A stretch of 64,000 nucleotides of DNA from an uncultured Acidobacteriota bacterium. Lineage in GTDB: Bacteria; Acidobacteriota; Thermoanaerobaculia; UBA5066; Gp7-AA6. The translations under genes were made by a program, and so were the position numbers. The stretch spans positions 17,244-81,243 of the forward strand of contig CAWDUQ010000002.1 in the NCBI GenBank assembly GCA_963805495.1, in the 5' to 3' direction. Below, piece after piece: positions 1 to 64,000 of this stretch. The notes under the pieces were generated by a model. It searched no databases. It was not told the DNA's origin and saw only the letters and a list, made by a program, of their open reading frames with translations. The stretch's first letter is position 1. Each line of letters starts with the position of its first letter.

Positions 1-1
1 G

Positions 2-94
2 GCGTTGCTGCTTGCGGTCGCCGTGTGCGCCTGCCTCATCCCGGCCATCCGCGGGACCCGCGTGCCGCCGGCCGCGTTGCTGCGGAACGAGTAG
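2..94 (+). CDS. 3' end of an FtsX-like (MacB/ADOP-type) ABC transporter permease; partial, starts upstream of the window
   Basis: Frame 2 reads ALLLAVAVCACLIPAIRGTRVPPAALLRNE followed by TAG at 92-94. The ending ..IPA.R..RV.P..ALR.E is the usual C-terminus of FtsX-domain permeases. Confidence 0.5.
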   Translation, partial: ALLLAVAVCACLIPAIRGTRVPPAALLRNE

Positions 95-186
95 GGACGC
101 ACAGTGACGGTAGCAGGTGTCCCCGCCGATTCTCCAGGGCTGAAAGCGCTAACGCCGGCGACGACCAGGAGCGGAGTCGCCCAGAG

Positions 187-570
187 TCACTTCTTCTTCC
201 GAGGGCCCGCGCGCCCCCCGGTTGCCTTCCTCTGCCTGGCCGGTGGGGCGAGGCCGAGCCGAACCAGCTTCTGGGCGAGGGCGTAGACGTCGTCGCGCGC
301 GCCCTCGCGGCGGATTCCGGCGGCAACGACATGCACGGTTTCGCCGACCGGGTCGATCGAATAGATGATGCGGTAGCGCTGGCCGATGCTGCGCAGGCTT
401 CGATAACCGAGCAGCTCTTCCCGAAGCGCCTTGCCTTGCTTGTCGGGGTCCACTTCCAGTCGCTTGGAAGTGTCGAACAGTTGCTGCTGAATCCGCCGGT
501 CCCCGAGCGCTTCGAGCATCCCGAGAGCCGTCTTCGTCCAGAAGACGTCGTGTCGCCGCGACGGACTCAA
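187..570 (-). CDS. RelE/ParE-family type II toxin
   Basis: 127-aa ORF with a RelE/ParE-like core (..GQRYRIIYSIDPVGETVHVVAAGIRREG..). It overlaps the upstream antitoxin ORF by 4 nt. The basic C-terminal tail (about 25 aa) is atypical. Confidence 0.8.
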   Translation of the reverse strand: MSPSRRHDVFWTKTALGMLEALGDRRIQQQLFDTSKRLEVDPDKQGKALREELLGYRSLRSIGQRYRIIYSIDPVGETVHVVAAGIRREGARDDVYALAQKLVRLGLAPPARQRKATGGRAGPRKKK

Positions 571-842
571 CGCGTCAGCCCGAGCCGGGCCGCGACCTCA
601 TCCAGCGAGTGAACGCTTCCGGACTCAATGTCTCGGAGGCTTTTCCGCAGGGCGTCGAGCGTTGCTGGATCGGACACTGCATCCAGGGTCTCGAGGAGAG
701 TGTCGTAGAGCTCGGCCGACATGAGCGTCATCGCGGGCTTGCCGCGATTTGTGATTCGAACGACGGTCTTCGGATTCTTACGAAGCTCGCGGCTCAAGCC
801 CGTAAGTGTCTCCCGGGCTTTCATCAGGGCGATCTCGGTCAT
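567..842 (-). CDS. Phd/YefM-family antitoxin
   Basis: 91 aa; MTEIALMKARETL..VVRITNRGKPAMTLMSAELYDTLLETLD is typical of Phd/YefM. It sits immediately upstream of the RelE-like ORF and overlaps it. Confidence 0.8.
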   Translation of the reverse strand: MTEIALMKARETLTGLSRELRKNPKTVVRITNRGKPAMTLMSAELYDTLLETLDAVSDPATLDALRKSLRDIESGSVHSLDEVAARLGLTR

Positions 843-948
843 CGGGCGCCTCTCCTAGTAGTACGCATAACCGTACGCAGGATAGTACGGATGATGCAGC
901 GGGTCAAACCCGCGTCGTCCTGGCAGAATATCTGATAATCTGACACTT

Positions 949-1242
949 ATGAGCGAGCCTACACGGGTCGGCAAGCGCGGAACCATCGTCCTCCCGGCGA
1001 AGATGCGAAAGAGGTACGGGTTCGAGGAAGGGACGATGGTCGTGGCGGAGGAGGGGGAGTACGGAGTGCTGCTTCGCCCGGCGGCGGTCATTCCCGTCGA
1101 GATCTACTCGCCGGAGCGGAGAGCGGAGTTTCTTTTGGCAAACGCCGTCGGCCCGGCCGACCGAAAGAGGGCCGAAGCCGAGGTACGGAAGCTCGGGCTG
1201 GATCCTCGCAAGGTCCGCGGGCGAAAAGCGCTGAAGCGCTGA
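949..1242 (+). CDS. AbrB/SpoVT (VapB/MazE-like) antitoxin
   Basis: 97 aa. The N-terminal VGKRGTIVLPAKMRKRYGFEEGTMVVAEE matches a SpoVT/AbrB swapped-hairpin domain. A PIN gene follows 17 nt downstream. Confidence 0.75.
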   Translation: MSEPTRVGKRGTIVLPAKMRKRYGFEEGTMVVAEEGEYGVLLRPAAVIPVEIYSPERRAEFLLANAVGPADRKRAEAEVRKLGLDPRKVRGRKALKR

Positions 1243-1259
1243 AGCACTGATCGGCGCCG

Positions 1260-1663
1260 ATGCTTCGCGTCTTCCTCGACGCCAACGTCCTTTTCTCGGC
1301 GGCGTACCGCGAAGGGGCCGGCCTCGTTGCGCTGTGGGAGCGGCCGGACGTCCAGCTGCTCACCTCCGGGTACGCCGCGGAGGAGGCGAGGCGCAACCTC
1401 GACACGACGGATCGGCGATCGCGGCTGGAGCATCTGCTGGAGGCCGTCGTCATCGAACCGGAGGCCCCGAATGAGCCTCTCCCGCCCGAGGCCGCCTGCC
1501 CCGCAACGATGAGCCCATTCTTCGCGCCGCGTTGGCGGCACGCGCTACGCATCTGCTGACGGGTGACCTCCGCCACTTCGGCCACCTCATGGGTCGCCGG
1601 GTCGCGGGCCTGAAGGTTCAGACGCCCGGGGAATTCCTGCGGTCGTCCAGGGGAGCGAGATGA
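1260..1663 (+). pseudogene. PIN-domain (VapC-like) toxin with an apparent frameshift
   Basis: The ORF 1260-1559 starts MLRVFLDANVLFSAAY.. (PIN acidic motif) and then becomes nonsense. The conserved C-terminal half RNDEPILRAALAARATHLLTGDLRHFGHLMG..GEFL continues in another frame from about 1502 to TGA at 1661-1663. The shift lies within about 1475-1502. Confidence 0.65.
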
Positions 1664-1869
1664 GAGCGCCCGCCAGCTCGTGACGGGGATGACGACGTCG
1701 CCAGGCGGGCTCCTGGACCCGAGGAACGCCCAGTCTCCTGGCGCGATGTCTTCGCGGCCTGGCGCTGCGGGTACTACGGCGCCTCGGCGGAAGTTTTATC
1801 GGCGAGGCGGCCCCGGGGTCGCCAGGACGAAACCAAAGCTGCGAGGTAGGATGCCTCGACGGAGGTCAC

Positions 1870-2649
1870 ATGAGACAAATGAACGTGGTGCGCGGGGTCT
1901 CGGCGGCGATTCTTGCGTTGGCGTGTGGCGGAATCGCGCTGGGCCAGCGCAACTGGCTCGATCTCCAGAACGGGCCACGGGTCCCGGCGCGTCCGGCGGT
2001 CAATTTCGGGACGACGCAGGAGAGCTTCGTGACCGTCGGCGCGTGGGACTTCGACCCGCTCACCTCGAGCCAGACCTATCACTACCCCGATGCCTTGAGC
2101 GCTGCGCGATACAGCACCTCGGGCGGAGACGGCTTCATAGCGGGGCCCCAGCTACCGGACGGGGCGGTGCTGATGAGCGTGACGTTCAATCTGTGCGATT
2201 CCAGCGTGGCCGATGAGCATTGGCTGGCCACGGCGGTCAGCTGCAACAGCCTCGACGGGGCCTGCGCTTTCCTTGCCGCCCCTCTGGCATCCGTGTCCAA
2301 TGTCGGCACGCCCTGCGCCGCGTACACGCAGGATCTCAGCGGGCTCAACTACGTCGTGAACAACCAGGATCAGCGGGTGGCCCTCGTCGCGGTTCCGGGC
2401 GCGAACGACACGACCAACATCCTCTCCGGCGGTCTCGTCGCCTACAAGCTCCAGGTTTCGCCGGCTCCGGTGGTGGCTACTTTCGGCGACGTCCCGACGT
2501 CGAATCCGTACTTCCAGTTCGTGGAGGCCCTCGTACGGTCGGGCATCACGGCCGGTTGCGGCGGCGGGAACTTCTGCCCGGACAACCCGCTGACGCGGGG
2601 TCAGATGGCGGTGTTTCTCGCGAAGGGGCTCGGCCTTCAGTTCCCGTAG
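1870..2649 (+). CDS. Secreted protein of unknown function with a C-terminal SLH-like module (paralog of 12096-12818)
   Basis: GGAGG lies upstream of the ATG and there is an N-terminal signal-like segment AAILALACGGIALG. The C-terminus reads LQVSPAPVVATFGDVPTSNPYFQFVEALVRSGITAGCGGGNFCPDNPLTRGQMAVFLAKGLGL, an SLH-type pattern. Confidence 0.7.
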   Translation: MRQMNVVRGVSAAILALACGGIALGQRNWLDLQNGPRVPARPAVNFGTTQESFVTVGAWDFDPLTSSQTYHYPDALSAARYSTSGGDGFIAGPQLPDGAVLMSVTFNLCDSSVADEHWLATAVSCNSLDGACAFLAAPLASVSNVGTPCAAYTQDLSGLNYVVNNQDQRVALVAVPGANDTTNILSGGLVAYKLQVSPAPVVATFGDVPTSNPYFQFVEALVRSGITAGCGGGNFCPDNPLTRGQMAVFLAKGLGLQFP

Positions 2650-2755
2650 CCATCGATTTCCGGGAGGGGCGCCCGGACCGACGTCCCGTCGCCGAGTACC
2701 GAGATGAGGAGGCGCGCCGACGCTGCCAGGGCGGCGTCTGCGACAGAATAGACCC

Positions 2756-4435
2756 ATGCCGTCGAATGTGCCGCCCGCCTTCGCCTCCCTCGCGCTCGAC
2801 CCGCGCCTCCTCGCCGCGCTGACCGCCCTCGGCTACGAGGAGCCGACGCCCATCCAGCAGGAGGCGATCCCGCCGCTTCTCGAAGGCCGCGACGTGCTGG
2901 CGCAGGCGGCCACGGGGACGGGGAAGACGGCGGCGTTCGCGCTGCCGATCCTGCAGGCGATCGCGGCGGAACCGACGAAGGGCTCCGGCCCCGTCGCGCT
3001 GATCCTGGTTCCGACGCGGGAGCTGGCGATGCAGCTGGCGGAGGCGGTGCATCGGTACGGGAAGACGATCGGGGTGCGAGTCCTCCCGGTATACGGCGGC
3101 GCCTCGATGGACTCGCAGCTTCGGGCGCTGCACCGGGGGGTGGACGTGGTGGTGGCGACTCCCGGGCGGGCGCTCGATCACGTGAACCGGAAGTCGCTGA
3201 AGCTCGAGGGGGTCCGCACGCTCGTGCTCGACGAGGCGGACGAGATGCTGGACATGGGGTTCGCGGAGGACCTGGAGGCGATCCTGGCGGCGACGCCGTC
3301 GGAGCGGCAGACGGCGCTCTTCTCGGCGACGCTGCCGCCGCGGATCGTGTCGATCGCGGGCAAGCACATGAGGAATCCGCTGCGGATCGCGATCGCGCGG
3401 GAGGCGACGGCGGCGGGGAAGATGCCGAAGGTGCGGCAGACGGCCTACGTCGTCGCGCGGGGGCACAAGCGGGCGGCGCTGGGAAGGGTGCTCGACATCG
3501 AGTCGCCGACGGCGGCGCTGGTGTTCTGCCGGACGCGGCTGGAGGTGGACGATCTGACGGAGGCGATGAAGAGCCGGGGGCTGCGGGTCGAGTCGCTTCA
3601 CGGGGGGATCTCGCAGGCGGAGCGGGACCGGGTGATGAAGAAGCTCCGCGCCGGGACACTCGAGCTCGTCGTGGCGACGGACGTGGCGGCGCGGGGGCTC
3701 GACATCGGGCACCTGTCGCACGTCGTGAACTACGACGTCCCGTCGTCGCCGGACGTCTACGTCCACCGGATCGGCCGGACGGGGCGGGCGGGGCGCGAGG
3801 GGGTCGCGATCACGCTCGCCGAGCCGCGCGAGCACTGGATGTTGAAGAACATCGAGCGGGCGACGAAGCAGAAGATCGAGATCGGGAGCGTCCCGACGGT
3901 CGCGGACCTGCGGGCGAAACGGCTGGAGCTGACGAAGGCGTCGCTGCGGGAGGCGCTGCTCGCGGGCAAGTTCGACGGCTACCGCGTGGTCGTCGAGTCG
4001 CTGGCGGAGGAGTTCGATCCGCTCGATATCGCGGCCGCGGCGGTGAAGATGTCCGATGGGGGAGCGGGGGCGGTGCCGGACGACGAGCACGAGATCCCGG
4101 CCGTTGCCGCGCCGCCGGCGCCGAGAGGGCCGAGCGGGCCGCGAGGCGACGTGAAGGGCAAGAAGTGGTCGCCGCGGAAGGCGGCCGAGGGGAACACGCG
4201 CATCTTCATCGGCGCGGGACGGGGCGAGGGCGTGAAGCCGGCGGACCTCGTGGGCGCGATCGTGAAGGTCGCGAAGCTGTCGCCGCGGGACGTGGGCTCG
4301 ATCCAGATCTCGGAACGGTTCTCGCTCGTCGAGGTGCCGGAGGAGACGGCGGAGAAGGTCATCGGCGCGCTGCGGGCGACGGGGATCCGCGGGAACAAGG
4401 TGACGGTGCGGCGGGACAAGGAGCTGGGGCGCTGA
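2756..4435 (+). CDS. deaD: DEAD-box ATP-dependent RNA helicase (DeaD/CsdA-like) with a C-terminal DbpA-type RNA-binding domain
   Basis: Q motif PTPIQ, Walker A AQAATGTGKT, DEAD, SAT and HRIGRTGRAG are all present. The C-terminal ..RIFIGAGRGEGVKPADLVGAI.. resembles a DbpA/DeaD RBD. Confidence 0.95.
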   Translation: MPSNVPPAFASLALDPRLLAALTALGYEEPTPIQQEAIPPLLEGRDVLAQAATGTGKTAAFALPILQAIAAEPTKGSGPVALILVPTRELAMQLAEAVHRYGKTIGVRVLPVYGGASMDSQLRALHRGVDVVVATPGRALDHVNRKSLKLEGVRTLVLDEADEMLDMGFAEDLEAILAATPSERQTALFSATLPPRIVSIAGKHMRNPLRIAIAREATAAGKMPKVRQTAYVVARGHKRAALGRVLDIESPTAALVFCRTRLEVDDLTEAMKSRGLRVESLHGGISQAERDRVMKKLRAGTLELVVATDVAARGLDIGHLSHVVNYDVPSSPDVYVHRIGRTGRAGREGVAITLAEPREHWMLKNIERATKQKIEIGSVPTVADLRAKRLELTKASLREALLAGKFDGYRVVVESLAEEFDPLDIAAAAVKMSDGGAGAVPDDEHEIPAVAAPPAPRGPSGPRGDVKGKKWSPRKAAEGNTRIFIGAGRGEGVKPADLVGAIVKVAKLSPRDVGSIQISERFSLVEVPEETAEKVIGALRATGIRGNKVTVRRDKELGR

Positions 4436-4438
4436 GGC

Positions 4439-4463
4439 GGGCGGCCGCAAGGGCCGCCCCTAC
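4439..4463 (-). repeat. Family-2 REP unit (GTAG + 8-bp stem + 5-nt loop)
   Basis: The reverse complement reads GTAG GGGCGGCC CTTGC GGCCGCCC. It starts 4 nt after the deaD stop. Confidence 0.75.
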
Positions 4464-4483
4464 GACCCGGGGCCCCGGAGGCC

Positions 4484-4516
4484 GGAATCAGCGAAATCAG
4501 CAAACCAGGACTGACT
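4484..4516 (-). repeat. Degenerate family-1 element (GTCAG terminus plus tandem 8-9-nt words)
   Basis: GGAATCAGCGAAATCAGCAAACCAGGACTGAC. The reverse complement GTCAGTCCTGG.. resembles GGGGTCAGTCCTGACTTTCTGAC at 35669-35699, and the AATCAGC word is tandemly repeated. Confidence 0.4.
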
Positions 4517-4522
4517 GGTGAT

Positions 4523-4538
4523 ACAATGTATATATTGT
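4523..4538. promoter_or_regulatory. AT-rich palindrome ACAAT-N6-ATTGT with -10-like hexamers; candidate operator/promoter of the NTase-HTH pair
   Basis: ACAATGTATATATTGT stands out against the GC-rich background. It contains TACAAT/TATATT and overlaps the GTG start at 4537, so the transcript may be leaderless. Confidence 0.4.
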
Positions 4539-5133
4539 GGACCGTGACTTTACCAGGGCGGCCGGACTTCCCGAGGGACCGAAGAGAACGGCGGCGGTCG
4601 CCGCCTGGGTTCAGAGCCTCTACGCGTCGAGGCCGCCGGTGCTGGGCGGTGGTGCGGCCGTCGAGCTGTACACGGCGGGGGCCTACACCACCGGCGATCT
4701 CGACTTCATCGGCGGCGTGACGGATGAGGTCGCGGCCGCTCTGAAAGGGGCCGGATTCCGCCGCGAGGGGCGGCACTGGATTCAGCCGGATGCGCAGCTG
4801 TTCATCGAGTTTCCCGGAAGCGCGGTACAGGATCACGAGAGAACGGCGGTGCTCGAACTCGAGGGGTTCGCGGTCCTCGTGTTGAGCCCCGAGGACATGA
4901 TCGTCGATCGCCTGGCCGCCTGGCAGTTCTGGAGCTCGACGACCGATGGAGCAAGCGCCTTTCTGATCTGGAAGGCTCAGGAGAAGGCCATTGACGCGAA
5001 GAGACTTGCCGCGCTGGCCCGGAAGCGGGGTGTCGTGAAGGGGCTCGGTCGGCTGCGCGAGTTCCTCGAAGAACTCGGGGGGCGAGCGCCCTCCCCGGAG
5101 GATCTGGAGAAATGGGCAAGCCGAGTACCCTGA
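4537..5133 (+). CDS. Putative Pol-beta-fold nucleotidyltransferase-domain protein (possible TA/defence-type NTase)
   Basis: 198 aa with a GTG start. VLGGGAAVELYTAGAYTTGDLDFIG fits the hG[GS]-x(9-13)-Dh[DE] NTase signature. It overlaps the downstream HTH gene by 22 nt. Confidence 0.5.
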   Translation: MDRDFTRAAGLPEGPKRTAAVAAWVQSLYASRPPVLGGGAAVELYTAGAYTTGDLDFIGGVTDEVAAALKGAGFRREGRHWIQPDAQLFIEFPGSAVQDHERTAVLELEGFAVLVLSPEDMIVDRLAAWQFWSSTTDGASAFLIWKAQEKAIDAKRLAALARKRGVVKGLGRLREFLEELGGRAPSPEDLEKWASRVP

Positions 5134-5450
5134 AACGCTACGCTTCGCCCCGGCAGGCGATTCTGCCTCTTCCGGGAGGTCTGGTTCGCCGCCGCCCGCG
5201 CCGGTTCGCCGAGTGGAAGGCGCTTCGCGGCTGGGGAAGGCTCCCGGCCTGGGAGACGGACCCGGTCGGCTACCGCCTTCGCCTGGCTCGAGAGGAGGCG
5301 GATCTGACGCAGAGCGAGCTCGCGCGGCGGCTCGGTTGCTCACAGCAGGCGATCGCGCAAGCGGAGCGCTGGGAGAGCAATCCCACGGTGGAGTTCATCC
5401 GGCGGTGGGCCGAGGCGTGCGGAGTGAAAGCGACGATCGAGCTGGGGTGA
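5112..5450 (+). CDS. XRE-family helix-turn-helix transcriptional regulator
   Basis: LRLAREEADLTQSELARRLGCSQQAIAQAERWESNPTVEFIRRWAEACG is a canonical Cro/C1-type HTH. Confidence 0.7.
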   Translation: MGKPSTLKRYASPRQAILPLPGGLVRRRPRRFAEWKALRGWGRLPAWETDPVGYRLRLAREEADLTQSELARRLGCSQQAIAQAERWESNPTVEFIRRWAEACGVKATIELG

Positions 5451-5457
5451 AGCAGGT

Positions 5458-5518
5458 GGGGTCCCTCCTGAAGATCTGATCTCGAGCGATGTCGAAAATA
5501 CCAAATCAGGACAGACCC
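5458..5518. repeat. Degenerate family-1 element pair
   Basis: Left unit: GGGGTCCCTCCTGAAGATCTGATCTCGAG. Right unit, reverse complement: GGGTCTGTCCTGATTTGGTATTTTCG. It is intergenic between the HTH gene and the ydjM-like gene. Confidence 0.4.
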
Positions 5519-5558
5519 GTCATCGGTAAAGTCGGCTCGATCCGGATCGCCGAACGGT

Positions 5559-7130
5559 GTGCTGAAATGCGGCTCCCAGGAGGCCGACCCGCTGGATAAC
5601 CTCTGCCACACGCTCGCGGGCGCGGCCATCGCGCAGGCCGGGCCGTTTCGGAAGACGCCGCTCGCCGTGGCGACGGTCATGATCGGCGCGAATCTGCCGG
5701 ACGTCGATGCGTTCGCCTACGTCTTCGGCGACGGCGTCGATGCGCTGGCGTTCCGGCGCGGCTGGACGCACGGGATCCTCGCGATGGCGGTGCTGCCGGT
5801 GGTCCTGGCCGGGGCGATGCTCGCGTTCGACCGCCTCGTGCGCCGCCGGCTCCGGCCCGAACGGCCGGCCGCGCGCTGGGGACCGCTGCTCGCCCTGTCC
5901 GCGCTCGGAGTGCTGTCGCACCCGCTGCTCGACTTTCTCAACACGTACGGCGTGCGGTTCCTGGCGCCGTTCTCGTGGAAGTGGTTCTACGGGGACGCGC
6001 TCTTCATCGTGGACCCGTGGGTCTGGATCGCGCTTTCCGTCGGAGTGTTCCTCTCGCTCCGCCGGGCGCGCCGGGCTTCTCCCAATCCGGAGCGGCCGGC
6101 GCGGGTCGCGCTGCTTCTGACGGCCGCGTATGTCGTGACGATGATGCTGTCCGGCGTCGTCGGACGGGTGGCCGCGGCCCGCTCCGTCGCGGGCTCGGAG
6201 CGCCGCATGGTGGGGCCGGTGCCCCTCAATCCCTTCCGGCGCCAGCTCGTCCTCGACTTCGGCGACGCGTACCGCTACGGCTCCGTCGAGTTCCTGCCCC
6301 GGCCGGCGATCGAGGTCTCGGGCGAGGTCGATCCGAAGGGCGCGAACGATCCGCTCGCGCGCGCGGCGGCGGCGACGGAGCGGGGGAGGAAGTTTCTGTC
6401 GTGGTCGCGCTTTCCGATCTTCCGCGTGGAGCGCGAGGCGGACGGCGGCGCCAGCGTCGAGCTGGCCGATGCCCGCTACCCGCCGTTCCACGGGAGCTGG
6501 GCCTCGACCGTCATCCGGCTGCCCGCGCCGCGGGTCGGTGAGGGAGCGGGCGGCACGCCAGGAATCGGCGGGGCGAAGATAACCCGGGCGCCCGCCTCAG
6601 CCGAGACCGAGAAACAGCAGGAGGCCCTCGTCGATCGCGGCGATTTCGCCGGGCGCGAGCCGGCCGAAGATCCGCGTGACCCGGCGCTTGTCGATCGAGC
6701 GGACCTGGTCAACGAGCGCGTAGGAGGTTTGTCGCAGGCCGCTCGAGCCCGCCGCCAGAGGCGGATAGAGCACTCCTTCGCCGGCGGTGGAGCTGATCGG
6801 TACGACCGCGAGGAGGGGAAAGCGTTGGTCTTCGGTGATGGCGGGGTCGCTGACGATCACACAGGGGCGGGTCCCGCGTTGCTCGCGACCTCGCGTCGGA
6901 TCGAGCTCGGCGAGGACGACGGTCCCTCGTGGGAGCTTCACTTCCGGGAGTCCGTCCAGCCGCGGCCTTCGACCCAGCGGATCGACTTGCCGGCGGTGCG
7001 ATCGAGCAGCTCCGAGTCGGCTTCGTTCGCGCGCACGCCCCATTCGGTCAGGCCGGCGTCGGCGAGCTGCCCGGATTCGGAATGGGGACGCTCGAGCGAG
7101 CGGCGGAGCTCGTCGCGCCGCCGGCGCTGA
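5559..7130 (+). CDS. YdjM-like (DUF457) membrane-bound metal-dependent hydrolase; the 3' end is doubtful
   Basis: The N-terminal 320 aa or so look genuine: DNLCHTLAGAAIAQAG.., GANLPDVD, RGWTHG, SHPLLDFLNTYGV and several TM segments. There is no in-frame stop until 7130. The last 190 codons or so are low-complexity and antisense to the mazEF module. Confidence 0.6.
   Translation: MLKCGSQEADPLDNLCHTLAGAAIAQAGPFRKTPLAVATVMIGANLPDVDAFAYVFGDGVDALAFRRGWTHGILAMAVLPVVLAGAMLAFDRLVRRRLRPERPAARWGPLLALSALGVLSHPLLDFLNTYGVRFLAPFSWKWFYGDALFIVDPWVWIALSVGVFLSLRRARRASPNPERPARVALLLTAAYVVTMMLSGVVGRVAAARSVAGSERRMVGPVPLNPFRRQLVLDFGDAYRYGSVEFLPRPAIEVSGEVDPKGANDPLARAAAATERGRKFLSWSRFPIFRVEREADGGASVELADARYPPFHGSWASTVIRLPAPRVGEGAGGTPGIGGAKITRAPASAETEKQQEALVDRGDFAGREPAEDPRDPALVDRADLVNERVGGLSQAARARRQRRIEHSFAGGGADRYDREEGKALVFGDGGVADDHTGAGPALLATSRRIELGEDDGPSWELHFRESVQPRPSTQRIDLPAVRSSSSESASFARTPHSVRPASASCPDSEWGRSSERRSSSRRRR
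6597..6941 (-). CDS. mazF: MazF/PemK-family toxin (endoribonuclease)
   Basis: VKLPRGTVVLAELDPTRGREQRGTRPCVIVSD...LLAVVPISS...SYALVDQVRSIDKRR matches the PemK/MazF pattern. The GTG start at 6941 overlaps the antitoxin stop (GTGA). Confidence 0.8.
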   Translation of the reverse strand: MKLPRGTVVLAELDPTRGREQRGTRPCVIVSDPAITEDQRFPLLAVVPISSTAGEGVLYPPLAAGSSGLRQTSYALVDQVRSIDKRRVTRIFGRLAPGEIAAIDEGLLLFLGLG

Positions 7131-7252
7131 ACTTCCCGGCGCACGGCATCGAGCACGAAGCGGCTGCGGTTTCGCTCCCGCCGGTCGATCTCGGCGACGA
7201 GTTCGGGCGGCAGGGTGACGGTAATCCGGGCGGCCGGCATGAGTATGATCAT
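6938..7252 (-). CDS. Ribbon-helix-helix (CopG/MetJ-type) antitoxin
   Basis: ..MPAARITVTLPPELVAEIDRRERNRSRFVLDAVRREV.. is an RHH motif. The start is either ATG 7252 (GGTGAG upstream) or ATG 7240 (MPAARITV). Confidence 0.7.
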   Translation of the reverse strand: MIILMPAARITVTLPPELVAEIDRRERNRSRFVLDAVRREVQRRRRDELRRSLERPHSESGQLADAGLTEWGVRANEADSELLDRTAGKSIRWVEGRGWTDSRK

Positions 7253-7255
7253 ACT
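7242..7255. promoter_or_regulatory. Perfect 14-nt palindrome AGTATGATCATACT at the 5' end of the minus-strand RHH gene; candidate operator
   Basis: The sequence is self-complementary and AT-rich, and it overlaps the alternative start codons of the antitoxin. Confidence 0.35.
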
Positions 7256-7325
7256 ATTGATCTCACCGATCCTTGCTGGTTCCGCGCGGGGTGAAAGCCC
7301 GCGGTGACAGGGCGGCTCGTTCGGA

Positions 7326-7361
7326 TTGACTGTCGATTGCACTGTGGAGTAGATTCGACAG
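7326..7361 (+). promoter_or_regulatory. Candidate sigma70-type promoter plus inverted-repeat operator for the plus-strand RHH-MazF module
   Basis: TTGACT lies at 7326-7331 and TAGATT at 7350-7355. The inverted repeat is CTGTCGA (7330-7336) / TCGACAG (7355-7361). The GTG start at 7363 is only about 7 nt after the -10, which suggests a leaderless mRNA. Confidence 0.4.
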
Positions 7362-7362
7362 C

Positions 7363-7596
7363 GTGGAAACGATCCAGGTCGTCCTCGAAGAGGACCTCCT
7401 CAAGGCCGCCGACCGAGCCGTGCGCAAGCTCAAGATCAACCGGTCGGCTCTCTTTCGCGACGCGTTGCGGGCGCACCTGAAGCGGATCGACGCATCCGAG
7501 CGCGAGAAGCGGGACCGGGAGGGCTACGAGCGCTACCCGGACCTCCTCGACCGGCCGGCCGTCTGGGATCAGGTCGCGGATTGGCCGGACGAGTAG
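7363..7596 (+). CDS. CopG/RHH-family antitoxin
   Basis: 77 aa with a GTG start. IQVVLEEDLLKAADRAVRKLKINRSALFRDALRAHL is an RHH fold pattern. It overlaps the downstream toxin by 16 nt. Confidence 0.75.
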   Translation: METIQVVLEEDLLKAADRAVRKLKINRSALFRDALRAHLKRIDASEREKRDREGYERYPDLLDRPAVWDQVADWPDE

Positions 7597-7910
7597 AGCG
7601 GGGCGAAATCCGCCTGCACCGGTTTCCGGCGCCCGACAAGGAGCGGCCGGTGCTGGTGCTGACGCGGTCGAGCGCGATTCCGTATCTCTCGCGCGCGACG
7701 GTGGCGCCGATCACGTCGACGATCCGAGGGGTGCCGTCGGAGGTCGTGCTGGGGCCCGGGGACGGGATGAAGCAGCCCTGTGCGGTCAACCTCCACAACG
7801 TGATGACGGTCAGCCAGGAGAACCTCGGCCGGCGCGTGGCGCAACTCGAGCCTCGCCGGATGCGTGAAGTCTGCGCCGCGCTCGCGTTCGCGCTGGGTTG
7901 CGACGGCTGA
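7581..7910 (+). CDS. MazF/PemK-family toxin
   Basis: RGEIRLHRFPAPDKERPVLVLT...VAPITSTIRGVPSEVVLG...CAVNLHNVMTVSQENL matches the PemK/MazF pattern. The start is TTG. Confidence 0.8.
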   Translation: MAGRVERGEIRLHRFPAPDKERPVLVLTRSSAIPYLSRATVAPITSTIRGVPSEVVLGPGDGMKQPCAVNLHNVMTVSQENLGRRVAQLEPRRMREVCAALAFALGCDG

Positions 7911-7956
7911 CGTCTCGCCTCCGCCAGCGAGGGCGCGCTCGAGTGTATTTGAGAGA

Positions 7957-7981
7957 GGGCGGGGGCCAGCCCCGCCCCTAC
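7957..7981 (-). repeat. Family-2 REP unit
   Basis: The reverse complement reads GTAG GGGCGGGG CTGGC CCCCGCCC. It lies between two convergent gene ends. Confidence 0.75.
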
Positions 7982-8015
7982 GAACCGGAGCGTCGATGGG
8001 GGATTGGCGCAACGA

Positions 8016-9719
8016 TCACGGGGTTTTCGTGGTTCTCGGCACGCCGCTCGAGATGAGCAGGATCCTTCCCGAGTGGTTTCCCTTGATCCCGCTCCAGGCC
8101 GACGTGATGAGGAGGTCGACGGTGCCGTCGCCGTCGGTGTCCCCCATGCCGACCGCGTCGAACCCGAACGTGTCGCCGGGGACGCGGCAGGTGTAGGTCT
8201 TCAGCAGCCTGCCGTCCCTGCCGGAATAGAGATACGTCCGTCCGCCCGATACGGCGGCGCCCGCGTACTGCCAGGCGCCGATGACGAGGTCGGGCCGGCC
8301 GTCGCCGTCGACGTCGCCCGCCGGGCCGGGGCCGATGCCGAAGCCTTCGCCGGCCGTTTCGCCGGTCAGAGTGAGGAGGCTCTTGCCGGTCTTGCCGGAG
8401 AACGCGTAGGCGCGGCCGGTGGAACGGCCTCTGGCCGAATTGGCGAAGTCGGTGGCGTAGAGGTCGGGGACGCCGTCGCCGTCGAGATCGCCCGGGACCG
8501 ACATGAACATGTAGCCGAAGGCGGCACCGGTCGCGTCGGACTCGAGGACGTAGCGGGGCTTTTCCGAGAGGCCGTCGTAGACGTAGACGCGGCCGGTCTT
8601 CTTCGGTCCCGCGGCCGGGGCGCCGACCATGAGGAAGGTGACTTTGCCGCGGGTGTAGCCGGCGACGGTCGAGCCGAAGCTGTCGCCTTCGCGTTCGCCC
8701 GTCCAGGTTGCAAGCTTGCGGCCGTCCTTGCCCGAGTAGAGATACGCGCGGCCGGCGTCCTTCCCGCCGGCGGCGTTGGTCGGTGCGCCGACGAGGACGT
8801 CGTCGTAGCCGTCGTGGTTCACGTCGCCGGCGTAGGTGACGTGGCGGCCGAAGGTGTCGGTCTTCGCCTCGGCGGTCAGCGTGACGAGGACGCGGCCGTC
8901 CTTGCCCGAGTAGACGTAGGCCTTGCCGCCGCCCGGCGCGCCGGCGACGACGTCCGGAACGCCGTCCTTGTTCGTGTCGCCGGCGAGCTCGACTCCCGTG
9001 CCGAGCTCCTCGCCGGGGGCGCCGTCGACTTTCCAGAGGAGCTTGCCCGTCTTCGTCGAGTAGACGTAGACGCGGCCGGCGTCCTTGCCGGTGCCGGCCC
9101 ACGAGGGCGCCGAGGTGACGAAGTCGGCGACACCGTCGCCGTCGACGTCGCCGAGGCTCCGCGCGATCCAGCCGAACTGGTCCCCCTGCGCCTCGCCGTC
9201 CCACTCGCGCAGGAGCTTCACGTTCTCGTCGGCGACGAAGGGGTTGGCGAAGTCCTCGGGCTTCGGAAGGAGGGCCGCGAAGCGCGGGTCGGACGAGATC
9301 GGCTTGAGGTCGTCGTCGACCTGGATCTGGGTCATGTCGATCTTCCCGGTCGCCTTCGCCTTGCCGAGCCACTCGAAGGCGGCGTCCTTGTTTCCCTCGA
9401 GGGCCCAGGCGACGCCGGTGTTGTAGAGGGCCTGCGGAGAGTCGGGGACGAGGGCGAGGAGCTTCGCGTAGGCGGCGCGCGCCTGCGTGTACTTCTTCTG
9501 CTTGAGGTAGGTGAAGCCGAGGTAGCGCCAGGCGACCTTGTTGCCCGGGTCGGCCGCGACCACGTTCTCGAGGATCGCGGATGCGCCGGCGAAGTCGCCC
9601 TGGCCGATCTTGCCGGCGGCGGCGGCGACGTCCTGGTCGGCGCCCGGCGGCGTCTGCGCGGCCGCGAAGGTCAGTGCAGCGGCGAGGGCGAGGACGGCGG
9701 CTATCAGCTTCTTGCTCAT
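8016..9719 (-). CDS. Secreted TPR + FG-GAP (integrin-alpha-like beta-propeller) repeat protein
   Basis: A signal peptide is followed by an N-terminal TPR region. After that come repeated FG..GD.DGDG..D..(V/I)GAP...G..Y(V/L)YSG..G units, the FG-GAP/VCBS-like pattern. Confidence 0.85.
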   Translation of the reverse strand: MSKKLIAAVLALAAALTFAAAQTPPGADQDVAAAAGKIGQGDFAGASAILENVVAADPGNKVAWRYLGFTYLKQKKYTQARAAYAKLLALVPDSPQALYNTGVAWALEGNKDAAFEWLGKAKATGKIDMTQIQVDDDLKPISSDPRFAALLPKPEDFANPFVADENVKLLREWDGEAQGDQFGWIARSLGDVDGDGVADFVTSAPSWAGTGKDAGRVYVYSTKTGKLLWKVDGAPGEELGTGVELAGDTNKDGVPDVVAGAPGGGKAYVYSGKDGRVLVTLTAEAKTDTFGRHVTYAGDVNHDGYDDVLVGAPTNAAGGKDAGRAYLYSGKDGRKLATWTGEREGDSFGSTVAGYTRGKVTFLMVGAPAAGPKKTGRVYVYDGLSEKPRYVLESDATGAAFGYMFMSVPGDLDGDGVPDLYATDFANSARGRSTGRAYAFSGKTGKSLLTLTGETAGEGFGIGPGPAGDVDGDGRPDLVIGAWQYAGAAVSGGRTYLYSGRDGRLLKTYTCRVPGDTFGFDAVGMGDTDGDGTVDLLITSAWSGIKGNHSGRILLISSGVPRTTKTP

Positions 9720-9814
9720 TTTGTCCCTCCGAAGTCGTCCGTCTTACGGGGTTCCGGCGCCGTGGTTTTGCCGAGGATCCGGACGGGACGCGTGAGGTCG
9801 ATTCCGTCGACTCC

Positions 9815-9921
9815 GGGAGGGGGCAAGCCCCTCCCCTACGAATACCGGCTGCTCGAACCCGTTTCGCCTTCCGTCAGAATTTTCGGGCCCTCGTACGTAG
9901 GGGCGGCCCTTGTGGCCGCCC
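9815..9921. repeat. Inverted pair of family-2 REP units (REPIN/BIME-like)
   Basis: 9815-9839 reverse complement: GTAG GGGAGGGG CTTGC CCCCTCCC. 9897-9921: GTAG GGGCGGCC CTTGT GGCCGCCC. The spacer is 57 nt, in a divergent intergenic region. Confidence 0.8.
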
Positions 9922-9957
9922 GCTCCGCCCGTCGGCTACCATGTCGCGGTGGAAGCG

Positions 9958-10853
9958 ATGGCGACCGGGCCTTCTCTCGGACCGTACGAGCGGATCCTCT
10001 GGAGCAATCCGTCGATGACGCTCGGCACCTTCGACGCCTCTCCCGAGAACGAAGACTTCGAGACGGCGGGGGCCGTCGGCGACCGGCCGGCGATCGCGTT
10101 CTCCCGCTCTTCGGTCGGGATCCTGCAGGCCAAGCGCGACGCGTTCGTCTCGGACGGGACGGTCGCGGTCCTGCACAACCCGCGGCATCCGTACCGGCGG
10201 TTTCGTGTGGATCGGCGGGGCGATCACTGCGAGTGGGTGTCGGTCGAGCCGGAGCTGCTGCTCTCCGCGAACCCGCGGCTGGGGCACGATCCGGGACGAC
10301 CCTTCGCGGTTCCGTACGTTCCTCTGGAGCGTCGCGCCGCGGCGCTCGTTCGCCTCGTCGCGCGCCACCTTCGCGAGTGGGCGCCGCCGGACGAGCTGTG
10401 GGTGGAAGAGACGTTGCTCGAGGTGCTGGGCCTGCTCGCGCCCTCGCCGCGAGCGCTCGCAGGACGGGCGCGACTCCGCGGCACGACCGGGTCGTCCGGA
10501 GCGTGCGGGAGCTTCTCTCGAGCCGGCCGGAGCAGCCGTGGACGGTCGCGTCGATCGCCAAGGTCGTGGGCGTGTCGCCGTTCCACATGTGCCGGGTCTT
10601 CCGGCGGCGCGCGGGCTACACGCTCCACGGGTATCTGACCGAGCAGAGGCTGCGCCGGGCGCTGGTGCTGCTCGAAGACGGGCAAACGGACCTGCGCGCG
10701 ATCGCGGCGTCGCTCGGGTTCTCGAGCCACAGCCAGTTCACGGCGCGTTTCCATGCGGCGTTCGGGGCGACGCCGTCGCGGTTTCGCCGCGGCGCCGCGC
10801 CGGCGGTCGTGCGGGGGATGGCGGAGAAGCTGCGCATGAACGCCGCGGGGTAG
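9958..10853 (+). pseudogene. AraC/XylS-family transcriptional regulator with an apparent frameshift
   Basis: The N-terminal sensor-like part (..MTLGTFDASPENEDFE..FSRSSVGILQ..YRRFRVDRRGDHCEWV..) is in the frame of ORF 9910-10638. The HTH part (RHDRVVRSVRELL..WTVASIAKVVGVSPFHMCRVFRR..GFSSHSQFTARF) is in the frame that ends at 10853. The switch lies near 10450-10480. Confidence 0.7.
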
Positions 10854-10863
10854 ATGGCCTCGA

Positions 10864-10931
10864 GGGCGGCCACGACGGCCGCCCCTGCGAGAGCGCGTCC
10901 CCGGTCGTAGGGGCGGGGTTTATCCCCGCCC
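10864..10931. repeat. Inverted pair of family-2 REP units
   Basis: 10864-10888 reverse complement: GCAG GGGCGGCC GTCGT GGCCGCCC. 10907-10931: GTAG GGGCGGGG TTTAT CCCCGCCC. The pair lies between convergent stops. Confidence 0.8.
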
Positions 10932-10950
10932 GATTTCGGGCTCGGCGGGG

Positions 10951-11967
10951 CTACATCGTCAGCACCACCCGGAACCGCGCCTTGCCGCTCATCATCCGGT
11001 CGTACGCCTCGGCGGCGCGGTCGAGGGGGAAGATCTCGTTTCTCGATCGGACTCCCGTCTGCGCGGCGAATTTCAGCGTGTCCTGCGAGTCGATCGATCG
11101 GCCGGAGGGCCAGCCGGCGACGGAGCGGCGGTCGAAGATCAGGGCGAGGGCGGGCACCGGCAGGGGATCCGGCGGGGCGCCGACGACGATGAGCTTGCCG
11201 TCGGGGCTGAGGCCTCCGATGACGGCGGCCATGGCCGCGCCGTTGGTGACGGTCGCGAGGATGGCGCGCGCCCCGCCGAGCTTCGCGAGCTCCGCGGCCG
11301 GGTCCTGCGCCCGGGTGTCGATGTAGACGCGCGCGCCGAGCTCCTTCGCGAGGGGCGCCTTGTCGGCGCCGCGGGCGATCGCGACGGTGTCGAAGCCCAT
11401 CTTCGCGGCGAACTGGACGCCGAGGTGGCCGAGGCCGCCGATGCCGAGGATCGCGACGACATCGCCCGGGCGCGCGCCGGAGTTGCGGAGCGGATTGAAC
11501 GTCGTGACGCCGGCGCACATGAGCGGGGCGGCCTCCGCCGCCGTGAGACCGTCCGGGATCCGGGCCAGGACGGACCAGGGCGCGACGACGTAGTCGGCGT
11601 AGCCGCCGTCGAAGGCGATCCCGGTCACCTTCAGGCCGTTGCGGCAGGTCAGGAAATCGCCGCGCCGGCACGAGTCGCAGTACCCGCAGTGCCCGCCGTG
11701 CCAACCGATGCCGACGCGATCGCCGGCCTTCCAGAGGGGAGCGTCCGGGCCCACGGCGTCGACGACACCCGCGATCTCGTGGCCGGGCACGCGCGGGTAC
11801 GCGATCCCCGGAAACAGGCCCTCCTTCGTGAGCACGTCGCTGTGGCAGACGCCGCAGGCTTCGACCCGCACGCGGACTTGACCGGGGCCGGGCGCCGGGA
11901 TCTCGCGCTCCACTGTCTGAAAGGGCTGGTTGGCTCCGGGGACCTGGACGGCACGCATCTTGGGCAA
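10951..11967 (-). CDS. Zinc-dependent alcohol dehydrogenase (MDR family)
   Basis: CGVCHSD, GHEIAGVV, the structural-zinc Cys cluster CGYCDSCRRG and the GIGGLGHLG dinucleotide motif are all present. Confidence 0.9.
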   Translation of the reverse strand: MPKMRAVQVPGANQPFQTVEREIPAPGPGQVRVRVEACGVCHSDVLTKEGLFPGIAYPRVPGHEIAGVVDAVGPDAPLWKAGDRVGIGWHGGHCGYCDSCRRGDFLTCRNGLKVTGIAFDGGYADYVVAPWSVLARIPDGLTAAEAAPLMCAGVTTFNPLRNSGARPGDVVAILGIGGLGHLGVQFAAKMGFDTVAIARGADKAPLAKELGARVYIDTRAQDPAAELAKLGGARAILATVTNGAAMAAVIGGLSPDGKLIVVGAPPDPLPVPALALIFDRRSVAGWPSGRSIDSQDTLKFAAQTGVRSRNEIFPLDRAAEAYDRMMSGKARFRVVLTM

Positions 11968-12095
11968 GGGATCCTCCTTGTATCGAGAGGGGCGCGTCGT
12001 GCGCCCGCGGGCTCATGGTCAATTAGTCCGGCGGGGCAGCGGCGGATTCAGGATCGGAGACCCGCACCTACAATGTCCGTCAAGGGGGTTCCAGC

Positions 12096-12818
12096 ATGCG
12101 CCATCTGTCCGGGTCGATCTGCGTCCTGTCGATCGCCCTTGTCCCGGCCCTTTCGTCCACCCTGGCCGCGGCGCCGGCTCCGTCCTACGGCGTCGACCAG
12201 GTGTCGACGGCCGTCGTGACCGCCTGGGACGTCGAGCCGACCCTTCCCGGGATGTCCTGGAGCGCCACGAACCTCTATCGGTACCAGGTGAACGCGGGAG
12301 CGTTTCTGGCCGCCCTTCATCTGCCACAGGGGGCCCTGCTCATCTCGATCGAGCTCGAGGCCTGCGACACATCGGCGGCGGGAGAAGTTATCGGCGCGCT
12401 CTACCGGGGCACACTCGGCGCGGCCACGGGGGTCGTGAACGTCTCCACCGGAAACGCGGCCACGCCAGGATGCGTCACCCTCGCGGCCGACCTGCCGAGC
12501 CCCGAGACGGTCGAGAACAACGCCAATCGATACATCGTCGGCATGTCGAACTCGACGTTCGACGGCCTGACCTCGTTCGCCGCCATTCGCGTTCGCTACA
12601 GGCTCCAGGTCAGCCCGGCGCCGGCGAACGCGACCTTCAACGACGTGCCGACCTCGGACCCCGCGTACCAGTTCATCGAGGCGCTCGTCGCCTCGGGGGT
12701 CACGGCCGGATGCGGCGGAGGCAACTACTGCCCGAATGCTCCCTTGACGCGGCGGCAGATGGCGGTTTTTCTCTCCAAGGCGCTGGGCCTGCACTGGCCC
12801 GACGGGCCCGCATTCTGA
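12096..12818 (+). CDS. Secreted protein of unknown function with a C-terminal SLH-like module (paralog of 1870-2649)
   Basis: It has a signal peptide. Blocks shared with 1870-2649 are V.AWD, LP.GA.L.S....CD.S and Y(K/R)LQVSPAP..ATF.DVPTS.P.(F/Y)QF(V/I)EALV.SG(I/V)TAGCGGGN(F/Y)CP..PLTR.QMAVFL.K.LGL. Confidence 0.7.
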   Translation: MRHLSGSICVLSIALVPALSSTLAAAPAPSYGVDQVSTAVVTAWDVEPTLPGMSWSATNLYRYQVNAGAFLAALHLPQGALLISIELEACDTSAAGEVIGALYRGTLGAATGVVNVSTGNAATPGCVTLAADLPSPETVENNANRYIVGMSNSTFDGLTSFAAIRVRYRLQVSPAPANATFNDVPTSDPAYQFIEALVASGVTAGCGGGNYCPNAPLTRRQMAVFLSKALGLHWPDGPAF

Positions 12819-13038
12819 GATCGAACGGACCGACCGCAATGCCGGGATCGTGGCGAAGGTAAAGAAGAAGTACCTGCCGGACCGGGCCGCCGCGAGTGCC
12901 TCGCCGGCGAAGTGAGGCTGGCGGGCCCGCCGTGCGGGATCCTTGGGGGATTCTGGGAATCGCCCGCCCCCCAAACATGCCCGCGGCGTATTCGTAGTCA
13001 CTTCTGACGATTCCATTCGGGTCGTCGAGGAGAGAACG

Positions 13039-14550
13039 ATGCGCACGAACCGATCCCTCGCCGCCCTGCTATCGCTCGTGGCCGCCGCCCTCCTGACGCT
13101 CGCCGGCTGCCAGAAAAAGGAAGCCCCGGCCCCGGCCGCGGTCGAAGCCGCGCCGACGCCTCCGGGCGGCGGGAAGGTCCCGATCACGACCTCCTCGGCA
13201 GAGGCCCGGGCGGCCTACCTGCAGGGCCGCGACGAGTTCGAGAAGCTCCTCGTCACGGACTCGATCGCCCAGTTCCAGAAGGCCATCGCGCTCGACGCCG
13301 ACTTCGCGATGGCGGAGCTCGCCATGGCGAACGCGTCGCCGACGGGTGGGGAGTTCTTCAACCACCTGAACCGGGCGGTGATCCTCTCGGAAAAGGCCTC
13401 CGACGGCGAGAAGCTCCTCATCATGGCGGCGCGCTCGGGGGCGAACAACGACGCGACCAAGCAGAAGGACTACCTCGACGAGCTCGCCCGGACGTTTCCG
13501 AACGACGAGCGGGCGCAGGCCGCCCTGGGGGCGTGGTACTTCGGCCAGCAGGACTTCCCGCAGGCGATCGCGCAGTACGAGAAAGCGACGGCAATCAACC
13601 CGGGCCTGACGACCGCCTGGAACCTCCTGGGCTACGCCTACCGCCAGAACGGCGACTTCGCGAACGCGGAGAAGGCCTTTCAGAAGTACGTCGAGCTGAT
13701 TCCGAAGGACCCGAACCCCTACGACTCGTACGCGGAGCTGCTCCTGAAGATGGGCCGCTTCGACGAGTCGGCCGCGCAGTACCGCAAGGCCCTCGGGATC
13801 GACCCCAACTTCATCAACGCCCACCAGGGGATCGCGATGGACCTCCTGTACGCGGGCAAGCCCGCCGACGCGATCGCGGAGCTCGCCGAGATCGATAAGA
13901 AGGCGCGGACGGACGGCGAGCGGCGGACGGGCCTCTTCGCCTTGACGGTCGTCTACCTCGACGGAGGCGAGTTCGCGAAGGCGCTCGCGACGGTCGACCG
14001 GATGGACGCGATCGCCCGGAAGAACAAGGACGTCCCGGCGATCGCCTTCGACCACGGGTTGAAAGGCAACATCCTGCTCGAGATGGGCAAGCCCGATCCG
14101 GCGAAGGCCGAGTTCGAAAAAGGGGTCGCGATCGTCGAGGGCTCCAACCTCTCGCAGGAGATCAAGGACAACGCGAAGCTCTTCCTGCACTACAACCTGG
14201 CGCGCGTTGCGGTCGCGAAGAAAAACTTCACCCTGGCGAAGACCGAGGCCGACGAGTTCCGCAAGGGCGCCATGGCCTCGAAGAACCCGTTCCAGCCGAA
14301 ACTCTCCCACGAGCTCGACGGCATCGTCGCGCTCGCCGGGAAGAACTACGACGAGTCGATCGCCGAGCTCCGGCAGGCGAACCAGCAGAATCCGCAGAAC
14401 CTCTTCCGGCTCTGCGAGGCCTACCAGGGCAGGGGCGACGCGGCGAAGGCGAGCGAGTCGTGCAAGCAGGCCGCCGGCTTCAACAGCCTGCCGAACCAGA
14501 ACTATGCGTTCGTGCGGGCGAAGGCGAAGGCGGGGGCCGCGGGCGGATAA
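13039..14550 (+). CDS. TPR-repeat lipoprotein
   Basis: GAGGAG lies upstream of the ATG. The lipobox is LTLAGC, and multiple TPR-like units follow (..AWNLLGYAYRQNGDFANAEKAFQKYVELIPKDPN..). Confidence 0.8.
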   Translation: MRTNRSLAALLSLVAAALLTLAGCQKKEAPAPAAVEAAPTPPGGGKVPITTSSAEARAAYLQGRDEFEKLLVTDSIAQFQKAIALDADFAMAELAMANASPTGGEFFNHLNRAVILSEKASDGEKLLIMAARSGANNDATKQKDYLDELARTFPNDERAQAALGAWYFGQQDFPQAIAQYEKATAINPGLTTAWNLLGYAYRQNGDFANAEKAFQKYVELIPKDPNPYDSYAELLLKMGRFDESAAQYRKALGIDPNFINAHQGIAMDLLYAGKPADAIAELAEIDKKARTDGERRTGLFALTVVYLDGGEFAKALATVDRMDAIARKNKDVPAIAFDHGLKGNILLEMGKPDPAKAEFEKGVAIVEGSNLSQEIKDNAKLFLHYNLARVAVAKKNFTLAKTEADEFRKGAMASKNPFQPKLSHELDGIVALAGKNYDESIAELRQANQQNPQNLFRLCEAYQGRGDAAKASESCKQAAGFNSLPNQNYAFVRAKAKAGAAGG

Positions 14551-14563
14551 ACTCGACTGTGTG

Positions 14564-15523
14564 ATGCACGTGCGCGACACGCTCTCCCGCCGTGCGTTCC
14601 TGACCTCCGTCGCCGCGGCCGGGGCGGCGGCGGTGCTTCGACCGCGGTCGGCCGCCGCGTACCCGGGGCCGGCCTCCGCCTCCCCGCGTCCCGGCCCGAT
14701 CCTGACCCATGCCGTTCCGTCGTCCGGGCAGGCATTGCCGCTCGTCGGGCTCGGAAGCTGGATGACCTTCAACGTCGGCGAGGACACGGCCGCGCGGGAT
14801 TCCTGCGCCGAGGTCATGCGCGCGTTCTTCGCAGAGGGCGGAAGGTTGATCGACTCCTCGCCCATGTACGGCTCCTCGCAGGAGGTCATCGGGTACGGCC
14901 TCGCGAAGCTCGGGCATCCGAAGGAGGTCTTCCCGGCCGACAAGGTCTGGACCTCGTCGGGCTCGAAGGGGCCCGAGCAGATCCGCGAGTCGGAGCGGCG
15001 CTGGGGCATCGCGCGGTTCGACCTGCTGCAGGTGCACAACCTGATGGCCTGGGAGGAGCACCTCGAGACCCTCTTCGCGATGAAGGCGGCGGGCAGGCTC
15101 GGCTACGTCGGGGTGACGACATCGCACGGGCGGCGCCACGACGAGCTCGAGAAGATCATGCGCGCGAAGCCGCTCGACTTCGTCCAGATGACCTACAACG
15201 CGGCCGACCGCGAGGTGGAGGAGCGGCTGCTGCCGCTCGCCCGGGAGCGGAAGATGGCGGTCATCTGCAACCGGCCGTTCCAGGGAGGCGACCTGATCCA
15301 CCGCGTCGAGCGCGCGCCGCTGCCCTCGTGGTCGGCCGAGATCGACTGCGCGAACTGGCCGCAGGTGCTGCTGAAGTTCATCGTTTCGCACCCCGCGGTC
15401 ACCTGCGCCATCCCCGCGACGTCGCGCGTCGACCACGTGCGGCAGAACGTGGGCGCCTCCTACGGCCGGATGCCCGACGCGGCGATGCGGCGGCGAATCG
15501 CGGACGAGGTCGGGAAGCTCTGA
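14564..15523 (+). CDS. Aldo/keto reductase with a Tat-type signal
   Basis: The N-terminus has SRRAFLTSVAAAGAAA (twin-arginine). AKR blocks are LGSWMTF, IDSSPMYGSSQEVIG and LQVHNL. Confidence 0.85.
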   Translation: MHVRDTLSRRAFLTSVAAAGAAAVLRPRSAAAYPGPASASPRPGPILTHAVPSSGQALPLVGLGSWMTFNVGEDTAARDSCAEVMRAFFAEGGRLIDSSPMYGSSQEVIGYGLAKLGHPKEVFPADKVWTSSGSKGPEQIRESERRWGIARFDLLQVHNLMAWEEHLETLFAMKAAGRLGYVGVTTSHGRRHDELEKIMRAKPLDFVQMTYNAADREVEERLLPLARERKMAVICNRPFQGGDLIHRVERAPLPSWSAEIDCANWPQVLLKFIVSHPAVTCAIPATSRVDHVRQNVGASYGRMPDAAMRRRIADEVGKL

Positions 15524-16199
15524 TGTCGGAGTGGTGGACCTACCACCTCCAGGACTTCCTCCTCTTCACGCCCCGCACGTACTACCGGCTTTTCGAGCTC
15601 TACAACGCCGCGATCTGGCCGGCGCAGCTCGTCGCGATGGCCCTGGGCGTTGCGCTCATCGTTCTCGCGCGCCGCGGGTCGGCCGCGTCGGGGAGGATCG
15701 CCGCGGCGATCCTCGCTGCGTGCTGGCTCTTCGTCGCGATCGCATTCCACGCGGCGCGCTACGCGACGATCAACACGGCGCGGCCTACTTCGCCTGGCTG
15801 TTCGGGCTGGAGGCGGCGCTCCTGCCGGGGCGGCGGGCGCGGGAAGCCTGGCCTTCGGCGGCCCGGGAGTTGCCGGGGGCCGCATCGGGCTCGGCGATCT
15901 TTCTCTTCGCGCTCGTGATCATGCCACTCGCGGCGCCGCTTCTCGGGCGGGGCTGGCGGTCGGTCGAGATCTTCGGCGTCGCACCCGACCCGACGGCGGT
16001 CGGGACCCTCGGCATCCTGCTGCTGTCGCGAAAGGCGAAGCGGCGCTGGCCCGTCATGATCCTGCCGGCGCTCTGGTGCGCGATCACGGGCGCGACGCTC
16101 TCCACGATGCACGCGCCGGACTTCTGGGCCGCTCCGGCCGCCGCGGCGCTCGCCGTGACGGTCGCGGCGTGGCAGGGAAGGTCGATTCGGGCCGCCTGA
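15523..16199 (+). pseudogene. DUF6064-like integral membrane protein with an apparent frameshift
   Basis: MSEWWTYHLQDFLLFTPRTYYRLFELYNAAIWP... (frame of ORF 15328-15918) stops making sense after ..ARYATIN. The hydrophobic continuation ..AAYFAWLFGLEAALL...ILPALWCAITGATL.. is in the frame that ends at 16199. The shift lies near 15772-15785. The ATG overlaps the upstream stop (TGATG). Confidence 0.55.
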
Positions 16200-16341
16200 G
16201 TCGCGATTGTGTGCACGGCCGGTGCGATTCCGGCGCGTTCCCGCCGATTCTTCGTTTTCGACCCTCGAACTCCTGTAACGTGAGTGGTCCGTCCCCAGGT
16301 TGGAACATCTCCGTTCCCACTCGAAGGCAAGAGGAGTCTCT

Positions 16342-16824
16342 ATGTACCGCACCCGACTCATCGCCGGCATCGTTCTCGGACTCATCATGACTGTCGGCGC
16401 ACAGGCCGAAGAAAAGAAGATCAGGCAGTCGAAACTCCCCGAGGCTGTGCAGAAAACGGCCGGCGAGCAGAGCAACGGCGCGACCGTGACCGGCTACACG
16501 AGCGACGAGGTCGACGGCACGATGGTTTACCAGATGAACCTTGCGGTCGACGGCCGGGCCCGCGGCGTCGTGATGGACCCGGACGGCAACGTCGTCTCGG
16601 TCGAGCAGGAGGTCCCGTGGACCGAGCTCCCGGAATCGGTCCAGAAGGACTTCAACGGCGTGAAGGGCAAGGGCAAGTTCGAGTCGGTGAGCACGATCTC
16701 GAAGGACGGCCAGATCGTGGCGTACGCGGGGATCCTCCTCAGGAACGGCGAGCGCAATCACGTGAGCGTCAAGCCCAACGCTCCGGCGCCGGAAGCGGTT
16801 CCGGTACCGGCCGCCTCGAAGTAG
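16342..16824 (+). CDS. PepSY-like periplasmic protein
   Basis: AGAGGAG lies upstream of the ATG and there is a signal peptide. Two KLPE.VQK../..LPESVQKDF.. half-repeats each have a G..V.(Y/F)......DG pattern, as in PepSY-like beta-lactamase-inhibitor-like proteins. Confidence 0.6.
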   Translation: MYRTRLIAGIVLGLIMTVGAQAEEKKIRQSKLPEAVQKTAGEQSNGATVTGYTSDEVDGTMVYQMNLAVDGRARGVVMDPDGNVVSVEQEVPWTELPESVQKDFNGVKGKGKFESVSTISKDGQIVAYAGILLRNGERNHVSVKPNAPAPEAVPVPAASK

Positions 16825-16843
16825 ACGACCCGGATTCGACTCG

Positions 16844-16878
16844 AAAGGGCGGCTCGCGTGAGCCGCCCTTTCTCTTTT
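16844..16878 (+). terminator. Rho-independent terminator
   Basis: AAAGGGCGGCTC-GCGT-GAGCCGCCCTTT followed by CTCTTTT. Confidence 0.7.
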
Positions 16879-17089
16879 GCGGCGTGCTCGCTTTGGGCGC
16901 GTTGCCATCGTTCGGGCCGGCGAGTTGTCGCGCCTCGGATCTTCGGTGAGCACGCGGCCGCCCGGTGTGATACGGTGGAGATCCTTCAAAGAACGAGTCG
17001 GCCTCGGAACCTTGTCGTCGCCGTCCTTCCTTTCGAAGTCGGGAAACGCCCGATGGAGGTCAACCATCCAAGGACCCAGGAGTACTGCC

Positions 17090-17386
17090 ATGAGATTCGC
17101 ACGCAATGTCCAGTTCCGCATCAAGACCGGCAAAGAGCAGGAGTTCAACGGCCTGTTTGAGAAGGAAGTTCTTCCGATGCTGCGCAAGCAGGACGGCTTT
17201 CAGGAGGAACTGACGATGGTCAGCCCGACGGGCGCCCACGCCATCAGCCTCTGGAACGACCGCAAGAGCGCCGAGAACTACAAGACCTCGACCTATCCGC
17301 AGGTCCTCGCCAAGCTCACCACGGTCATCGAGGGAACCCCGACGGTCGAGACCTACGAGACCGCCTCTTCCTACGCTCGCGCGTAA
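17090..17386 (+). CDS. Small ABM/dimeric alpha-beta-barrel-like protein
   Basis: 98 aa. MRFARNVQFRIKTGKEQEFNGLFEKEVLPMLRKQDGFQEEL..ISLWNDRKSAENY resembles an antibiotic-biosynthesis-monooxygenase-like fold. Confidence 0.55.
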   Translation: MRFARNVQFRIKTGKEQEFNGLFEKEVLPMLRKQDGFQEELTMVSPTGAHAISLWNDRKSAENYKTSTYPQVLAKLTTVIEGTPTVETYETASSYARA

Positions 17387-17423
17387 GAGAGTTTCTGGAG
17401 CGGGCGTTCGCGCCCGTTCATCC

Positions 17424-17451
17424 GAGGCCCCGACGGGGGCCTCTTTTTTTT
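17424..17451. terminator. Rho-independent terminator between convergent genes
   Basis: GAGGCCCC-GACG-GGGGCCTC followed by T8. Confidence 0.8.
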
Positions 17452-17513
17452 GCCCTCGCGCGCGTTGGCGCGGACGGCCGCCATCGCGCCGGGAAGGGAA
17501 GCCCGCCGGCGCG

Positions 17514-19094
17514 TCAGGTCGACGCGGAAGAGACCGTATTCTTCACGCCCCACGCTGCGCAGCCCGACCCGGAGAGCGCGAGGGCGCCGCAGATCCAGCA
17601 AATGAGACGAAAGGACGAATCGAGCGCGTCTTTCACGGCGACCTCGATGGCCTGTTTCTCCGCGGGCGCGGCCCCGGGCGGCGGCTCCATCGCGCCGAGC
17701 TTTCGGCGTTCGGGCTCGAGGAGCCGGCGGGTGGACGCGGATACGCCCGCGTTGTCGAGGCGTCGATCGAGCGCGCGGTCGAACGCCGCCTCGGCGACGA
17801 TCCCGAAGGCCGCGATCGCGAGCAGTCCCGCGACACGCGCGACCGCGTTGTTGATGCCGGAGGCGGTTCCGGCGGCCTCGCGCGGCACGGAGTCGAGGAC
17901 GGTCGTCGTCAGCGGCGCGACCGTCGCGGCCATTCCGAGGCCGAGGGTCGCCATGGCCGGCAGCAGGGACGCTGCGTAGGAGTGGGCGCTCGGCAGCGCC
18001 GCCAGGAGGCCGAATCCGGCGGCGGCGACGACGGGCCCGGCGACGAGGAGAGGTCGGGCACCGATGCGGTCGGCGAGCCTGCCGGCGGTACGGGACAGAA
18101 GCGACACGAGGACGACGAGCGGGAGGATCGCCGCGCCCGCGGCCAGCGGAGTGTAGCCGCGGGCCTGGATGAGGTCGAAGGGGAGGAAGAAGAACATCGC
18201 GCCGAGGGCGGCATAGAGAAAGAGCGTCAGGAGGTTGACCGACGTGAACGTCCGCAATCGGAAGAGCGCGGGTGGAACCATCGGCGTCGGCGAGTGCCGC
18301 TCGACGACGACGAAGGCGAAGAGCGCGGCGAGGCCTCCGGCCAGGGGTAACCACGCCCCGCGACCCTGCCAGCCGGCGGCCGGAGCCTCGATCAGGCCGT
18401 AGATCAGGGCCCCGAGCCCGACCGTCGCGAGGACCGCGCCCGGCAGATCGAGCCCGGCGGCCGAGGGGTTTCGGCTCTCCGGGACCTTCGAGCGCGTGAT
18501 CAGGAGGACCGCCGCGGCGATGGGGAGGTTGACCAGGAAGATCGCTCGCCAGGAGACGGCCTCGACGAGCCAGCCGCCGAGGGCCGGAGCGATGATCGTG
18601 GCGACGGCGGTCAGGGACGACCAGGTGCCGATCGCGCGTCCGCGTTGCGCCGGCGGAAACGAGGCCCCGAGGATCGCGAGGCTCGACGGGACGAGCAGGG
18701 CCGCGCCGATGCCCTGCACGGCGCGGGCGGCCACGAGCATGGGAAGACCGTTGGCGAGGCCGCAGGCGAGGGAAGCCGCGCCGAAGACGGCCGTTCCGAG
18801 CGTGAAGATGCGGCGCCGCCCGTAGATGTCGGCGAGCGACCCGCCGACGAGCACGAGGGAGGAGAGCAGAAGGAGGTAGGCCTCCACGATCCACTGCGCT
18901 CCCGAGACGGACGCCCCGAGGCGGGACTGGAGCACGGGAAGCGCGACGCTGACGACGGTCCCGTCGATGAACGCCATGCTCGACCCGAGAATCGTCGCGG
19001 CGAGAACCCACGCGCCGTCGCGCGGATCGCACGGCGCCGTTCCCGACTGTCGGATGACCCCCTCGTCGCAGGGTCCCGGACGCACCGACGACAT
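17514..19094 (-). CDS. MFS transporter, DHA2 (EmrB/QacA, 14-TMS) family
   Basis: ..FIDGTVVSVALPVLQ..WIVEAYLLLLSSLVLVGGSLADIYGRRRIF.. is the DHA2 signature. The protein is 526 aa with many TM segments. Confidence 0.9.
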   Translation of the reverse strand: MSSVRPGPCDEGVIRQSGTAPCDPRDGAWVLAATILGSSMAFIDGTVVSVALPVLQSRLGASVSGAQWIVEAYLLLLSSLVLVGGSLADIYGRRRIFTLGTAVFGAASLACGLANGLPMLVAARAVQGIGAALLVPSSLAILGASFPPAQRGRAIGTWSSLTAVATIIAPALGGWLVEAVSWRAIFLVNLPIAAAVLLITRSKVPESRNPSAAGLDLPGAVLATVGLGALIYGLIEAPAAGWQGRGAWLPLAGGLAALFAFVVVERHSPTPMVPPALFRLRTFTSVNLLTLFLYAALGAMFFFLPFDLIQARGYTPLAAGAAILPLVVLVSLLSRTAGRLADRIGARPLLVAGPVVAAAGFGLLAALPSAHSYAASLLPAMATLGLGMAATVAPLTTTVLDSVPREAAGTASGINNAVARVAGLLAIAAFGIVAEAAFDRALDRRLDNAGVSASTRRLLEPERRKLGAMEPPPGAAPAEKQAIEVAVKDALDSSFRLICWICGALALSGSGCAAWGVKNTVSSAST

Positions 19095-19240
19095 GGCCGG
19101 ACTATTTCACGAGGCCCGGCGCCCGCCGACAGCACCCGACAGTAACGCTCAACCCGTGTCGTCCCCGCGCGATTTCCGGTTTGCAGAAACTTTACGTAAC
19201 GGCGGGAGGGCGCGGCTCGTATTCGAATAGAGGAGGATCA

Positions 19241-20269
19241 ATGGATACCGAAAGTCTGCAAGCGACGAGATCTCCCGCAGTCGTCACGCGCGCGAGAGAA
19301 CGAACGGACAAGGGGAGAGGATCCACGCACGTCGTCATCCTCGCTGGCGGCGACGGCACGAGGCTGCGCTCGCTGACGCGCGCGCTGACCGGCGACGACC
19401 GACCCAAGCAGTTCTGCGCGCTCACGGGACGCGAACCGATGGTGGTGCAGACGATCCGGCGCGCGGCCCTCGTCGCGGCGTCCGACCGGATCCTCATCGT
19501 CCTCAATCGGCGACACGAGGAGTGGTATCGGGGGATTCTCGACGGCACGCCCGGCTCCTCGCTCCTGGTGCAGCCCGAGAACCGCGGGACGGCGACGGCC
19601 GTGCTCTACGCGCTGCTCCGCATCGCGGCCGAGAATCCGAACGCTCCGGTCGTGATCCTTCCGGCGGACCACTGGGTTTCGAGCGATTCGGCTTTCATGC
19701 TCTACGCGCAGGCGGCGGTCGGCGTCGTCGAGGCGCATACCAACCTCGTGGCGCTGCTCGGGGTCGAGCCGACTCGCGCGGAGGGGCAATACGGCTGGAT
19801 CGAGCCGGGCGACGCGATGCTCGGCGACTGGCGCGGCCTGTCGCGCGTCGCCCGCTTCGTCGAGAAGCCGTCGCCCGAGCTCGCGGAGGCGCTCCTGCGC
19901 CGCGGCACGAGCCTCTGGAACACCTCGGTCGTGGTGGGGCAGGTCGAGCAGCTCATGCTCCTCTTCGCGATGGCGAACCCGGCGCTCGTCGACTCCTTCC
20001 TGGAGATCTGGACGCTGCTGGGCTCGCCGGCGGAGACGGGGGCCGTCGAGCGGATGTACGCGCGGCTGCCGGTCGCGGACCTGTCCCGGCACGTTCTGGC
20101 GAGTCAGCCCCACGCCCTCTCCGTCCTCGCGGTGCGCGGGACGGCCTGGGAGGACCTCGGGCACCCGCGGGGTCTCGTCGAGGCGCGCCGCCTCTCGACC
20201 CTGCAGCCGGCGCCGCGCGGACGGATCCGCGTGCGGGGACGTTCGGGCGAGCGCCGCGGCTACGCGTAG
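19241..20269 (+). CDS. Sugar-phosphate nucleotidyltransferase (mannose-1-phosphate guanylyltransferase-like)
   Basis: AGGAGGA lies upstream of the ATG. ILAGGDGTRLRSLT...RPKQF and ILPADHW motifs are present. Confidence 0.75.
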   Translation: MDTESLQATRSPAVVTRARERTDKGRGSTHVVILAGGDGTRLRSLTRALTGDDRPKQFCALTGREPMVVQTIRRAALVAASDRILIVLNRRHEEWYRGILDGTPGSSLLVQPENRGTATAVLYALLRIAAENPNAPVVILPADHWVSSDSAFMLYAQAAVGVVEAHTNLVALLGVEPTRAEGQYGWIEPGDAMLGDWRGLSRVARFVEKPSPELAEALLRRGTSLWNTSVVVGQVEQLMLLFAMANPALVDSFLEIWTLLGSPAETGAVERMYARLPVADLSRHVLASQPHALSVLAVRGTAWEDLGHPRGLVEARRLSTLQPAPRGRIRVRGRSGERRGYA

Positions 20270-20304
20270 ACGCTCCGGCGAAGCGGCCGCGGCCCGGTCA
20301 CAAA

Positions 20305-20334
20305 GAAAACGGCGCCCCGAAGGGCGCCGTTTTC
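20305..20334. terminator. Bidirectional rho-independent terminator
   Basis: GAAAACGGCGCCC-CGAA-GGGCGCCGTTTTC, between convergent genes. Confidence 0.8.
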
Positions 20335-20351
20335 TTGCCGCCCCGGAAGGA

Positions 20352-20720
20352 TCAGTTCCAGTAGGGCCGGGTCTCGTAGTAGGAGTAGACCTTCGTCCCG
20401 AACGTCCGATCGGTCATGTCCGGCCAGTGGTCCTTGTCGAAGCCGGGCGCGTTCTTGAGCTTCTCCTTGTCCACGTCGAGGACGAACTTCTTGTCCTCGC
20501 GCGAGAGCTTCAGCGCCTGCATCGGGACGGCGAAGAGCTTGTCGCCCACCCCGAGGAACCCGCCGAAGGAGAGGACGGCGTAGCCGACCCGTCCCTGCTC
20601 CGGATCGATCATCAGGTCTTCGATCTTGCCGAGATCTTCGCCCTTGCGGTTGACGACCGCGTCGCCGATCAGCGTGGACGCCGAAAGCGTGCTGCGGTCG
20701 TTGATGGTGGTTGTGTTCAT
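20352..20720 (-). CDS. PRC-barrel domain protein
   Basis: AGGAGG lies 4 nt upstream of the ATG. LIGDAVVNRKGEDLGKIEDLMIDPEQGRVGYAVLSFGGFLGVGDKLFAVP is a PRC-barrel pattern. Confidence 0.8.
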   Translation of the reverse strand: MNTTTINDRSTLSASTLIGDAVVNRKGEDLGKIEDLMIDPEQGRVGYAVLSFGGFLGVGDKLFAVPMQALKLSREDKKFVLDVDKEKLKNAPGFDKDHWPDMTDRTFGTKVYSYYETRPYWN

Positions 20721-20859
20721 GAAACCTCCTGAAACGGAAAAGGACCCAAAACCCTGGTTCCCGGGAGACGGTTGGAGCCCCACCGGAACCACTTCCACGG
20801 GGCGAGCGCCCTGGCGGACACTCGAGCCGTTTTCACCCTACCGCCCGAAAAAGCGGATG

Positions 20860-22773
20860 TCAACCCGGGGGTTCCGGCGTCCTCGGCGGGGAATGTTTCA
20901 GATATTTCTCGAACCAGCGGGTCACGGCGACCGCCGAGCGGATGCGGTTGGCGGTCCTCCGCCAGCCGTGTCCTTCGTCGGGAAAGAGGACGTATTCGAC
21001 GGGGACTCCCCGCTTCTTGAGGCTTTCGACGACCTGTTCCGCTTCGACGACGGGAACGTTCGTGTCGTTGGCGCCGTGGAGGACGATCGTCGGCGCGGTC
21101 ACGCGGTCGACCTTGTGGATCGGGGAAAGGCTCCGCAGGAGCTCGGCCTGCGTGTCGGGGTCGCCGTACTCGGTCTTCGAGATCGCCGCCATCCACGGCT
21201 CGGTCTGCTTGAAGAAGGTCTCGAAGTTGACGACGCCGAAGAGGTCGGCGCCGGCGGCGAAGAGCTCCGGGTACTCGGTCAGGCCGGCCATGACCATGTA
21301 TCCGCCGTAGGAGCCGCCCATGATTCCGATGCGCGCCGGATCGGCCACGCCCGTCTTCTCGATCGCGGCGACGCAGTCCCGGATGTCGCGCACACCCTCG
21401 ACCCGCAGCGCCCCGTTGTCGAGGTTGACGAAGCGTTTCCCGAAGCCGGCCGAGCCCCGCACGTTGGGCGCGAAGACCGCGATGCCACGCGAGAGGAGCG
21501 CCTGGTAGAGGCTGTTGAAATTGGGCCGCTCCTGGCCCTCGGGCCCGCCGTGGAACGACAGCACGGCGGGGTAGGGCGCCTTACCGGTCGTCGGCGCGTA
21601 GAGCCAGCCGGACAGATCGAGCCCGTCATGGGCCTTGAAGCGGACGAGCTCGGGGCGGACGAGCTTTCCGAGGTCGACGCCGGCGTGCGGGCTCTTCGTC
21701 ACCTGGCGGAAAACGCCCGTGCCGACGTCCATGACCCAGACGTCCGCGGGCGTCGCCGCGCCCGAGACGACGAGCGCGAGCGCCCGGCCGTCCGGCGAAA
21801 ACTCGAGGCCGTTCGCGAGCTCCGCGGGCAGCCTGGGTCGCAGGATCGACCGGCGGGTCTCGAGGTCGAAGAGCTCGAGGTCGCTGCGGCCCGAGACGTT
21901 CCAGAGAATCGCGGCGGTCGTCCCGGCGTCGTCGATGACGAAGGATGCGATCTCGGCGTCGGCCCGCTCGGCGAGGACGTTGGTCCGGCCGGGACGTCCG
22001 GACGGGGAAAGCTCGAGGCGCGCGAAGGCCGTGCGGTCGCGGCCGGCGTCGGTCTCGAGGTACACGGCGCGGCCGTCCCGGGCGAAGGCCCCCGAGAAAT
22101 TGCCGGGGCCCTCGTGCGGCGTCAGGAGGGTTTCCCGGCCGCTCGCGAGGTCGACGAGGTAGAGATCGTTGTCGCCGCGTTGGACGAGGCGGTACAGAAG
22201 CGCGAATCTCTTGTCGCGCGAGACGTCCTCGTACGCTCCGATGCCGCGGTTCTCGGTCACGAGGCGCGAGGAGCCCGTGGCCACGTCGTAGACGTACGAG
22301 TCGATCGCCGCCCCGCTTCTTCGGTTCGATCCGAGCACGAGGAGGCTTCCGTCGTACGACCACGGGCCCAGTCGATTCGTCTCCTTGCCGCCCTCGGTCA
22401 GGCGTTTCATGTCCGTGCCGTCGGGGCGTATCAGGTAAACCTGCTCGTTCATGCCGCCGCCCGGCGCCACGGTGAAAGCGAGCCACGCGCCGTCGGGCGA
22501 CCATGCGACGAAGCCGACCGGGTCGTCCAGGGCCGTGACGAGCTGCGGATATCCGCCCGCGGCGTCGACCGTCCACACCTGCGGCAGGCCTCCGAGGTTC
22601 GTGACGAATGCGAGCGTCCGGCCGTCGGGCGAGAAGGAGGGGGAACTCGCGCTCCCGATCTTCGCCATGAGCGCGACGGAGCGCTCGAGATCGTCGGCCT
22701 GCGCGAGCGCGGAGGCGGCGGCCGCGAGGGCCCCGACCGCCGAAACGAGGATCGTTCTGAGCCTGGAGCGCAT
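20860..22773 (-). CDS. S9-family serine peptidase (prolyl oligopeptidase / acylaminoacyl-peptidase type) with an N-terminal TolB-like propeller
   Basis: It has a signal peptide, propeller repeats (SPDG..LAF) and the catalytic GGSYGGYM motif. The C-terminal ..HGANDTNVP.. and ..DEGHG.. complete the triad pattern. Confidence 0.9.
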   Translation of the reverse strand: MRSRLRTILVSAVGALAAAASALAQADDLERSVALMAKIGSASSPSFSPDGRTLAFVTNLGGLPQVWTVDAAGGYPQLVTALDDPVGFVAWSPDGAWLAFTVAPGGGMNEQVYLIRPDGTDMKRLTEGGKETNRLGPWSYDGSLLVLGSNRRSGAAIDSYVYDVATGSSRLVTENRGIGAYEDVSRDKRFALLYRLVQRGDNDLYLVDLASGRETLLTPHEGPGNFSGAFARDGRAVYLETDAGRDRTAFARLELSPSGRPGRTNVLAERADAEIASFVIDDAGTTAAILWNVSGRSDLELFDLETRRSILRPRLPAELANGLEFSPDGRALALVVSGAATPADVWVMDVGTGVFRQVTKSPHAGVDLGKLVRPELVRFKAHDGLDLSGWLYAPTTGKAPYPAVLSFHGGPEGQERPNFNSLYQALLSRGIAVFAPNVRGSAGFGKRFVNLDNGALRVEGVRDIRDCVAAIEKTGVADPARIGIMGGSYGGYMVMAGLTEYPELFAAGADLFGVVNFETFFKQTEPWMAAISKTEYGDPDTQAELLRSLSPIHKVDRVTAPTIVLHGANDTNVPVVEAEQVVESLKKRGVPVEYVLFPDEGHGWRRTANRIRSAVAVTRWFEKYLKHSPPRTPEPPG

Positions 22774-22885
22774 GTCGTCCTCCCCGGCCGCCTAGCCTAG
22801 CTGTGAGTTCTCGAGACGCTGTTTACCACGCCGGCTATCCCCTTCCCTTCCTGAAACGACTCCAGAAATGGCCGCGCCCCGGCAC

Positions 22886-22983
22886 GTAGGGGCGCCCCTT
22901 GCGGGCGCCCTCTCCTGTGCCGTTCGAGCGGCGGCACGCGAATCGTCAGCGCGTCGTCGGGCGGCCACGAGGGCCGCCCCTAC
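22886..22983. repeat. Convergent pair of family-2 REP units
   Basis: 22886-22910: GTAG GGGCGCCC CTTGC GGGCGCCC. 22959-22983 reverse complement: GTAG GGGCGGCC CTCGT GGCCGCCC. The pair lies inside a 427-nt divergent intergenic region. Confidence 0.8.
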
Positions 22984-23200
22984 AGCCAGGGTCCCACCGC
23001 GCCACGGTGCGTGAATAACCTGTTGAGAAACGACACCTCGCGCGGCGGGGAGGGCGGCCGGACGTGAACCTGCATTCGAAGGCGTCGGCGGTCGAGTTCC
23101 GTGGGAGCACGTCTCCGCGCGTTCCGCCGTCTGGACTCCCGCGCCGCGCGTGTGGTGTGATCGTCCCCTTCGATCCCTCGACACGACAACGGAGGTCCCG

Positions 23201-24463
23201 ATGAAGGCGATCCGCGTGCTCGTTTCGACCCTCGGACTGCTCGCGGCCGGGGCGCTGCCCGCCCAGGTCACGGCGATCCGCGCCGGGCAGCTCGTCGACC
23301 CGGCGACGGGTGCGACGTCCCGCGACCAGATCATCCTCGTCGAGGGAGGCCGGATCACGGCGGTCGGACCCTCGGTCGCGATTCCGAAGAACGCGGCGGT
23401 CGTCGACCTCTCGATGCGGACCGTGATGCCGGGCTTCTTCGACGTCCACACGCACCTCTGCCTGAACCTCGACACGCAGGGGGGCGCGGGGCTGCCGGCG
23501 CTGCTGCGGTCGCTCCTGGCGGCGACCGCGATCGAAACGACGGCCTATCGCTCGATCGAGGGGGTCCAGAACGCCCTCGAGATGCTCCGCTCGGGATTCA
23601 CGACCGTGCGCGACGTCGGCAACGCCGGCAACTATGCCGACACGGCTTTGCGGCGCGCGATCGAGAACGGCCTCGTGCCCGGGCCGACCGTCGTCAACGC
23701 CGGCCGGATCATCGGCCCCTTCGGCGGCCAGTACCACGACCTGCCTCCCGAGCGGGCCGACATCGCGTTTCCGGAGTACCTGTACGCCGACACGCCGGAC
23801 GAGATGGTCCGGGCGGTGCGGCAGAACGTGGCGTTCGGCGCGCAGCTCATCAAGATCGCCGTAGACGACCAGCCGTACCTCTACTCGGTCGAGGACGTGA
23901 AGACGATCGTGCGCGAGGCCTCGAACTCGGGAGTCAAGGTGGCGGCGCACTGCGCCACGGACGCCGGCTCACGGATCGCCGCGGAGGGCGGGGTGGCGTC
24001 GGTCGAGCACGGGTACCGGGCGTCGGACCCGACGCTCGAGCTCATGAAGGCGAGGGGCGTCTATCTCGTCGGCACCGACTTCACGACGCAGGCCGCGCAC
24101 GCGATGGGCATGGACGACTACCATCCTCTGGTCGTCGACCGCCTCCGGCGCGCCTACCGGATCGGCACCCCGGTCGCGTTCGGCACCGACGTGTGCTTCA
24201 TCAAGCCGGGGGAGACGCGCGGCACCCTCTCGATCGAGTTCATCACGAGCTTCGTCGAGGCCGGCGTGACGCCGAGGCAGATCCTCCAGGCGATGACCGT
24301 CAACGCGGCGCGGCTGATGGGAATGGAGAAGGAGCGCGGCGCGATCGCTCCCGGCTACCGGGCCGACCTCGTCGGGACGCCCGACAACCCGCTCGAAAAG
24401 ATCGACACCCTGCGCCGGGTCCGGTTCGTCATGAAAGACGGCAAGGTCGTTCGGAACGACTGA
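23201..24463 (+). CDS. Secreted amidohydrolase-family metallo-hydrolase
   Basis: GGAGG lies upstream of the ATG and there is a signal peptide. ..VMPGFFDVHTHL.. (HxH) and ..KVAAHC.. / ..SVEHG.. motifs fit the amidohydrolase superfamily. Confidence 0.85.
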   Translation: MKAIRVLVSTLGLLAAGALPAQVTAIRAGQLVDPATGATSRDQIILVEGGRITAVGPSVAIPKNAAVVDLSMRTVMPGFFDVHTHLCLNLDTQGGAGLPALLRSLLAATAIETTAYRSIEGVQNALEMLRSGFTTVRDVGNAGNYADTALRRAIENGLVPGPTVVNAGRIIGPFGGQYHDLPPERADIAFPEYLYADTPDEMVRAVRQNVAFGAQLIKIAVDDQPYLYSVEDVKTIVREASNSGVKVAAHCATDAGSRIAAEGGVASVEHGYRASDPTLELMKARGVYLVGTDFTTQAAHAMGMDDYHPLVVDRLRRAYRIGTPVAFGTDVCFIKPGETRGTLSIEFITSFVEAGVTPRQILQAMTVNAARLMGMEKERGAIAPGYRADLVGTPDNPLEKIDTLRRVRFVMKDGKVVRND

Positions 24464-24522
24464 CAGGGGGGAGTGCGCGCGGACGTTTAGGGCATAGGAT
24501 GGGCCGCAGACGAGAGGGGTCC

Positions 24523-26085
24523 ATGAAGCGTCCCGTGCCCGGCGTCCGCTCTCGGAGCGGCGCCCGTCCGATGAGCGCCCTTGCGCGGATTCGCGCGGCG
24601 TCCGCCATTGGCGCGCTGATCTTCGCCGGCGCCTGCAGCTCCCAGCCGGGCAAGCCTGCGGCCGCCCCGCCGGCGCCGGCCGCTCCCTGCACCGGGACCC
24701 TCGGGATCGAGGCGGTCCCGGCGTCGGAGGAGATGCGGCGCACGCTCGGCCTGCCGGCGGACTTTCACGGCGCGATCGTCGGCGGCGTTCTCGCGGGAGG
24801 ACCGGGGGCGGAGGCCGGCCTGCAGATCGGCGACATCGTCGAAAAGGTCGGCGACCAGGATATCGAGAACGACTGCGACTTCAGCGACGTGGCCCACAAC
24901 CGCTCCTGCGACCCGGTGCGTGTCGAATTGAAGCGGGGGGGGAAGGCCGTCGAAGCGACGTTGAAGCCCGTCGACCAGACCACGTTCTACGGCAAGGCCT
25001 GCGCCGAGGGGGTCGCCGCCGCCTGCTTCCGCGAGGGCTGGCTGCAGTGGAAGCGCAGCGGGGGGGGCGCCGAGAGCCAGGGGCGGGCGCTCGCCCTCTT
25101 CACGACCGCCTGCCACGCCGGCTCCGCCGAGGGCTGCGCCTACCAGGCCCTCGCGGCGACCGACTCGCCGGATCACGCCGGGGAGGCGCTCGCGGCGGCG
25201 ACCCGCGCGTGCGACCTCGGCAGCGGCGCCGGCTGCGCGAACCTCGGCTTTCTCTACGCGACCGGAAAGCTCGTCGCGAAGGACGACGCGCGCGCGGCGA
25301 AGTTCTACGTCCGGTCGTGCGAGCTGGGCGACGCGCAGGGCTGCTACAACGCCGGACTGATGTCGGACGACGGGCGGGGGACGCACGCGGACCCGGCCGC
25401 CGCGGCCGCCCGGTACACCGAGGCGTGCGACCTGGGCAGCTCGACGGCGTGCACGAACCTCGGCTTCCTCTACGAACGCGGCCGCGGAGTGAAGGCGGAC
25501 CGGTCGCGCGCCTTCGCCCTGTACGAGCAGGGGTGCCGCGGGTCGAGCTGCCAGCCGTCGAACCTCGGCGGATGCGTCAACGTGGGCCGGGCGTACCGGG
25601 ACGGCATCGGCGTGGCGAAGAACGAGGCCAAGGCGGCGGAGGTCTTTCGCGAGGCCTGCGACCGCAAGCCCGTGTCCGCCGACATCCACGCCGCCGAGAA
25701 CGGATCGCGCGCCTGTTCGTTGCTCGGCGCGCTCTACCTCGCGGGGGACGGCATCGAGAAGGACCTCGACAGCGGGCGCAAGCTCTCCGAGCTCGGCTGC
25801 GAGCGCGGCGATTCCTTCGGCTGCTTCAACGCGGCCGCGGTCTACGCGAGCGGCTCGGGGGTGGCGGCCGACCCGGCGACCGCCGCGTCGTTTCTCGAGA
25901 AGGCGTGCGCGGGAGGAGACGGCGAAGGCTGCCACGATCTCGCGGTCGCGTACGAAAAGGGCAACGGGGTCAAGCGCGACACGGCCCGTGCCGCGGAGCT
26001 CGACAAGAAGTCGTGCGAGCTCGGCTTCGAGAAGGCCTGCCCGAAGAAGCCGAAGCCGAAGTCGAAGAGGAAGCCCAAGAACTGA
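24523..26085 (+). CDS. Lipoprotein with a PDZ domain and Sel1-like (SLR, Cys-rich) repeats
   Basis: The lipobox-like segment is IFAGAC. The PDZ-like segment is GAIVGGVLAGGPGAEAGLQIGDIVEKVGD. It is followed by repeated A..(F/Y)...C..G...GC.NLG.(L/M)Y..G.GV..D units and a Lys/Pro-rich tail. Confidence 0.8.
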   Translation: MKRPVPGVRSRSGARPMSALARIRAASAIGALIFAGACSSQPGKPAAAPPAPAAPCTGTLGIEAVPASEEMRRTLGLPADFHGAIVGGVLAGGPGAEAGLQIGDIVEKVGDQDIENDCDFSDVAHNRSCDPVRVELKRGGKAVEATLKPVDQTTFYGKACAEGVAAACFREGWLQWKRSGGGAESQGRALALFTTACHAGSAEGCAYQALAATDSPDHAGEALAAATRACDLGSGAGCANLGFLYATGKLVAKDDARAAKFYVRSCELGDAQGCYNAGLMSDDGRGTHADPAAAAARYTEACDLGSSTACTNLGFLYERGRGVKADRSRAFALYEQGCRGSSCQPSNLGGCVNVGRAYRDGIGVAKNEAKAAEVFREACDRKPVSADIHAAENGSRACSLLGALYLAGDGIEKDLDSGRKLSELGCERGDSFGCFNAAAVYASGSGVAADPATAASFLEKACAGGDGEGCHDLAVAYEKGNGVKRDTARAAELDKKSCELGFEKACPKKPKPKSKRKPKN

Positions 26086-26204
26086 GTGGTCGACGGGGGC
26101 TGCCCGTCGCGGGAGTCCCCCGTGGGGCTGCGTTCGAGCGTGCGTGCCGGCGCGTCGGGAGCGGTCCGAGGGCTGAAAAGCGCCCGTCCGACACGGAGCA
26201 CGTC

Positions 26205-27860
26205 ATGAGAAAGCTTCTCGTCGCGATCGGAATGTGGGCGGCGATCGTACTTTCGCCGGCGCGCGCACAGGACCAGCATGCGCACGTCCACGACGTCGGG
26301 GAGAACTTCGGAAAGGTCCGGTTTGCCGCGTCCTGCCGCGCCGAGGCCATGCCGGTCTTCACGCGAGCCGTCGCGCAGCTTCACTCCTTCGGGTACGAGG
26401 AGTCGCGCCGCTCCTTCGAGGAGGCGGCGCGCCTCGACCCGCGGTGCGGGATCATCTTCTGGGGCGTCGCGATGACCTGGTACCACCCGCTCTGGTCGCC
26501 GCCCTCCGCGGAGGACCTCGCCGCGGGTCGCGCGGCCGCGGCCCGCGCCGCCGAGCTCGGCGGCGGCACCGAGCGCGAGGCCGCGTTCATCGCGGCGATC
26601 GGGACCTTCTACCGCGATCCGGACAAGACGCCCCAGGGCGTCCGCGCGCAAGCCTATGCACGGGCCATGGAGAGCGTGTCCGCCCGCTTTCCCGACGACC
26701 ACGAGGCCGCGATCTTCTACGCGCTCGCGCTTCTGGGCTCGGCGCCGCCGGTGGATCCCACGTACGCCAATCAGAAGAAGGCGGCCGCGATCCTGAACGG
26801 CATCCTGTCGCTCGAGCCGGAGCACCCCGGCGTCGCGCACTACATGATCCACGCCTTCGACTATCCGGCCCTGGCGCGGGACGCGCTTCCGGCCGCGCGC
26901 GCGTACTCGAAGATCGCACCGTCGTCGCCGCACGCGCTCCACATGCCGTCGCACATCTTCACGCGGCTGGGCCTCTGGCAGGAATCCATCGACTCCAACC
27001 TGGCGTCGGCGGAGGCCGGGCGCCAGCTCGTCGCGAAGCGTCATCCGGGGGCGATGCACTTCGACACCCTCCATGCGCTCGACTATCTCGAGTACGCATA
27101 CCAGCAGATCGGCGACGAGGCGCACGCCCGGGCAGTCCTCGAGGAGACGGCCGGGGCGCGCGAATTCGACGAGGCGACCTTTTCCGCCGGTTACGCGCTC
27201 GTCGCCGTCCCGGCCCGCTGGACCCTCGAGCGGCGCGACTGGAAAGCGGCGGCGGAGCTCGAGCCGTCGTCCCTGCACCTGCCGTGGGACCGCTTCGTCT
27301 ACGCGCCCGCGATCACGCAGTTCGCGAAGGCCCTCGGCGCGGCGCGGTCCGGTCAGAAGGAGAAGGCGCGGGAAGCCATCGATCGGATCTCGCAGATCCA
27401 TGCGAAGCTCGTGGAGAAGCCGGTGGCCGGCCCGTACGACTGGGCCATGCAGGTCGAGTCGATGCGGCTTGCCGCGGCCGCCTGGCTCGCCTTCGCCGAG
27501 GGCCGCAAGGAGGAGGCGCTCACGACGGCGCGTGCCGCGGCGGGGCTCGACGAGAAGTCGGGCAAGCATCCCGTGACGCCGGGCGCGATCCTGCCGCCGC
27601 GGGAGCTCCTCGCCGACATGCTCCTCGAGATGGGAAAGCCGGCGGAAGCGCTGGAGGAGTATCGCGCTTCGCTGCGCCTCGCACCGGCGCGATTCAACAG
27701 CTTCGTCGGCGCCGCCCGCGCGGCCGAGGCCGCGGGAGACATGGCGGCGGCGGCTGCGTATTATCGAGCGCTCGTCGCACAGTGCTTGCCGGATTCGCCG
27801 CGACCTGAGCTCGCGCAGGCGCGCGCCTTCCTCGCGCTTCCCGCCGTCGCGGGGGAGTGA
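26205..27860 (+). CDS. Secreted hypothetical protein with a TPR-like C-terminal region and conserved His blocks
   Basis: It has a signal peptide. The blocks HYMIHAFDYP and SSPHALHMPSHIFTRLGLW are present and the C-terminus is helical and repeat-like. I could not name a family. Confidence 0.6.
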   Translation: MRKLLVAIGMWAAIVLSPARAQDQHAHVHDVGENFGKVRFAASCRAEAMPVFTRAVAQLHSFGYEESRRSFEEAARLDPRCGIIFWGVAMTWYHPLWSPPSAEDLAAGRAAAARAAELGGGTEREAAFIAAIGTFYRDPDKTPQGVRAQAYARAMESVSARFPDDHEAAIFYALALLGSAPPVDPTYANQKKAAAILNGILSLEPEHPGVAHYMIHAFDYPALARDALPAARAYSKIAPSSPHALHMPSHIFTRLGLWQESIDSNLASAEAGRQLVAKRHPGAMHFDTLHALDYLEYAYQQIGDEAHARAVLEETAGAREFDEATFSAGYALVAVPARWTLERRDWKAAAELEPSSLHLPWDRFVYAPAITQFAKALGAARSGQKEKAREAIDRISQIHAKLVEKPVAGPYDWAMQVESMRLAAAAWLAFAEGRKEEALTTARAAAGLDEKSGKHPVTPGAILPPRELLADMLLEMGKPAEALEEYRASLRLAPARFNSFVGAARAAEAAGDMAAAAAYYRALVAQCLPDSPRPELAQARAFLALPAVAGE

Positions 27861-27971
27861 CGCCAGGCGGAGGCGGACGGCCGCGTTCTCGCAGCTCCGG
27901 GAGTCGCCGGCGCCTTCGGCGCTGCGACGACGAGGCCGTGCCCGCCGAGCGTCGTTTGGCGCGCCCCGGCG

Positions 27972-28244
27972 CTATCGCGGGCGCGGGGTCTTCGTGGGAA
28001 CGACGGTGGCGACGGGGTAGACCGGCCTGATCGGACCGGGAGTCGGCGTCGGGGGTTCGTGCACGCCCTCCCGGTCGACGCTGACGGGGGGAGCGGCGGG
28101 CCCGGAGACGAACGCCTCCGTTCCGTCCTCGCCGGACTGGATCGTCACGTCGGTTCCGCTGCATCGGGCGGCCGCGGCGGCCGCCACCGCGGCGGAGAGG
28201 GTCAGGGCGGCGCGCCAGGAGCCGGAAAGGCGGGGGAGACTCAT
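27972..28244 (-). CDS. Small secreted hypothetical protein
   Basis: GAGGTG lies 5-6 nt upstream of the ATG. The N-terminus is hydrophobic and the C-terminus is Pro-rich. No homology was recognised. Confidence 0.4.
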   Translation of the reverse strand: MSLPRLSGSWRAALTLSAAVAAAAAARCSGTDVTIQSGEDGTEAFVSGPAAPPVSVDREGVHEPPTPTPGPIRPVYPVATVVPTKTPRPR

Positions 28245-28304
28245 CGCTTCACCTCGGTGTTGAGAGAAGTAAACACCATCCGAGGTGACAGCGGACCCCG
28301 GCTA

Positions 28305-29270
28305 TCAGTAGCGCCCGCCGACCGGCGCCGGGATCGCGTCGAGCGCGGCGAGGTCCTCGGACGTCAGCGCGATGTCCGCCGCGGCCACGTTCTGCTCGAG
28401 GTACTTGCGGCGCTGCGTGCCGGGGATCGCGAGCACCCGCGGTCCCTGGGCGAGGACCCAGGCGAGGGCGATCTGCGCGGCGGTGACGCCGCGGCGCTCG
28501 GCAGCCGCGCGCACGGCGTCGACGATGCGCTGGTTGGCGGCGACGGCCTCGGCGGAGAAGCGGGGAAGCCGCGAGCGAAAGTCCTCCGGGCCGAAGCGCG
28601 CGTCGGCGGCGATCGCTCCCGTGAGGAAGCCGCGCCCGAGCGGCGAGAAGGCGACGAACGACGCGCCGCGGGAGTGGCACCACGGAACGATCGAGGCGAC
28701 GTAGTCGCGCGTCCAGAGCGAGAGCTCCGACTGCACGGCGGCGACGGGGTGAATCGCCGAGACCTTGTCGAGTTCCTCGACGGTCGGCTCCGAGATCCCC
28801 AGCCAGCGCACCTTCCCCGCCGCGACGAGTTGGGCCATGGCCGCCCAGGTGTCCTCGACCGGCACCTTCGGGTCGACGCGGTGCAGGTAGTAGAGATCGA
28901 TCGTGTCGACGCCGAGGCGGGCGAGCGAGGCGTCGGCGGCCTCGCGGACGTGCTCGGGCCGGCCGTCGCGGCCGTACTTGTAGGTCGCGGGGTCCTCGAC
29001 CACCAGGCCGACCTTCGTCGCGAGCGTCACCCGGTCGCGGCGGCCCTCGAGGGCACGCCCGACGAGGCGCTCGTTGGTGAAGGGACCGTAGGCGTCGGAG
29101 GTGTCGAAGTGGTTGACGCCGAGATCGACGGCCTGGTGAATCAGGTCGATCCCGGCGGCTTCGTCGACGGCCGCGTCGCGGTAGGCCCAGGACAGGCCCA
29201 TGCAGCCCAAACCGACTGGGTGGACGAAACGGCCGGTCGAACCGAGTTGACGCTCGTTCATGGGATCCAT
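28305..29270 (-). CDS. Aldo/keto reductase
   Basis: LGSTGRFVHPVGLGCMGLS, NHFDTSDAYGPFTNERLVG and IDLYYLHRVDP are AKR blocks. The start at 29270 is preferred because GAGGTGG lies upstream; the alternatives are 29261 and 29282. Confidence 0.9.
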   Translation of the reverse strand: MDPMNERQLGSTGRFVHPVGLGCMGLSWAYRDAAVDEAAGIDLIHQAVDLGVNHFDTSDAYGPFTNERLVGRALEGRRDRVTLATKVGLVVEDPATYKYGRDGRPEHVREAADASLARLGVDTIDLYYLHRVDPKVPVEDTWAAMAQLVAAGKVRWLGISEPTVEELDKVSAIHPVAAVQSELSLWTRDYVASIVPWCHSRGASFVAFSPLGRGFLTGAIAADARFGPEDFRSRLPRFSAEAVAANQRIVDAVRAAAERRGVTAAQIALAWVLAQGPRVLAIPGTQRRKYLEQNVAAADIALTSEDLAALDAIPAPVGGRY

Positions 29271-29418
29271 GCTATAGTCCACCTCGTTCTCGGTTCGCTC
29301 GCCTTTTGCCAGACCCGTTCTGTCGAACTCCGAACGAAATACTCACGAGAATGCGGAGCGCCGCGCCGGCGGCGCCGCCGCCACAGAACTAATTCCGGCG
29401 GACTCAAGGATGGACCCG

Positions 29419-29706
29419 ATGAAGCTCTACGTAGGTAACCTCCCGTACAACATCTCCGATGATCAGCTCGAGGCAATGTTCACCAAGTTCGGCCAGCCCG
29501 ACTCGGCCCGCGTCATCACGGACCGTGATACCGGCCAGTCCAAGGGATTCGGCTTCGTCGAGTTCTCGAACGACGAGCAGGCCAAGCAGGCTCTGACGAT
29601 GAACGGCACCGATCTCGGCGGCCGGTCGCTCAAGGTCAACGAGGCGCGGCCGAAGCCCGAGGGCGGCGGCGGCGGTGGTTACGGCGGCGGGCGTCCCCGC
29701 TACTGA
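29419..29706 (+). CDS. RRM-type RNA-binding protein with a Gly-rich tail
   Basis: RNP2 LYVGNL and RNP1 KGFGFVEF are present, and the C-terminus reads GGGGGGYGGG. The ATG at 29419 has AGGA 8 nt upstream; the alternative ATG is at 29410. Confidence 0.9.
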   Translation: MKLYVGNLPYNISDDQLEAMFTKFGQPDSARVITDRDTGQSKGFGFVEFSNDEQAKQALTMNGTDLGGRSLKVNEARPKPEGGGGGGYGGGRPRY

Positions 29707-29731
29707 ACCAGGCAACGATTCGGTGATTTCC

Positions 29732-29761
29732 GAGGCGGGGGCAACCCCGCCTCTTTCTTTT
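29732..29761 (+). terminator. Rho-independent terminator
   Basis: GAGGCGGGG-GCAA-CCCCGCCTC followed by TTTCTTTT. Confidence 0.8.
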
Positions 29762-29910
29762 GGGGTCAGCCCTGAAAGTCTGAAAGTTGAGCGCCTCTCC
29801 ACGACCGGCGTTGCCGAACTCCCTGGCCGCGTGGCTCGATGCGGCCGATGACCCCTCAGTGTCAGACTTTCAGGTCCGGCCCCAAGTGTCATTCTTTCAG
29901 GGCTGACCCC
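29762..29910. repeat. Composite family-1 element (three units)
   Basis: 29762-29790: GGGGTCAGCCCTGAAAGTCTGAAAGTTGA. 29856-29883 reverse complement: GGGGCCGGACCTGAAAGTCTGACACTGA. 29884-29910 reverse complement: GGGGTCAGCCCTGAAAGAATGACACTT. An extra TGACCCC lies at 29849-29855. Confidence 0.8.
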
Positions 29911-29928
29911 ATTGGGTAGGATGAACGG

Positions 29929-30642
29929 ATGACACATTCGAGGGTGGCCCTGGTGACGGGAGGGACGCGGGGGATCGGGGAGGCGATCGCGCGGCGGCTG
30001 GCGAAGGACGGGTTCACGGTCTTCGTGTCGGGCCGGACGGACGGCTCGGTCGAAGAGGCCACGGCCCGGTTTGCGAAGGACGGGCTCGCGATCCGCGGGT
30101 TCGCGTCGGACGCGCGGCGCGAGGAGGACCAGAAGAGCCTCGTCGAGTCCGTCGCGCGCGAAGGCGGGCGGCTCGACGTGCTCGTCAACAACGCCGGGAT
30201 CGGGCGGTTCGACCCGGTCGACCGCCTCGAGCCCGAACAGTTCCGCGAAGTCCTCGAAACGAACCTCTTCGGCCCGTTCTACGCGATCCACTTCGCGGCT
30301 CCGCTCATGAAGAAGTGCGGAGGCGGCTTCATCGTCAACATCGCGTCGCTCGCCGGCGTCAACGCGTTTACCGGCGGCAGCGCCTACAACGCTTCGAAGT
30401 TCGGTCTCCTCGGCTTCTCGGAGGCCGCGATGCTCGATCTGCGCCACCAGGGCATTCGCATCGCGGCCGTCCTCCCCGGTTCCGTCGCGACGGACTGGAT
30501 GCACTCCCATGGGAACCAGGACACGTCCTGGATGCTCCAGCCCGACGACGTGGCCGAGGCCGTGGCGGACCTCGTGCGTTTCCCGGACCGGGCAATCCCC
30601 TCGCGGATCGACCTGCGGCCCTCGCGGCCGCCCAGGAAGTAG
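29929..30642 (+). CDS. SDR-family oxidoreductase
   Basis: TGGTRGIG, NNAG and the YNASK catalytic motif are present. Confidence 0.9.
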   Translation: MTHSRVALVTGGTRGIGEAIARRLAKDGFTVFVSGRTDGSVEEATARFAKDGLAIRGFASDARREEDQKSLVESVAREGGRLDVLVNNAGIGRFDPVDRLEPEQFREVLETNLFGPFYAIHFAAPLMKKCGGGFIVNIASLAGVNAFTGGSAYNASKFGLLGFSEAAMLDLRHQGIRIAAVLPGSVATDWMHSHGNQDTSWMLQPDDVAEAVADLVRFPDRAIPSRIDLRPSRPPRK

Positions 30643-30885
30643 CTAGCTCTCGTCCTTCTCGGCGTCTTCGCGCGTCCGCTCGGTGATCACCCCGGCCTTC
30701 AAGAGTCCGGAGCCCCCCGTCGGGCCGGTCGCGCCGACCCCGGCGAATCCGCTCCCGAAGTGGATGTTCCCACCCGCGCTCGGATTGTTCGGGTAGCCGC
30801 GGTAGCCGTGTTTGCGCCGTTTGCGCGAGGGCGGCGGCTCGGGAGGGGGAGTCTGGGGGTTCCTGGGGTTCTGAGGATCGGACAT
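30643..30885 (-). CDS. Small low-complexity hypothetical protein
   Basis: AAGGAG lies 6 nt upstream of the ATG at 30885. The 80-aa product is rich in Pro, Gly and basic residues (MSDPQNPRNPQTPPPEPPPSRKRRKHGYRGY..). No family was recognised. Confidence 0.45.
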   Translation of the reverse strand: MSDPQNPRNPQTPPPEPPPSRKRRKHGYRGYPNNPSAGGNIHFGSGFAGVGATGPTGGSGLLKAGVITERTREDAEKDES

Positions 30886-30972
30886 AGAGGCTCCTTTCCG
30901 GAGGGGTACCTCCTCCAAACCCAGAACCTCCAGGAAGCCGGATCTATTCGCGGCGCGGGCCGGTGCGTGTTC

Positions 30973-32721
30973 TCAGTAGCGCCAGCTCTTCAAATCCGCT
31001 CCCGGCGGCGCGCTCTTTTCGATCCGTTCCACGATCCTCGGCGCGTACATCTGGTCGTAGCGCAGGCGCGAGATGTGGTTCGGTTGCGTGTGGTCCCCGT
31101 TCCAGCAGTGCTCGGCGCGCGCGCCGTAGTCGATCTCGCCGGCGTAGTACGGGTCGGAGGTCCGGAGAAAATCCTCGGCGAGGTAGACGGCGTTGTTCAG
31201 GTAGTAGTTGTCGGCCTCGCCCACGTAGATGTGGATCTTTCCGACGAGCTTCTGGCCGAGCCCCTTCGACCAGTTGCGCTTGAGAATGTCGACGAGGTCG
31301 TAGTTCTCCTTCCAGTACGCCGCGACGGACTTGTCGATGACGCCCGTGCGTCGGTCCCAGATGCGCTTCGGATATCCGTCGGGCCCGACGGGGGAGTAGA
31401 CGGCTTCCCAGATGTCGAGCTGCCCGCCCGAGCGTGTCTTTTCGCCGACCACGATCTCGAAGCGGCTTTGCTGTTCGATGGTCCCCTGCAGGTGGCCGAG
31501 GTAGTCGCGGTGCGCGGGTGTCGCGATCTTCGTCCACGGACTCGACCAGAAGAACGCGTTGGGCTGGTCGTAGATGTTGACCGTCATGTAGGCGTGGAAG
31601 TCGATCGGGTCCGGGCAGGCGGCCCAGCAGCCGTTGAACTCGTCGGGATAGAGGATCTGAGCGGCGAGCGCCTCCCAGCCTCCCGTCGAGCCGCCGTACA
31701 TGAAGCGCGCCCAGCCGGCGCCGAGCGCGCGGTACTTCTTCTCCAGGTAGGGGATCAGCTCGTAGGTGATCGCGTCGCCCCAGGGGCCGAGGTTCTGCGA
31801 GTTGACGGCGTAGGAGTCGTCGTAGAAGGGGTTGGCGTGCTGGATTTCGATCAGCAGGTACCGGGGATAGCCCGGTCCCGTCCAGTCCTCGTAGAACTGG
31901 TGCGCGAGTTCCTGCTCGATCCGGTTGTAGCCCTCGACGTGAAATCTCTCCGAGTACTTGGGCGGCAGGTTCGGGTCCGGCGGTTCCGGCCGGAACCCCT
32001 CGAGCGTGTAGGGGAAGTGGCCGTGGTTGATGACGAGCGGGTAACGCGCCTCCGGGTGCGCGTCGTAGCCCTCGGGAAGCAGGACGTGGGCGCCGAGGTA
32101 CATCGGCCGCCCCCAGAACTTCGTCAGGCGCTCCGAAAGGATCTTCTCGTGCTTGATGTACTTCGTCGTCGGCGGATCGGGGATCGGCGGGATGACCTGG
32201 TCGAGCTCGATGCGGATGGTCTCGGCCCGGGCCGGATCGATCGTGATCGCGCGCGGCGTCGAGTAGAGATTGCCGGGCGCTTTGCTCCACTGCTGACCCT
32301 CGCCCCGGTCCATCGGGAGCTTCACGGTGTGGCCGTCGGCGCGGCGGAAGGTCTCGTAGCGGTGGAGGAGCGCCTGGACCTGGTAGGTGCCCGGAGGAAT
32401 CTCGGCGAGGCTCACCGTGGGGAAGCCCAGGACGCCGCCCTCGAAGACGGCGTCCGTTCCGGCCTTCCAGCCGTCGACGGCGATCCCGAAGACTTGCTGG
32501 CTGCGGAGCGCGTTGTCGGAGATCTGTGCCCGGGGCTCGTCGCTCGGATCGGTCGACAGGAGGAGCAGCAGCCGCCCGTCGAGCGGCGCGGCGCTCCGGC
32601 TCGCCGGGTACGTGATCGCGAAGCGCACCTTCGCGTCCTCAGCGCGCGGCGCCAGCGCCAGGGTGGCCGCGAGGGCCGTCGAAGCCAGAACGACGCACAC
32701 GGAGCGGCGCATCGACATCAT
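30973..32721 (-). CDS. Secreted putative esterase (alpha/beta-hydrolase, esterase-D-like)
   Basis: It has a signal peptide. The GGSTGGW nucleophile elbow (GxSxG) sits in the context ..RFMYGGSTGGWEALAAQ... The N-terminus is a beta-rich domain. Confidence 0.65.
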   Translation of the reverse strand: MMSMRRSVCVVLASTALAATLALAPRAEDAKVRFAITYPASRSAAPLDGRLLLLLSTDPSDEPRAQISDNALRSQQVFGIAVDGWKAGTDAVFEGGVLGFPTVSLAEIPPGTYQVQALLHRYETFRRADGHTVKLPMDRGEGQQWSKAPGNLYSTPRAITIDPARAETIRIELDQVIPPIPDPPTTKYIKHEKILSERLTKFWGRPMYLGAHVLLPEGYDAHPEARYPLVINHGHFPYTLEGFRPEPPDPNLPPKYSERFHVEGYNRIEQELAHQFYEDWTGPGYPRYLLIEIQHANPFYDDSYAVNSQNLGPWGDAITYELIPYLEKKYRALGAGWARFMYGGSTGGWEALAAQILYPDEFNGCWAACPDPIDFHAYMTVNIYDQPNAFFWSSPWTKIATPAHRDYLGHLQGTIEQQSRFEIVVGEKTRSGGQLDIWEAVYSPVGPDGYPKRIWDRRTGVIDKSVAAYWKENYDLVDILKRNWSKGLGQKLVGKIHIYVGEADNYYLNNAVYLAEDFLRTSDPYYAGEIDYGARAEHCWNGDHTQPNHISRLRYDQMYAPRIVERIEKSAPPGADLKSWRY

Positions 32722-32790
32722 TCATTCCTCCCGTCATCGGGTCGGAAGCATAACGTGCGGGGCCGCACGCCTCGCGGGTCGCCCCGGAGG

Positions 32791-34950
32791 CTACGGGCCG
32801 TACAGCCTGAGCCGGAACGTCTTGGCCAGAAATGGGGCCATCTGGCCGCGGGTGGTCGCGTTTCCGGGGCAGTAGTTCCCGCCGCCGCAGCCGGCGGCGA
32901 CGCCCCGGTTGGCCAGTTGCTCGATCCAGTCGGCGAAGAGGCTCGGACACGGAACGTCCGCGAAGGATCCGACGCACCCCGGAGGAACGTAGCCCGGGTC
33001 TTCGACCGTGCGCAGGAGGAAGACCGCCATCTGCTGCCGGAGGACCGGATCGTTCGGGCAGTAGTTCGGGCCGCCCGGGGCCGAGCAGCCGGCGACGATG
33101 CCGCGGTGGAACAGCTCCTCGATCCACGGCGCGAACGGGTCGGCCGCCGCGACGTCGTTGAACACCCCGGTGGCGGGCGGCGGAACGTAGGAGGGTCCGT
33201 TGCTCGCCTTGAGGACGAAGACGGCCATCTGCTTGCGCAGCGTGGAGGCGCCGGGGCAATACCCCCCGCATGCGCCGCCCGCGGTGATTCCGTTGTGGAA
33301 GATGTTTTCGACGAACGGATAGAAGATGTGGGACGTCGGCACGTCCGCGAAGCTCTCGCCGACGTGCAGGGTCCACGTCTTGGTGACTCCCGTGCCGAGC
33401 GCCTCGTCGAACGTCGCGTCCCAGTGCGGGGACGGGCGGGCGCCGGCAATCGAGAACTCGTAGCAGTTGGGACCGGCGTCGACGCAGCTCGCGTCCGACG
33501 CCGGAGGAATCGTTCCGTAGCCGGCGGCCGTGTCGCCGAGCGTGTACACCGGACCCACCGGCCCCTTGAAGTTGCCGGCGGTGCCCGACAACGGGAGACC
33601 GGATCCCGAGGAGTTCCTCCACGCCGGATCGACGGCCACGGTCTCGCCCGCTTCGAATATGCCGTTGACGTTGGAGGCGCCGCTCGAAGCGCGGCCGTCC
33701 ACGTTCATCGGCAGGGCTTCGGGGAAGCCGGCGCGACGGGCGAAGACCCCGAAGCTCGTCGGGCTGTCCTGCGCGATGCTCTGCCAGGCGGCCACGAACT
33801 GGCCGCTCGGGTCGACGGCGACCGCGGGCCGGCCCTGGTTGGCGTGGGACTCGACGTTCAAGCGAAACTCCGGCGCCGGGAGCGCGTCGGACGACGGGAA
33901 ACGCCGCGCCCACACCTCCGGGGCATCGGCGCTCGCTGGCGGCTCGGGACCCTGCCAGACCACGATCACGTCGCCCGCGGCGGAGACGACGGCCCTCGGC
34001 GAATCCTGGGACCCGGTCGTGTAGGTGTTGAGCGGAATCTCGTCGATGATCGGCGTCGAGCCGTCGAACCCGCGGCCGAAGACGCCGTTTCCGTCGCCGT
34101 CCTGCGGGCTCTGCCACGCGACGGCAAACGAGGTGGAGCTGAGCACGGCCACGCTCGGCGCCAGCTGCGCGCCGGTCGTGTAGGCATTGACCGGGATCTC
34201 GGACGACAGGGGGTTCCCGCCGGCGTCGAATCGCCTGGCGAAGATTCCCTCCATGTCGCCGTCCTGGCCGGGGCTTTCCCAGGCCACGACGAACTCGCCG
34301 GAGGAAGCCATCGCGACGTCGGGGTGCGTCTGATTTCCGGTCGTGTACGTGTTGACCACGAAGTCGTTGCCCTGCGGCGTCCCGGCGGAGTCGAAGCGCC
34401 GGGCGACGATCGCGAACCCGTTCGCATCCTGCGAGAAGCTCTGCCAGACGACGACGAAGTTGCCCGAGCCGTCCATCGCGACCCGGGGCGAGTCCTGGTT
34501 GCTCGTCGTGAACGAGTTGACCGGGAACTCGCCTCCCGCGGGCGCCCCGGCCGCGTCGAATCGCCGGCCGAAGACCCCGGTCCCGGAACCGTCCTCGCCG
34601 GTCTCCTGCTGCCAGACGACGACGAAGCCGCCGGCCGGAGCGCAGGCGACCGAGGCCGCGCTCTTCGTCCCGGACGTGTAGGTGTTGACCGGGAGCTCGG
34701 CCGTCAGCGCAGCGCCGGCCGGGTCGAAGAGGCGGGCGAAAACGCCGCGCGTCCCGTTGTCCTGCCCGACGCTGTCCCAGGCGACGACGAAGTTTCCGGA
34801 ATCCGCGGAGGAGACCGACGGATACGCCTGGTGGCCGGTCGTGTAGGTGTTGACCTGGAACTCCGGGCCGAGCGCCGGCACCTGGCCGAGGAGCGCGGAG
34901 CCGAGGAGGGCCTGTGTCAGCGCCAGGAGCGCGGAATACCGAAAACGCAT
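32791..34950 (-). CDS. Secreted protein with seven propeller-like repeats of 47-57 aa, a middle domain and three SLH-like modules
   Basis: The start MRFRYSALLAL.. at 34950 is preferred; the ORF opens at 35016. There are 7 units of (F/I/L)(P/Q/V/R)(V/L)N(T/S/A)(Y/F)T(T/S).Q..P.VA....G.FVV.W.S..QDG...G(V/I)F.RRFD..G.P...E spanning nt 33727-34860. There are 3 modules of F.DVP...F..(I/V)E.(L/I)...G(I/V).AGC.....(N/Y)(Y)CP......R.QMA.F(L/V) spanning nt 32794-33351. Confidence 0.8.
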   Translation of the reverse strand: MRFRYSALLALTQALLGSALLGQVPALGPEFQVNTYTTGHQAYPSVSSADSGNFVVAWDSVGQDNGTRGVFARLFDPAGAALTAELPVNTYTSGTKSAASVACAPAGGFVVVWQQETGEDGSGTGVFGRRFDAAGAPAGGEFPVNSFTTSNQDSPRVAMDGSGNFVVVWQSFSQDANGFAIVARRFDSAGTPQGNDFVVNTYTTGNQTHPDVAMASSGEFVVAWESPGQDGDMEGIFARRFDAGGNPLSSEIPVNAYTTGAQLAPSVAVLSSTSFAVAWQSPQDGDGNGVFGRGFDGSTPIIDEIPLNTYTTGSQDSPRAVVSAAGDVIVVWQGPEPPASADAPEVWARRFPSSDALPAPEFRLNVESHANQGRPAVAVDPSGQFVAAWQSIAQDSPTSFGVFARRAGFPEALPMNVDGRASSGASNVNGIFEAGETVAVDPAWRNSSGSGLPLSGTAGNFKGPVGPVYTLGDTAAGYGTIPPASDASCVDAGPNCYEFSIAGARPSPHWDATFDEALGTGVTKTWTLHVGESFADVPTSHIFYPFVENIFHNGITAGGACGGYCPGASTLRKQMAVFVLKASNGPSYVPPPATGVFNDVAAADPFAPWIEELFHRGIVAGCSAPGGPNYCPNDPVLRQQMAVFLLRTVEDPGYVPPGCVGSFADVPCPSLFADWIEQLANRGVAAGCGGGNYCPGNATTRGQMAPFLAKTFRLRLYGP

Positions 34951-35125
34951 GGCCGGACGAGTGTATCGTCGATCGACGGAGTCGTCCACGCAGAGATTCC
35001 GGCGGGCTTCGAGCACGCCGCACGGTGGCCCCGGCCGGAGGAGGAGCGTACCTGGACAGGTCTTCCGCCCGAGGGGGGGAGCGCGGCATGGTTAGTCCGG
35101 GGAGGCATCGCTGCAAATCGGTCGC

Positions 35126-35668
35126 GTGATCTCGGTTCTGCTGGCATCGGCGCTCGCAGCCTCGGCGGCGGGCAGCGGCGTGGCGGAGCCGACGACGGTC
35201 GCCAGGGTCGACCTCGACCGGTACGCCGGCCGGTGGTACGAGATCGCGCGCTATCCAAACCGGTTCCAGAAGCGCTGCACCGGCGACGTCGTCGCGCGCT
35301 ACACGCTCGAGGCCGACGGGACGATCGGCGTCGACAACGGCTGCCGTGACGGGCGCGGCGGCGAGAGACGCGCCCACGGTGTCGCCCGAAACGTCTCGAC
35401 GGACGGCTCGAACTCGAAACTGAAGGTGCGTTTCGCGCCCCGGGTGCTGGCCTGGCTCCCCTTCGTGTGGGCGAACTACTGGATCCTGGCGCTCGCCGAC
35501 GACTACAGCTACGCGGTCGTCGGGACGCCGGACCGCGAATACCTGTGGATCCTGTCGCGCAGCCCGGCGCTGCCGGAGGCGGTCTTCGAGGATCTCGAGC
35601 GGCGCGTCGCCGCGCAGGGCTACGACCCCGCGCGGCTCGTGCGCACGCCCCAGTCCGGCGCGCGATAA
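35126..35668 (+). CDS. blc: Bacterial lipocalin (Blc-like)
   Basis: VDLDRYAGRWYEIARYPNRFQKRC.. and ..NYWILALADDYSYAVVGTPDREYLWILSR.. are Blc signatures. Confidence 0.9.
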   Translation: MISVLLASALAASAAGSGVAEPTTVARVDLDRYAGRWYEIARYPNRFQKRCTGDVVARYTLEADGTIGVDNGCRDGRGGERRAHGVARNVSTDGSNSKLKVRFAPRVLAWLPFVWANYWILALADDYSYAVVGTPDREYLWILSRSPALPEAVFEDLERRVAAQGYDPARLVRTPQSGAR

Positions 35669-35699
35669 CTCAGAAAGTCAGAAAGTCAGGACTGACCCC
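35669..35699 (-). repeat. Family-1 single unit
   Basis: The reverse complement reads GGGGTCAG TC CTGACTTT CTGACTTT CTGAG. It lies between the blc stop and the response-regulator 3' end and contains the regulator's actual stop codon. Confidence 0.8.
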
Positions 35700-36391
35700 G
35701 CTAGCCGGTGAAGCGGTAGCCGAGTGCGGTGGACCGTGCGGATGTGCTCGGGGTGCGAGGGATTCGTCTCGATCTTCTGCCGGAGCGAGGCGATGTGGAC
35801 GTCGACGGTCCGGGTCGTGGGCGTCGAGTCGTAGCCCCAGACTTTGTCGAGGAGCTCGTCGCGCGAGAGCAGGGCCCCGCGGTTCTGCACGAAATGTTTC
35901 AGGAGCTTGTACTCCAGGGCCGAGAGCTCGATCGGCTCGCCCGAGCGGAAGACCTGGGCCGCGCGGAAGTCGATGCGGACGTCGCCGAAGGAGTAGCCGT
36001 CACCCGTGATCCCGGGGGCCGGGCGTCGGCGCCGGAGCAGCGCCTCGATGCGGGCGAGAAGCTCGATCATCTCGAACGGCTTGGCGAGGTAGTCGTCGGC
36101 GCCGAGCTTCAAGCCCACGACGCGATCGGTGACGTCGCCGCGCGCGGTGAGCATGAGAACCGGCACGTCGCTGCCTCCCTGGCGCAGCTCCCGGCACACG
36201 TCGAAACCGTTCTTTCCGGGCAGCGCGACGTCGAGCAGCAGCACGTCGAACGCCCGGGCCCTTGCGGTCGCGAGCGCCGACACGCCGTCTCCGGCGGTCG
36301 TCACGTCGTAGCCTTCGGCCGCGAGGCGATCGGTGAGCGTGACGACGAGGCTCGGCTCGTCCTCGACCAGCAGAACGCGCGGCAGCTTCAT
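35678..36391 (-). CDS. OmpR/PhoB-family response regulator; the last 10 codons or so look frameshifted
   Basis: Receiver motifs are LLVEDE, LLLDVALPG and DDYLAKPF. The winged-helix part is ..LSALEYKLLKHF..TRTVDVHIASLRQKI... The expected end ..IRTVH..LGYRFTG* is in another frame (TAG at 35701-35703). The encoded tail RTRLPLHRLAGSVLTF runs into the repeat. Confidence 0.9.
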   Translation of the reverse strand: MKLPRVLLVEDEPSLVVTLTDRLAAEGYDVTTAGDGVSALATARARAFDVLLLDVALPGKNGFDVCRELRQGGSDVPVLMLTARGDVTDRVVGLKLGADDYLAKPFEMIELLARIEALLRRRRPAPGITGDGYSFGDVRIDFRAAQVFRSGEPIELSALEYKLLKHFVQNRGALLSRDELLDKVWGYDSTPTTRTVDVHIASLRQKIETNPSHPEHIRTVHRTRLPLHRLAGSVLTF

Positions 36392-38121
36392 GCCGGTCCG
36401 GCCTCGCCGGCGGGTTCCGGGGCGCGCGGGAGCGTGACGATGAAGGTCGTGCCCTCCCGCAGCCGGCTCTCGACGGCGATCGAGCCGCCGAGCGCGTCCA
36501 CGATCCGCCGGACGAGGGAGAGACCGAGGCCCATGCCCCCCACGTTCCCGTGGGCCCGGCTGCCGCGGTAGAAGGGCTCGAAGATCCGCGGCAGCTCCGC
36601 TTCCGGGATGCCGGGGCCGCGGTCCCGGATGGCGACGCGGATGCCGCGTTCGTCGGCCGCCGCGGAGACCGTGACGCGGCCGTCCTCGCCGCCGTACTTG
36701 ATCGCGTTGGAGAGGAGGTTCTCCATCAACGTGCGCACGGCCGGCTCGTCGCCCGCGACCGGCGGCAGCCCCGGCGGGATGTCCGCGTCGACCCGCGCGC
36801 CATTCTGTTCGGCGAGGTGGCGGCAGGCGTCGATGGCCTGGCCGACCGCCTCCTGAAGCGACGCGGAGCCCGAGTGCACGCTCTCGCCGCGGGCCTCGAT
36901 TCCGGCCTGGGCCAGCGCCGACTCGATCAGGCTCGAGAGCCGCCGGCCCTCCCTCTGGATCAGGTCGCCGTACTTCCGGACACGCGGCGCGTCAGCGATG
37001 AGGCCGTCCGAGAGATTCTGCCCCGCCGACCGGATCGCCGCGAGGGGCGTGCGAAGCTCGTGCGTCAGGCTGGCGACGAACTCAACCTGCTGTCGGGCAA
37101 GAAGCGCGGAGCGGTGCGCCGACGTGACGAGCACCGCCACCGCCGCCGCCAGCAGCAGCAGGATGCCGCCGCTGACCGCGAGATTGCGGGTGCGCGTGGC
37201 GTCGACGACGTCGTCGAGCGAGCCCGCGCGGTGCGTGGCCACGAGGAGCCAGGCCGCGTGCGGCATCCGTCCGGGTCCGGGGCCCGCGCCGGGAGGAGGA
37301 GGCCCCTCCGGGGTGCCCCCGTCGCGCCGCGCGAGCGTCCCGGGCTCGGCGACGGGACGCGGTCCGAAGAGCGGGACCTCGGCGTCGGGGACCCGGCCGG
37401 CGGAGGGCGCGAAGTCCGGGCGGCTGCGGTAGAGGATCGGCCGCGGGTCGCCGGCCCCGAGAACGGCGATGTCGTAGTCGCCGCGGACGCCGAAGTGGCG
37501 CGCGACGAGCTGCGGAAGTATCCGGCTCGAGATCGCGGCGCCGTCGAGGCGCACCAGCAGCCCTTCGCCGGACTCGAGGACGCCGAGGACAAGAACCGGC
37601 GGATCGTCGAGCAGGCGGATGAAGGACATGCGGGGCGGGCCGGGTCGGTCGCCGCTCCCGGTCGGCGGCTCGGGCGGCCGGTCGCTCCCGGCCGCGAGGA
37701 CCTGTCTCACGCCGGCGAGCTCGGCCGGCCAGGGTGTCGACGAAAGTCGGCCGGAGGAATCCATCTGCTCGAAGGACCAGTTCCCGCGCCCGTCCCGGCG
37801 GACCACGTCGACGCCCGCAACGAGCGATGGGAAGCGGGCGTCGGCCGCCCACCTTGCGCGGGCGGCCGCAAGACCGGCGGCGAGGTCGGCGTCGCCGCGG
37901 GGCCGGAGCGCCTCGCCGAAGGTCCGCATGGCGCGCCCCACCTCGCGGTCGAACTCGATCGCAACCGCGTCGGCCGCCGCGCGGGCCGAGGCCTGGAGGC
38001 GCTCGCGCTCGGCGTCGCGAACCTCTCCGATCCAGCGGAACTGGAGGGTGGCGAGGACCGCGAGGAGCGCGAAGAGGAGGCCCGCGGCGAAGAGCGAGTT
38101 GCGAATCGCGCTGCGCGCCAT
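36388..38121 (-). CDS. Sensor histidine kinase
   Basis: H-box SLTHELRTPL, N-box NLLSNAIKY, and DRGPGI / GGMGLGLS are present. There are two TM segments around a periplasmic domain. An ATGA overlap links it to the regulator gene. Confidence 0.9.
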   Translation of the reverse strand: MARSAIRNSLFAAGLLFALLAVLATLQFRWIGEVRDAERERLQASARAAADAVAIEFDREVGRAMRTFGEALRPRGDADLAAGLAAARARWAADARFPSLVAGVDVVRRDGRGNWSFEQMDSSGRLSSTPWPAELAGVRQVLAAGSDRPPEPPTGSGDRPGPPRMSFIRLLDDPPVLVLGVLESGEGLLVRLDGAAISSRILPQLVARHFGVRGDYDIAVLGAGDPRPILYRSRPDFAPSAGRVPDAEVPLFGPRPVAEPGTLARRDGGTPEGPPPPGAGPGPGRMPHAAWLLVATHRAGSLDDVVDATRTRNLAVSGGILLLLAAAVAVLVTSAHRSALLARQQVEFVASLTHELRTPLAAIRSAGQNLSDGLIADAPRVRKYGDLIQREGRRLSSLIESALAQAGIEARGESVHSGSASLQEAVGQAIDACRHLAEQNGARVDADIPPGLPPVAGDEPAVRTLMENLLSNAIKYGGEDGRVTVSAAADERGIRVAIRDRGPGIPEAELPRIFEPFYRGSRAHGNVGGMGLGLSLVRRIVDALGGSIAVESRLREGTTFIVTLPRAPEPAGEAGPA

Positions 38122-38274
38122 GCGGGCAATCTAGCATCGGGTCCGGCCGGGCCGGGGCGATCCCGGACGGATTTACATCTCTTACCGAAGCCTTGCCGCG
38201 CCGTGATGACCCGGGGGCGCGCGACGCGAGATCCTTCCCGTCGTTCGCGGCGAGACCGCGGAAAGGAGCCGGAC

Positions 38275-38781
38275 ATGACGAGGGTGGGGAAGACCGGGCT
38301 CGGCATCGCGGGCGGTTTGGTCCTGGCGGGGTCCCTGGCCTTTGCGCAGGATGCGGGGCGGCGGCCGCTCCTGCCTGGCGGCGGTGCGGGACACGGGCGC
38401 TGCGGCGAGAAGCTCGTCCAGTCGCTCGGCCTGTCGGCGGACCAGCAGGCCGCGCTCGAGACGCTGCGGAACGAAACCGCGGACGCGATCCGCCCGCTCG
38501 CCGAGCAGCTGCATGCGCTCCACGGGCAGATCGAGACCGCGGCCGACGGCGCGAGCCCGGACGCGTGCGCGATCGGCGGCCTGGTGATCCAGGGCAAGGC
38601 GATCCGTTCTCAGATGGACGAGGTACGGAAGACCGCCGAAGCGACGTTCGTCGCGGGGTTGTCGGCCGACCAGAAGGCGACGTACGATGGCTACGTTTCG
38701 ATCAATCCGGAATGCACGGCGGTCGGAGCCGGCTTCATGCGGCCGTTCCCGATGGAGCCTCCCCGGGCGCAGCACTTCTGA
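38275..38781 (+). CDS. Periplasmic CpxP/Spy-like (LTxxQ-motif) protein
   Basis: AAAGGAG lies upstream of the ATG and there is a signal peptide. Two LSADQ(Q/K) motifs sit in helical context. The gene is divergent from the two-component operon. Confidence 0.6.
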   Translation: MTRVGKTGLGIAGGLVLAGSLAFAQDAGRRPLLPGGGAGHGRCGEKLVQSLGLSADQQAALETLRNETADAIRPLAEQLHALHGQIETAADGASPDACAIGGLVIQGKAIRSQMDEVRKTAEATFVAGLSADQKATYDGYVSINPECTAVGAGFMRPFPMEPPRAQHF

Positions 38782-38835
38782 AGCGCGGGCCGCACGGCGG
38801 CCACGGCTGGCGCGAGTCTTGCTCGTTCGGAGGGA

Positions 38836-39591
38836 ATGGAACCAGAAGTCGGCATCTTCGAATCGCGGGAGAGCGCGCTCGCGGCGGCTCGTGAGTTGCG
38901 CGATCGCGGGATTCCGCACGACCGCATCGAGCTTCTTCTTCCGGGCCACCAGGGCGAGGCGGAATCCGCCGTTCCGACCGACGAGGCGGAGCAGCCCGGC
39001 GTCGGCCGCGCGCTCGGAGGCGTGACGGGCGGGGCGATCGGGGCCTCGGCCGGCCTCGGCATCGGCGCCGCGGTGGCGAGCCTGATGCTCCCGGGCGTCG
39101 GCGCCGTGACGGCGATCGGCCTCGCGGCGGCGGCGCTCTTCGGGGCGGGCGGCGCGGCGGCCGGGATCGCGGCCGGCGGCGCGCTCGAGGACCGGAGCTA
39201 CCGCGGGCTCCCGAAGGACGAGCTCTATCTTTACGAGGATGCCCTGGCGCACGGGCGCGCGGTGCTCTTCGCGACGCCGGACTCGCAAGGGCAGGCGGAA
39301 GCGGTCAAGGCGGTCATCCTTGCGGCCGGCGCGGAGAGCCTCGATGCCGCGCGCGATGCGTTCTGGGTCGGCATCCGCGACGCGGAGAAGGCGCACTACG
39401 AGTCTTCGCCGTCCCGCGAGCCCTTTCGCTCCGTGGAGGGCGCCTATCGACGCGGATATCTCGCGGGCCTGACCGGCAGGGCCGCCCCCGAGGGCGAGCT
39501 GCGGTCGAACGCCGAGAAGGACGCGTACCGCACAGGTTTCGAGCGGGCGCGTTCGCGCCAGCGCGCCGAGACGACGGCCTCGGTCCACTGA
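38836..39591 (+). CDS. Membrane protein with a glycine-zipper segment (general-stress-protein-like)
   Basis: The central segment GGVTGGAIGASAGLGIGAAVASLMLPGVGAVTAIGLAAAALFGAGGAAAGIAAGG is flanked by soluble domains. Confidence 0.5.
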   Translation: MEPEVGIFESRESALAAARELRDRGIPHDRIELLLPGHQGEAESAVPTDEAEQPGVGRALGGVTGGAIGASAGLGIGAAVASLMLPGVGAVTAIGLAAAALFGAGGAAAGIAAGGALEDRSYRGLPKDELYLYEDALAHGRAVLFATPDSQGQAEAVKAVILAAGAESLDAARDAFWVGIRDAEKAHYESSPSREPFRSVEGAYRRGYLAGLTGRAAPEGELRSNAEKDAYRTGFERARSRQRAETTASVH

Positions 39592-39686
39592 TTCTGGCCG
39601 TGGCGGGCGATCGCGTGACTCCCCGCGCGCGAGTCACTCAGGGCCTCTGGCACCGTGATTGCTCCTCCGAGACTTCGGAGGTGAAC

Positions 39687-40889
39687 ATGCAGAAGAAGAC
39701 TGTGCTGTTCGCGGCGATTTTTGCGGGCGTCCTCGCCGTCGCCGCACCCTCGGCTCCGGCGCGCGCAGATGTCGCCGTGAGCTTCTCGTTTTTTCACCGG
39801 AACCTCTCGCCGTACGGCCGGTGGGTTTCCGTGGGGTCCTACGGCCAGTGCTGGGCTCCCGCCGGCGTCCTGGCCGGCTGGCAGCCGTACACGGTGGGCC
39901 ACTGGATTTACACCGACTACGGCTGGACCTGGGTGTCCTCGGATCCCTGGGGCGACGTCACGTACCGCTACGGAACCTGGACCCTCGCGCCGCCTTATGG
40001 CTGGGTGTGGGTCCCGGGGTTCGTCTGGGCGCCGTCCTGGGTGACGTGGTCGTACACGGATGACTACGTGGGATGGGCTCCGATTCCGCCCACGTTCTCG
40101 CTGTCGGTCTCGGGCTACGTCGGGGCCCCGGTCATCGTCAGCCGGACGGCCTACGTCTTCGTCCCGACCAACCGATTCGTCAACGCGGACGTGACTCGTG
40201 TGCGGGTCCCCGTCCAGGACAACTCCGTCATTCTCGCGCGCAGCCGGAAGGTGACGCGCTTCCCGGTCTCGGGTGGCATCGTCCGGAACCAGGGACCCGA
40301 GCCCGCCCGGATCGAGCGGGTGGCGAAGGTCTCCATCCCGCGAGCGGGAGCCGGCGAAGTCGGGATCGCGCCGGTCCGTGTCGACGCCCATCGGAGCGGG
40401 AACCGGATCTCCGTGGTCGCTCCGGCCTCCGCCAAGAAGACGGAAGGCCGGGCGGTCTCGGCGACCGGGAAGTCCTCGTCCGGCAAGCGGAGCACGCACA
40501 ATGAAGGCGCTCGGCCGCCCGCGTCGCGCGAATCGCAACCCAGGGCCACCCACGAAACGCATCCTTCGCACGACAAGGATCGCTCCGTCAAGGTCGAGGA
40601 GAAGCCGAGCCACGGAACGGCGGCGCGGCCGCCGGAAACCCGGGAATCGGTGCCCTCGCGCCAGAAGGCCCGGCCCGAGACTCACGAGTCGACGGCGACG
40701 CACCAGGCCCGCGCGGAGGAACACGTGCGCCCCGGCGAGAAGCCGGCTCCGAAGGAGTCTGCGCATTCCGAATCGGCCCGGCCGAGCGAGCCTCACGGAG
40801 CGCCGCAGAATGAGAAGCGCGCGCACGCGAAAAAGCCCCCGGCCAGGCCCCGGCCCGAGAAGGCGGACAAGGGCGAGAAGCCTTCCTGA
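39687..40889 (+). CDS. Secreted protein with Y/W-x-W-G-x-W-type repeats and a long basic low-complexity tail
   Basis: GGAGGTG lies upstream of the ATG and there is a signal peptide. The repeats are YGRWVSVGSYGQCWAP, GHWIYTDYGWTWVS and YGTWTLAPPYGWVWVPG. The last 160 aa or so are rich in His, Lys, Pro, Glu and Ser. Confidence 0.6.
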   Translation: MQKKTVLFAAIFAGVLAVAAPSAPARADVAVSFSFFHRNLSPYGRWVSVGSYGQCWAPAGVLAGWQPYTVGHWIYTDYGWTWVSSDPWGDVTYRYGTWTLAPPYGWVWVPGFVWAPSWVTWSYTDDYVGWAPIPPTFSLSVSGYVGAPVIVSRTAYVFVPTNRFVNADVTRVRVPVQDNSVILARSRKVTRFPVSGGIVRNQGPEPARIERVAKVSIPRAGAGEVGIAPVRVDAHRSGNRISVVAPASAKKTEGRAVSATGKSSSGKRSTHNEGARPPASRESQPRATHETHPSHDKDRSVKVEEKPSHGTAARPPETRESVPSRQKARPETHESTATHQARAEEHVRPGEKPAPKESAHSESARPSEPHGAPQNEKRAHAKKPPARPRPEKADKGEKPS

Positions 40890-40899
40890 AGCAGGTCGC

Positions 40900-41601
40900 A
40901 TGGACGACATCGAGAAGGGCGGACGCCGAGTCCGCCCTTCGATGTATTCGGGCGGGCCGGCCCGGACGCGCTCCGGCGGTATAGTCACCGCCGTGCGGGC
41001 GGAGCGGTCGGGCCCCCTGACCGGCGTCGTTCTCGCGGCGGGCGCTTCCACGCGCATGGGCGAGAACAAGCTGTTCCTGCGCGTCGGCGGCGAGACGATG
41101 CTCCGGCGGGTGGTCCGGCGGGCGCTCGGGGCCGGGCTCGATCCGGTGATCGTGGTTCTCGGCCACGAGGCGGACCGGGCGCAGTGGGAGCTCGCGGACA
41201 TCGGAGCCGTTTCGGTCCGCAATCCGGACTTCGCGGCCGGCCAGCACACTTCGTTCCGGGCCGGGATCGCGGCGGTGCCTCCCGGCGCGTCCGGCGCCGT
41301 CGTCCTGCTCGCCGACATGCCCCACGTGGACGAGGCCATGATCGCCGCGCTCGTCGACCGTTACCGCGAATCCGGGAGTCCCCTCGTGATCTCCGAGTAC
41401 GGGGGCGTCCATGCGCCGCCGACCCTCTACGACCGGGCGCTCTTCGAAGAGATCGCGGCGATGACCGGAGGCGGCTGCGGACGCCAGGTGGTCGAGCGCC
41501 ACCGCGCCGAGGCGGGCGTCGTCGCCTGGCCCGCCGAGAAGCTCGCGGACCTCGACTCGCCGGCGGACGTCGAGAATCTCCGCGCGTCCGGGGCCGCGTA
41601 G
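40900..41601 (+). CDS. mocA: MobA/MocA-like molybdenum cofactor cytidylyltransferase
   Basis: GVVLAAGASTRMGENKL is the NTP-transferase P-loop-like motif, and ..LLADMP.. is present. The start is uncertain: ATG 40900, ATG 40942 or GTG 40993. Confidence 0.8.
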   Translation: MDDIEKGGRRVRPSMYSGGPARTRSGGIVTAVRAERSGPLTGVVLAAGASTRMGENKLFLRVGGETMLRRVVRRALGAGLDPVIVVLGHEADRAQWELADIGAVSVRNPDFAAGQHTSFRAGIAAVPPGASGAVVLLADMPHVDEAMIAALVDRYRESGSPLVISEYGGVHAPPTLYDRALFEEIAAMTGGGCGRQVVERHRAEAGVVAWPAEKLADLDSPADVENLRASGAA

Positions 41602-41605
41602 CCGC

Positions 41606-42589
41606 ATGCGCGCCGACCTCCTCGCCCTCGCGGGCCGGCTCGCCGAAAAGGAGGAGGCCTTCGCCCTGGCGACGGTCGTGCGCCGGCAGGCCGCTTCGAG
41701 CGCCCAGGCCGGCGACGGGGCGCTCATCACGGCGGACGGCGCCTTCCACGGCTGGCTCGGGGGAAGCTGCACGCAGCCGACCGTGATCCGCGAGGCGCTC
41801 AAGGCGATCACCGACGGCGCGCCGCGTCTGATCGCGCTCGCGCCGGACCCGCAATCCGAAAAACGCCCCGGGATCCTGGTGTTTCCGATGACCTGCCACA
41901 GTGGAGGCAGCGTGGACATATACATCGAACCGGTCCTGCCGCCGGCGCGGCTACTCGTCTTCGGAGTCTCGCCCGTCGCGCAGGCGCTCGCGCGGCTGGG
42001 TCGCGCGATGGGCTACGCGGTCCACGTGGCCGACCCGGCGGCGGAGCCGGGCGCGTTTCCGGGCGCCGAGCGGCTCTGGACCGGTCCCGACGAGGTGCTG
42101 GCGCTGCCGGGCGGCCGCCCCTGGGCGGTCGTCGCGACGATGGGCGAGCGCGACGAGGCCGCGGTCCGGGCCGCGCTCTCGGCCGATCCGGCCTACCTCG
42201 GCGTCGTCGCGAGCTCGAAGCGTTTCGGAGAGATCCGCGAGTCGCTCCTCTCCGGCGGCGTCGACGCGCAGGCCCTCGCCCGGATCCAGAGCCCCGCGGG
42301 CCTCGACATCGGCGCGCGCGCCCCGGAGGAGATCGCGGTCTCGATCCTCGCCGAGATCGTGCGCGTGCGCCGGTCCGGTGCGGAGCCGGCCCGCGCGCCG
42401 GCGGGTCTTCCCGTCGTGGAGGCGCGCGAGGAGCGCGACCCGGTCTGCGGAATGACGGTCGAGGTCTCCGGCGCGCGCCACCGGGCGGAGGTCGGAGGCC
42501 GCACCTGGTATTTCTGCTGCGGGGGGTGCCGCGAGAAGTTCCTCGCGGCCCCGGCGCGCTTCGCGCCGGCAGCGGGAGCGGGCGCGTGA
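41606..42589 (+). CDS. XdhC/CoxF-type molybdoenzyme maturation factor fused to a C-terminal YHS/TRASH metal-binding domain
   Basis: The XdhC_CoxI N-domain is ..FALATVVRRQAASSAQAGDGALI... A Rossmann-like domain LLVFGVSPVAQALARL follows. The C-terminus DPVCGMTVEVSGARHRAEVGGRTWYFCCGGCREKFLAAPARF fits the YHS pattern. Confidence 0.85.
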   Translation: MRADLLALAGRLAEKEEAFALATVVRRQAASSAQAGDGALITADGAFHGWLGGSCTQPTVIREALKAITDGAPRLIALAPDPQSEKRPGILVFPMTCHSGGSVDIYIEPVLPPARLLVFGVSPVAQALARLGRAMGYAVHVADPAAEPGAFPGAERLWTGPDEVLALPGGRPWAVVATMGERDEAAVRAALSADPAYLGVVASSKRFGEIRESLLSGGVDAQALARIQSPAGLDIGARAPEEIAVSILAEIVRVRRSGAEPARAPAGLPVVEAREERDPVCGMTVEVSGARHRAEVGGRTWYFCCGGCREKFLAAPARFAPAAGAGA

Positions 42590-43485
42590 GGCAGGAGATC
42601 CGGGCGATCCAGGAAGGGATGGAGCGCCAGGGGTACATCGCCGAGCCGGCGATCGCGACCTCTCTTTTCCTCTCGACCGAGATGGGCAAGCCCCTCCTCG
42701 TCGAGGGCGACGCCGGCGTCGGAAAGACCGAAATCGCGAAGGTCCTGGCGCGCCTGCTCGGCCGGCCGCTGATCCGCCTGCAGTGCTACGAGGGGCTCGA
42801 CGTCCAGACCGCGCTCTACGAGTGGGACTACCCGAGGCAGATGCTCCGCCTGCGGATGGCGGGGGAGAGCGGCATGGACCCCGAAGCCGCCGAGCACGTC
42901 ATCTTCTCGCGCAAGTACCTCCTGGAGAGGCCGATCCTGCAGGCCATCACCCTGAAAGACGGGCCGGCCGTGCTCCTCATCGACGAGATCGACCGGGCCG
43001 ACGACGGGTTCGAGGCGTTCCTCCTCGAAGTGCTCTCGGACTTCCAGGTCACGATCCCGGAGCTCGGGACGATCCGCGCCGAGCACCGGCCCCACGTCGT
43101 CCTGACGTCCAATCGGACGCGCGAGATCGGGGACGCGCTGCGCCGCCGCTGTCTCTACCTCTATGTCGAGCACCCGAGCTTCGAAAAGGAGGTCCGCATC
43201 ATCCGGGCGCGCGTGCCCGGGGCGAGCGAGAAGTTGTCGGCCGAGATCGGACGCTTCCTGCAGGCGCTGCGCGGGCGGCGCCTGCTCAAGGCGCCGGGCG
43301 TGGCCGAGACGATCGACTGGGCGCAGGCCCTCGTGCGCCTCCACCGCGACGGCCTCGACGCCGAGACCGTCCAGCAGACGCTGGGTTGCCTGCTCAAGGA
43401 TCACAACGACATCGTCGACCTGGCCGCCCCCGAGCTTTCGACCCTCGTCGACGGGGCGCGCGCCGAGGCGGCTTCGATAGGATGA
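42586..43485 (+). CDS. coxD: MoxR-like AAA+ ATPase (CoxD-type)
   Basis: Walker A GDAGVGKT and Walker B LLIDEIDRA are present. The GTG start overlaps the upstream stop (GTGA). Confidence 0.9.
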   Translation: MRQEIRAIQEGMERQGYIAEPAIATSLFLSTEMGKPLLVEGDAGVGKTEIAKVLARLLGRPLIRLQCYEGLDVQTALYEWDYPRQMLRLRMAGESGMDPEAAEHVIFSRKYLLERPILQAITLKDGPAVLLIDEIDRADDGFEAFLLEVLSDFQVTIPELGTIRAEHRPHVVLTSNRTREIGDALRRRCLYLYVEHPSFEKEVRIIRARVPGASEKLSAEIGRFLQALRGRRLLKAPGVAETIDWAQALVRLHRDGLDAETVQQTLGCLLKDHNDIVDLAAPELSTLVDGARAEAASIG

Positions 43486-44732
43486 CCGCGGTGGACCTCG
43501 TGGCGCACGTGGCGGCTTTCGCTGGCGCTCTTCGGGAGCGCGGGGTCCGCGCGGGCCTCTCGGACGAGGCTGACGCCGTGGCCGCCCTGACGCTCGTCGA
43601 CCTCGCGGACCGCGAGGAGGTGCGCCTGGCGCTGCGGACGGCGCTGAAAATCCGCGCGCGCGACGCCGGGGTCTTCGAGGAGCTCTTCGCGCGCCTCTGG
43701 AGCAGCGCGGGCCGGCCGGCGCGCGAGCGCGCGGCCCGGGCCCGGTCGAGTCGGCGGGATGCGCCGCAGAAAAACTTCGGCGGCCTGCCGGCGTCGGCGG
43801 CCCGGGAAGTCGACCGGGAGGTGCGCGACGGGTCGGACCGAACGCCCGGCTACAGCCCCGAAGCGATGCTTCGCCGCAAGCCTTTCGACGAATGCTCCGA
43901 GCGGGACCTCGCCGCGATGGAGCGGCTGATGTCGCGCCTCGCCCTCTCGCTTGCGACGCGCCGCAGCCGGCGGCTCGTCCCGACCCGGGGCCGCGGCCGC
44001 GTCGATCCGCGCCGCAGCTTCCGGAAGGCCGTCGGGACGGCCGGCGAGCCGCTGCGCTTGGCGCGGCGGGAGCGGGCGATCGAGGAGCCGCGCCTGGTCG
44101 TCCTCTGCGACACCAGCGGCTCGATGGACCGCCACGTGCGGTTCCTGCTTTCCTTCCTGCTGTCGCTCAAGAAAGCCGCGCGCCGCACCGAGCTCTTCGC
44201 GTTCAACACCTCCCTCGTGAGGCTGACGCCCTGGATCTCGCCGGCGAAGATCGCGGCCACACTCGAGCGCCTCGCCGCCGGCGTTCCGGGCTGGTCCGGC
44301 GGCACCCAGATCGGCCGCAGCCTCGGCGCCTTCGTCGAGCGATACCTGGACGAGCTCGTCGATGCGAGGACGGTGGTCGTGATCGTCAGCGACGGTCTCG
44401 ACCGCGGGGACACGGCGGAGCTCGCGGCGGCGATGCGGGCGATCCGAGCCCGGGCGCGCAGGATCGTCTGGCTCAATCCGCTGCTCGGCGACGCGCGGTA
44501 CGAGCCGACCGCGCGGGGAATGGCGGCCGCCCTGCCGCACGTCGACGTCTTCGCGTCGGCGCACAACCTGGAAGCGCTCGAGAGGCTCGTTCCGCGGCTG
44601 TCGGCCGCCAGGGGTCAGCGTCTCGGATTTTTCGGATCCGAACCGGCTAGATCATTGGACGAGTCAGCCCTCGGATCCGAAAAATCGAGACCTGACCCCG
44701 TCGTTTTTCGCCTTCGAAAGGAGAGGTCATGA
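43482..44732 (+). CDS. coxE: VWA-domain protein (CoxE-type) with a repeat-encoded C-terminal extension
   Basis: [14 protein letters not shown] and ..[16 protein letters not shown].. are present. The homology-like sequence ends near ..[11 protein letters not shown]. The final 40 codons or so are read through the family-1 hairpin at 44611-44699. ATGA overlaps occur at both ends. Confidence 0.85.
44611..44699. repeat. Family-1 variant inverted pair (89-nt hairpin)
   Basis: Left arm: GGGGTCAGCGTCTCGGATTTTTCGGATCCGAA. Right arm, reverse complement: GGGGTCAGGTCTCGATTTTTCGGATCCGAGGG. It lies between the CoxE-like body and the coxM start. Confidence 0.8.
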
Positions 44733-45598
44733 TCCCGGCTGCGTTCGACTACCACTCTCCCGGCTCGCTCGCCGAGGCGCTCGAGCTCCTCGGCCGCTAC
44801 GACGACGCGAAGGTGCTGTCGGGAGGCCAGAGCCTCCTGCCGCTTCTGAAGCTTCGCCTCGGCTCGGCCGGGCACCTGATCGACATCAACCGCCTGCCCG
44901 GTCTCGAGTACATCAAGGAGGAGGGCGGGTTTCTGAAGATCGGCGGCCGGACGCGCGAGACGGCCCTCGAGCGGTCCGACATCGTTCGCGCGAAGTACCC
45001 GATCCTGGCCGACACCGCGGCCGTGATCGCGGACCCGATCGTGCGCAACCTCGCGACCGTCGGCGGCAACCTCGCGCACGGGGACCCGGCCAACGACCAC
45101 CCGGCGACGATGCTCGCCCTGGGGGCGGTCGTCGTCGCGACCGGACCGAAGGGCGAGCGAATGATTCCGATCGACGAGTTTTTCACGGGCCTCTTCGAGA
45201 CGGCGCTCGGGAAGAACGAGATCCTGACCGAGATCCGGGTTCCGCGTCCCGAGGGCAAGAGCCGCGGCGCCTACGTCAAGCTCGAGCGCAAGGTCGGGGA
45301 TTTCGCGACGGCGGGCGTGGCCGCGCAGGTCACTCTCGGTGCGGGCGGCGAGATCGCGAAGGCCGGCATCGGCCTGACCAATGCGGGCCTCACCCCCGTG
45401 CGGGCCGCGGAGGCCGAGAAGTTCCTCCAGGGCAAGAAGCCCGACGCCGCGACGATCGCGGAGGCGGGCAGGCTCGCGGCGGGGGCCTCGGATCCCTCGC
45501 CGGACCGGCGGGGCACGGTCGAGTACAAGAAGGAGATGGCCCGCGTGCTCACGATGCGGGCGTTGAAGAAGGCCGTCGAACGGGCCCAGGGAGCGTAG
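44729..45598 (+). CDS. coxM: CO dehydrogenase medium (FAD-binding) subunit
   Basis: AAGGAGAGG lies upstream of the ATG. The FAD-binding pattern ..[14 protein letters not shown].. is present and the size (289 aa) and position before coxS-coxL fit. Confidence 0.9.
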
Positions 45599-45600
45599 CC

Positions 45601-46089
45601 ATGGCGAAACACCACATCAAGATCACGGTCAACGGTGCCGCGCGCGAGGGGGACGTCGAGTCGCGCACCCTCCTCGTCCATTTCCTCCGCGAGACGCTTC
45701 GACTGACGGGGACGCACATCGGCTGCGACACGTCGCACTGCGGCGCGTGCACCGTGCTCCTCGACGGGACTCCGGTCAAGTCGTGCACCGTCCTTGCCGT
45801 GCAGGCCGACGGCCGGCAGGTCATGACGGTCGAGGGGCTCGAGCAGGGGGGCAAGCTCGACCCGATCCAGGAGGGCTTCTATCAGGAGCACGGCCTGCAG
45901 TGCGGCTACTGCACGCCCGGCATGATGATGACGAGCTACGCTCTGCTGAAGATCAACGCGAGCCCGAGCGAGGGGGAGATCCGGCAGGCCATCTCCGGCA
46001 ACCTCTGCCGGTGCACCGGCTACGTCAACATCGTCAAGTCCGTCCAGCACGCGGCGGCGGCCATGGGCGCGGCCGCGCCCGCGAAGTAG
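45601..46089 (+). CDS. coxS: CO dehydrogenase small ([2Fe-2S]) subunit
   Basis: The two cluster motifs are [11 protein letters not shown] and CGYCTPG...CRCTGY. Confidence 0.95.
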
Positions 46090-46097
46090 GGGGATCC

Positions 46098-48464
46098 ATG
46101 GAACCCAAGACGACCGCCGCCGTCGGAGGCATGGGCCACTCGATCAAGCGCAAGGAAGACCCGCGCTTCCTCCGCGGCCAGGGCAACTACGTCGACGACA
46201 TCCAGCTTCCGGGCATGCTCCACATGGACATCGTCCGCAGCCCCTATGCCCACGCGAAGATCAAGAAGATCGACTCCTCGAAGGCCCTCCAGGTGCCGGG
46301 CGTGCTCGCCGTCATCACCGGCGAGACGCTCGCGCAGTACAAGCTCCACTGGATGCCGACGCTGATGTCGGACACCCAGATGGTGCTCCCGACCGACCGC
46401 GTCATGTACCAGGCCCAGGAGGTCGCGGCGGTCATTGCGACCGACCGCTACACGGCGGCCGACGGGGTCGCGGCCGTCGAGGTCGAGTACGAGCCGCTGC
46501 CCGTCGTCCTCGACCCGTTCGAGGCGATGAAGCCGGGCGCGCCGGTGCTGCGGACCGACAAGGAAGGAAAGAAGGACAACCACATCTGGCACTGGGAGGC
46601 CGGGGACCGGGCGAAGACCGACGCCGCGTCGAAGGCCTCGGACGTCGTCGTCCGCGAGAAGATCTACATCCCGCGCATCCACGTCGCCTCGATCGAGACC
46701 TGCGGCTGCGTCGCGGACTTCCATCCCGCGACCGGCAAGCTCATCGTCTACATGACGACGCAGGCGCCGCACGCGATCCGCACGGTCTTCGCGCTCGTCG
46801 CCGGCCACGTGGGCCTCTCGGAGGAAAAGATCCGGATCGTGTCGCCCGACATCGGCGGCGGCTTCGGCGGGAAGGTGCCCGTGTACCCGGGGTACGTCAT
46901 CGCGGTCGCGGCCTCGGTCGTCATCGGCAAGCCCATCAAGTGGGTCGAGGACCGGATGGAAAACCTGCAGGCGGATTCCTTCGCCCGCGACTACCACATG
47001 GAGGCCGAGCTTTCGGCGAAGAAGGACGGCACCATGACGGCCCTGAAGATCAAGACCGTCGCCGACCACGGCTACGCCGACGCCGCGGCGAACCCGTCCA
47101 AGTTCCCGGCCGGGCTCTTCTCGATCTGCACCGGCTCCTACGACATCAAGACCGCGTTCTGCGAGGTCGACGGCGTCTACACGAACAAGCCGCCGGGAGG
47201 CGTCGCGTACCGCTGCTCGTTCCGCGTCACCGAGGCCGTGCACGCCATCGAGCGGATGGTCGACCGGCTCGCGCAGGAGCTGAAGATGGACCCGGCCGAG
47301 CTGCGGATGAAGAACTTCATCCCGCCCGACAAGTTCCCGTACCACTCGGCGCTCGGCTGGGAGTACGACAGCGGCAACTACCCCGCGGCCCTGAAGAAGG
47401 CCATGGAGATGATCGACTACGCGGGCCTGCGCAGGGAGCAGGCCGAGAAGCGGAAGAAGGGCGAGTTGATGGGCATCGGCATCTCGAGCTTCACCGAGAT
47501 CGTCGGCGCCGGGCCCTCCAAGCACTTCGACATCCTCGGCATCAAGATGTTCGACTCCTGCGAGCTCCGGATCCACCCCACGGGCAAGGCGATGGCGCGC
47601 TTCGGCACGAAGTCCCAGGGCCAGGGCCACGAGACGACCTACGCCCAGATCATCGCCGAGGAGCTCGGCATCCCCGCCGCCCACGTCGAGGTCGAAGAGG
47701 GCGACACGGACACGGCGCCCTACGGCCTGGGCACCTATGCCAGCCGCTCCACGCCGACGGCCGGCGCGGCCGGGGCGATGGCGGCCCGCAAGGTCCGCGA
47801 CAAGGCCCGCAAGATCGCGGCGTACCTGCTCGAGGTGGCCGAGGAGGACCTCGTCTGGGAGCCGGGCAAGTTCTCGGTCAAGGGCGCGCCGCAGAAATCC
47901 AAGACGATCCAGGACATCGCGTTCGCGGCCTACACGAACCACCCGCAGGGGATGGAGGCGGGGCTCGAGGCCGTCGACTACTACGATCCGCCAAACCTGA
48001 CGTTTCCGTTCGGCAGCTACATCTGCGTCGTCGACATCGATCGCGGCACGGGCGAGGTCAAGATCCGCCGGTTCGTCGCGGTCGACGACTGCGGCAACAT
48101 CATCAATCCCATGATCGTCGACGGCCAGATCCACGGCGGCCTTTCGATGGGCATGGCCCCGGCCCTGATGGAGGAGATCACCTACGACGCCAACGGCAAC
48201 AACCAGGCCGGCAGCTTCATGGACTACCTCGTTCCGACGTCGATGGAGACGCCGAAGTGGGAAACCGGCAAGACCGTGACGCCTTCGCCGCACCATCCGT
48301 TCGGCGCGAAGGGCGTGGGGGAGTCGGCCACGGTCGGCGCGCCGCCGGCGATCGTGAACGCCGTCGTCGACGCCCTGTCGCACCTGGGCGTGAAGCACAT
48401 CGACATCCCGATGACCCCCGAGAAGGTCTGGAACATCCTCCACGCCAAAGGGGTCGCCGAGTAG
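46098..48464 (+). CDS. coxL: Form I aerobic CO dehydrogenase large (Mo-Cu) subunit
   Basis: 788 aa of the molybdopterin hydroxylase family. The active-site loop GGVAYRCSFRVTEA carries the form I AYxCSFR signature. The gene order is M-S-L. Confidence 0.92.
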   Translation: MEPKTTAAVGGMGHSIKRKEDPRFLRGQGNYVDDIQLPGMLHMDIVRSPYAHAKIKKIDSSKALQVPGVLAVITGETLAQYKLHWMPTLMSDTQMVLPTDRVMYQAQEVAAVIATDRYTAADGVAAVEVEYEPLPVVLDPFEAMKPGAPVLRTDKEGKKDNHIWHWEAGDRAKTDAASKASDVVVREKIYIPRIHVASIETCGCVADFHPATGKLIVYMTTQAPHAIRTVFALVAGHVGLSEEKIRIVSPDIGGGFGGKVPVYPGYVIAVAASVVIGKPIKWVEDRMENLQADSFARDYHMEAELSAKKDGTMTALKIKTVADHGYADAAANPSKFPAGLFSICTGSYDIKTAFCEVDGVYTNKPPGGVAYRCSFRVTEAVHAIERMVDRLAQELKMDPAELRMKNFIPPDKFPYHSALGWEYDSGNYPAALKKAMEMIDYAGLRREQAEKRKKGELMGIGISSFTEIVGAGPSKHFDILGIKMFDSCELRIHPTGKAMARFGTKSQGQGHETTYAQIIAEELGIPAAHVEVEEGDTDTAPYGLGTYASRSTPTAGAAGAMAARKVRDKARKIAAYLLEVAEEDLVWEPGKFSVKGAPQKSKTIQDIAFAAYTNHPQGMEAGLEAVDYYDPPNLTFPFGSYICVVDIDRGTGEVKIRRFVAVDDCGNIINPMIVDGQIHGGLSMGMAPALMEEITYDANGNNQAGSFMDYLVPTSMETPKWETGKTVTPSPHHPFGAKGVGESATVGAPPAIVNAVVDALSHLGVKHIDIPMTPEKVWNILHAKGVAE

Positions 48465-48466
48465 GT

Positions 48467-48519
48467 GGGGTCAGCCCTGAAAGAATGACACTTGGGGCCT
48501 GACCTGAACATCTGACGTT
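48467..48519 (+). repeat. Family-1 tandem doublet
   Basis: GGGGTCAGCCCTGAAAGAATGACACTT followed by GGGGCCTGACCTGAACATCTGACGTT. The first 27 nt are identical to the reverse complement of 29884-29910. The doublet starts 3 nt after the coxL TAG. Confidence 0.85.
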
Positions 48520-48533
48520 TATGGAGGGCCGGC

Positions 48534-49472
48534 TCAGGCGGCGCCGACCCGCAGGCGCCGCCGCGACGAGGCCTGGATCGCGCGGACGAAATCCTCGATG
48601 AAGGGGAGTGGCCGGCGCCGCTTGAGCGTCGCGGCGCTCCAGTGCCGCCGGAGTCCCTTGCGCGTGATGCGCTTCGCCGCGAGCGTGCCCGCGCGAACCT
48701 GGGGCGCGACGGCCCAGCGCGCGAGAACTCCGACGCCGAGGCCGGCGCGGGCCATCTCGATCAGGGCCTCCGTCAGCTCGATCGGCGACCAGCGGCGCGG
48801 CTCGACGCCCGCGGGCCGCAGCACGTAGCGATAGACGTCGAGGTCCTCGCGCGGGACCGACAGCGTCAGGAGCGTCTCGCCCGCGAAATCGGCGGCTTCG
48901 AGGTGCGGCCGCTTCGCCAGGGGATGGCGCGTGCTCATGACGGCGACGAGCTCGTCGTCGAACAGGGGATGGACCGCGATCCGGCGGCTCTTGACGGGAT
49001 CGCTGACGATCCCGACGTCGAGGTCGCCCGAGAGGAGCGCCGGAATCGGGCGCCGCGTGGCTTCGAGCACGATGCGGACGTCGACGGACGGATGGTTCGT
49101 CTGGAAGGCCCGGAGCGGCTCCGGGAGCCAGTGGTAGCAGGTGTAGCACTCGGTGGCGAGGCGGAGCACCCCGGCCGGGTCCGCCGACGTCGCAGCGATG
49201 TCCCGGGCGGCCGAGGCCATCTCCTCGCCAACCTTCCGCGCCGCCTCGATCAGGCGCACCCCCGCGGGCGTCGGTGTCATCCGCTTGTGGCCTCGCTGGA
49301 AGAGGGAGGTATCGAGGGCGCGCTCGGCGTCCGCGAGCTGGTGGGAGAGTGCAGATTGGGAGAGGTGAAGTCGCCGCGCGGCGGCGGTCAGCGTGCCCTC
49401 TTCGGAAACGGCGAGAACGAGCTGCAGGTGCCGGAGGTCGAGGCCGGCGGACGGTCGCTCCACGATGTTCAT
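48534..49472 (-). CDS. LysR-family transcriptional regulator
   Basis: The N-terminal HTH is [34 protein letters not shown], followed by a LysR substrate-binding domain. Confidence 0.9.
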
Positions 49473-49476
49473 GAGG

Positions 49477-49490
49477 ATATCGCATGATAT
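49477..49490. promoter_or_regulatory. AT-rich inverted repeat ATATC-N4-GATAT in the 11-nt gap between divergent start codons; candidate LysR box
   Basis: ATATCGCATGATAT is flanked by two TCATGA hexamers and overlaps the ATG at 49484. Confidence 0.35.
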
Positions 49491-50344
49491 TCATGAGAAC
49501 AATTCGCTTTCAGGATGACCGTGGGGCGCGTAATCTGGCGGCCGTGGGGGAGCGGCTGAAGACCGAGACGATCGACCGGGACGCCGTTCTCTTCCGCGGG
49601 GAGAAATACGACTCGGGGGCGCTGGCGCTCCTCGACGGAGGCCGGGCGCTTCTCGTGGACGGGCTCGGCTCGGCCGAAGACGCCGCACAGCTGAAGTCCG
49701 TCCTCGTCGGCGAGATGGGCCGGCGCGTGGAGCTTCTGGTCAGCACCCACTACTTCAGCGACCACATGGCCGCCTGGAGGACGTTTCCGGAGGCGCCGGT
49801 CGTCGCCCATGAAAACTCCGTCGCCACGTTCTGGACGGAGAAGTTCCGCTCGCCGGAAGAGGCGGCCCACTTCCGTTCTCCGACGTACCGGCTCGCCGGG
49901 CGGCTCGGCCTGACCTGGGGACGGTTCAACCTCGAGCTCTTCGAGAACCCCGGCCACACGGCGGGCACGCTCAACGTCGACATTCCCGAGCTCGACCTGC
50001 TGCACGTCGGGGACACGGCCGTGGGACGGATGGCGTACATCCACTATTCGGCGCCGGAGGCGGTCGACCGGGCGCTCGCGCGGGCGCTCGGCCGGGGCCG
50101 GGGGCGCGTCCTGCGCTCGCACGGCCCGCTCACGGATGACGGGGCGCTCCGCTCGGCGCGCGGATATCTCGCGAACCTGCGGGCCCGTGTGCTCGAAGCG
50201 CGCGCGGCGGGGCGGCCGGTCGAAGAGATCCGGATCGAGGAGTGCCTGCCGGCCGGTCCGCCGGCCACGGACTTCGAGACGCTCTTCCACCGGCGCAACC
50301 TCGCTTCGATCGAGGTGCGCGGGCTCTACGCGGTGGCCGCGTGA
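49484..50344 (+). CDS. MBL-fold metallo-hydrolase
   Basis: STHYFSDH (an HxHxDH variant) and NPGHTAGT are present. The start is uncertain (49484, 49493 or further downstream) because it lies only 11 nt from the divergent LysR start. Confidence 0.7.
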
Positions 50345-50688
50345 TCGTCGTCCTGTTCCGGTCGCGGCTGACCGACGAGGCCGGTGAAGAATACGCGGCG
50401 ATGGACCAGATGCTCGCCGAGAAGGCGCGGAACGCCCCCGGTTTCGTCGACGTCAAGAGCTTCACCGCGTCCGACGGCGAGCGCCTGACGATCGTCTGGT
50501 GGAAGGATCTCGAGACGCTCCGTCAGTGGCGGGAGGATCCCGCCCACCGCGTCGCGCAGGAGAAAGGCCGGCGGCTCTGGTATCGGTACTACGACATGGA
50601 GGTGGCCGAGGTCGTCCGCGAGAGTCACTTCGCGCGGCAAAGTTCAGACTTTCAGGTCAGGCCCCAGGTTACAGACTTGCAGGGCTGA
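50341..50688 (+). CDS. ABM (antibiotic biosynthesis monooxygenase)-domain protein with a repeat-encoded tail
   Basis: The GTG start overlaps the upstream stop (GTGA). [10 protein letters not shown]...FVDVKSF..DGERLTIVWWKDLETLRQWREDPAH is an ABM pattern. The last 16 codons or so and the TGA (50686-50688) lie inside the family-1 doublet. Confidence 0.75.
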   Translation: MIVVLFRSRLTDEAGEEYAAMDQMLAEKARNAPGFVDVKSFTASDGERLTIVWWKDLETLRQWREDPAHRVAQEKGRRLWYRYYDMEVAEVVRESHFARQSSDFQVRPQVTDLQG

Positions 50689-50692
50689 CCCC
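50639..50692 (-). repeat. Family-1 tandem doublet (reverse orientation)
   Basis: The reverse complement reads GGGGTCAGCCCTGCAAGTCTGTAACCT followed by GGGGCCTGACCTGAAAGTCTGAACTT. Confidence 0.85.
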
Positions 50693-50703
50693 CGGGAGGA
50701 GCG

Positions 50704-51211
50704 ATGGCGGAGACGTTCGAGGAGTACACGGGGAGGATCGAGTCGTACGCGAAGGGGCGGGACCGGGTGGCGATCCTCGGGCCGGACGCCGCGCGCGCTC
50801 GCGCGGCGGGTCGCGGGGGCGTCGAAGGCGCGCCTGACGCGGCGGCCGCGGCCCGGCAAGTGGTCGGTCGGAGAGATCCTCGCGCACCTGTCGGAGGTCG
50901 AGCTGCTCTGGGGCTATCGCCTCCGCGTGCTGCTCGAGAAGAGCGGCGTCCCGCTCCTCGGCATGGACCAGGAGACCTGGGCGAAGAACTCCCGGTACCG
51001 CGAGATTCCCCCGCGCGAGGCCCTGGAGGCCTTCGTGGCCCAGCGGCGCGCGAACCTGAGGCTGATCCGCCGCATGCGGGGCAAGACGCTCTCCCGCTGG
51101 GGAGCGCACTCGCAGTTCGGACGCCTGACGATCGACCGGATCGTCACGCTCATGGCCGGCCACGATCTCAACCACTCCCGCCAGGTCGAGGCGATCCTGT
51201 CGGGACGCTGA
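50704..51211 (+). pseudogene. DinB-family (DinB_2) protein with an apparent frameshift
   Basis: MAETFEEYTGRIESYAKGRDRVAILG is in the frame of ORF 50704. The rest, ..PRALARRVAGASKARLTRRPRPGKWSVGEILAHLSEVELLWGYR...MAGHDLNHSRQ, is in the frame that ends at 51211. The shift lies near 50780-50795. Confidence 0.65.
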
Positions 51212-51471
51212 GCGAGTTCCGGTTTCGTCGGCCGCTTCGGGGAGTGGCCCCGCCGCGAGGAGGCCCGCCGGCCGGGCATTTTCGCCGGTCGCGGGCCGGG
51301 AGCCGCCTGGCGAGCGGTGCCCCGAGTCCCGGCTCCGGAGGGCGGTCGGACGCAACGAGAGGGACGCGGGCCCCGGTTCCGCTGTAAATTGAGGGTCTCG
51401 GTGCCTGGACGACCTCACTTTTGTGGAACGCGCCGATGCGCGTCCCGGTTGGACTCCTGGAGGTGAAAGGG

Positions 51472-52725
51472 ATGAGCTCGCGGAAGCCGGAGCAGGAGCC
51501 TCTGGTGCACGCTCCGGGGGAGGACGCGGTCGGAGCGGGCGTCGGGCCGTCGACCGACCGCCCGCGCCGGCGGGGTCTCTGGTTCGTCGCCGGGGCCCTG
51601 GTCGTCGTCGCGGCGGCGCTCGTCCTCTGGCGCTCGGGTCGGCCCGGCGAAGGCGGCAAGGGCGCCGGCAAAGGCAAGACCCCCCCGCCCGTCCCGGTCG
51701 TCGTGGACGAAGCGACGACCGGCGCGTTCCCCGTCTACCTGACCGGTCTCGGGACCGTCACGCCCCTCTCGACCGTCACGGTGCGGCCCCGCGTCGACGG
51801 GCAGCTCCTGAGCGTCGCGTTCCGCGAGGGCCAGCTCGTGAAGGCCGGCGACCTCCTCGCCCAGATCGATCCGCGGCCCTTCGAGGTGGAGCTCATCCAG
51901 GCCCAGGGTCAGCTCGCCAAGGACGAGGCCGTGCTGAAGAACGCGAAGCTCGACGAAGAGCGCCTCAAGAGCCTCGTGACGCAGGGCCTGGTGCCGCAGC
52001 AACAGGTCGATGCCCAGGCGGCGCAGGTCTCGCAGTCCGAAGCGGCGGTCGAGAGCGACCGGGGCGCGATCGAGGGGGCGAAGCTCCACCTGACGTACGC
52101 GCGCATCACCGCTCCGGTTTCGGGCCGCACGGGTCTGCGACTGGTCGACCCCGGCAACATGGTGCACGCCTCCGACGCCGGCGGCATCGTCGTCCTGACG
52201 CAGCTCGACCCGGTCGGGGTCCTCTTCACGCTTCCGGAGGACAACCTCCAGGCGCTCCTGCCGAAGATTCGCGCCGGCGCGGCGCTGCCGGTCGAAGCCT
52301 GGGACCGGGATCTCAAGAACCGCCTCGAGACCGGCAAGCTCCTGACCGTCGACAACCAGATCGATCCCTCGACCGGCACGGTCCGGTTGAAGGCGGTCTT
52401 CGACAATCATCGCGCGGCGCTCTTCCCGAACCAGTTCGTCAACGTGCGGCTTCTGGTCGAAACCCTCCGCGGCGTCGTGACCGTGCCGACGGCCGCGATC
52501 CAGCGGACGACGACCGGGGCCATGGTCTACGTCGTCGGCGCGGGCGACACGGTCGCGATGCGGCCGGTCGAGGTCGGGCCGTCCAACGGCCGCACCGCGG
52601 TCGTGACCCGGGGTGTCGCGGCCGGAGACGTGGTCGTCGTCGACGGCGTCGACAAGCTGCAGGACGGGTCGAAGGTCCTCGCCCGGAAGGCGGGAGAGCG
52701 GAGCGCTTCGTCGAGGCCTTCTTGA
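51472..52725 (+). CDS. mdtA: RND efflux periplasmic adaptor (MdtA-like)
   Basis: This is an HlyD/MFP pattern: ..[35 protein letters not shown].. plus ..[13 protein letters not shown]... A TM anchor is present. Confidence 0.9.
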
Positions 52726-55700
52726 GCCCGTCTCGTCCCTTCATCCTCCGGCCGGTCGCCACGTCTCTCCTGATGGCCGGCCTGCTGCTCGCGGGGGTCG
52801 TGGCCTACCGCCAGCTTCCCGTCTCGGCGCTCCCGCAGGTCGACTACCCGACGATCCAGGTCGTGACCTTCTATCCGGGCGCGGGCCCCGAGGTCATGGC
52901 CTCCTCCGTCACGGCCCCGCTCGAACGCCAGTTCGGCCAGGTCCCGGGCCTGAACCAGATGACGTCGACCTCCGCCGACGGCGCCTCGGTCATCACGCTG
53001 CAGTTCGCGCTCGACCTCGACATCGACATCGCCGAGCAGCAGGTGCAGGCCGCGATCAACTCGGCCGGGTCCTTCCTGCCGCGGGACCTTCCCAATCCTC
53101 CCGTTTACAGCAAGGTCAACCCGGCCGATGCCCCGATCCTGACGCTCGCGCTGACCTCCGAGACGCTGCCGCTGTCGAGGGTCCACGACCTCGCCGATAC
53201 GCGCCTGGCGCAGAAGATGGCGCAGCTGCCGGGGGTGGGCCTCGTGTCGCTCTCGGGCGGCCAGAAGCCCGCCGTGCGCATCCGCGCCAATCCCACGGCG
53301 CTCTCCTCCTACGGCCTCACGCTCGAGGACGTGCGGACCGTGATCGCCGCTTCCAACGTCAACCAGGCCAAGGGCAGTTTCGACGGCCCGAACCACGCGT
53401 ACACGATCGGCGCCAACGACCAGCTTCTTTCGAGCTCCGACTACCGGCCCCTCGTCATCGCGTACCGCAACGGCGCGCCGGTGCGGCTCGAGGACGTCGC
53501 CGACGTCGTCGACGCGACGGAGAACATCCGCCAGGCCGCCTGGATGGACCGCGTCCCGGCGGTCATCCTGAACATCCAGCGGCAGCCGGGGGCGAACATC
53601 ATCTCGGTCGCCGACCGCGTCAAGGCCCTCCTCCCGCAGCTTCAGGCGTCGCTGCCCTCGGCCGTGAAGGTCACGATGCTGACCGACCGGACGACGACGA
53701 TCCGCGCCTCGGTGCGCGACGTGCAGCTCGAGCTGATGCTCACGATCGCGCTCGTCGTCATGGTCATCTTCCTCTTCCTGCGCAACCTCGCCGCGACCCT
53801 GATCCCGAGCGTGGCCGTGCCCCTTTCCCTCGTCGGCACGTTCGCCGCGATGTACCTGCTGGGCTACAGCCTCAACAACCTGACGCTGATGGCGCTGACG
53901 ATCGCGACCGGCTTCGTCGTCGACGACGCGATCGTCATGATCGAGAACATCGTGCGCTACGTCGAGGACGGCATGAAACCGCTGGAGGCCGCGCTCAAGG
54001 GCGCCGAGCAGATCGGTTTCACGATCATGTCGTTGACGGTCTCGCTGATCGCCGTGCTGATCCCGCTCCTCTTCATGGGCGACGTCGTGGGCCGCCTCTT
54101 CCGCGAGTTCGCGGTGACGCTCTCGGTGACGATCCTCGTTTCGGCGGCGGTCTCGCTGACGTTGACGCCGATGATGTGCGCGAAGATCCTGCGCCACCGG
54201 CCGGCGTCGCAACAGTCGCGCTTCGAGCGGTCGGCCGAGCGGGCCTTCGTCCGCGTGCAGGGGTTCTACCGGCGGACCCTCGAGAAGGTCCTCGAGCACC
54301 AGCCGGCGACCCTGGCCGTGGCCGTCGGCACGCTCGTCCTGACGGTCGCCCTCTACGTCTTCATCCCCAAGGGCTTCTTCCCGGTCCAGGACACGGGCGT
54401 CATCCTCGGGATTTCGGAAGCCGAGCAGTCGGTGTCCTTCGCGACGATGGCCGAGCGCCAGCAGGCCCTGGCGCGCGTGATCCTGGCCGACCCGGCCGTC
54501 GCGAGCCTGTCGTCGTTCATCGGGATCGACGGCACGAACGCGACGTTGAACAGCGGGCGGATCCAGATCAATCTCAAGCCGCTCGCCGACCGTGAATTGC
54601 GGGCGAGCGCGCTCATCCGCCGCCTCCAGCCGAAGCTGGCGTCGGTGCCGGGGATCACCCTCTACATGCAGCCGGCCCAGGAGCTGACGGTCGAGGACCG
54701 CGTCAGCCGGACGCAATACCAGTACAGTCTCGAGCACCCGGACGCGGCGGTCCTCGACGAGTGGGTTCCGAAGCTGATGGAGCGGCTGAGGAAGCTGCCG
54801 CAGCTGGCCGACGTCGCGAACGACCAGCAGAACCGGGGCCTTCGGGTGACGCTCGCTCTCGACCGGGCGACGATGTCGCGCCTGGGGCTGACGCCGCTGT
54901 CGGTCGACGACGCGCTCTACAACGCTTTCGGCCAGCGCCAGATCTCGACCATGTTCACCCAGCTCAATCAGTACCGGGTGGTCCTCGAGGCCGATCCCGT
55001 CTTCCAGCGGACCCCCGAGGACCTCGCCCACGTCTACGTCCGCAGCTCATCCGGGGCGGTCGTGCCGCTCTCGGCGTTCAGCCGCATCGAGTCGTCGCGC
55101 GCACCCCTCGCGATCAACCACCAGGGTCAGTTCCCGGTCGTGACGATCTCCTTCAACCTCGCGCCCGGAGTCTCGCTCGGGGAGGCGGTGCGGGCGATCG
55201 AGCGGGCGAAGGCGGAGCTCGGCCTGCCTCCCGGCGTCCAGGCCGGGTTTCAGGGCACGGCGCGTGCCTTCCGCGCCTCGCTCGTCAACACGCCCCTCCT
55301 GATCCTCGCGGCGATCGTGACGGTCTACATCCTGCTCGGCGTCCTCTACGAGAGCTACATCCACCCGGTGACGATCCTCTCGACGCTGCCCTCGGCGGGA
55401 GTCGGCGCGCTCCTGTCCCTGATGATCTGCCGGATGGACTTCAACGTGATCGCGTTGATCGGGATCATCCTGCTGATCGGCATCGTCGAGAAGAACGCGA
55501 TCATGATGATCGACTTCGCCCTCGACGCCGAGCGCAAGGAAGGCAAACCCCCGCGCGAAGCGATCTTCCAGGCGTGCCTTCTGCGGCTGCGGCCGATCCT
55601 CATGACGACGTTTGCGGCGCTTCTCGCGGGCGTGCCCCTGGCGGTCGGGGGCGGAACGGGCGCCGAACTGCGGCGGCCGCTCGGCGTCGCGATCGTCGGC

Positions 55701-55844
55701 GGTCTCATCTTTTCGCAGGTCCTGACGCTCTACACGACCCCCGTCATCTACCTCGCGTTCGACCGGCTCGCGCGCCGCGTGGCGCGCCGGGGCGCTCGCG
55801 GCCGGGTCCGTGCGCCGGCGCCGGCGGCGACGGAGGGCCGGTGA
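52722..55844 (+). CDS. mdtB: RND multidrug efflux permease (MdtB-like)
   Basis: The TTG start overlaps the mdtA stop. [24 protein letters not shown].. is followed by AcrB-type architecture over 1040 aa. Confidence 0.93.
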
Positions 55845-58800
55845 GCGTTTCGGAGGCCTTCATCCGGCGCCCCGTCGGCACGACGCTCCTGACGATCGCC
55901 GTGGCGCTCGCCGGCGGCGTGGCGTACTTCTTCCTCCCGGTCGCGCCCCTTCCGCAGGTCGAGTTCCCGACGATCCACGTCTCGGCGAGCCTGCCGGGGG
56001 CGAGCCCGGAGACGATGGCCTCGTCGGTCGCGACACCGCTCGAGCGCCAGTTCGGGCGGATCGCCGGGATCAACGAGATGACGTCCTCGAGCTCGCTCGG
56101 CGAGACGGACGTCTCGCTCCAGTTCGACCTCGGCCGAAACGTCGACGCCGCGGCGCGCGACGTGCAGGCCGCCATCAACGCCGCGCGCGGGCAGTTGCCC
56201 GCAAGTCTTCCGTCGAACCCCCGCTTTCACAAGGTCAATCCGGCGGACGCGCCCATCCTGCTCCTCGCGCTCGCCTCGGACGTCGTGGAGAAGGGCGTCA
56301 TCTACGACGTCGCCTCCTCGATCCTGCAGCAGAAGATCTCGCAGGTCGAGGGCGTGGGCCGCGTGTTCGTGGGCGGTGGGGCCCTGCCCGCGGTCCGCGT
56401 CGACGTCAATCCCACGGCCCTGAACAGCGCCGGGCTCTCGCTCGAGGACGTGCGCGGCTTCCTGGGCTCCGCCAACGCCAACCGGCCCAAGGGCCAGCTC
56501 GGGGCCGGAGCGCGCGCGTGGGCGATCGGCGCGACCGACCAGCTCCGCTCGGCCGCCGATTACCGGCCGCTCGTCCTGTCCTACCGCGACGGCGGCGCGC
56601 TTCGCCTTTCGGACGTCGCGACGGTCCTCGACTCGGTCGAGGACGTGCGGACGAGCGGCGTCGCCAACGGAAAGCCGGCCGTCATCATCATCATCTTCCG
56701 TCAGCCCGGAGCGAACATCATCGCGACGGTCGACCGGATCAAGGCGCTCCTGCCGCAGCTGCAGCAGGACCTTCCGCCGACGATCCAGCTCGCCGGGGTG
56801 ATCGACCGCTCGACCACCATCCGCGCCTCCGTGCGGGACGTCCAGGTGACGCTCGGGATCTCGATCGCCCTCGTCATCCTGGTCGTCTTCGTCTTCCTGC
56901 GGAGCCTCCGCGCGACGCTCATCCCGAGCGTCGTCGTGCCCGTGTCGCTCGTCGGGACCTTCGGGGCGATGTACTTCCTGGGCTACAGCATCGACAACCT
57001 GTCGCTGATGGCCCTGACGATCGCCACCGGCTTCGTGGTCGACGACGCCATCGTCGTGATCGAGAACATCACGCGGCACCTCGAATCGGGGGCGTCGCCG
57101 TTGGAGGCCGCGCGCCGGGGCGCCCGCGAGATCGCCTTCACGGTCTTCACGATCAGCATCTCCCTCGTGGCGGTCTTCATCCCGATCCTCCTGATGGGAG
57201 GCATCGTCGGGAGGTTGTTCCGGGAGTTCGCCGTAACCCTCTCGGTCGCGATCCTCATCTCCATGGTCATCTCCCTGACGACGACGCCGATGATGTGCGC
57301 GATGCTGCTCCGCCGGCCGGCCGAGGAAAAGGCGGGCCGGTTCTTCCGGGCGAGCGAGCGGACCGTGGAATGGCTGCGCTCGCTGTACCGGCGGTCCCTC
57401 GCGTCGGTCCTGCGGCACCAGCCCCTGACCCTCGCGGTCACGCTCGCGACGATGGCGGCGACGGTCTTCCTGTACGTCCTCATCCCCAAGGGCTTCTTTC
57501 CGCAGCAGGACACGGGCCGGCTGGCGGGGTCGATCCAGGCCGACCAGAACTCCTCCTTCCAGGCGATGGACCGCCGGGTCGCGCGGTTCGTCGACATCGT
57601 CATGCAGGACCCCGGCGTCGACTACGTGCAGGCCTATGCCGGCGGCGATTCGCCCAACACCGGCCGGATGTTCGTGAACCTCAAGCCCGTCGGCGCGCGC
57701 GACGCTTCGGCCGACGAGATCATCGCAAGGCTGCGGCCGAAGCTCGCGCAGGTGCCGGGGGCTTCGCTCTATCTCCAGTCGGTCCAGGACCTGCGCATCG
57801 GCGGCCGGGCGAGCGCCTCGCAGTTTCAGTACACCCTGCGCAGCGACGACGTCCGGGACCTGCAGGAATGGGCGCCCCGCGTTCTCGCGCGCCTGCGCCG
57901 GATCCCGAGCATCGCCGACGTCAACAGCGACCAGCAGGTCCGGGGCCTCGAGGCCTCCCTGACCGTCGACCGTGCGACGGCCTCCCGTCTCGGCATCACG
58001 CCCCGGGCGATCGACAACACGCTCTACGACGCCTTCGGGCAGCGTCCGGTCTCGACGATCTACACCGCGCTCAACCAGTACCACGTGATCCTGGGGCTCG
58101 AGCCGAGGTACCAGCAGGGCCCCGAGGCCCTCGAGGCCGTGCGCGTGCGATCCAACGACGGCTCGCTCGTTCCGCTGGCGGCGTTCGCGCGCTACGAGCC
58201 GTCCACGGCGCCGCTGGAGGTCAACCACCAGGGGCTCTTCCCCGCGGTCACGATCTCGTTCGCCCTCGCGCCGGGCCGGGCGCTCGGCGACGCGGTCGAG
58301 GACATCCAGCGGGCCACGGCCGAGGCCGGCCTGCCGGCCTCGATCCGAGGCAGTTTCCAGGGCACGGCACAGGCGTTCCAGGCCTCGCTCGCCAACCAGC
58401 CGTGGCTGATCCTCTTCGCGCTTCTGACGGTCTACATCGTGCTCGGGATCCTCTACGAGAGCTTCATCCACCCGATCACGATCCTTTCGACGCTCCCCTC
58501 GGCCGGAGTCGGCGCCCTGCTCGCCCTTCTCCTTTTCCGGACCGAGCTCTCGGTCATCGCGCTGATCGGGATCATTCTCCTGATCGGCATCGTCAAGAAG
58601 AACGCCATCCTCATGATCGACTTCGCCATCGAGGCCGAGCGGCGGGAGGGCAAGAGCCCGGACGAGGCGATCTTCGAGGCCTGCATGCTCCGCTTCCGTC
58701 CGATCACGATGACGACGATGGCGGCGTTGCTCGGCGGGCTTCCCCTGGCGATCGGACTCGGCACCGGGGGAGAGCTGCGGCGGCCGCTCGGCATCGCGAT

Positions 58801-58945
58801 CGTCGGCGGCCTCATCTTTTCGCAGATGCTGACGCTCTACACCACTCCGGTCGTCTACCTGTATCTCGACCGCCTCCGGATCCGGTGGGCGGACCTGCGG
58901 CGCCGGCGCTTCCGCCGGCCCGTGCTCGTGAGGAGCGGACCATGA
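55841..58945 (+). CDS. mdtC: RND multidrug efflux permease (MdtC-like)
   Basis: The GTG start overlaps the mdtB stop (GTGA). [22 protein letters not shown].. opens a 1034-aa product that is paralogous to the upstream pump. Confidence 0.93.
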
Positions 58946-60036
58946 AGCGTCGTTTCCGGATCCCGGCCGTGTTTCTCGGCGCGGCCCTCGCGGCCGCGGC
59001 GTCGGCCCAGACGATGTCGATCGAGGAGTACGAGCCGAAGTCGACGCTCGTCGTTCCCGAGCACCACCCGTCGAAGGCGAAGTATCCGTTCATCGACGTT
59101 CACAACCACCAGGACCGGGACATCTCGGCCGAGGAGGCCCGCCAGCTCGTCGCCGACATGGACCGGATCGGCATGCGGGTCATGGTGAATCTCTCGGGAT
59201 CGCAGGGGGCCGAGCTCGTGAAGGGGCTCGCGAATCTCGCCGGTCGGTATCCCGGGCGGTTCGTGGTCTTCGCCAACCTCGACTTCAAGGGCATCTCGGA
59301 GCCGGGCTGGGGAGAGCGGGCGGCCGCGCAGCTCGCGCGCGACTACGCCGCCGGGGCCCGGGGCCTCAAGATCTTCAAGAACCTCGGGATGACGGTGATG
59401 GACGGCTCGGGCAAGCGCGTCCCGGTCGACGACCCGCGCATCGACCCGGTGTGGGACAAAGCGGGGGAGCTCGGCATCCCCGTCCTCATCCACACCGCCG
59501 AGCCGCACTCCTTCTTCGAGCCCCAGGACAAGTACAACGAGCGCTGGCTGGAGCTCAAGCAGTTCCCGCAGCGCGCGCGACCGCCGGAGAAGTTTCCGCC
59601 GTTCGAGCAGCTCATGACCGAGCAGCATCACATGTTCGAGAAACATCCGAAGACGAAGTACATCGACGCGCACCTCGGCTGGCTCGGCGGGGATCTCGGG
59701 CGGCTCGGCAAGCTCTTCGACCGCCTGCCGAACGTCTACACCGAGATCGGCGCCGTGCTGGCCGAGCTCGGCCGCCAGCCCCGCTTCGCGCACGACTGGT
59801 TCGTGAAGTACCAGGACCGCGTGCTCTTCGGGAAGGACTCCTGGGCGGCCGACGAGTACCTCGTCTACTTCCGCGTGCTCGAGACCGACGACGAGTACTT
59901 CGACTACTACCGGAAACGGCACGCCTTCTGGAAGATGTACGGCCTCGCGCTGCCGGACGAAGTCCTGAAGAAGATCTACTACAAAAACGCGCTCAGGATC
60001 GTGCCGGGGATCGACCCGTCGGGGTTTCCCCCGTAG
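58942..60036 (+). CDS. Secreted amidohydrolase-2 (TIM-barrel metal-dependent hydrolase) family protein
   Basis: An ATGA overlap links it to the mdtC stop. It has a signal peptide, and ..FIDVHNHQ.. and ..VLIHTAEP.. motifs are present. Confidence 0.75.
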   Translation: MKRRFRIPAVFLGAALAAAASAQTMSIEEYEPKSTLVVPEHHPSKAKYPFIDVHNHQDRDISAEEARQLVADMDRIGMRVMVNLSGSQGAELVKGLANLAGRYPGRFVVFANLDFKGISEPGWGERAAAQLARDYAAGARGLKIFKNLGMTVMDGSGKRVPVDDPRIDPVWDKAGELGIPVLIHTAEPHSFFEPQDKYNERWLELKQFPQRARPPEKFPPFEQLMTEQHHMFEKHPKTKYIDAHLGWLGGDLGRLGKLFDRLPNVYTEIGAVLAELGRQPRFAHDWFVKYQDRVLFGKDSWAADEYLVYFRVLETDDEYFDYYRKRHAFWKMYGLALPDEVLKKIYYKNALRIVPGIDPSGFPP

Positions 60037-61092
60037 GGGTCAATCGTGTATTCCTGTATTCGCAGAGCCGAGCAATGCGGAGATCTCGGCAACTCGCGCA
60101 CGCAGGCCGGGATCCCGGGCCATCACATCCTCGAGCCGCCGTACGCCACGGTTGAACGTCGACTCTTCCCGGCCAAAGCACCTCGCCATGGCCGCGATCG
60201 AGAACCCCGCGTCCCGCCAGCCAAGGTAGGCAGCCATTAGCCGCACGCGCGATTCCCTCAGACACTTACCCGGCTTTTCCAGATGACTCAATGATAGGCC
60301 CTCGGACCGTGCCACTGCGTCGGCCAGACTCTCCGGCGTCCACCGGCTCGGCATCCGTCGACCCTCGCCGACGGCAGCCAGCGCGCGCTCGGCGAACCCA
60401 CGCTCCCCTTTGACGGCGAACCCGTACGCGGGGACATCGTCGTAGGTCTGCTCCTCGCGTCTCGACATCAGCCGCCGGTAGACCGACACCGCCCGGGCCC
60501 GATCCGGCGCCAGAAGCGTGAGCACGCCGTCCATGTCCAACCAAGCCGGTCCCGTCCCGGATCGATAGTACGAATCGCTCGACCAGCGAAACGCCTCGGG
60601 TCGAGCGACGACGCCCGCCGCCACGGGATTCAGATGGATGTACCGCAGCAGGGCGAGGAGATAACGCTCCTCCTGGACGAGAAAGCTCTTGTAGCGGCCC
60701 TGAAACAGGTGGCCGACCCGACGGTGCCGGGAATTGAACTTCTGCGCGTAGAAGGATTGGAGCGTCAGCATGAACCGGGAGAGTGGGTCCGGGCCTCTTC
60801 CGAGGGCGAGGTGGACGTGGTTGTCCATCAGGCAATAGGCGAGGACGCGGAACCTCAGCCGGTTCCGACACTCTCCCAGCCTCTCGAGGTAGATCGTGCG
60901 GTCAATGTCGTCGCGGAAGATTTCCCTGCGTTCGTTGCCGCGCGCGATCACATGGTAGACACCCCCGGTGACCTCGACTCGCAGCGGCCGCGGCACGAAC
61001 ACCTCCAGGCAAGGCGACTTCGCCTACTTAGAGTTGTCGCGAGCGGGATCCCCGGGCACCAGGAATACAGGAATACACGGTTGACCCCTTAC
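60033..61092 (-). mobile_element. RAYT-like Y1-transposase unit bounded by inverted repeats of about 29-30 nt
   Basis: IR-L at 60033-60061: GTAGGGGTCAATCGTGTATTCCTGTATTC. IR-R at 61063-61092, reverse complement: GTAAGGGGTCAACCGTGTATTCCTGTATTC. A single gene lies between them. Confidence 0.75.
60040..61002 (-). CDS. IS200/IS605-type Y1 (HUH) transposase-like protein, REP-associated (RAYT-like), with a C-terminal DnaA-domain-IV-like HTH
   Basis: HUH DNHVHLAL and the catalytic-Tyr region LLRYIHLNP are present. The C-terminal ..RVRLMAAYLGWRDAGFSIAAMARCFGREESTFNRGVRRLE.. resembles the DnaA C-terminal DNA-binding domain. The last 6 codons and the TGA are encoded by IR-L. Confidence 0.85.
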   Translation of the reverse strand: MFVPRPLRVEVTGGVYHVIARGNERREIFRDDIDRTIYLERLGECRNRLRFRVLAYCLMDNHVHLALGRGPDPLSRFMLTLQSFYAQKFNSRHRRVGHLFQGRYKSFLVQEERYLLALLRYIHLNPVAAGVVARPEAFRWSSDSYYRSGTGPAWLDMDGVLTLLAPDRARAVSVYRRLMSRREEQTYDDVPAYGFAVKGERGFAERALAAVGEGRRMPSRWTPESLADAVARSEGLSLSHLEKPGKCLRESRVRLMAAYLGWRDAGFSIAAMARCFGREESTFNRGVRRLEDVMARDPGLRARVAEISALLGSANTGIHD

Positions 61093-61664
61093 ACGACGGC
61101 TTCCTCCGCCACCGGCGCTGGCGTCGCGGCGATCTCGAGCGCCACGGCGGCCGCGTGGATGGTCGCCGCGATCCGGATGGCGTCGTGGACCTGGTCCTCG
61201 GAGAGGTGCCCGTCGACGACGACCTTCTCGTGGGCGCGGACGCAGGCCTCGCAGCCGTTGATCGCGGAGGCCGCGAGCGAGAAGAGCTCGAAGTCGACCT
61301 TGCTCGTCGCGGGCTTGCCGAGGCGGTTCATGCGCAGGCGCGCCGGCTTCTCCGAGTACACGGGCTTGCCGACGACGTGCCGGAACCGGTAGTAGACGTT
61401 GTTCATCCCCATCAGGGCCGCCGCCGCGAGGGCGTCCTCGACCGCCGGCTCGCCGACGGCGCGCCGGGCGTCCGAGAGGACGGCCTCGAGCAGGCCGGGG
61501 TGCCGCGCCGCGGCCGCCGAAGCGACCGCGACGCCCCAGCGCTGCTCGGGGGAGAGGCTCCCCTCGGCGAGCACGGTCTGGAGGTTCAGCTTGACGTCCC
61601 GGGCGAGGTCCGGGAGGGCCTCCCGGACCGCCTCGAGGCCGTCGTAGGAACGCGCGGCCGTCAT
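61089..61664 (-). CDS. ahpD: Alkyl hydroperoxide reductase AhpD (carboxymuconolactone decarboxylase family)
   Basis: ..LFSLAASAINGCEACVRAHE.. is the CxxC motif. An ATGA overlap links it to the ahpC stop. Confidence 0.9.
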   Translation of the reverse strand: MTAARSYDGLEAVREALPDLARDVKLNLQTVLAEGSLSPEQRWGVAVASAAAARHPGLLEAVLSDARRAVGEPAVEDALAAAALMGMNNVYYRFRHVVGKPVYSEKPARLRMNRLGKPATSKVDFELFSLAASAINGCEACVRAHEKVVVDGHLSEDQVHDAIRIAATIHAAAVALEIAATPAPVAEEAVV

Positions 61665-62200
61665 GCGACCTCCAGCGTGGCCTCGCCCTTCTTCCAGTTG
61701 CACGGGCAGAGCTCGTCGGTCTGGAGGGCGTCCAGGACCCGCAGGACTTCGTCGACGTTGCGGCCGACCGAGAGGTCGTTGACGCTGACGTGGCGGATGA
61801 TCCCCTCCGGGTCCACGATGAAGGTGGCGCGCAGGGCGACCCCCTCGGTCTTGTGCAGGACGCCGAGCGCCTCGGAGAGCTCGCGCTTCGTGTCGGCGAG
61901 CATCGGGTAGGGCAGCGCCTTCAGGTCGGGGTGGTTGTTCCTCCAGGCGAGGTGGACGAAGTGCGTGTCGGTCGAGGCGCCGAGGAGCCGGGCGTCGCGG
62001 TCGCGGAAGTCCGCGTTGCGCCGGCCGAACTCGGCGATCTCGGTCGGGCAGACGAAGGTGAAGTCCATCGGCCAGAGGAAGACGACCTTCCACTGTCCGG
62101 GGTGGCTCGCGTGGGTGATCTCCTGGAACTCCTTGCCCTTCTCCAGGCCCACGACGGCCTGCAGGCGAAACTCGGGAAAACGGTCTCCAACGGTCAACAT
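61661..62200 (-). CDS. ahpC: Peroxiredoxin AhpC
   Basis: The peroxidatic Cys motif DFTFVCPTEI is present, and the C-terminal ..DELCPCNW.. carries the resolving Cys. Confidence 0.95.
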   Translation of the reverse strand: MLTVGDRFPEFRLQAVVGLEKGKEFQEITHASHPGQWKVVFLWPMDFTFVCPTEIAEFGRRNADFRDRDARLLGASTDTHFVHLAWRNNHPDLKALPYPMLADTKRELSEALGVLHKTEGVALRATFIVDPEGIIRHVSVNDLSVGRNVDEVLRVLDALQTDELCPCNWKKGEATLEVA

Positions 62201-62281
62201 GGTGTGAGAACTCCTTGGGATCCAAACGGGCGCGGCGCCTACCGCCGCCCCGGAATTGAAGGATGCCCCGGGGACGCACTC

Positions 62282-62326
62282 ATAGTCCAAGACTTTGTTT
62301 TTATCTGTGTGATAGGCTATAGCTAT
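62282..62326. promoter_or_regulatory. Candidate OxyR operator in the ahpC-oxyR divergent region
   Basis: This is an AT-rich patch. TTAT-N7-ATAG-N7-CTAT lies at 62301-62326 and ATAG-N7-CTTT at 62282-62296, partly matching the ATAG-N7-CTAT periodic OxyR motif. Confidence 0.4.
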
Positions 62327-62327
62327 C

Positions 62328-63272
62328 ATGAGAGGAGGCCCTCATCCCTTCACGCTCCGGCAGCTCCAGTACGCCGTGGCGGTCGCCGACACGCTCTCCT
62401 TCCGGAAGGCGGCCGAGATCTGCCGCGTCGCCCAGCCCTCGCTCTCGGCCCAGGTCGCGGCCCTCGAAAAAGGCCTGGGCGTCACGCTCTTCGAACGCGA
62501 CCGGCGGCGCGTCCTCGTCACCGCGACGGGGCGGGACCTCGTCGATCGCGCGCGGCGGATCCTCGTTGGCTCGGACGACCTGCTCGACGCCTCCCGGCGG
62601 CTCTCGGACCCGCTCGCCGGAATGGTCCGCGTCGGCGTGATTCCGACGATCTCTCCGTACCTTCTGCCGGGCGTGACTCCCGTGCTCCACGCGAAGTTCC
62701 CGCTCCTGACGATCGTCTGGGTCGAGGAGAAGACGGCAGTCCTGACGGAGCAGCTTTCCTCGGGGGCCCTCGACGGGGCGCTTCTCGCGCTCGAGGCCGA
62801 AATCGGGGACTTCGAGTACGCCGTGGTGGCGACCGACCCCTTCGTCCTCGCGGCGGCTCCGGGGGACCCCCTCGTGTCGGGGAAGGGGCCGGCGCGGCTC
62901 GCGGACCTCAAGGGGCGCCGCGTGCTGCTTCTCGACGACGGCCACTGCTTCCGCGCGCAGGCCCTCGAGGTCTGCTCCCGCGCCCGGGCGAGGGAGCTCG
63001 AGGTGCGGGCGACGAGCCTGCCGACGCTCTCGCAGATGGTGGCGCGGGGGCTCGGCGTCACGCTTCTGCCGCGACTGGCCGTCGCGACCGAGGCCGGCCG
63101 CGCGGGGCTCGAGATCCGGCCCTTCGAGGACCCGGCGCCGCATCGAACGATCGCTCTCGTCTGGCGGCGGGGCTCGCCGTGGGACGCGACGCTGCGGAAG
63201 GTCGCCGAGACGCTCGCCGCGGCGTACCCGCGAGGCGGGGCGGGGCCGCGACGCCGTTTACGTTCGAGGTGA
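62328..63272 (+). CDS. oxyR: LysR-type peroxide-sensing regulator OxyR
   Basis: The HTH is LRQLQYAVAVADTLSFRKAAEICRVAQPSLSAQV. LLLDDGHCFRAQALEVC has two Cys 9 residues apart, as for E. coli OxyR C199/C208. The gene is divergent from ahpCD. Confidence 0.85.
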   Translation: MRGGPHPFTLRQLQYAVAVADTLSFRKAAEICRVAQPSLSAQVAALEKGLGVTLFERDRRRVLVTATGRDLVDRARRILVGSDDLLDASRRLSDPLAGMVRVGVIPTISPYLLPGVTPVLHAKFPLLTIVWVEEKTAVLTEQLSSGALDGALLALEAEIGDFEYAVVATDPFVLAAAPGDPLVSGKGPARLADLKGRRVLLLDDGHCFRAQALEVCSRARARELEVRATSLPTLSQMVARGLGVTLLPRLAVATEAGRAGLEIRPFEDPAPHRTIALVWRRGSPWDATLRKVAETLAAAYPRGGAGPRRRLRSR

Positions 63273-63278
63273 AAGAAA

Positions 63279-63376
63279 GGGCGGCCACAAGGGCCGCCCC
63301 TACGCTGTGGCCCGGAATTGGCCGTCCCCCCGGGAGGAACGGGCTCGGGTCGTAGGGGCGGGGCTTGTCCCCGCCC
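63279..63376. repeat. Inverted pair of family-2 REP units
   Basis: 63279-63303 reverse complement: GTAG GGGCGGCC CTTGT GGCCGCCC. 63352-63376: GTAG GGGCGGGG CTTGT CCCCGCCC. The pair lies between convergent gene ends. Confidence 0.8.
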
Positions 63377-63406
63377 TCCGCGAACTCGGCTTCGAGGCTA
63401 GTTCCC

Positions 63407-64000
63407 TCAGTCGAGCGAGTGCTCGTTCGAGCGCGCGATCTCGATCGCCTTGCGGTAGCGGGGATCGCCGCGCAGGTTGTCGAGGTCGTCGTCGTGGCGG
63501 AGCGTCCCCGACGCGTCGAAGCCGGCGTCGAGGGCCTTGTAGAGCCATTCGAACGCCGGGTCCTTCTGGTCGAGACGCGCGTAGCCGCAGGCCAGGTTGT
63601 ACATGGTCTCGGGTTTCCGGTAGCCGAGGCCGAGGGCCTTCTGGAAGGGCTCGATCGCGGCCTCGGGCCGGTCGCCGGCGAGCTCCGAGAATCCCCAGTT
63701 GTAGTAGGCGCGTCCACTCCCGGGGTTCGCCTCGGCGTACGTCTGGAAGCGCCTGGCGGCTTCGCGCCACTTCGTGCGCTCGCCGCGGGAGCCCGCGTTC
63801 CACCATCCGCGGTTGTAGCTCGGCAGCTCGAGAGCGCGCGCCTGCTTCTTGAGCTCCGCAAAGCGCGCGTCGCCGTGGAGGCCGTCGAGATCGTCGTCGT
63901 GGGCGAGCGTGTCGGGCTGATCGAACCCGGCGTCGAGGGCCTTCCGGAGCGAGTCGAAGGCGCGGTCCTTCTGGCCGGCGAGCGCCAGGGCGCAGGCCTG
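63407..64000 (-). CDS. TPR-like protein, 3' part (partial; continues beyond the window end)
   Basis: The frame is open from 64000 to TGA at 63407-63409. It reads ..CALALAGQKDRAFDSLRKALDAGFDQPDTLAHDDDLDGLHGDARF.. and then ..YNLACGYARLDQKDPAFEWLYKALDAGFDASGTLRHDDDLDNLRGDPRY... This is an internal duplication of a TPR end-cap-like module, which is also seen in the N-terminus of 8016-9719. Confidence 0.6.
   Translation of the reverse strand, partial: QACALALAGQKDRAFDSLRKALDAGFDQPDTLAHDDDLDGLHGDARFAELKKQARALELPSYNRGWWNAGSRGERTKWREAARRFQTYAEANPGSGRAYYNWGFSELAGDRPEAAIEPFQKALGLGYRKPETMYNLACGYARLDQKDPAFEWLYKALDAGFDASGTLRHDDDLDNLRGDPRYRKAIEIARSNEHSLD

What the first reader, a model, noticed from the sequence alone, without database searches (positions are those of the whole stretch)
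41606..42589. XdhC/CoxF-type maturation factor fused to a YHS/TRASH metal-binding domain
The 327-aa product has the two XdhC domains followed by DPVCGMTVE...YFCCGGCREKF, the YHS/TRASH Cys pattern associated with copper and heavy-metal handling proteins. Form I CODH needs Cu inserted into the MoSCu centre, and in Oligotropha the CoxD/E/F proteins are implicated in that step. An XdhC-YHS fusion directly upstream of coxD-coxE suggests a dedicated Cu-delivery module. I do not know of this fusion being characterised.
Basis: inference. Interest (0 to 1): 0.6.

Follow-up and report, generated by a model that had tools for sequence, protein, structure and literature searches.

The report
CoxF maturation factor with copper-type YHS tail
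The gene is the CoxF-type helper protein of a copper-dependent CO dehydrogenase. It carries a small cysteine-rich YHS metal-binding domain on a flexible tether. The fusion is common in nature and I found no paper on it, and it points to CoxF as the protein that brings copper to the enzyme.

Summary
ORF 41606-42589 (+) encodes a 327-aa protein with XdhC_CoxI, XdhC_C and YHS domains, all above Pfam cut-offs. It lies in a tightly coupled operon mocA-coxF::YHS-coxD-coxE-coxM-coxS-coxL, and CoxL carries the form I loop AYRCSFR.

The fusion is not special to this genome.
- About 123 of the 150 best 50%-identity cluster representatives carry the YHS tail.
- It occurs in at least seven phyla.
- In 251 Acidobacteriota genomes, 11 of 13 form I clusters have it. 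In 201 Actinomycetota genomes, all 38 do.
- No other XdhC paralogue in the Acidobacteriota sample has it.
- At the same C-terminal position, a relative carries an HMA (MxCxxC) domain and others carry short CC tails. Every such relative whose locus I checked (three) lies in a form I cluster.

The best reading is that this is the CoxF orthologue and that the tethered YHS domain (D278, C281, C304, C308) binds Cu(I) for assembly of the Mo-S-Cu centre. Copper binding itself is untested. I found no paper describing the fusion. This scan has noted the same fusion many times on other DNA, with the same reading. I class it as a new variant of a known kind, of moderate interest.

The parts
40993..41601 (+). 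mocA-like Moco cytidylyltransferase, first gene of the operon (start GTG 40993 inferred)
   Evidence: Pfam NTP_transf_3 E 1e-37. NCBIfam TIGR03310 E 1e-39, below its cut-off. About 100 nt of non-coding DNA lies upstream.
41606..42589 (+). coxF::YHS, the finding (327 aa)
   Evidence: AF2 model with pLDDT 92.9 and pTM 0.81.
41642..41833 (+). XdhC_CoxI N-domain (residues 13-76). It holds C55, which is at least 90% conserved in YHS-bearing CoxF but found in only 12 of 49 other XdhCs.
41951..42358 (+). XdhC_C Rossmann domain (residues 116-251). Just before it, outside these coordinates at about 41888-41908, lies the CoxF-type M95-T-C97-H-S99-G-G loop, which has a 2-residue insertion relative to the canonical CGG.
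42374..42436 (+). Flexible linker (about residues 257-277)
   Evidence: pLDDT is 57 for residues 261-270. Linker length varies from about 20 to more than 130 residues in relatives.
42437..42571 (+). YHS domain (residues 278-322). Candidate ligands are D278, C281, (M283), C304 and C308. C305 is variable.
   Evidence: Pfam YHS 41.8 bits. Conservation. Domain model pLDDT 85. The nearest folds are the YHS domains of toluene monooxygenases and L24e, at weak E-values.
42586..43485 (+). coxD (MoxR-type AAA+ ATPase), GTGA overlap with coxF
43482..44732 (+). coxE (VWA_CoxE), ATGA overlap with coxD
   Evidence: Pfam VWA_CoxE E 3e-56..
44729..45598 (+). coxM (FAD subunit)
45601..46089 (+). coxS (2x[2Fe-2S] subunit)
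46086..48464 (+). coxL, form I Mo-Cu CO dehydrogenase large subunit (start GTG 46086 or ATG 46098)
   Evidence: AYRCSFR loop. TIGR02416 1257 bits, above cut-off.

Best explanation
The gene encodes the CoxF orthologue, the XdhC-family maturation factor of a form I (Mo-Cu) aerobic CO dehydrogenase. It is co-translated with mocA, coxD, coxE and coxMSL. The XdhC core (N-domain plus Rossmann domain) handles or shields the sulfurated molybdopterin-cytosine-dinucleotide cofactor, as in other XdhC proteins. The C-terminal YHS domain hangs on a flexible linker of about 20 residues. I infer that it binds Cu(I) through C281, C304 and C308 plus D278 or M283. It would then hand the copper on to the Mo-SH site of CoxL, either directly or through the CoxF-specific core thiols C55 and C97. 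CoxD (AAA+) and CoxE (VWA) would assist. Shown here: the architecture, the conservation, and the exclusive association with form I clusters. Inferred: copper binding and the transfer route.
For: (1) All three domains score above Pfam cut-offs. CoxL is form I by motif and by TIGR02416.

(2) The operon is tightly coupled, with 4-nt overlaps.

(3) The association is specific.
- Of 30 fusion loci in seven or more phyla, 25 have a form I CoxL and 5 are cut by contig ends. None of 50 non-fusion XdhC loci has one.
- In Acidobacteriota, 13 of 251 genomes have a form I CoxL. The neighbouring CoxF has YHS in 11, a CC tail in 1 and no thiol module in 1.
- In that sample no other XdhC paralogue carries YHS. 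The remaining YHS hits lie in reading frames about 760-1000 aa or longer, a size that fits copper-pump-like (P-type ATPase) genes (inferred from length only).
- In Actinomycetota, 38 of 38 form I genomes have a YHS-bearing CoxF.

(4) There are convergent modules at the same position. P0165 carries an HMA MxCxxC domain in coxMSL(AYRCSFR)-G-D-E-F::HMA-mocA. CC-tail variants P0236 and G124 also sit in form I clusters. P0236 is nested among YHS-bearing sisters in the core tree with 99-100 SH-aLRT support.

(5) The ligand set D + 3 Cys is invariant or nearly so. It is the set proposed for the copper-responsive YHS domain of the M. phlei adenylyl cyclase (PMC4626032).

(6) In O. carboxidovorans, coxF and coxE mutants make CODH that has Mo and sulfane sulfur but no Cu. 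CoxF there is XdhC-type and was proposed as the copper escort (PMC4240915).

(7) This is the only YHS domain in the whole genome.
Against: No metal-binding measurement exists for any XdhC-YHS protein. According to the Linder paper, the toluene monooxygenase YHS domain has no bound metal in its crystal, the L24e TRASH fold carried a Cd2+ ion in the ribosome crystal, and copper binding to the YHS domains of Cu-ATPases is unproven. The fold alone therefore does not dictate copper. O. carboxidovorans CoxF works without a YHS domain (280 aa, PMC4240915), and one Acidobacteriota form I cluster (G055) has no thiol-rich tail, so the module is dispensable in some lineages. The genomes sampled are related to one another, so the counts overstate independence. 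Pseudomonadota were not sampled.
Confidence: 0.65

Rival explanations
1. The YHS domain is a copper sensor rather than a carrier. Copper binding would switch the CoxF core, or its interaction with CoxD/CoxE, on or off, so that maturation proceeds only when copper is available.
For: [quoted passage not shown] The specific link to the one copper-containing enzyme of the family fits sensing as well as delivery.
Against: Replacement by an HMA domain, the classical Cu(I) chaperone and transfer fold, and by short CC tails at the same position fits a carrier better than an allosteric switch. The variable-length flexible linker is a poor allosteric coupler.
Confidence: 0.12
2. The YHS domain is a structural Zn-ribbon-like module that docks CoxF onto a partner (CoxL, CoxD or CoxE) and has no role in copper chemistry.
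For: The nearest folds are L24e and the metal-free YHS domain of toluene monooxygenases. There are weak Pfam hits to zf-FCS and TRASH zinc-finger-like families in relatives.
Against: A docking module would not be expected to be interchangeable with HMA or with a bare CC tail. It also would not be expected to be restricted to the only copper-dependent member of the enzyme family.
Confidence: 0.12
3. The Cys-rich domain is a persulfide (sulfur) relay for the sulfuration of Mo, not a metal site.
For: XdhC proteins cooperate with a cysteine desulfurase in Moco sulfuration (review cited in PMC4240915). The centre needs a bridging sulfide.
Against: Sulfuration is needed by all xanthine-oxidase-family enzymes, yet none of their XdhC paralogues in the samples carries YHS. 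In Oligotropha, coxF and coxE mutants still contain sulfane sulfur but lack Cu. HMA is a metal-binding domain.
Confidence: 0.06

Closest known systems
CoxF of Oligotropha (Afipia) carboxidovorans OM5 (pHCG3, coxMSLDEFG; 280 aa; PMC4240915)
   Same: Both are XdhC-family proteins (N-domain plus Rossmann domain) encoded with coxD and coxE beside form I coxMSL. In Oligotropha the gene is required for copper to appear in the Mo-S-Cu site. Both have a Met/Cys-containing loop at the canonical XdhC CGG position (MCPSHGTM there, MTCHSGG here).
   Different: As described in the paper, Oligotropha CoxF has no YHS domain. It ends in a proposed phytase-like motif. Here a tethered YHS domain of about 45 residues follows the core, and the accessory genes lie upstream of coxMSL instead of downstream. 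I did not align the Oligotropha sequence itself.
XdhC of Rhodobacter capsulatus and XdhC-like structures 2we7/2we8 (M. smegmatis homologue of Rv0376c) and 3on5
   Same: The core has the same two-domain fold (Foldseek E 5e-18, TM about 0.6 over 264 columns; phmmer E 1.5e-18). The CGG-loop cysteine (C97) is invariant.
   Different: Those proteins have short C-terminal tails without a thiol-rich module (median 14 residues in 49 paralogues; a few carry a single Cys). They lack the CoxF-type C55 and the M-x-C-x-S insertion, and they serve enzymes without copper.
YHS domains of Cu-transporting P-type ATPases and of the M. phlei adenylyl cyclase (PMC4626032)
   Same: Same Pfam family (PF04945), with the same conserved Asp plus three Cys.
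   Different: Here the domain is fused to a molybdoenzyme chaperone rather than to a pump or a cyclase. The proposed role is delivery to an enzyme active site.
HMA (Atx1/CopZ-like) Cu(I) chaperone domains
   Same: An HMA domain occupies the same C-terminal position in a CoxF relative (P0165, L084), which implies an equivalent job.
   Different: It is a different fold (ferredoxin-like, MxCxxC). It is not present in this window.

Membership tests
XdhC family (Pfam PF02625 + PF13478) | N-terminal XdhC_CoxI domain and XdhC_C Rossmann domain above gathering scores | tested here: met
   55.7 bits (cut-off 24.3) and 107.8 bits (cut-off 29.7). Fold match to 2we8 and 3on5.
XdhC family | Invariant Cys in the CGG loop before the Rossmann domain | tested here: met
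   C97 aligns with a Cys in 49 of 49 non-fusion XdhCs.
CoxF (form I CODH maturation factor) | Encoded in a cluster with coxD (AAA+), coxE (VWA_CoxE) and form I coxMSL | tested here: met
CoxF | Orthology to O. carboxidovorans CoxF by sequence | tested here: inconclusive
   Only the motif quoted in PMC4240915 (M107CPSHGTM) could be compared with M95TCHSGG.
CoxF | Required for Cu in the [CuSMoO2] site | not testable with these tools
   Needs genetics and metal analysis.
YHS domain (Pfam PF04945) | Score above gathering threshold | tested here: met
   41.8 bits against 30.3.
YHS domain | Conserved Asp plus three Cys proposed as metal ligands (PMC4626032) | tested here: met
   D278 is at least 90% conserved (invariant in A2). 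C281, C304 and C308 are invariant.
YHS domain | Binds copper | not testable with these tools
   No biochemical data exist for any XdhC-YHS protein.
TRASH (Pfam PF24273, HVO_1752 C-terminal TRASH) | Score above gathering threshold | tested here: not met
   26.7 bits against a cut-off of 27. It is related, but I file the domain under YHS.
Form I (Mo-Cu) CO dehydrogenase, CoxL | AYXCSFR active-site loop and a TIGR02416 equivalog score | tested here: met
   GGVAYRCSFRVT. 1257 bits against 991.

The most novel reading that the evidence does not exclude
CoxF is the long-sought copper insertase of Mo-Cu CO dehydrogenase. The tethered YHS domain captures Cu(I) and passes it to the CoxF-specific core thiols (C55/C97), which lie next to the bound sulfurated Moco. 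The Mo-S-Cu unit would then be built on, or at the mouth of, the chaperone before final ligation by the CoxL cysteine. YHS, HMA and CC tails would be interchangeable capture modules for this step.
Probability: 0.3. Interest if true: 0.75.

Novelty: new variant of a known kind. Interest (0 to 1): 0.55.

Why it matters
How copper reaches the buried Mo-S-Cu centre of aerobic CO dehydrogenase is unresolved. The current model comes from one alphaproteobacterium and rests on weak sequence motifs in CoxF. Aerobic CO dehydrogenase drives atmospheric CO consumption by soil and marine bacteria. The present finding shows three things. Most CoxF proteins outside that model organism carry a recognisable thiol-rich metal module (YHS, or HMA, or a CC tail). 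The module is found only on the chaperone of the copper-containing enzyme. Its ligand residues are invariant. This gives a concrete handle for experiments: a 60-residue domain to express, three cysteines to mutate, and a deletion phenotype to look for under copper limitation. It also gives an annotation marker for true form I cox clusters.

Tried and rejected
- Complex prediction of CoxE (alignment A3) with CoxF::YHS (A1) gave no answer (score 0.00). This is no evidence either way.
- A Foldseek search of the isolated YHS model found only weak matches (E 0.6-2). The top hits were the expected YHS and TRASH folds, but the scores are not significant.
- Sequence search of the PDB found no solved XdhC with a YHS domain.
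- Literature searches for XdhC+YHS, CoxF+YHS/TRASH, CoxD/E/F+copper, and XdhC+CODH+smegmatis found no description of the fusion.
- Apparent exceptions to the form I association were examined and dismissed.
  - L011-L014 and L027 are cut by contig ends. L014's downstream TAT-signal S-L-M enzyme is a separate operon.
  - G024's apparent long match is a read-through artefact, and there is no YHS there.
  - G190 is a decayed relic.
- I considered and rejected the idea that C55 and C97 are both CoxF-specific. C97 is family-wide and only C55 is clade-enriched.
- A first attempt to centre a genome search on a locus id failed and was redone through handles.
- The model coordinates could not be read, so the distance between the YHS thiols and the core thiols was not measured.

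Full report
**Observation.** The ORF at 41606-42589 on the + strand starts at the first possible start codon (ATG) and ends at TGA 42587-42589. It encodes 327 residues. Pfam finds XdhC_CoxI (residues 13-76), XdhC_C (116-251) and YHS (278-322), each above its gathering score. A TRASH model scores just below its cut-off. NCBIfam has no model that the protein passes, so pipelines name it only 'XdhC family protein'.

**Surroundings.** The gene lies in a same-strand block.
- mocA-like cytidylyltransferase, about 40993-41601
- the finding, 41606-42589
- coxD, a MoxR-type AAA+ ATPase, 42586-43485
- coxE, VWA_CoxE, 43482-44732
- coxM, 44729-45598
- coxS, 45601-46089
- coxL, 46086/46098-48464

The junctions are GTGA, ATGA and ATGA overlaps or gaps of 2-4 nt, which indicates one transcript with coupled translation. 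About 100 nt of non-coding DNA precedes mocA. CoxL carries GGVAYRCSFRVT and passes the aerobic CODH large-subunit equivalog TIGR02416 (1257 bits, cut-off 991), so the enzyme is form I (Mo-Cu). The genome has a single YHS domain, this one, and one other XdhC gene about 115 kb away.

**How common is the fusion?**
- All 120 best 90%-identity clusters (62-92% identity) have the same three domains.
- In an exhaustive search of 1.84 billion representatives, 575 scored E<1e-30. Among the 150 best, 117 match a strict YHS pattern and six more have a variant of it.
- One representative has an HMA domain instead, and about nine end in short tails with a CC pair.
- Some are triple fusions of MocA+XdhC+YHS.
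- Linker length between core and YHS ranges from about 20 to more than 130 residues.

(a) Eighty loci from species-representative genomes were scanned with the window's proteins and with motif patterns.
- Thirty loci hold the fusion. They come from Acidobacteriota, Chloroflexota, Methylomirabilota/Rokubacteria, Verrucomicrobiota, Bacteroidota, Gemmatimonadota and Actinomycetota.
- Nineteen of the 30 show AY[RK]CSFR in the flank.
- Six have a CoxL fragment of 60-88% identity at the contig edge.
- Five are cut off before coxL could appear. L014, the one with another molybdoenzyme downstream, has coxD-coxE upstream up to the contig end, and its downstream enzyme is a TAT-signal S-L-M enzyme in a separate operon.
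- None of the 50 XdhC loci without YHS has a form I loop.

(b) In 251 Acidobacteriota genomes, CoxL identities are bimodal, at least 62% or at most 48%.
- Thirteen genomes are in the upper group.
- Their neighbouring CoxF has YHS in 11. One of these, G110, has a frameshift between core and YHS.
- One (G124) has a CC tail and one (G055) has no thiol module.
- A query made of the last part of XdhC_C plus linker plus YHS found contiguous matches only in those clusters and in G190. G190 is a relic in which a truncated coxM abuts the 3' half of coxF::YHS.
- All other YHS hits lie in reading frames about 760-1000 aa or longer, a size that fits copper-pump-like (P-type ATPase) genes; this is inferred from length only.

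(c) In 201 Actinomycetota genomes, 38 have form I-type CoxL (58-65% identity).
- Thirty-five show a CoxF match reaching the YHS cysteines. The match usually lies directly after coxL, and in two genomes it lies on another contig.
- The three unclear cases, fetched and read, also have it.
- Some of these CoxL proteins have the AYACSFR variant of the loop.

Two of the 38 genomes (G343, G375), and G024 in the Acidobacteriota set, are unpublished. The counts include them, but no conclusion depends on them. Related genomes are not independent, so these are descriptive counts, not statistics.

**Convergent modules.** The HMA-bearing relative P0165 lies in coxM-S-L(AYRCSFR)-coxG-coxD-coxE-coxF::HMA-mocA. 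The CC-tail relative P0236 lies in mocA-coxF(CC)-coxD-[frdABCD]-coxE-coxG-coxMSL(AYRCSFR). G124's CC-tail CoxF also follows a form I coxL. I built a tree from the core only (70 CoxF-type rows plus 10 outgroup XdhCs; a quick IQ-TREE search; about half of the representatives were dropped by my anchoring pattern). The CoxF-type clade is supported at 100. It is dominated by YHS-bearing rows, and the CC and tail-less rows are scattered inside it. P0236 (CC) is sister to a YHS-bearing protein at 99, inside a clade supported at 100. So YHS looks like the usual state, with repeated replacement or loss. The root and the direction of change are not proven.

**Anatomy of the protein.**
- In 83 full-length fusions, C281, F303, C304 and C308 are invariant. 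D278, P279, M283, C55 and C97 are at least 90% conserved, and C305 varies.
- In 47 isolated tails, D, P, C, M, F, C, C and F are invariant.
- C97 is the family-wide CGG-loop cysteine (49 of 49 other XdhCs). C55 is enriched in the CoxF clade (12 of 49 elsewhere). The loop M95-T-C97-H-S99-G-G has a two-residue insertion relative to other XdhCs.
- The same region in Oligotropha CoxF (M107CPSHGTM) was proposed as a copper site (PMC4240915).
- Other XdhC paralogues have short tails after the Rossmann domain without a thiol-rich module (median 14 residues; a few carry a single Cys).
- The AF2 model is confident (pLDDT 92.9, pTM 0.81), with a low-confidence linker at residues 261-270.
- The core matches the XdhC-like structures 2we7/2we8 and 3on5.
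- The isolated YHS model (pLDDT 85) has as nearest neighbours the YHS domains of toluene and methane monooxygenase hydroxylases and ribosomal protein L24e. The E-values are weak because the domain is small.

**Mechanism.** Established knowledge:
- XdhC proteins bind and protect sulfurated Moco and insert it into xanthine-oxidase-family enzymes.
- In O. carboxidovorans, coxD mutants lack the sulfide, and coxE and coxF mutants have Mo and sulfane sulfur but no copper. CoxF was proposed as the copper escort (PMC4240915).
- The YHS domain of an M. phlei adenylyl cyclase confers a copper-specific response, with Asp plus three Cys proposed as ligands (PMC4626032).

I infer that the tethered YHS domain binds Cu(I) and supplies it for the last step of [CuSMoO2] assembly. 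Transfer would go either directly at the CoxL funnel or through the core thiols of CoxF. I give this 0.65. The rivals are a copper sensor (0.12), a structural Zn-ribbon docking module (0.12) and a persulfide relay (0.06). The rivals are disfavoured mainly by the HMA and CC-tail replacements and by the restriction of the module to the only copper enzyme of the family.

**Comparison and novelty.** The protein works like, and most likely is, CoxF. It differs from the studied Oligotropha protein by the added YHS module and by the position of the accessory genes upstream of coxMSL. Four literature searches, plus two papers read in part (PMC4240915, and a 2023 review of molybdoenzyme maturation, PMC10609526), gave no mention of an XdhC/CoxF-YHS fusion. 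The library lacks most subscription journals, so this is 'not found', not 'never published'. The architecture is visible in public domain annotations. This scan has recorded the same fusion in at least 52 other genomes, and follow-up reports reached the same reading. The lead to look for an HMA variant came from one of those notes, and I confirmed it independently. I class the finding as a new variant of a known kind, with interest 0.55.

**Led nowhere.** The CoxE-CoxF complex prediction gave no answer.

Noticed in passing
L091 (G110:C1:1130000-1146000), about 10220-11549 on the - strand: In a complete 6.5-Mb Acidobacteriota genome, the closest CoxF relative (64% identity) stops after the XdhC core. 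The YHS domain continues in another frame immediately downstream. This is either a frameshift in the GC-rich linker (real or a sequencing error) or a split gene.
   Followed up: partly
L088 (G190:C1:621000-640999), 10037-11441 on the - strand: A relic of a form I cluster. A truncated coxM (59% identity, residues 1-236) abuts the 3' half of coxF::YHS. No form I coxL is present in that genome.
   Followed up: partly
P0140, P0143, P0189, P0200 (530-565 aa); P0207 (496 aa): There are triple fusions of MocA cytidylyltransferase + XdhC + YHS, and a reverse-order XdhC + MocA fusion without YHS. In the window these are adjacent separate genes.
   Followed up: partly
L095, L096, L098 (Actinomycetota form I coxL): The active-site loop reads AYACSFR instead of AYRCSFR in several Actinomycetota. 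L098 (G400) has two form I coxL copies, one of each loop type, with coxD-coxE between them.
   Followed up: no
L035-L077 (non-CoxF XdhC paralogues, mostly Chloroflexota): Many end in a short conserved tail of the type G-G-x-G-x-x-M (for example RGGTGKPM, QGGDGQVM) just after the Rossmann domain. Its function is unknown.
   Followed up: no
L086 10845-17328: A four-gene fumarate reductase/succinate dehydrogenase set (frdABCD-like) is inserted between coxD and coxE in a cox cluster whose CoxF has a CC tail.
   Followed up: no
L024, L026, L054 (and L019, whose downstream flank is cut off about 0.8 kb after the gene): In these clusters coxMSL is followed directly by coxF::YHS, and no coxD or coxE appears in the available flank (about 7-10 kb downstream in L024, L026 and L054).
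   Followed up: no
window 39600-40889 (+), 36550-38781 (+), 48534-49472 (-): A DUF6600 protein and an ORF with an LTXXQ (CpxP/Spy-like) motif lie upstream of the operon. A LysR-type regulator is encoded convergently just after coxL and may control the cluster.
   Followed up: no

Follow-up and report, generated by a model that had tools for sequence, protein, structure and literature searches.

The closest described relatives of the element analyzed here are the TIRYT transposases and the TIRtrons to which they belong, named by Di Nocera, De Gregorio, and Rocco (Di Nocera et al., 2013; BMC Genomics 14:522, PMC3733652). As described in the accessible part of that article, TIRtrons are marked by a GGGGWSAS tag and by a terminal inverted repeat (TIR) that overlaps the 3′ end of the gene, and the Acidobacteria harbor a distinct subgroup of them. 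According to the same text, TIR families are of low copy number; singles, dimers, or groups of the repeat are dispersed over the host genome in the case of only some TIRtrons. In the accessible part of a classification of the TnpA_REP superfamily, proteins with C-terminal similarity to Bac_DnaA_C, HTH_23, or HTH_28 are placed in subclass 2.1.2 (Quentin, Siguier, Chandler, and Fichant, 2018; PMC6006769). A search of the literature retrieved no experimental or biochemical work on any TIRYT.

The locus in our window, i.e., the whole 64-kb stretch of DNA that was analyzed, is an ordinary member of this known, little-studied class of bacterial elements. The unit (Table 1) is a TIRtron and not a classical REP-associated RAYT, because its flanking repeats are terminal inverted repeats with the GGGGWSAS tag. 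Its outer tag GGGGTCAA fits this consensus at seven of eight positions and differs from it in ending in A and not in S; other TIR families of the window read GGGGTCAG, which fits at all eight. Like the described TIRYTs, the locus encodes a Y1 transposase akin to RAYTs that is longer than the classical ones, possesses TIRs instead of REPs with the 3′ TIR overlapping the gene, and specifies a Bac_DnaA_C-like helix-turn-helix (HTH) at the C-terminus of the protein. Judged by domain content, the protein falls into subclass 2.1.2 of the TnpA_REP superfamily. Several traits reported below apparently do not figure in the accessible parts of the articles on TIRYTs and TIRtrons, namely a 26-nt TIR that is near-invariant across 12 genomes, the abutment of its outer end on TA and stop codons, co-varying C-terminal protein tails that are encoded by the TIR, and a direct repeat with a period of 8 nt within the TIR.

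An initial annotation of this DNA had described a gene bracketed by inverted repeats, and such an arrangement is what we find. The 27-nt arms are complementary at 26 positions (96%), and a search for inverted-repeat matches returned two in the 64-kb window versus none in 100 shuffles. No further copies of the flanking repeat are present in the window beyond these two arms, which bracket the gene as inverted copies of its own repeat. The TIRYT gene occurs there once, and the sequence around the unit reveals no target-site duplication of at least 3 bp. The core repeat has the consensus (A)GGGGTCAAYCGTGTATTCCTGTATTC, comprising 26–27 nt, and the left TIR holds two copies of the direct repeat TGTATTC with 8-nt spacing. 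The same annotation had regarded the flanking repeats as REP substrates of a RAYT. This identification fails, as the arms are single copies without a hairpin, their folding energies of −0.2 and −0.7 kcal/mol (z-scores of +1.4 and −0.1) being like those of shuffled sequences.

Table 1. Features of the TIRtron and of the gene ends that adjoin it (positions in the 64-kb window).
Feature	Position	Strand	Sequence, basis, or remark
Whole TIRtron	60035..61089	(-)	From left to right TIR, with the TIRYT gene and a 66-nt leader between them; 1055 bp
Left TIR, gene-distal end	60035..60061	(+)	A GGGGTCAATCGTGTATTCCTGTATTC
Right TIR, gene-proximal, separated by 66 nt from the start codon	61063..61089	(-)	A GGGGTCAACCGTGTATTCCTGTATTC on minus strand
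TIRYT gene, 318 aa plus TGA	60040..60996	(-)	100% identical to database protein P0001, 318 aa
Y1/HUH catalytic domain, about residues 12–121	60634..60963	(-)	PF01797, invariant columns, Foldseek 4er8_A
DnaA-domain-IV-like HTH, about residues 220–311	60064..60339	(-)	Profile versus PDB, PF08299, Foldseek
TIR-encoded C-terminal tail NTGIHD plus TGA	60040..60060	(-)	Tail conserved among homologues
Conserved leader motif TCGCGACAACTCTAAGTAG, between right TIR and start codon	61024..61042	(-)	Shared with other loci
Shine-Dalgarno GGAGG, 5 nt before GTG 60996	61002..61006	(-)	Read from sequence
TAG stop of upstream gene (58942-60036)	60034..60036	(+)	Only the last G overlaps the TIR core
TAA stop of ahpD (61089-61664)	61089..61091	(-)	Outside the GGGG core; its final A alone is paired in the inverted repeat

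The open reading frame from 60040 to 61002 (minus strand) comprises 320 amino acyl residues if translation starts at an alternative GTG at 61002. Judged from the sequence, however, GTG at 60996 is the better start, since GGAGG precedes it by 5 nt and since the database protein P0001 begins there. The proposed assignment of the protein to the Y1/HUH transposases of the RAYT lineage is supported by its match to Pfam Y1_Tnp (PF01797; E = 3.3e-13, 50.3 bits versus a cut-off of 23, residues 14–123), and the match to NCBIfam NF047646 (REP_Tyr_transpos) reaches E = 2.8e-21. The HUH motif NHVHL provides H60 and H62, the catalytic tyrosine in RYIHLNP is Y119, and all three residues are invariant in an alignment of 39 family members. 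An AlphaFold model of the protein has a mean pLDDT of 85.7, with residues 313–318 below 50, and its top Foldseek match is TnpA_REP (4er8_A; E = 8.6e-7, TM 0.75).

The C-terminal part of the protein had been said to resemble DnaA domain IV over some 70 residues. The resemblance stands at the level of the family, whereas the size needs correction, because the domain extends from about residue 220 to 311 and spans about 90 amino acyl residues. With the window protein alone the DnaA signal is weak: TIGR00362 is matched at E = 0.003 (16.8 bits versus a cut-off of 343.9), confined to model positions 331–435 of 437, and a Pfam search gives no match with PF08299 (Bac_DnaA_C), which is nevertheless matched by 30 of the 39 family members. 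A profile of the family compared with the PDB matches the DNA-binding domain of DnaA (3pvp) at E = 1.7e-10, and the AlphaFold model superimposes in Foldseek on DnaA domain IV with TM 0.84 for 3pvp and TM 0.87 for 1j1v (rmsd 1.7–1.8 Å). The GRDHTT segment of DnaA carries residues that contact the DnaA box. In the profile-PDB alignment it is aligned with GREEST of the window protein, and therefore the DnaA-like HTH should recognize a sequence other than the DnaA box. The protein is thereby predicted to combine a RAYT-like HUH/Y1 domain, a nuclease and ligase for single-stranded DNA, with an HTH of the DnaA-domain-IV type.

Comparison with better-known systems delimits the element further. With classical RAYTs (TnpA_REP of E. 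coli, PDB 4ER8), it has in common the catalytic fold, inverted flanking repeats of its own, and probably a number of about one copy per genome, and as in the REPINs of Pseudomonas (Bertels and Rainey) inverted doublets of the repeat give long hairpins. In contrast to the classical system, the repeat unit is no palindrome, GTAG is not conserved, the TIR is present in single digits per genome in related MAGs (counted by exact match) and not in hundreds, and the protein carries an additional DnaA-like HTH and scores 75.9 bits with NF047646, under the cut-off of 80. TnpA proteins of the IS200/IS605 family (IS608, ISDra2) share the HUH/Y1 fold. They are known to insert 3′ of a short target motif and to duplicate nothing, a behavior on which the TA boundary discussed below can be modeled. 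They differ in having subterminal hairpins, no TIRs, no HTH domain, and usually multiple copies, and the corresponding model NF033573 gives 21.6 versus a cut-off of 55. The likeness to DnaA domain IV (PDB 1J1V, 3PVP) includes fold and detectable sequence homology, but the window protein lacks the AAA+ and any other DnaA domain. Also, the TIR is unlike a DnaA box, a remark made as well in the accessible part of Quentin et al. (2018; PMC6006769).

TIRYTs form a very large family distributed over many phyla, and a search of the protein database yielded more than 4,700 homologues. Among 79 homologous loci, again from many phyla, most possess TIRs headed by GGGGTCA and the same architecture, with the upstream TIR usually starting 33–70 nt ahead of the start codon and the downstream one situated, in most of these loci, over or beside the stop codon; the latter TIR overlaps the stop in about two-thirds of the distant homologues. 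At the window locus, the TGA of the transposase is the reverse complement of positions 60040-60042, i.e., of the TCA of GGGGTCA in the left repeat. The claim that the last six codons of the transposase and its TGA consist of repeat sequence is correct for residues NTGIHD, and it describes a feature of the whole clade: the tail NTGIHD followed by the stop is kept in most close homologues among the matches listed. Internal direct repeats, which are candidate HTH sites, were rejected as a family-wide feature of TIRs and retained as a lead only, since their enrichment is modest (32% versus 16% in shuffles, with periods of 7–8).

The position of the upstream repeat in most of the family, the TTGACA-like hexamer that it contains in many clades, and the conserved leader motif between repeat and start codon would all suit a protein that acts mainly as a DNA-binding regulator, the flanking repeats being operators for autoregulation and the dispersed copies regulatory sites, with no transposition involved. 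The leader motif TCGCGACAACTCTAAGTAG, which is also found at three further loci (L180, L181, and L185) and at a paralogue locus (L179), may indeed be a promoter or an operator. We nevertheless consider a purely regulatory role very unlikely. The catalytic HUH and tyrosine residues are invariant, dispersed copies of the repeat are situated at the 3′ ends of genes and not at promoters, and doublets of the repeat are polymorphic for presence and absence, which indicates movement. Moreover, a scan for the sigma-70 consensus gave no match in the leader region of the window locus, and a scan for promoters and terminators between 59900 and 61250 found nothing.

The unit sits exactly on two convergent stop codons, and the positions of all three stop codons given in the initial annotation could be confirmed (Table 1). 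The accompanying claim that the repeats supply these three stops is mostly explained away: it applies to the TGA of the transposase but not to the TAG of the upstream gene and probably not to the TAA of ahpD. The upstream gene, a putative amidohydrolase according to the initial annotation, has no match in Pfam or NCBIfam. It ends at the same codon (…FP[PN] and stop) in 12 orthologues that lack the element and are followed by unrelated DNA, and this shows that its TAG is native and ancestral. Relatives without the insertion hence already use this stop, an outcome that the initial annotation itself had listed as counting against its view. The C-terminal tail of AhpD varies between relatives, and the TAA, outside the repeat core, lies at the homologous end of this variable tail; it is probably native too.

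The opposite view holds that the repeats provide the stops of both neighbors, either by truncating genes or through selection, and that GTAG or GTAA is a RAYT recognition tetranucleotide on the element. GTA(A/G) precedes both repeats and both neighbors stop there, TA[AG] stands before the G-run in one third of the related copies, and the classical REPs of the window also read GTAG-GGGG. Yet this view is highly improbable, as element-free orthologues end at the identical codon, be it TAG, TGA, or TAA, and as the outcome is the same at two independent sites, those of the L186 and L096 doublets, where element-free orthologues also stop at the same codon. In addition, the core begins with (A)GGGG, and its 26 nt contain no stop codon in any inward reading frame. 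According to our reading of the flanks, GTAG proper directly precedes the G-run in only about 3–4 of 41 copies and is no conserved tag of these repeats.

How the unit came to lie between its neighbors seems to require more than one step. In the two closest relatives at this junction, L099 (upstream gene 95% identical) and L100, a gene for 632 amino acyl residues is located between the same two neighbors and no TIRYT is present; this gene is absent from the 64-kb window, where the unit occupies its place. A simple insertion into an ancestral junction of the upstream gene and ahpD was rejected on account of the 632-aa gene in these two relatives and, further, because one shared TA cannot serve both stop codons. 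Since the unit replaces the 632-aa gene, more than one event is needed; possibly the unit first inserted at one stop, after which an end-mediated adjacent deletion extended to the other.

In related genomes the repeat is encountered well beyond gene-bearing units. An exact 22-mer of it identifies 19 stretches in 12 Acidobacteriota MAGs, in which the same 26-nt core occurs as singles, hairpin doublets, arrays, and gene-bearing units; four of the 19 stretches carry the gene and the other 15 are gene-less singles, doublets, or arrays, and each MAG has at most about eight exact-match repeat units. Doublets fold at −29 to −39.5 kcal/mol (z-scores of −7.6 to −11.3) and enclose short, unrelated spacers of 20–64 nt, whereas single copies do not fold. 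At the positions where L186 and L096 have their doublets, dozens of orthologous loci have no insertion. While the proteins have diverged to 60–80% identity, the 26-nt repeat is nearly invariant, and related TIRtrons reside in differing gene contexts. Judged from these related MAGs, the repeat family is dispersed and, as its distribution indicates, mobile.

The explanation that we favor, and regard as probable, is that of a TIRtron whose enzyme would mobilize its own repeats as hairpin doublets and insert them adjacent to TA, next to native stop codons. By analogy with RAYT/REPIN systems and with IS608, the enzyme would act on its own repeat family: where DNA is single-stranded, two nearby inverted copies would pair to form a 26-bp hairpin, which would then be bound, cut, and inserted again in the manner of a MITE-like doublet. 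The gene-bearing unit would move rarely because its 1 kb folds poorly, and would remain at about one copy. Probably it is in this manner that the repeats are mobilized. The exact abutment on the stops of neighboring genes would follow from insertion beside a TA dinucleotide, tolerated TA sites being found mostly inside the TAG and TAA stop codons of GC-rich genomes.

An alternative in which the unit is an ordinary autonomous insertion sequence, transposes in one piece (TIR-gene-TIR), and leaves gene-less copies as deletion remnants, which then would not be its main substrates, would equally explain why related units lie in a different gene neighborhood in every genome examined. It would also fit two paralogues, 87% identical, on one contig, a unit that adjoins genes for Mrr and IS110, and the lack of the unit at this site in the closest relative. 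We judge this unlikely, as the window holds a single copy, as identical copies were seen in none of the genomes, and as the gene is missing from all but those four repeat stretches. Short, unrelated doublet spacers and sites that are empty elsewhere fit independent mobilization better than decay, and an almost invariant repeat beside proteins of 60–80% identity also speaks against it.

Evidence for the insertion preference postulated for hairpin doublets comes from the boundaries of the copies. Of 41 copies, 14 have TA within 0–1 nt of the TIR head, versus 1.55 expected (P ~2e-10), in GC-rich genomes in which TA makes up 1.3% of dinucleotides. About 10 of 37 copies follow the stop codon of a long ORF at a distance of 0–5 nt, measured to the head, versus 0.5 expected at random positions, with P <5e-4 even under a generous intergenic null, so that the precise seating on stops noted in the initial annotation recurs in related copies far above chance. 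Together, TA at the boundary and the proximity of stops suggest TA-directed insertion of repeat copies. Such a TA could instead belong to the element, as a terminal base pair in decay, and not be part of the target. It is seen at only about one third of the copy boundaries.

Three elements, the window unit and the doublets in L186 and L096, are the only ones with TA on both sides. A consistent TA target-site duplication was rejected as a general rule, most copies being without it. If TA-flanked doublets were MITEs moved by an IS630/Tc1-type DDE transposase that duplicates TA and is unrelated to the Y1 gene, whose link with them would then be incidental, these three elements would be accounted for. 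Such an origin is hardly credible, as each Y1 clade has a co-varying repeat at both ends with the stop of the gene inside the repeat, most copies lack TA on both sides together, and no DDE gene is found beside copies except for the IS110 gene in L185. Returning to mobilization by the Y1 enzyme, a more detailed scheme is possible, though we hold it only tentatively and rather doubt that both of its parts apply together: insertion would take place immediately 3′ of TA, in an IS608-like single-strand manner with a matching TA at the other end, and the HTH would recognize the TGTATTC iterons within the duplex stem that a doublet forms on folding.

The other dispersed repeats of the window belong elsewhere. 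Family B (GGGGTCAGCCCTGAAAG…) flanks a paralogue with 55% identity in another genome and encodes the C-terminal tail of that paralogue clade; its sequence and location identify family B as a TIR that belongs to a paralogous clade of TIRYTs. Family A is a REP composed of GTAG and a GC hairpin. The initial suggestion that the window gene drives at least one of the two dispersed families of the window is thus at odds with both assignments, and neither family has this gene as its cognate driver. A second Y1 gene that might partner family B or the GTAG REPs is not present in the 64-kb window.

For genome annotation, these results mean that a distinct class, characterized by TIRs and a DnaA-type HTH, is concealed behind 'RayT' labels, and that several repeat families headed by GGGGTCA can exist per genome, each tied to its own paralogue. 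If insertion 3′ of TA and reading of the iterons by the HTH should prove true, TAG and TAA would be preferred landing sites in a genome with 1.3% TA, the flush seating of units and doublets at native stops would be explained, and the mode of target selection and substrate recognition would be one that is undescribed for any HUH transposase. The abutment on native stops, the enrichment of TA, the protein tails encoded by repeats, and the hairpin doublets provide testable handles on how a Y1 enzyme might use TIRs and not REP hairpins.

The unit at 60035-61089 is a TIRtron, i.e., the gene for a TIR-associated tyrosine transposase (TIRYT) together with both of its terminal inverted repeats (TIRs), and it falls into the DnaA_C subgroup of a class that is already known. 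RAYT-like genes with flanking terminal inverted repeats have been termed TIRYTs and the units TIRtrons in a study describing GGGGWSAS as outer motif common to TIRs, the overlap of TIRs with the 3' end of the gene, a sharply defined subgroup of TIRYTs in Acidobacteria, and moderately abundant TIR families found as single copies, dimers, or larger groups (Di Nocera et al., 2013; PMC3733652). A later classification assigns most TIRYTs to subclass 2.1, describes a subgroup 2.1.2 with a Bac_DnaA_C-like extension, and reports no resemblance of the TIR to the DnaA box (Quentin et al., 2018; PMC6006769). Among the candidates examined, 4,762 homologues were found at E≤0.001, many of them with precomputed PF08299 and PF01797 matches and the JGI label RayT.

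The N-terminal part of the protein is a Y1/HUH domain, as the initial annotation had proposed (Pfam Y1_Tnp, E=3.3e-13), and NCBIfam REP_Tyr_transpos scores 75.9 bits, slightly below its cut-off of 80. H60, H62, and Y119 are invariant in an alignment of 39 sequences. The proposed fusion to a DnaA-C-like HTH is borne out as well: the C-terminal part resembles DnaA domain IV, weakly when the transposase sequence is used alone (TIGR00362, E=0.003), and with E=1.7e-10 to 1e-4 when the family profile is compared to solved DnaA DNA-binding domains, while 30 of the 39 relatives match PF08299 individually. An AlphaFold2 model (mean pLDDT 85.7) confirms both domains. Its top structural match is E. coli TnpA_REP with the REP hairpin (4er8_A, TM 0.75), ranking before the IS608, ISDra2, and IS200 transposases, and its C-terminal part fits DnaA domain IV with TM 0.84 (3pvp) and 0.87 (1j1v) and an rmsd of 1.7-1.8 Å. 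In the HMM alignment, GREEST stands opposite the GRDHTT segment of DnaA, in which the residues contacting the DnaA box are located, so that a DNA specificity different from that of DnaA would be expected for the transposase HTH.

Features of the window discussed in the text
Feature	Position	Strand	Remarks
Transposase ORF	60040-61002	minus	ORF call, real
Inverted-repeat arms	60035-60061 and 61063-61089		directly outside ORF; 27 nt, 26/27 complementary
Upstream gene	58942-60036	+	TAG stop at 60034-60036
ahpD	61089-61664	minus	TIGR00777, E=3e-51; TAA stop at 61089-61091
Family B, GGGGTCAGCCCTGAAAGAATGACACTTGGGGCCTGACCTGAAAGTCTGAC	29762-29784, 29861-29911, 48466-48520, 50639-50692		dispersed repeat
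GGGGTCAG-headed inverted hairpin doublet, 89 bp	44611-44699		folds with -33 kcal/mol, z -7.2
GGGGTCAG-headed repeat GGGGTCAGTCCTGACTTTCTGACTTTCTGAG	about 35668-35699	minus	single in window; 8-nt-period direct repeat
Family A, GTAG + GGGCGGCC-loop-GGCCGCCC hairpin	4437-4475, 7955-7991, 9885-9923, 10899-10932, 22959-22993, 63279-63313, 63341-63379		at least 7 copies

On re-reading the ORF, the repeat arms, and the three stop positions, all sequence facts listed in the initial annotation proved correct; its observation is confirmed, and its interpretation is partly supported. GTG 60996 is a better start codon, with GGAGG 5 nt upstream, and the database protein P0001 (318 aa) begins there. The 26-nt pattern of the TIR core has two matches in the window versus none in 100 shuffles, and the repeat here begins GGGGTCAA. 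Neither arm forms a hairpin on its own (dG -0.2 and -0.7 kcal/mol, not exceeding shuffled sequence in stability), so that the arms are TIRs and not REPs. The left repeat, reverse-complemented, forms the final six codons of the transposase (NTGIHD) and its TGA; this repeat-encoded tail, residues 313-318, is disordered in the model. The leader separating the upstream TIR from the start codon contains a conserved motif, T[CT]GCGACAA[CT]TCTA[AG]GTAG (61024-61042, minus strand), also present in the related loci L180, L181, and L185 and in L179, the locus of a 55%-identical paralogue; no sigma-70 consensus was found at this motif.

Across 79 homologous loci from Acidobacteriota, Nitrospirota, Proteobacteria, Desulfobacterota, Bacillota, and others, most possess an inverted repeat headed GGGGTCA or GGGGACGG. 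The upstream arm usually begins 33-70 nt before the start codon, and the downstream arm either covers the stop codon or directly follows it, with an overlap in roughly two-thirds of credible cases; there, the TCA of GGGGTCA, reverse-complemented, is the TGA of the gene. The terminal NTGIHD is kept in most close-clade homologues, down to about 60% identity, and proteins of a sister clade terminate with S[DE][FL]QVRPQxS[DE]xQG. Since C-terminal tails co-vary with the repeats, the comparison suggests that it is the DNA, and not the peptide, that is constrained.

The earlier claim that the repeats supply three stop codons needs to be divided: it stands for the transposase TGA, a family-wide feature, and fails for the upstream gene and probably for ahpD. 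The stop of the upstream gene has the same position in all 12 nearest orthologues (…FPP or …FPN, followed by TAG, TGA, or TAA), with unrelated DNA beyond, so that its TAG, which is flush with the repeat, is ancestral. This gene, an amidohydrolase in the initial annotation, has no Pfam or NCBIfam match at E≤0.1 and is widely conserved (60-95% identity) in MAGs of Acidobacteriota, Gemmatimonadota, and Bacteroidota. The C-terminal tails of AhpD vary, ending in …PAPVAEEAVV in the window and …ETEDVAVM in the relative L100, while in the relative L099 a probable frameshift masks …TEAVALV; the ahpD TAA lies at the homologous end of this variable tail and is probably native as well. In L099, ahpD reads into a 632-aa gene, probably by a 1-nt homopolymer error, because the +1 frame gives …TEAVALV (about 7130-7180). 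Read inward, all frames of the 26-nt core are free of stops, and the repeat truly supplies only the transposase's own TGA.

L099, whose upstream gene is 95% identical, and L100 are the closest relatives; in both, the upstream gene and ahpD are separated by the 632-aa gene, with no TIRYT there. The product of this gene (L099 5199-7097) looks secreted, with a twin-arginine-like N-terminus. As the gene is absent from the window, the unit replaces about 2.1 kb and is not a plain insertion. In a possible history of the locus, the unit inserted at one of the stops, and an adjacent deletion mediated by its end then extended to the TA of the other, which would leave both sides flush.

Exact matches to the 22-mer TCAAYCGTGTATTCCTGTATTC were found in 12 Acidobacteriota/Thermoanaerobaculia MAGs, in a total of 19 stretches, with at most about eight exact-match copies per genome; the 26-nt core is near-invariant across copies and the flanks are unrelated. 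A TIRYT gene, 64-71% identical to that of the window, is present in 4 of the 19 stretches, and the other 15 are gene-less, with the repeat as a single copy, as an inverted doublet spaced by 20-64 nt, or in a tandem array. As single strands, doublets fold with -29 to -39.5 kcal/mol (z -7.6 to -11.3); they are the analogue of REPINs. Neighborhoods of related TIRtrons differ (cytochrome c and SQS_PSY; EAL and unknown; Mrr and IS110), and of four related units examined, three (L087, L180, L181-184) lie between convergent genes, as does the window unit. A partial TIR head of 29 nt (GGGCACGGTTGGGGTCAATCGTGTATTTC) at about 2860-2920, upstream of the TIRYT gene, is the one extra piece that distinguishes the otherwise identical metagenome contigs L181 and L182, a difference which is judged from the two contigs to be a population-level rearrangement at a TIR. 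Direct tandem arrays of three TIR units, about 40-60 nt each with flanking sequence included, occur in L086 (2585-2700, the upstream end of a TIRtron) and L092 (1462-1700).

The window gene had also been proposed to drive at least one of the two dispersed repeat families, and this is not upheld. Family B, also written GGGGTCAGCCCTGAAAG..TGAC, gives as reverse complement SDFQVRPQVSFFQG plus stop, the tail of a paralogous TIRYT clade (database proteins P0052, P0057, and P0062), and the P0062 gene, 55% identical to the window gene, is flanked by family B sequence in L179. Family A is a classical GTAG REP. Neither a cognate TIRYT gene for family B nor a classical RAYT gene for family A was found in the window. 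The cognate family of the window gene is therefore a third, represented in the window by just its own two arms. The 44611-44699 doublet contains an internal TCGGAT direct repeat with a 9-nt period, and doublets similar to GGGGTCAGTCCTGACTTTCTGACTTTCTGAG flank the L185 TIRtron (about 2590-2640 and 4060-4110). Further repetition comprises two long paralogous segments at 52738-58458 (70-75% identical, offset 3119 nt), which look like RND-type transporter genes in tandem, and seven tandem copies of an about 165-nt repeat at 33767-34863 (61-70% identical), probably a repeat-domain protein.

Counting ORFs of at least 120 codons whose stop lies -1 to +5 nt from the TIR outer end, 10 of 37 TIR copies abut a stop versus 0.5 for random positions; this abutment is not due to chance (P < 5e-4 even with 8% assumed for intergenic positions). 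Of 41 copies, 14 have a TA at a distance of 0-1 nt outside the head, versus 1.55 expected from a TA frequency of 1.26% in these loci (P about 2e-10), a pattern that is not general, most copies having no TA. What is left of the idea of GTAG as recognised tetranucleotide is this weaker TA preference. Empty-site comparison was possible for two independent doublets: in L186 the doublet is flush with the native TAG of an ADH-like gene, a codon shared by many orthologues, and in L096 the doublet after a DSD1-like gene is likewise flush with a native, orthologue-shared stop. At the other end, TA occurs within 1 nt in both doublets and in the window unit. Taking as model IS608, which targets TTAC, these data are suggestive of TA-directed insertion of the TIR family.

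Domain make-up, invariant catalytic residues, TIR architecture, hairpin-forming doublets, doublet presence/absence polymorphism, and native stop codons at three sites are established, and analogy with RAYT/REPIN and IS200/IS605 suggests how they might work together. The Y1 domain would cut and rejoin single-stranded DNA at the base of the hairpin formed by two inverted TIRs, and the HTH would bind the duplex stem, perhaps at TGTATTC iterons with an 8-nt period, for which family-wide support is only modest. Doublets would be efficient substrates, the 1-kb unit would rarely move, and insertion would be steered next to TA. If insertion is TA-directed, copies in GC-rich DNA would land largely on TAG/TAA stop codons, and this TA/stop preference, together with the repeat-encoded tails, provides modestly interesting leads.
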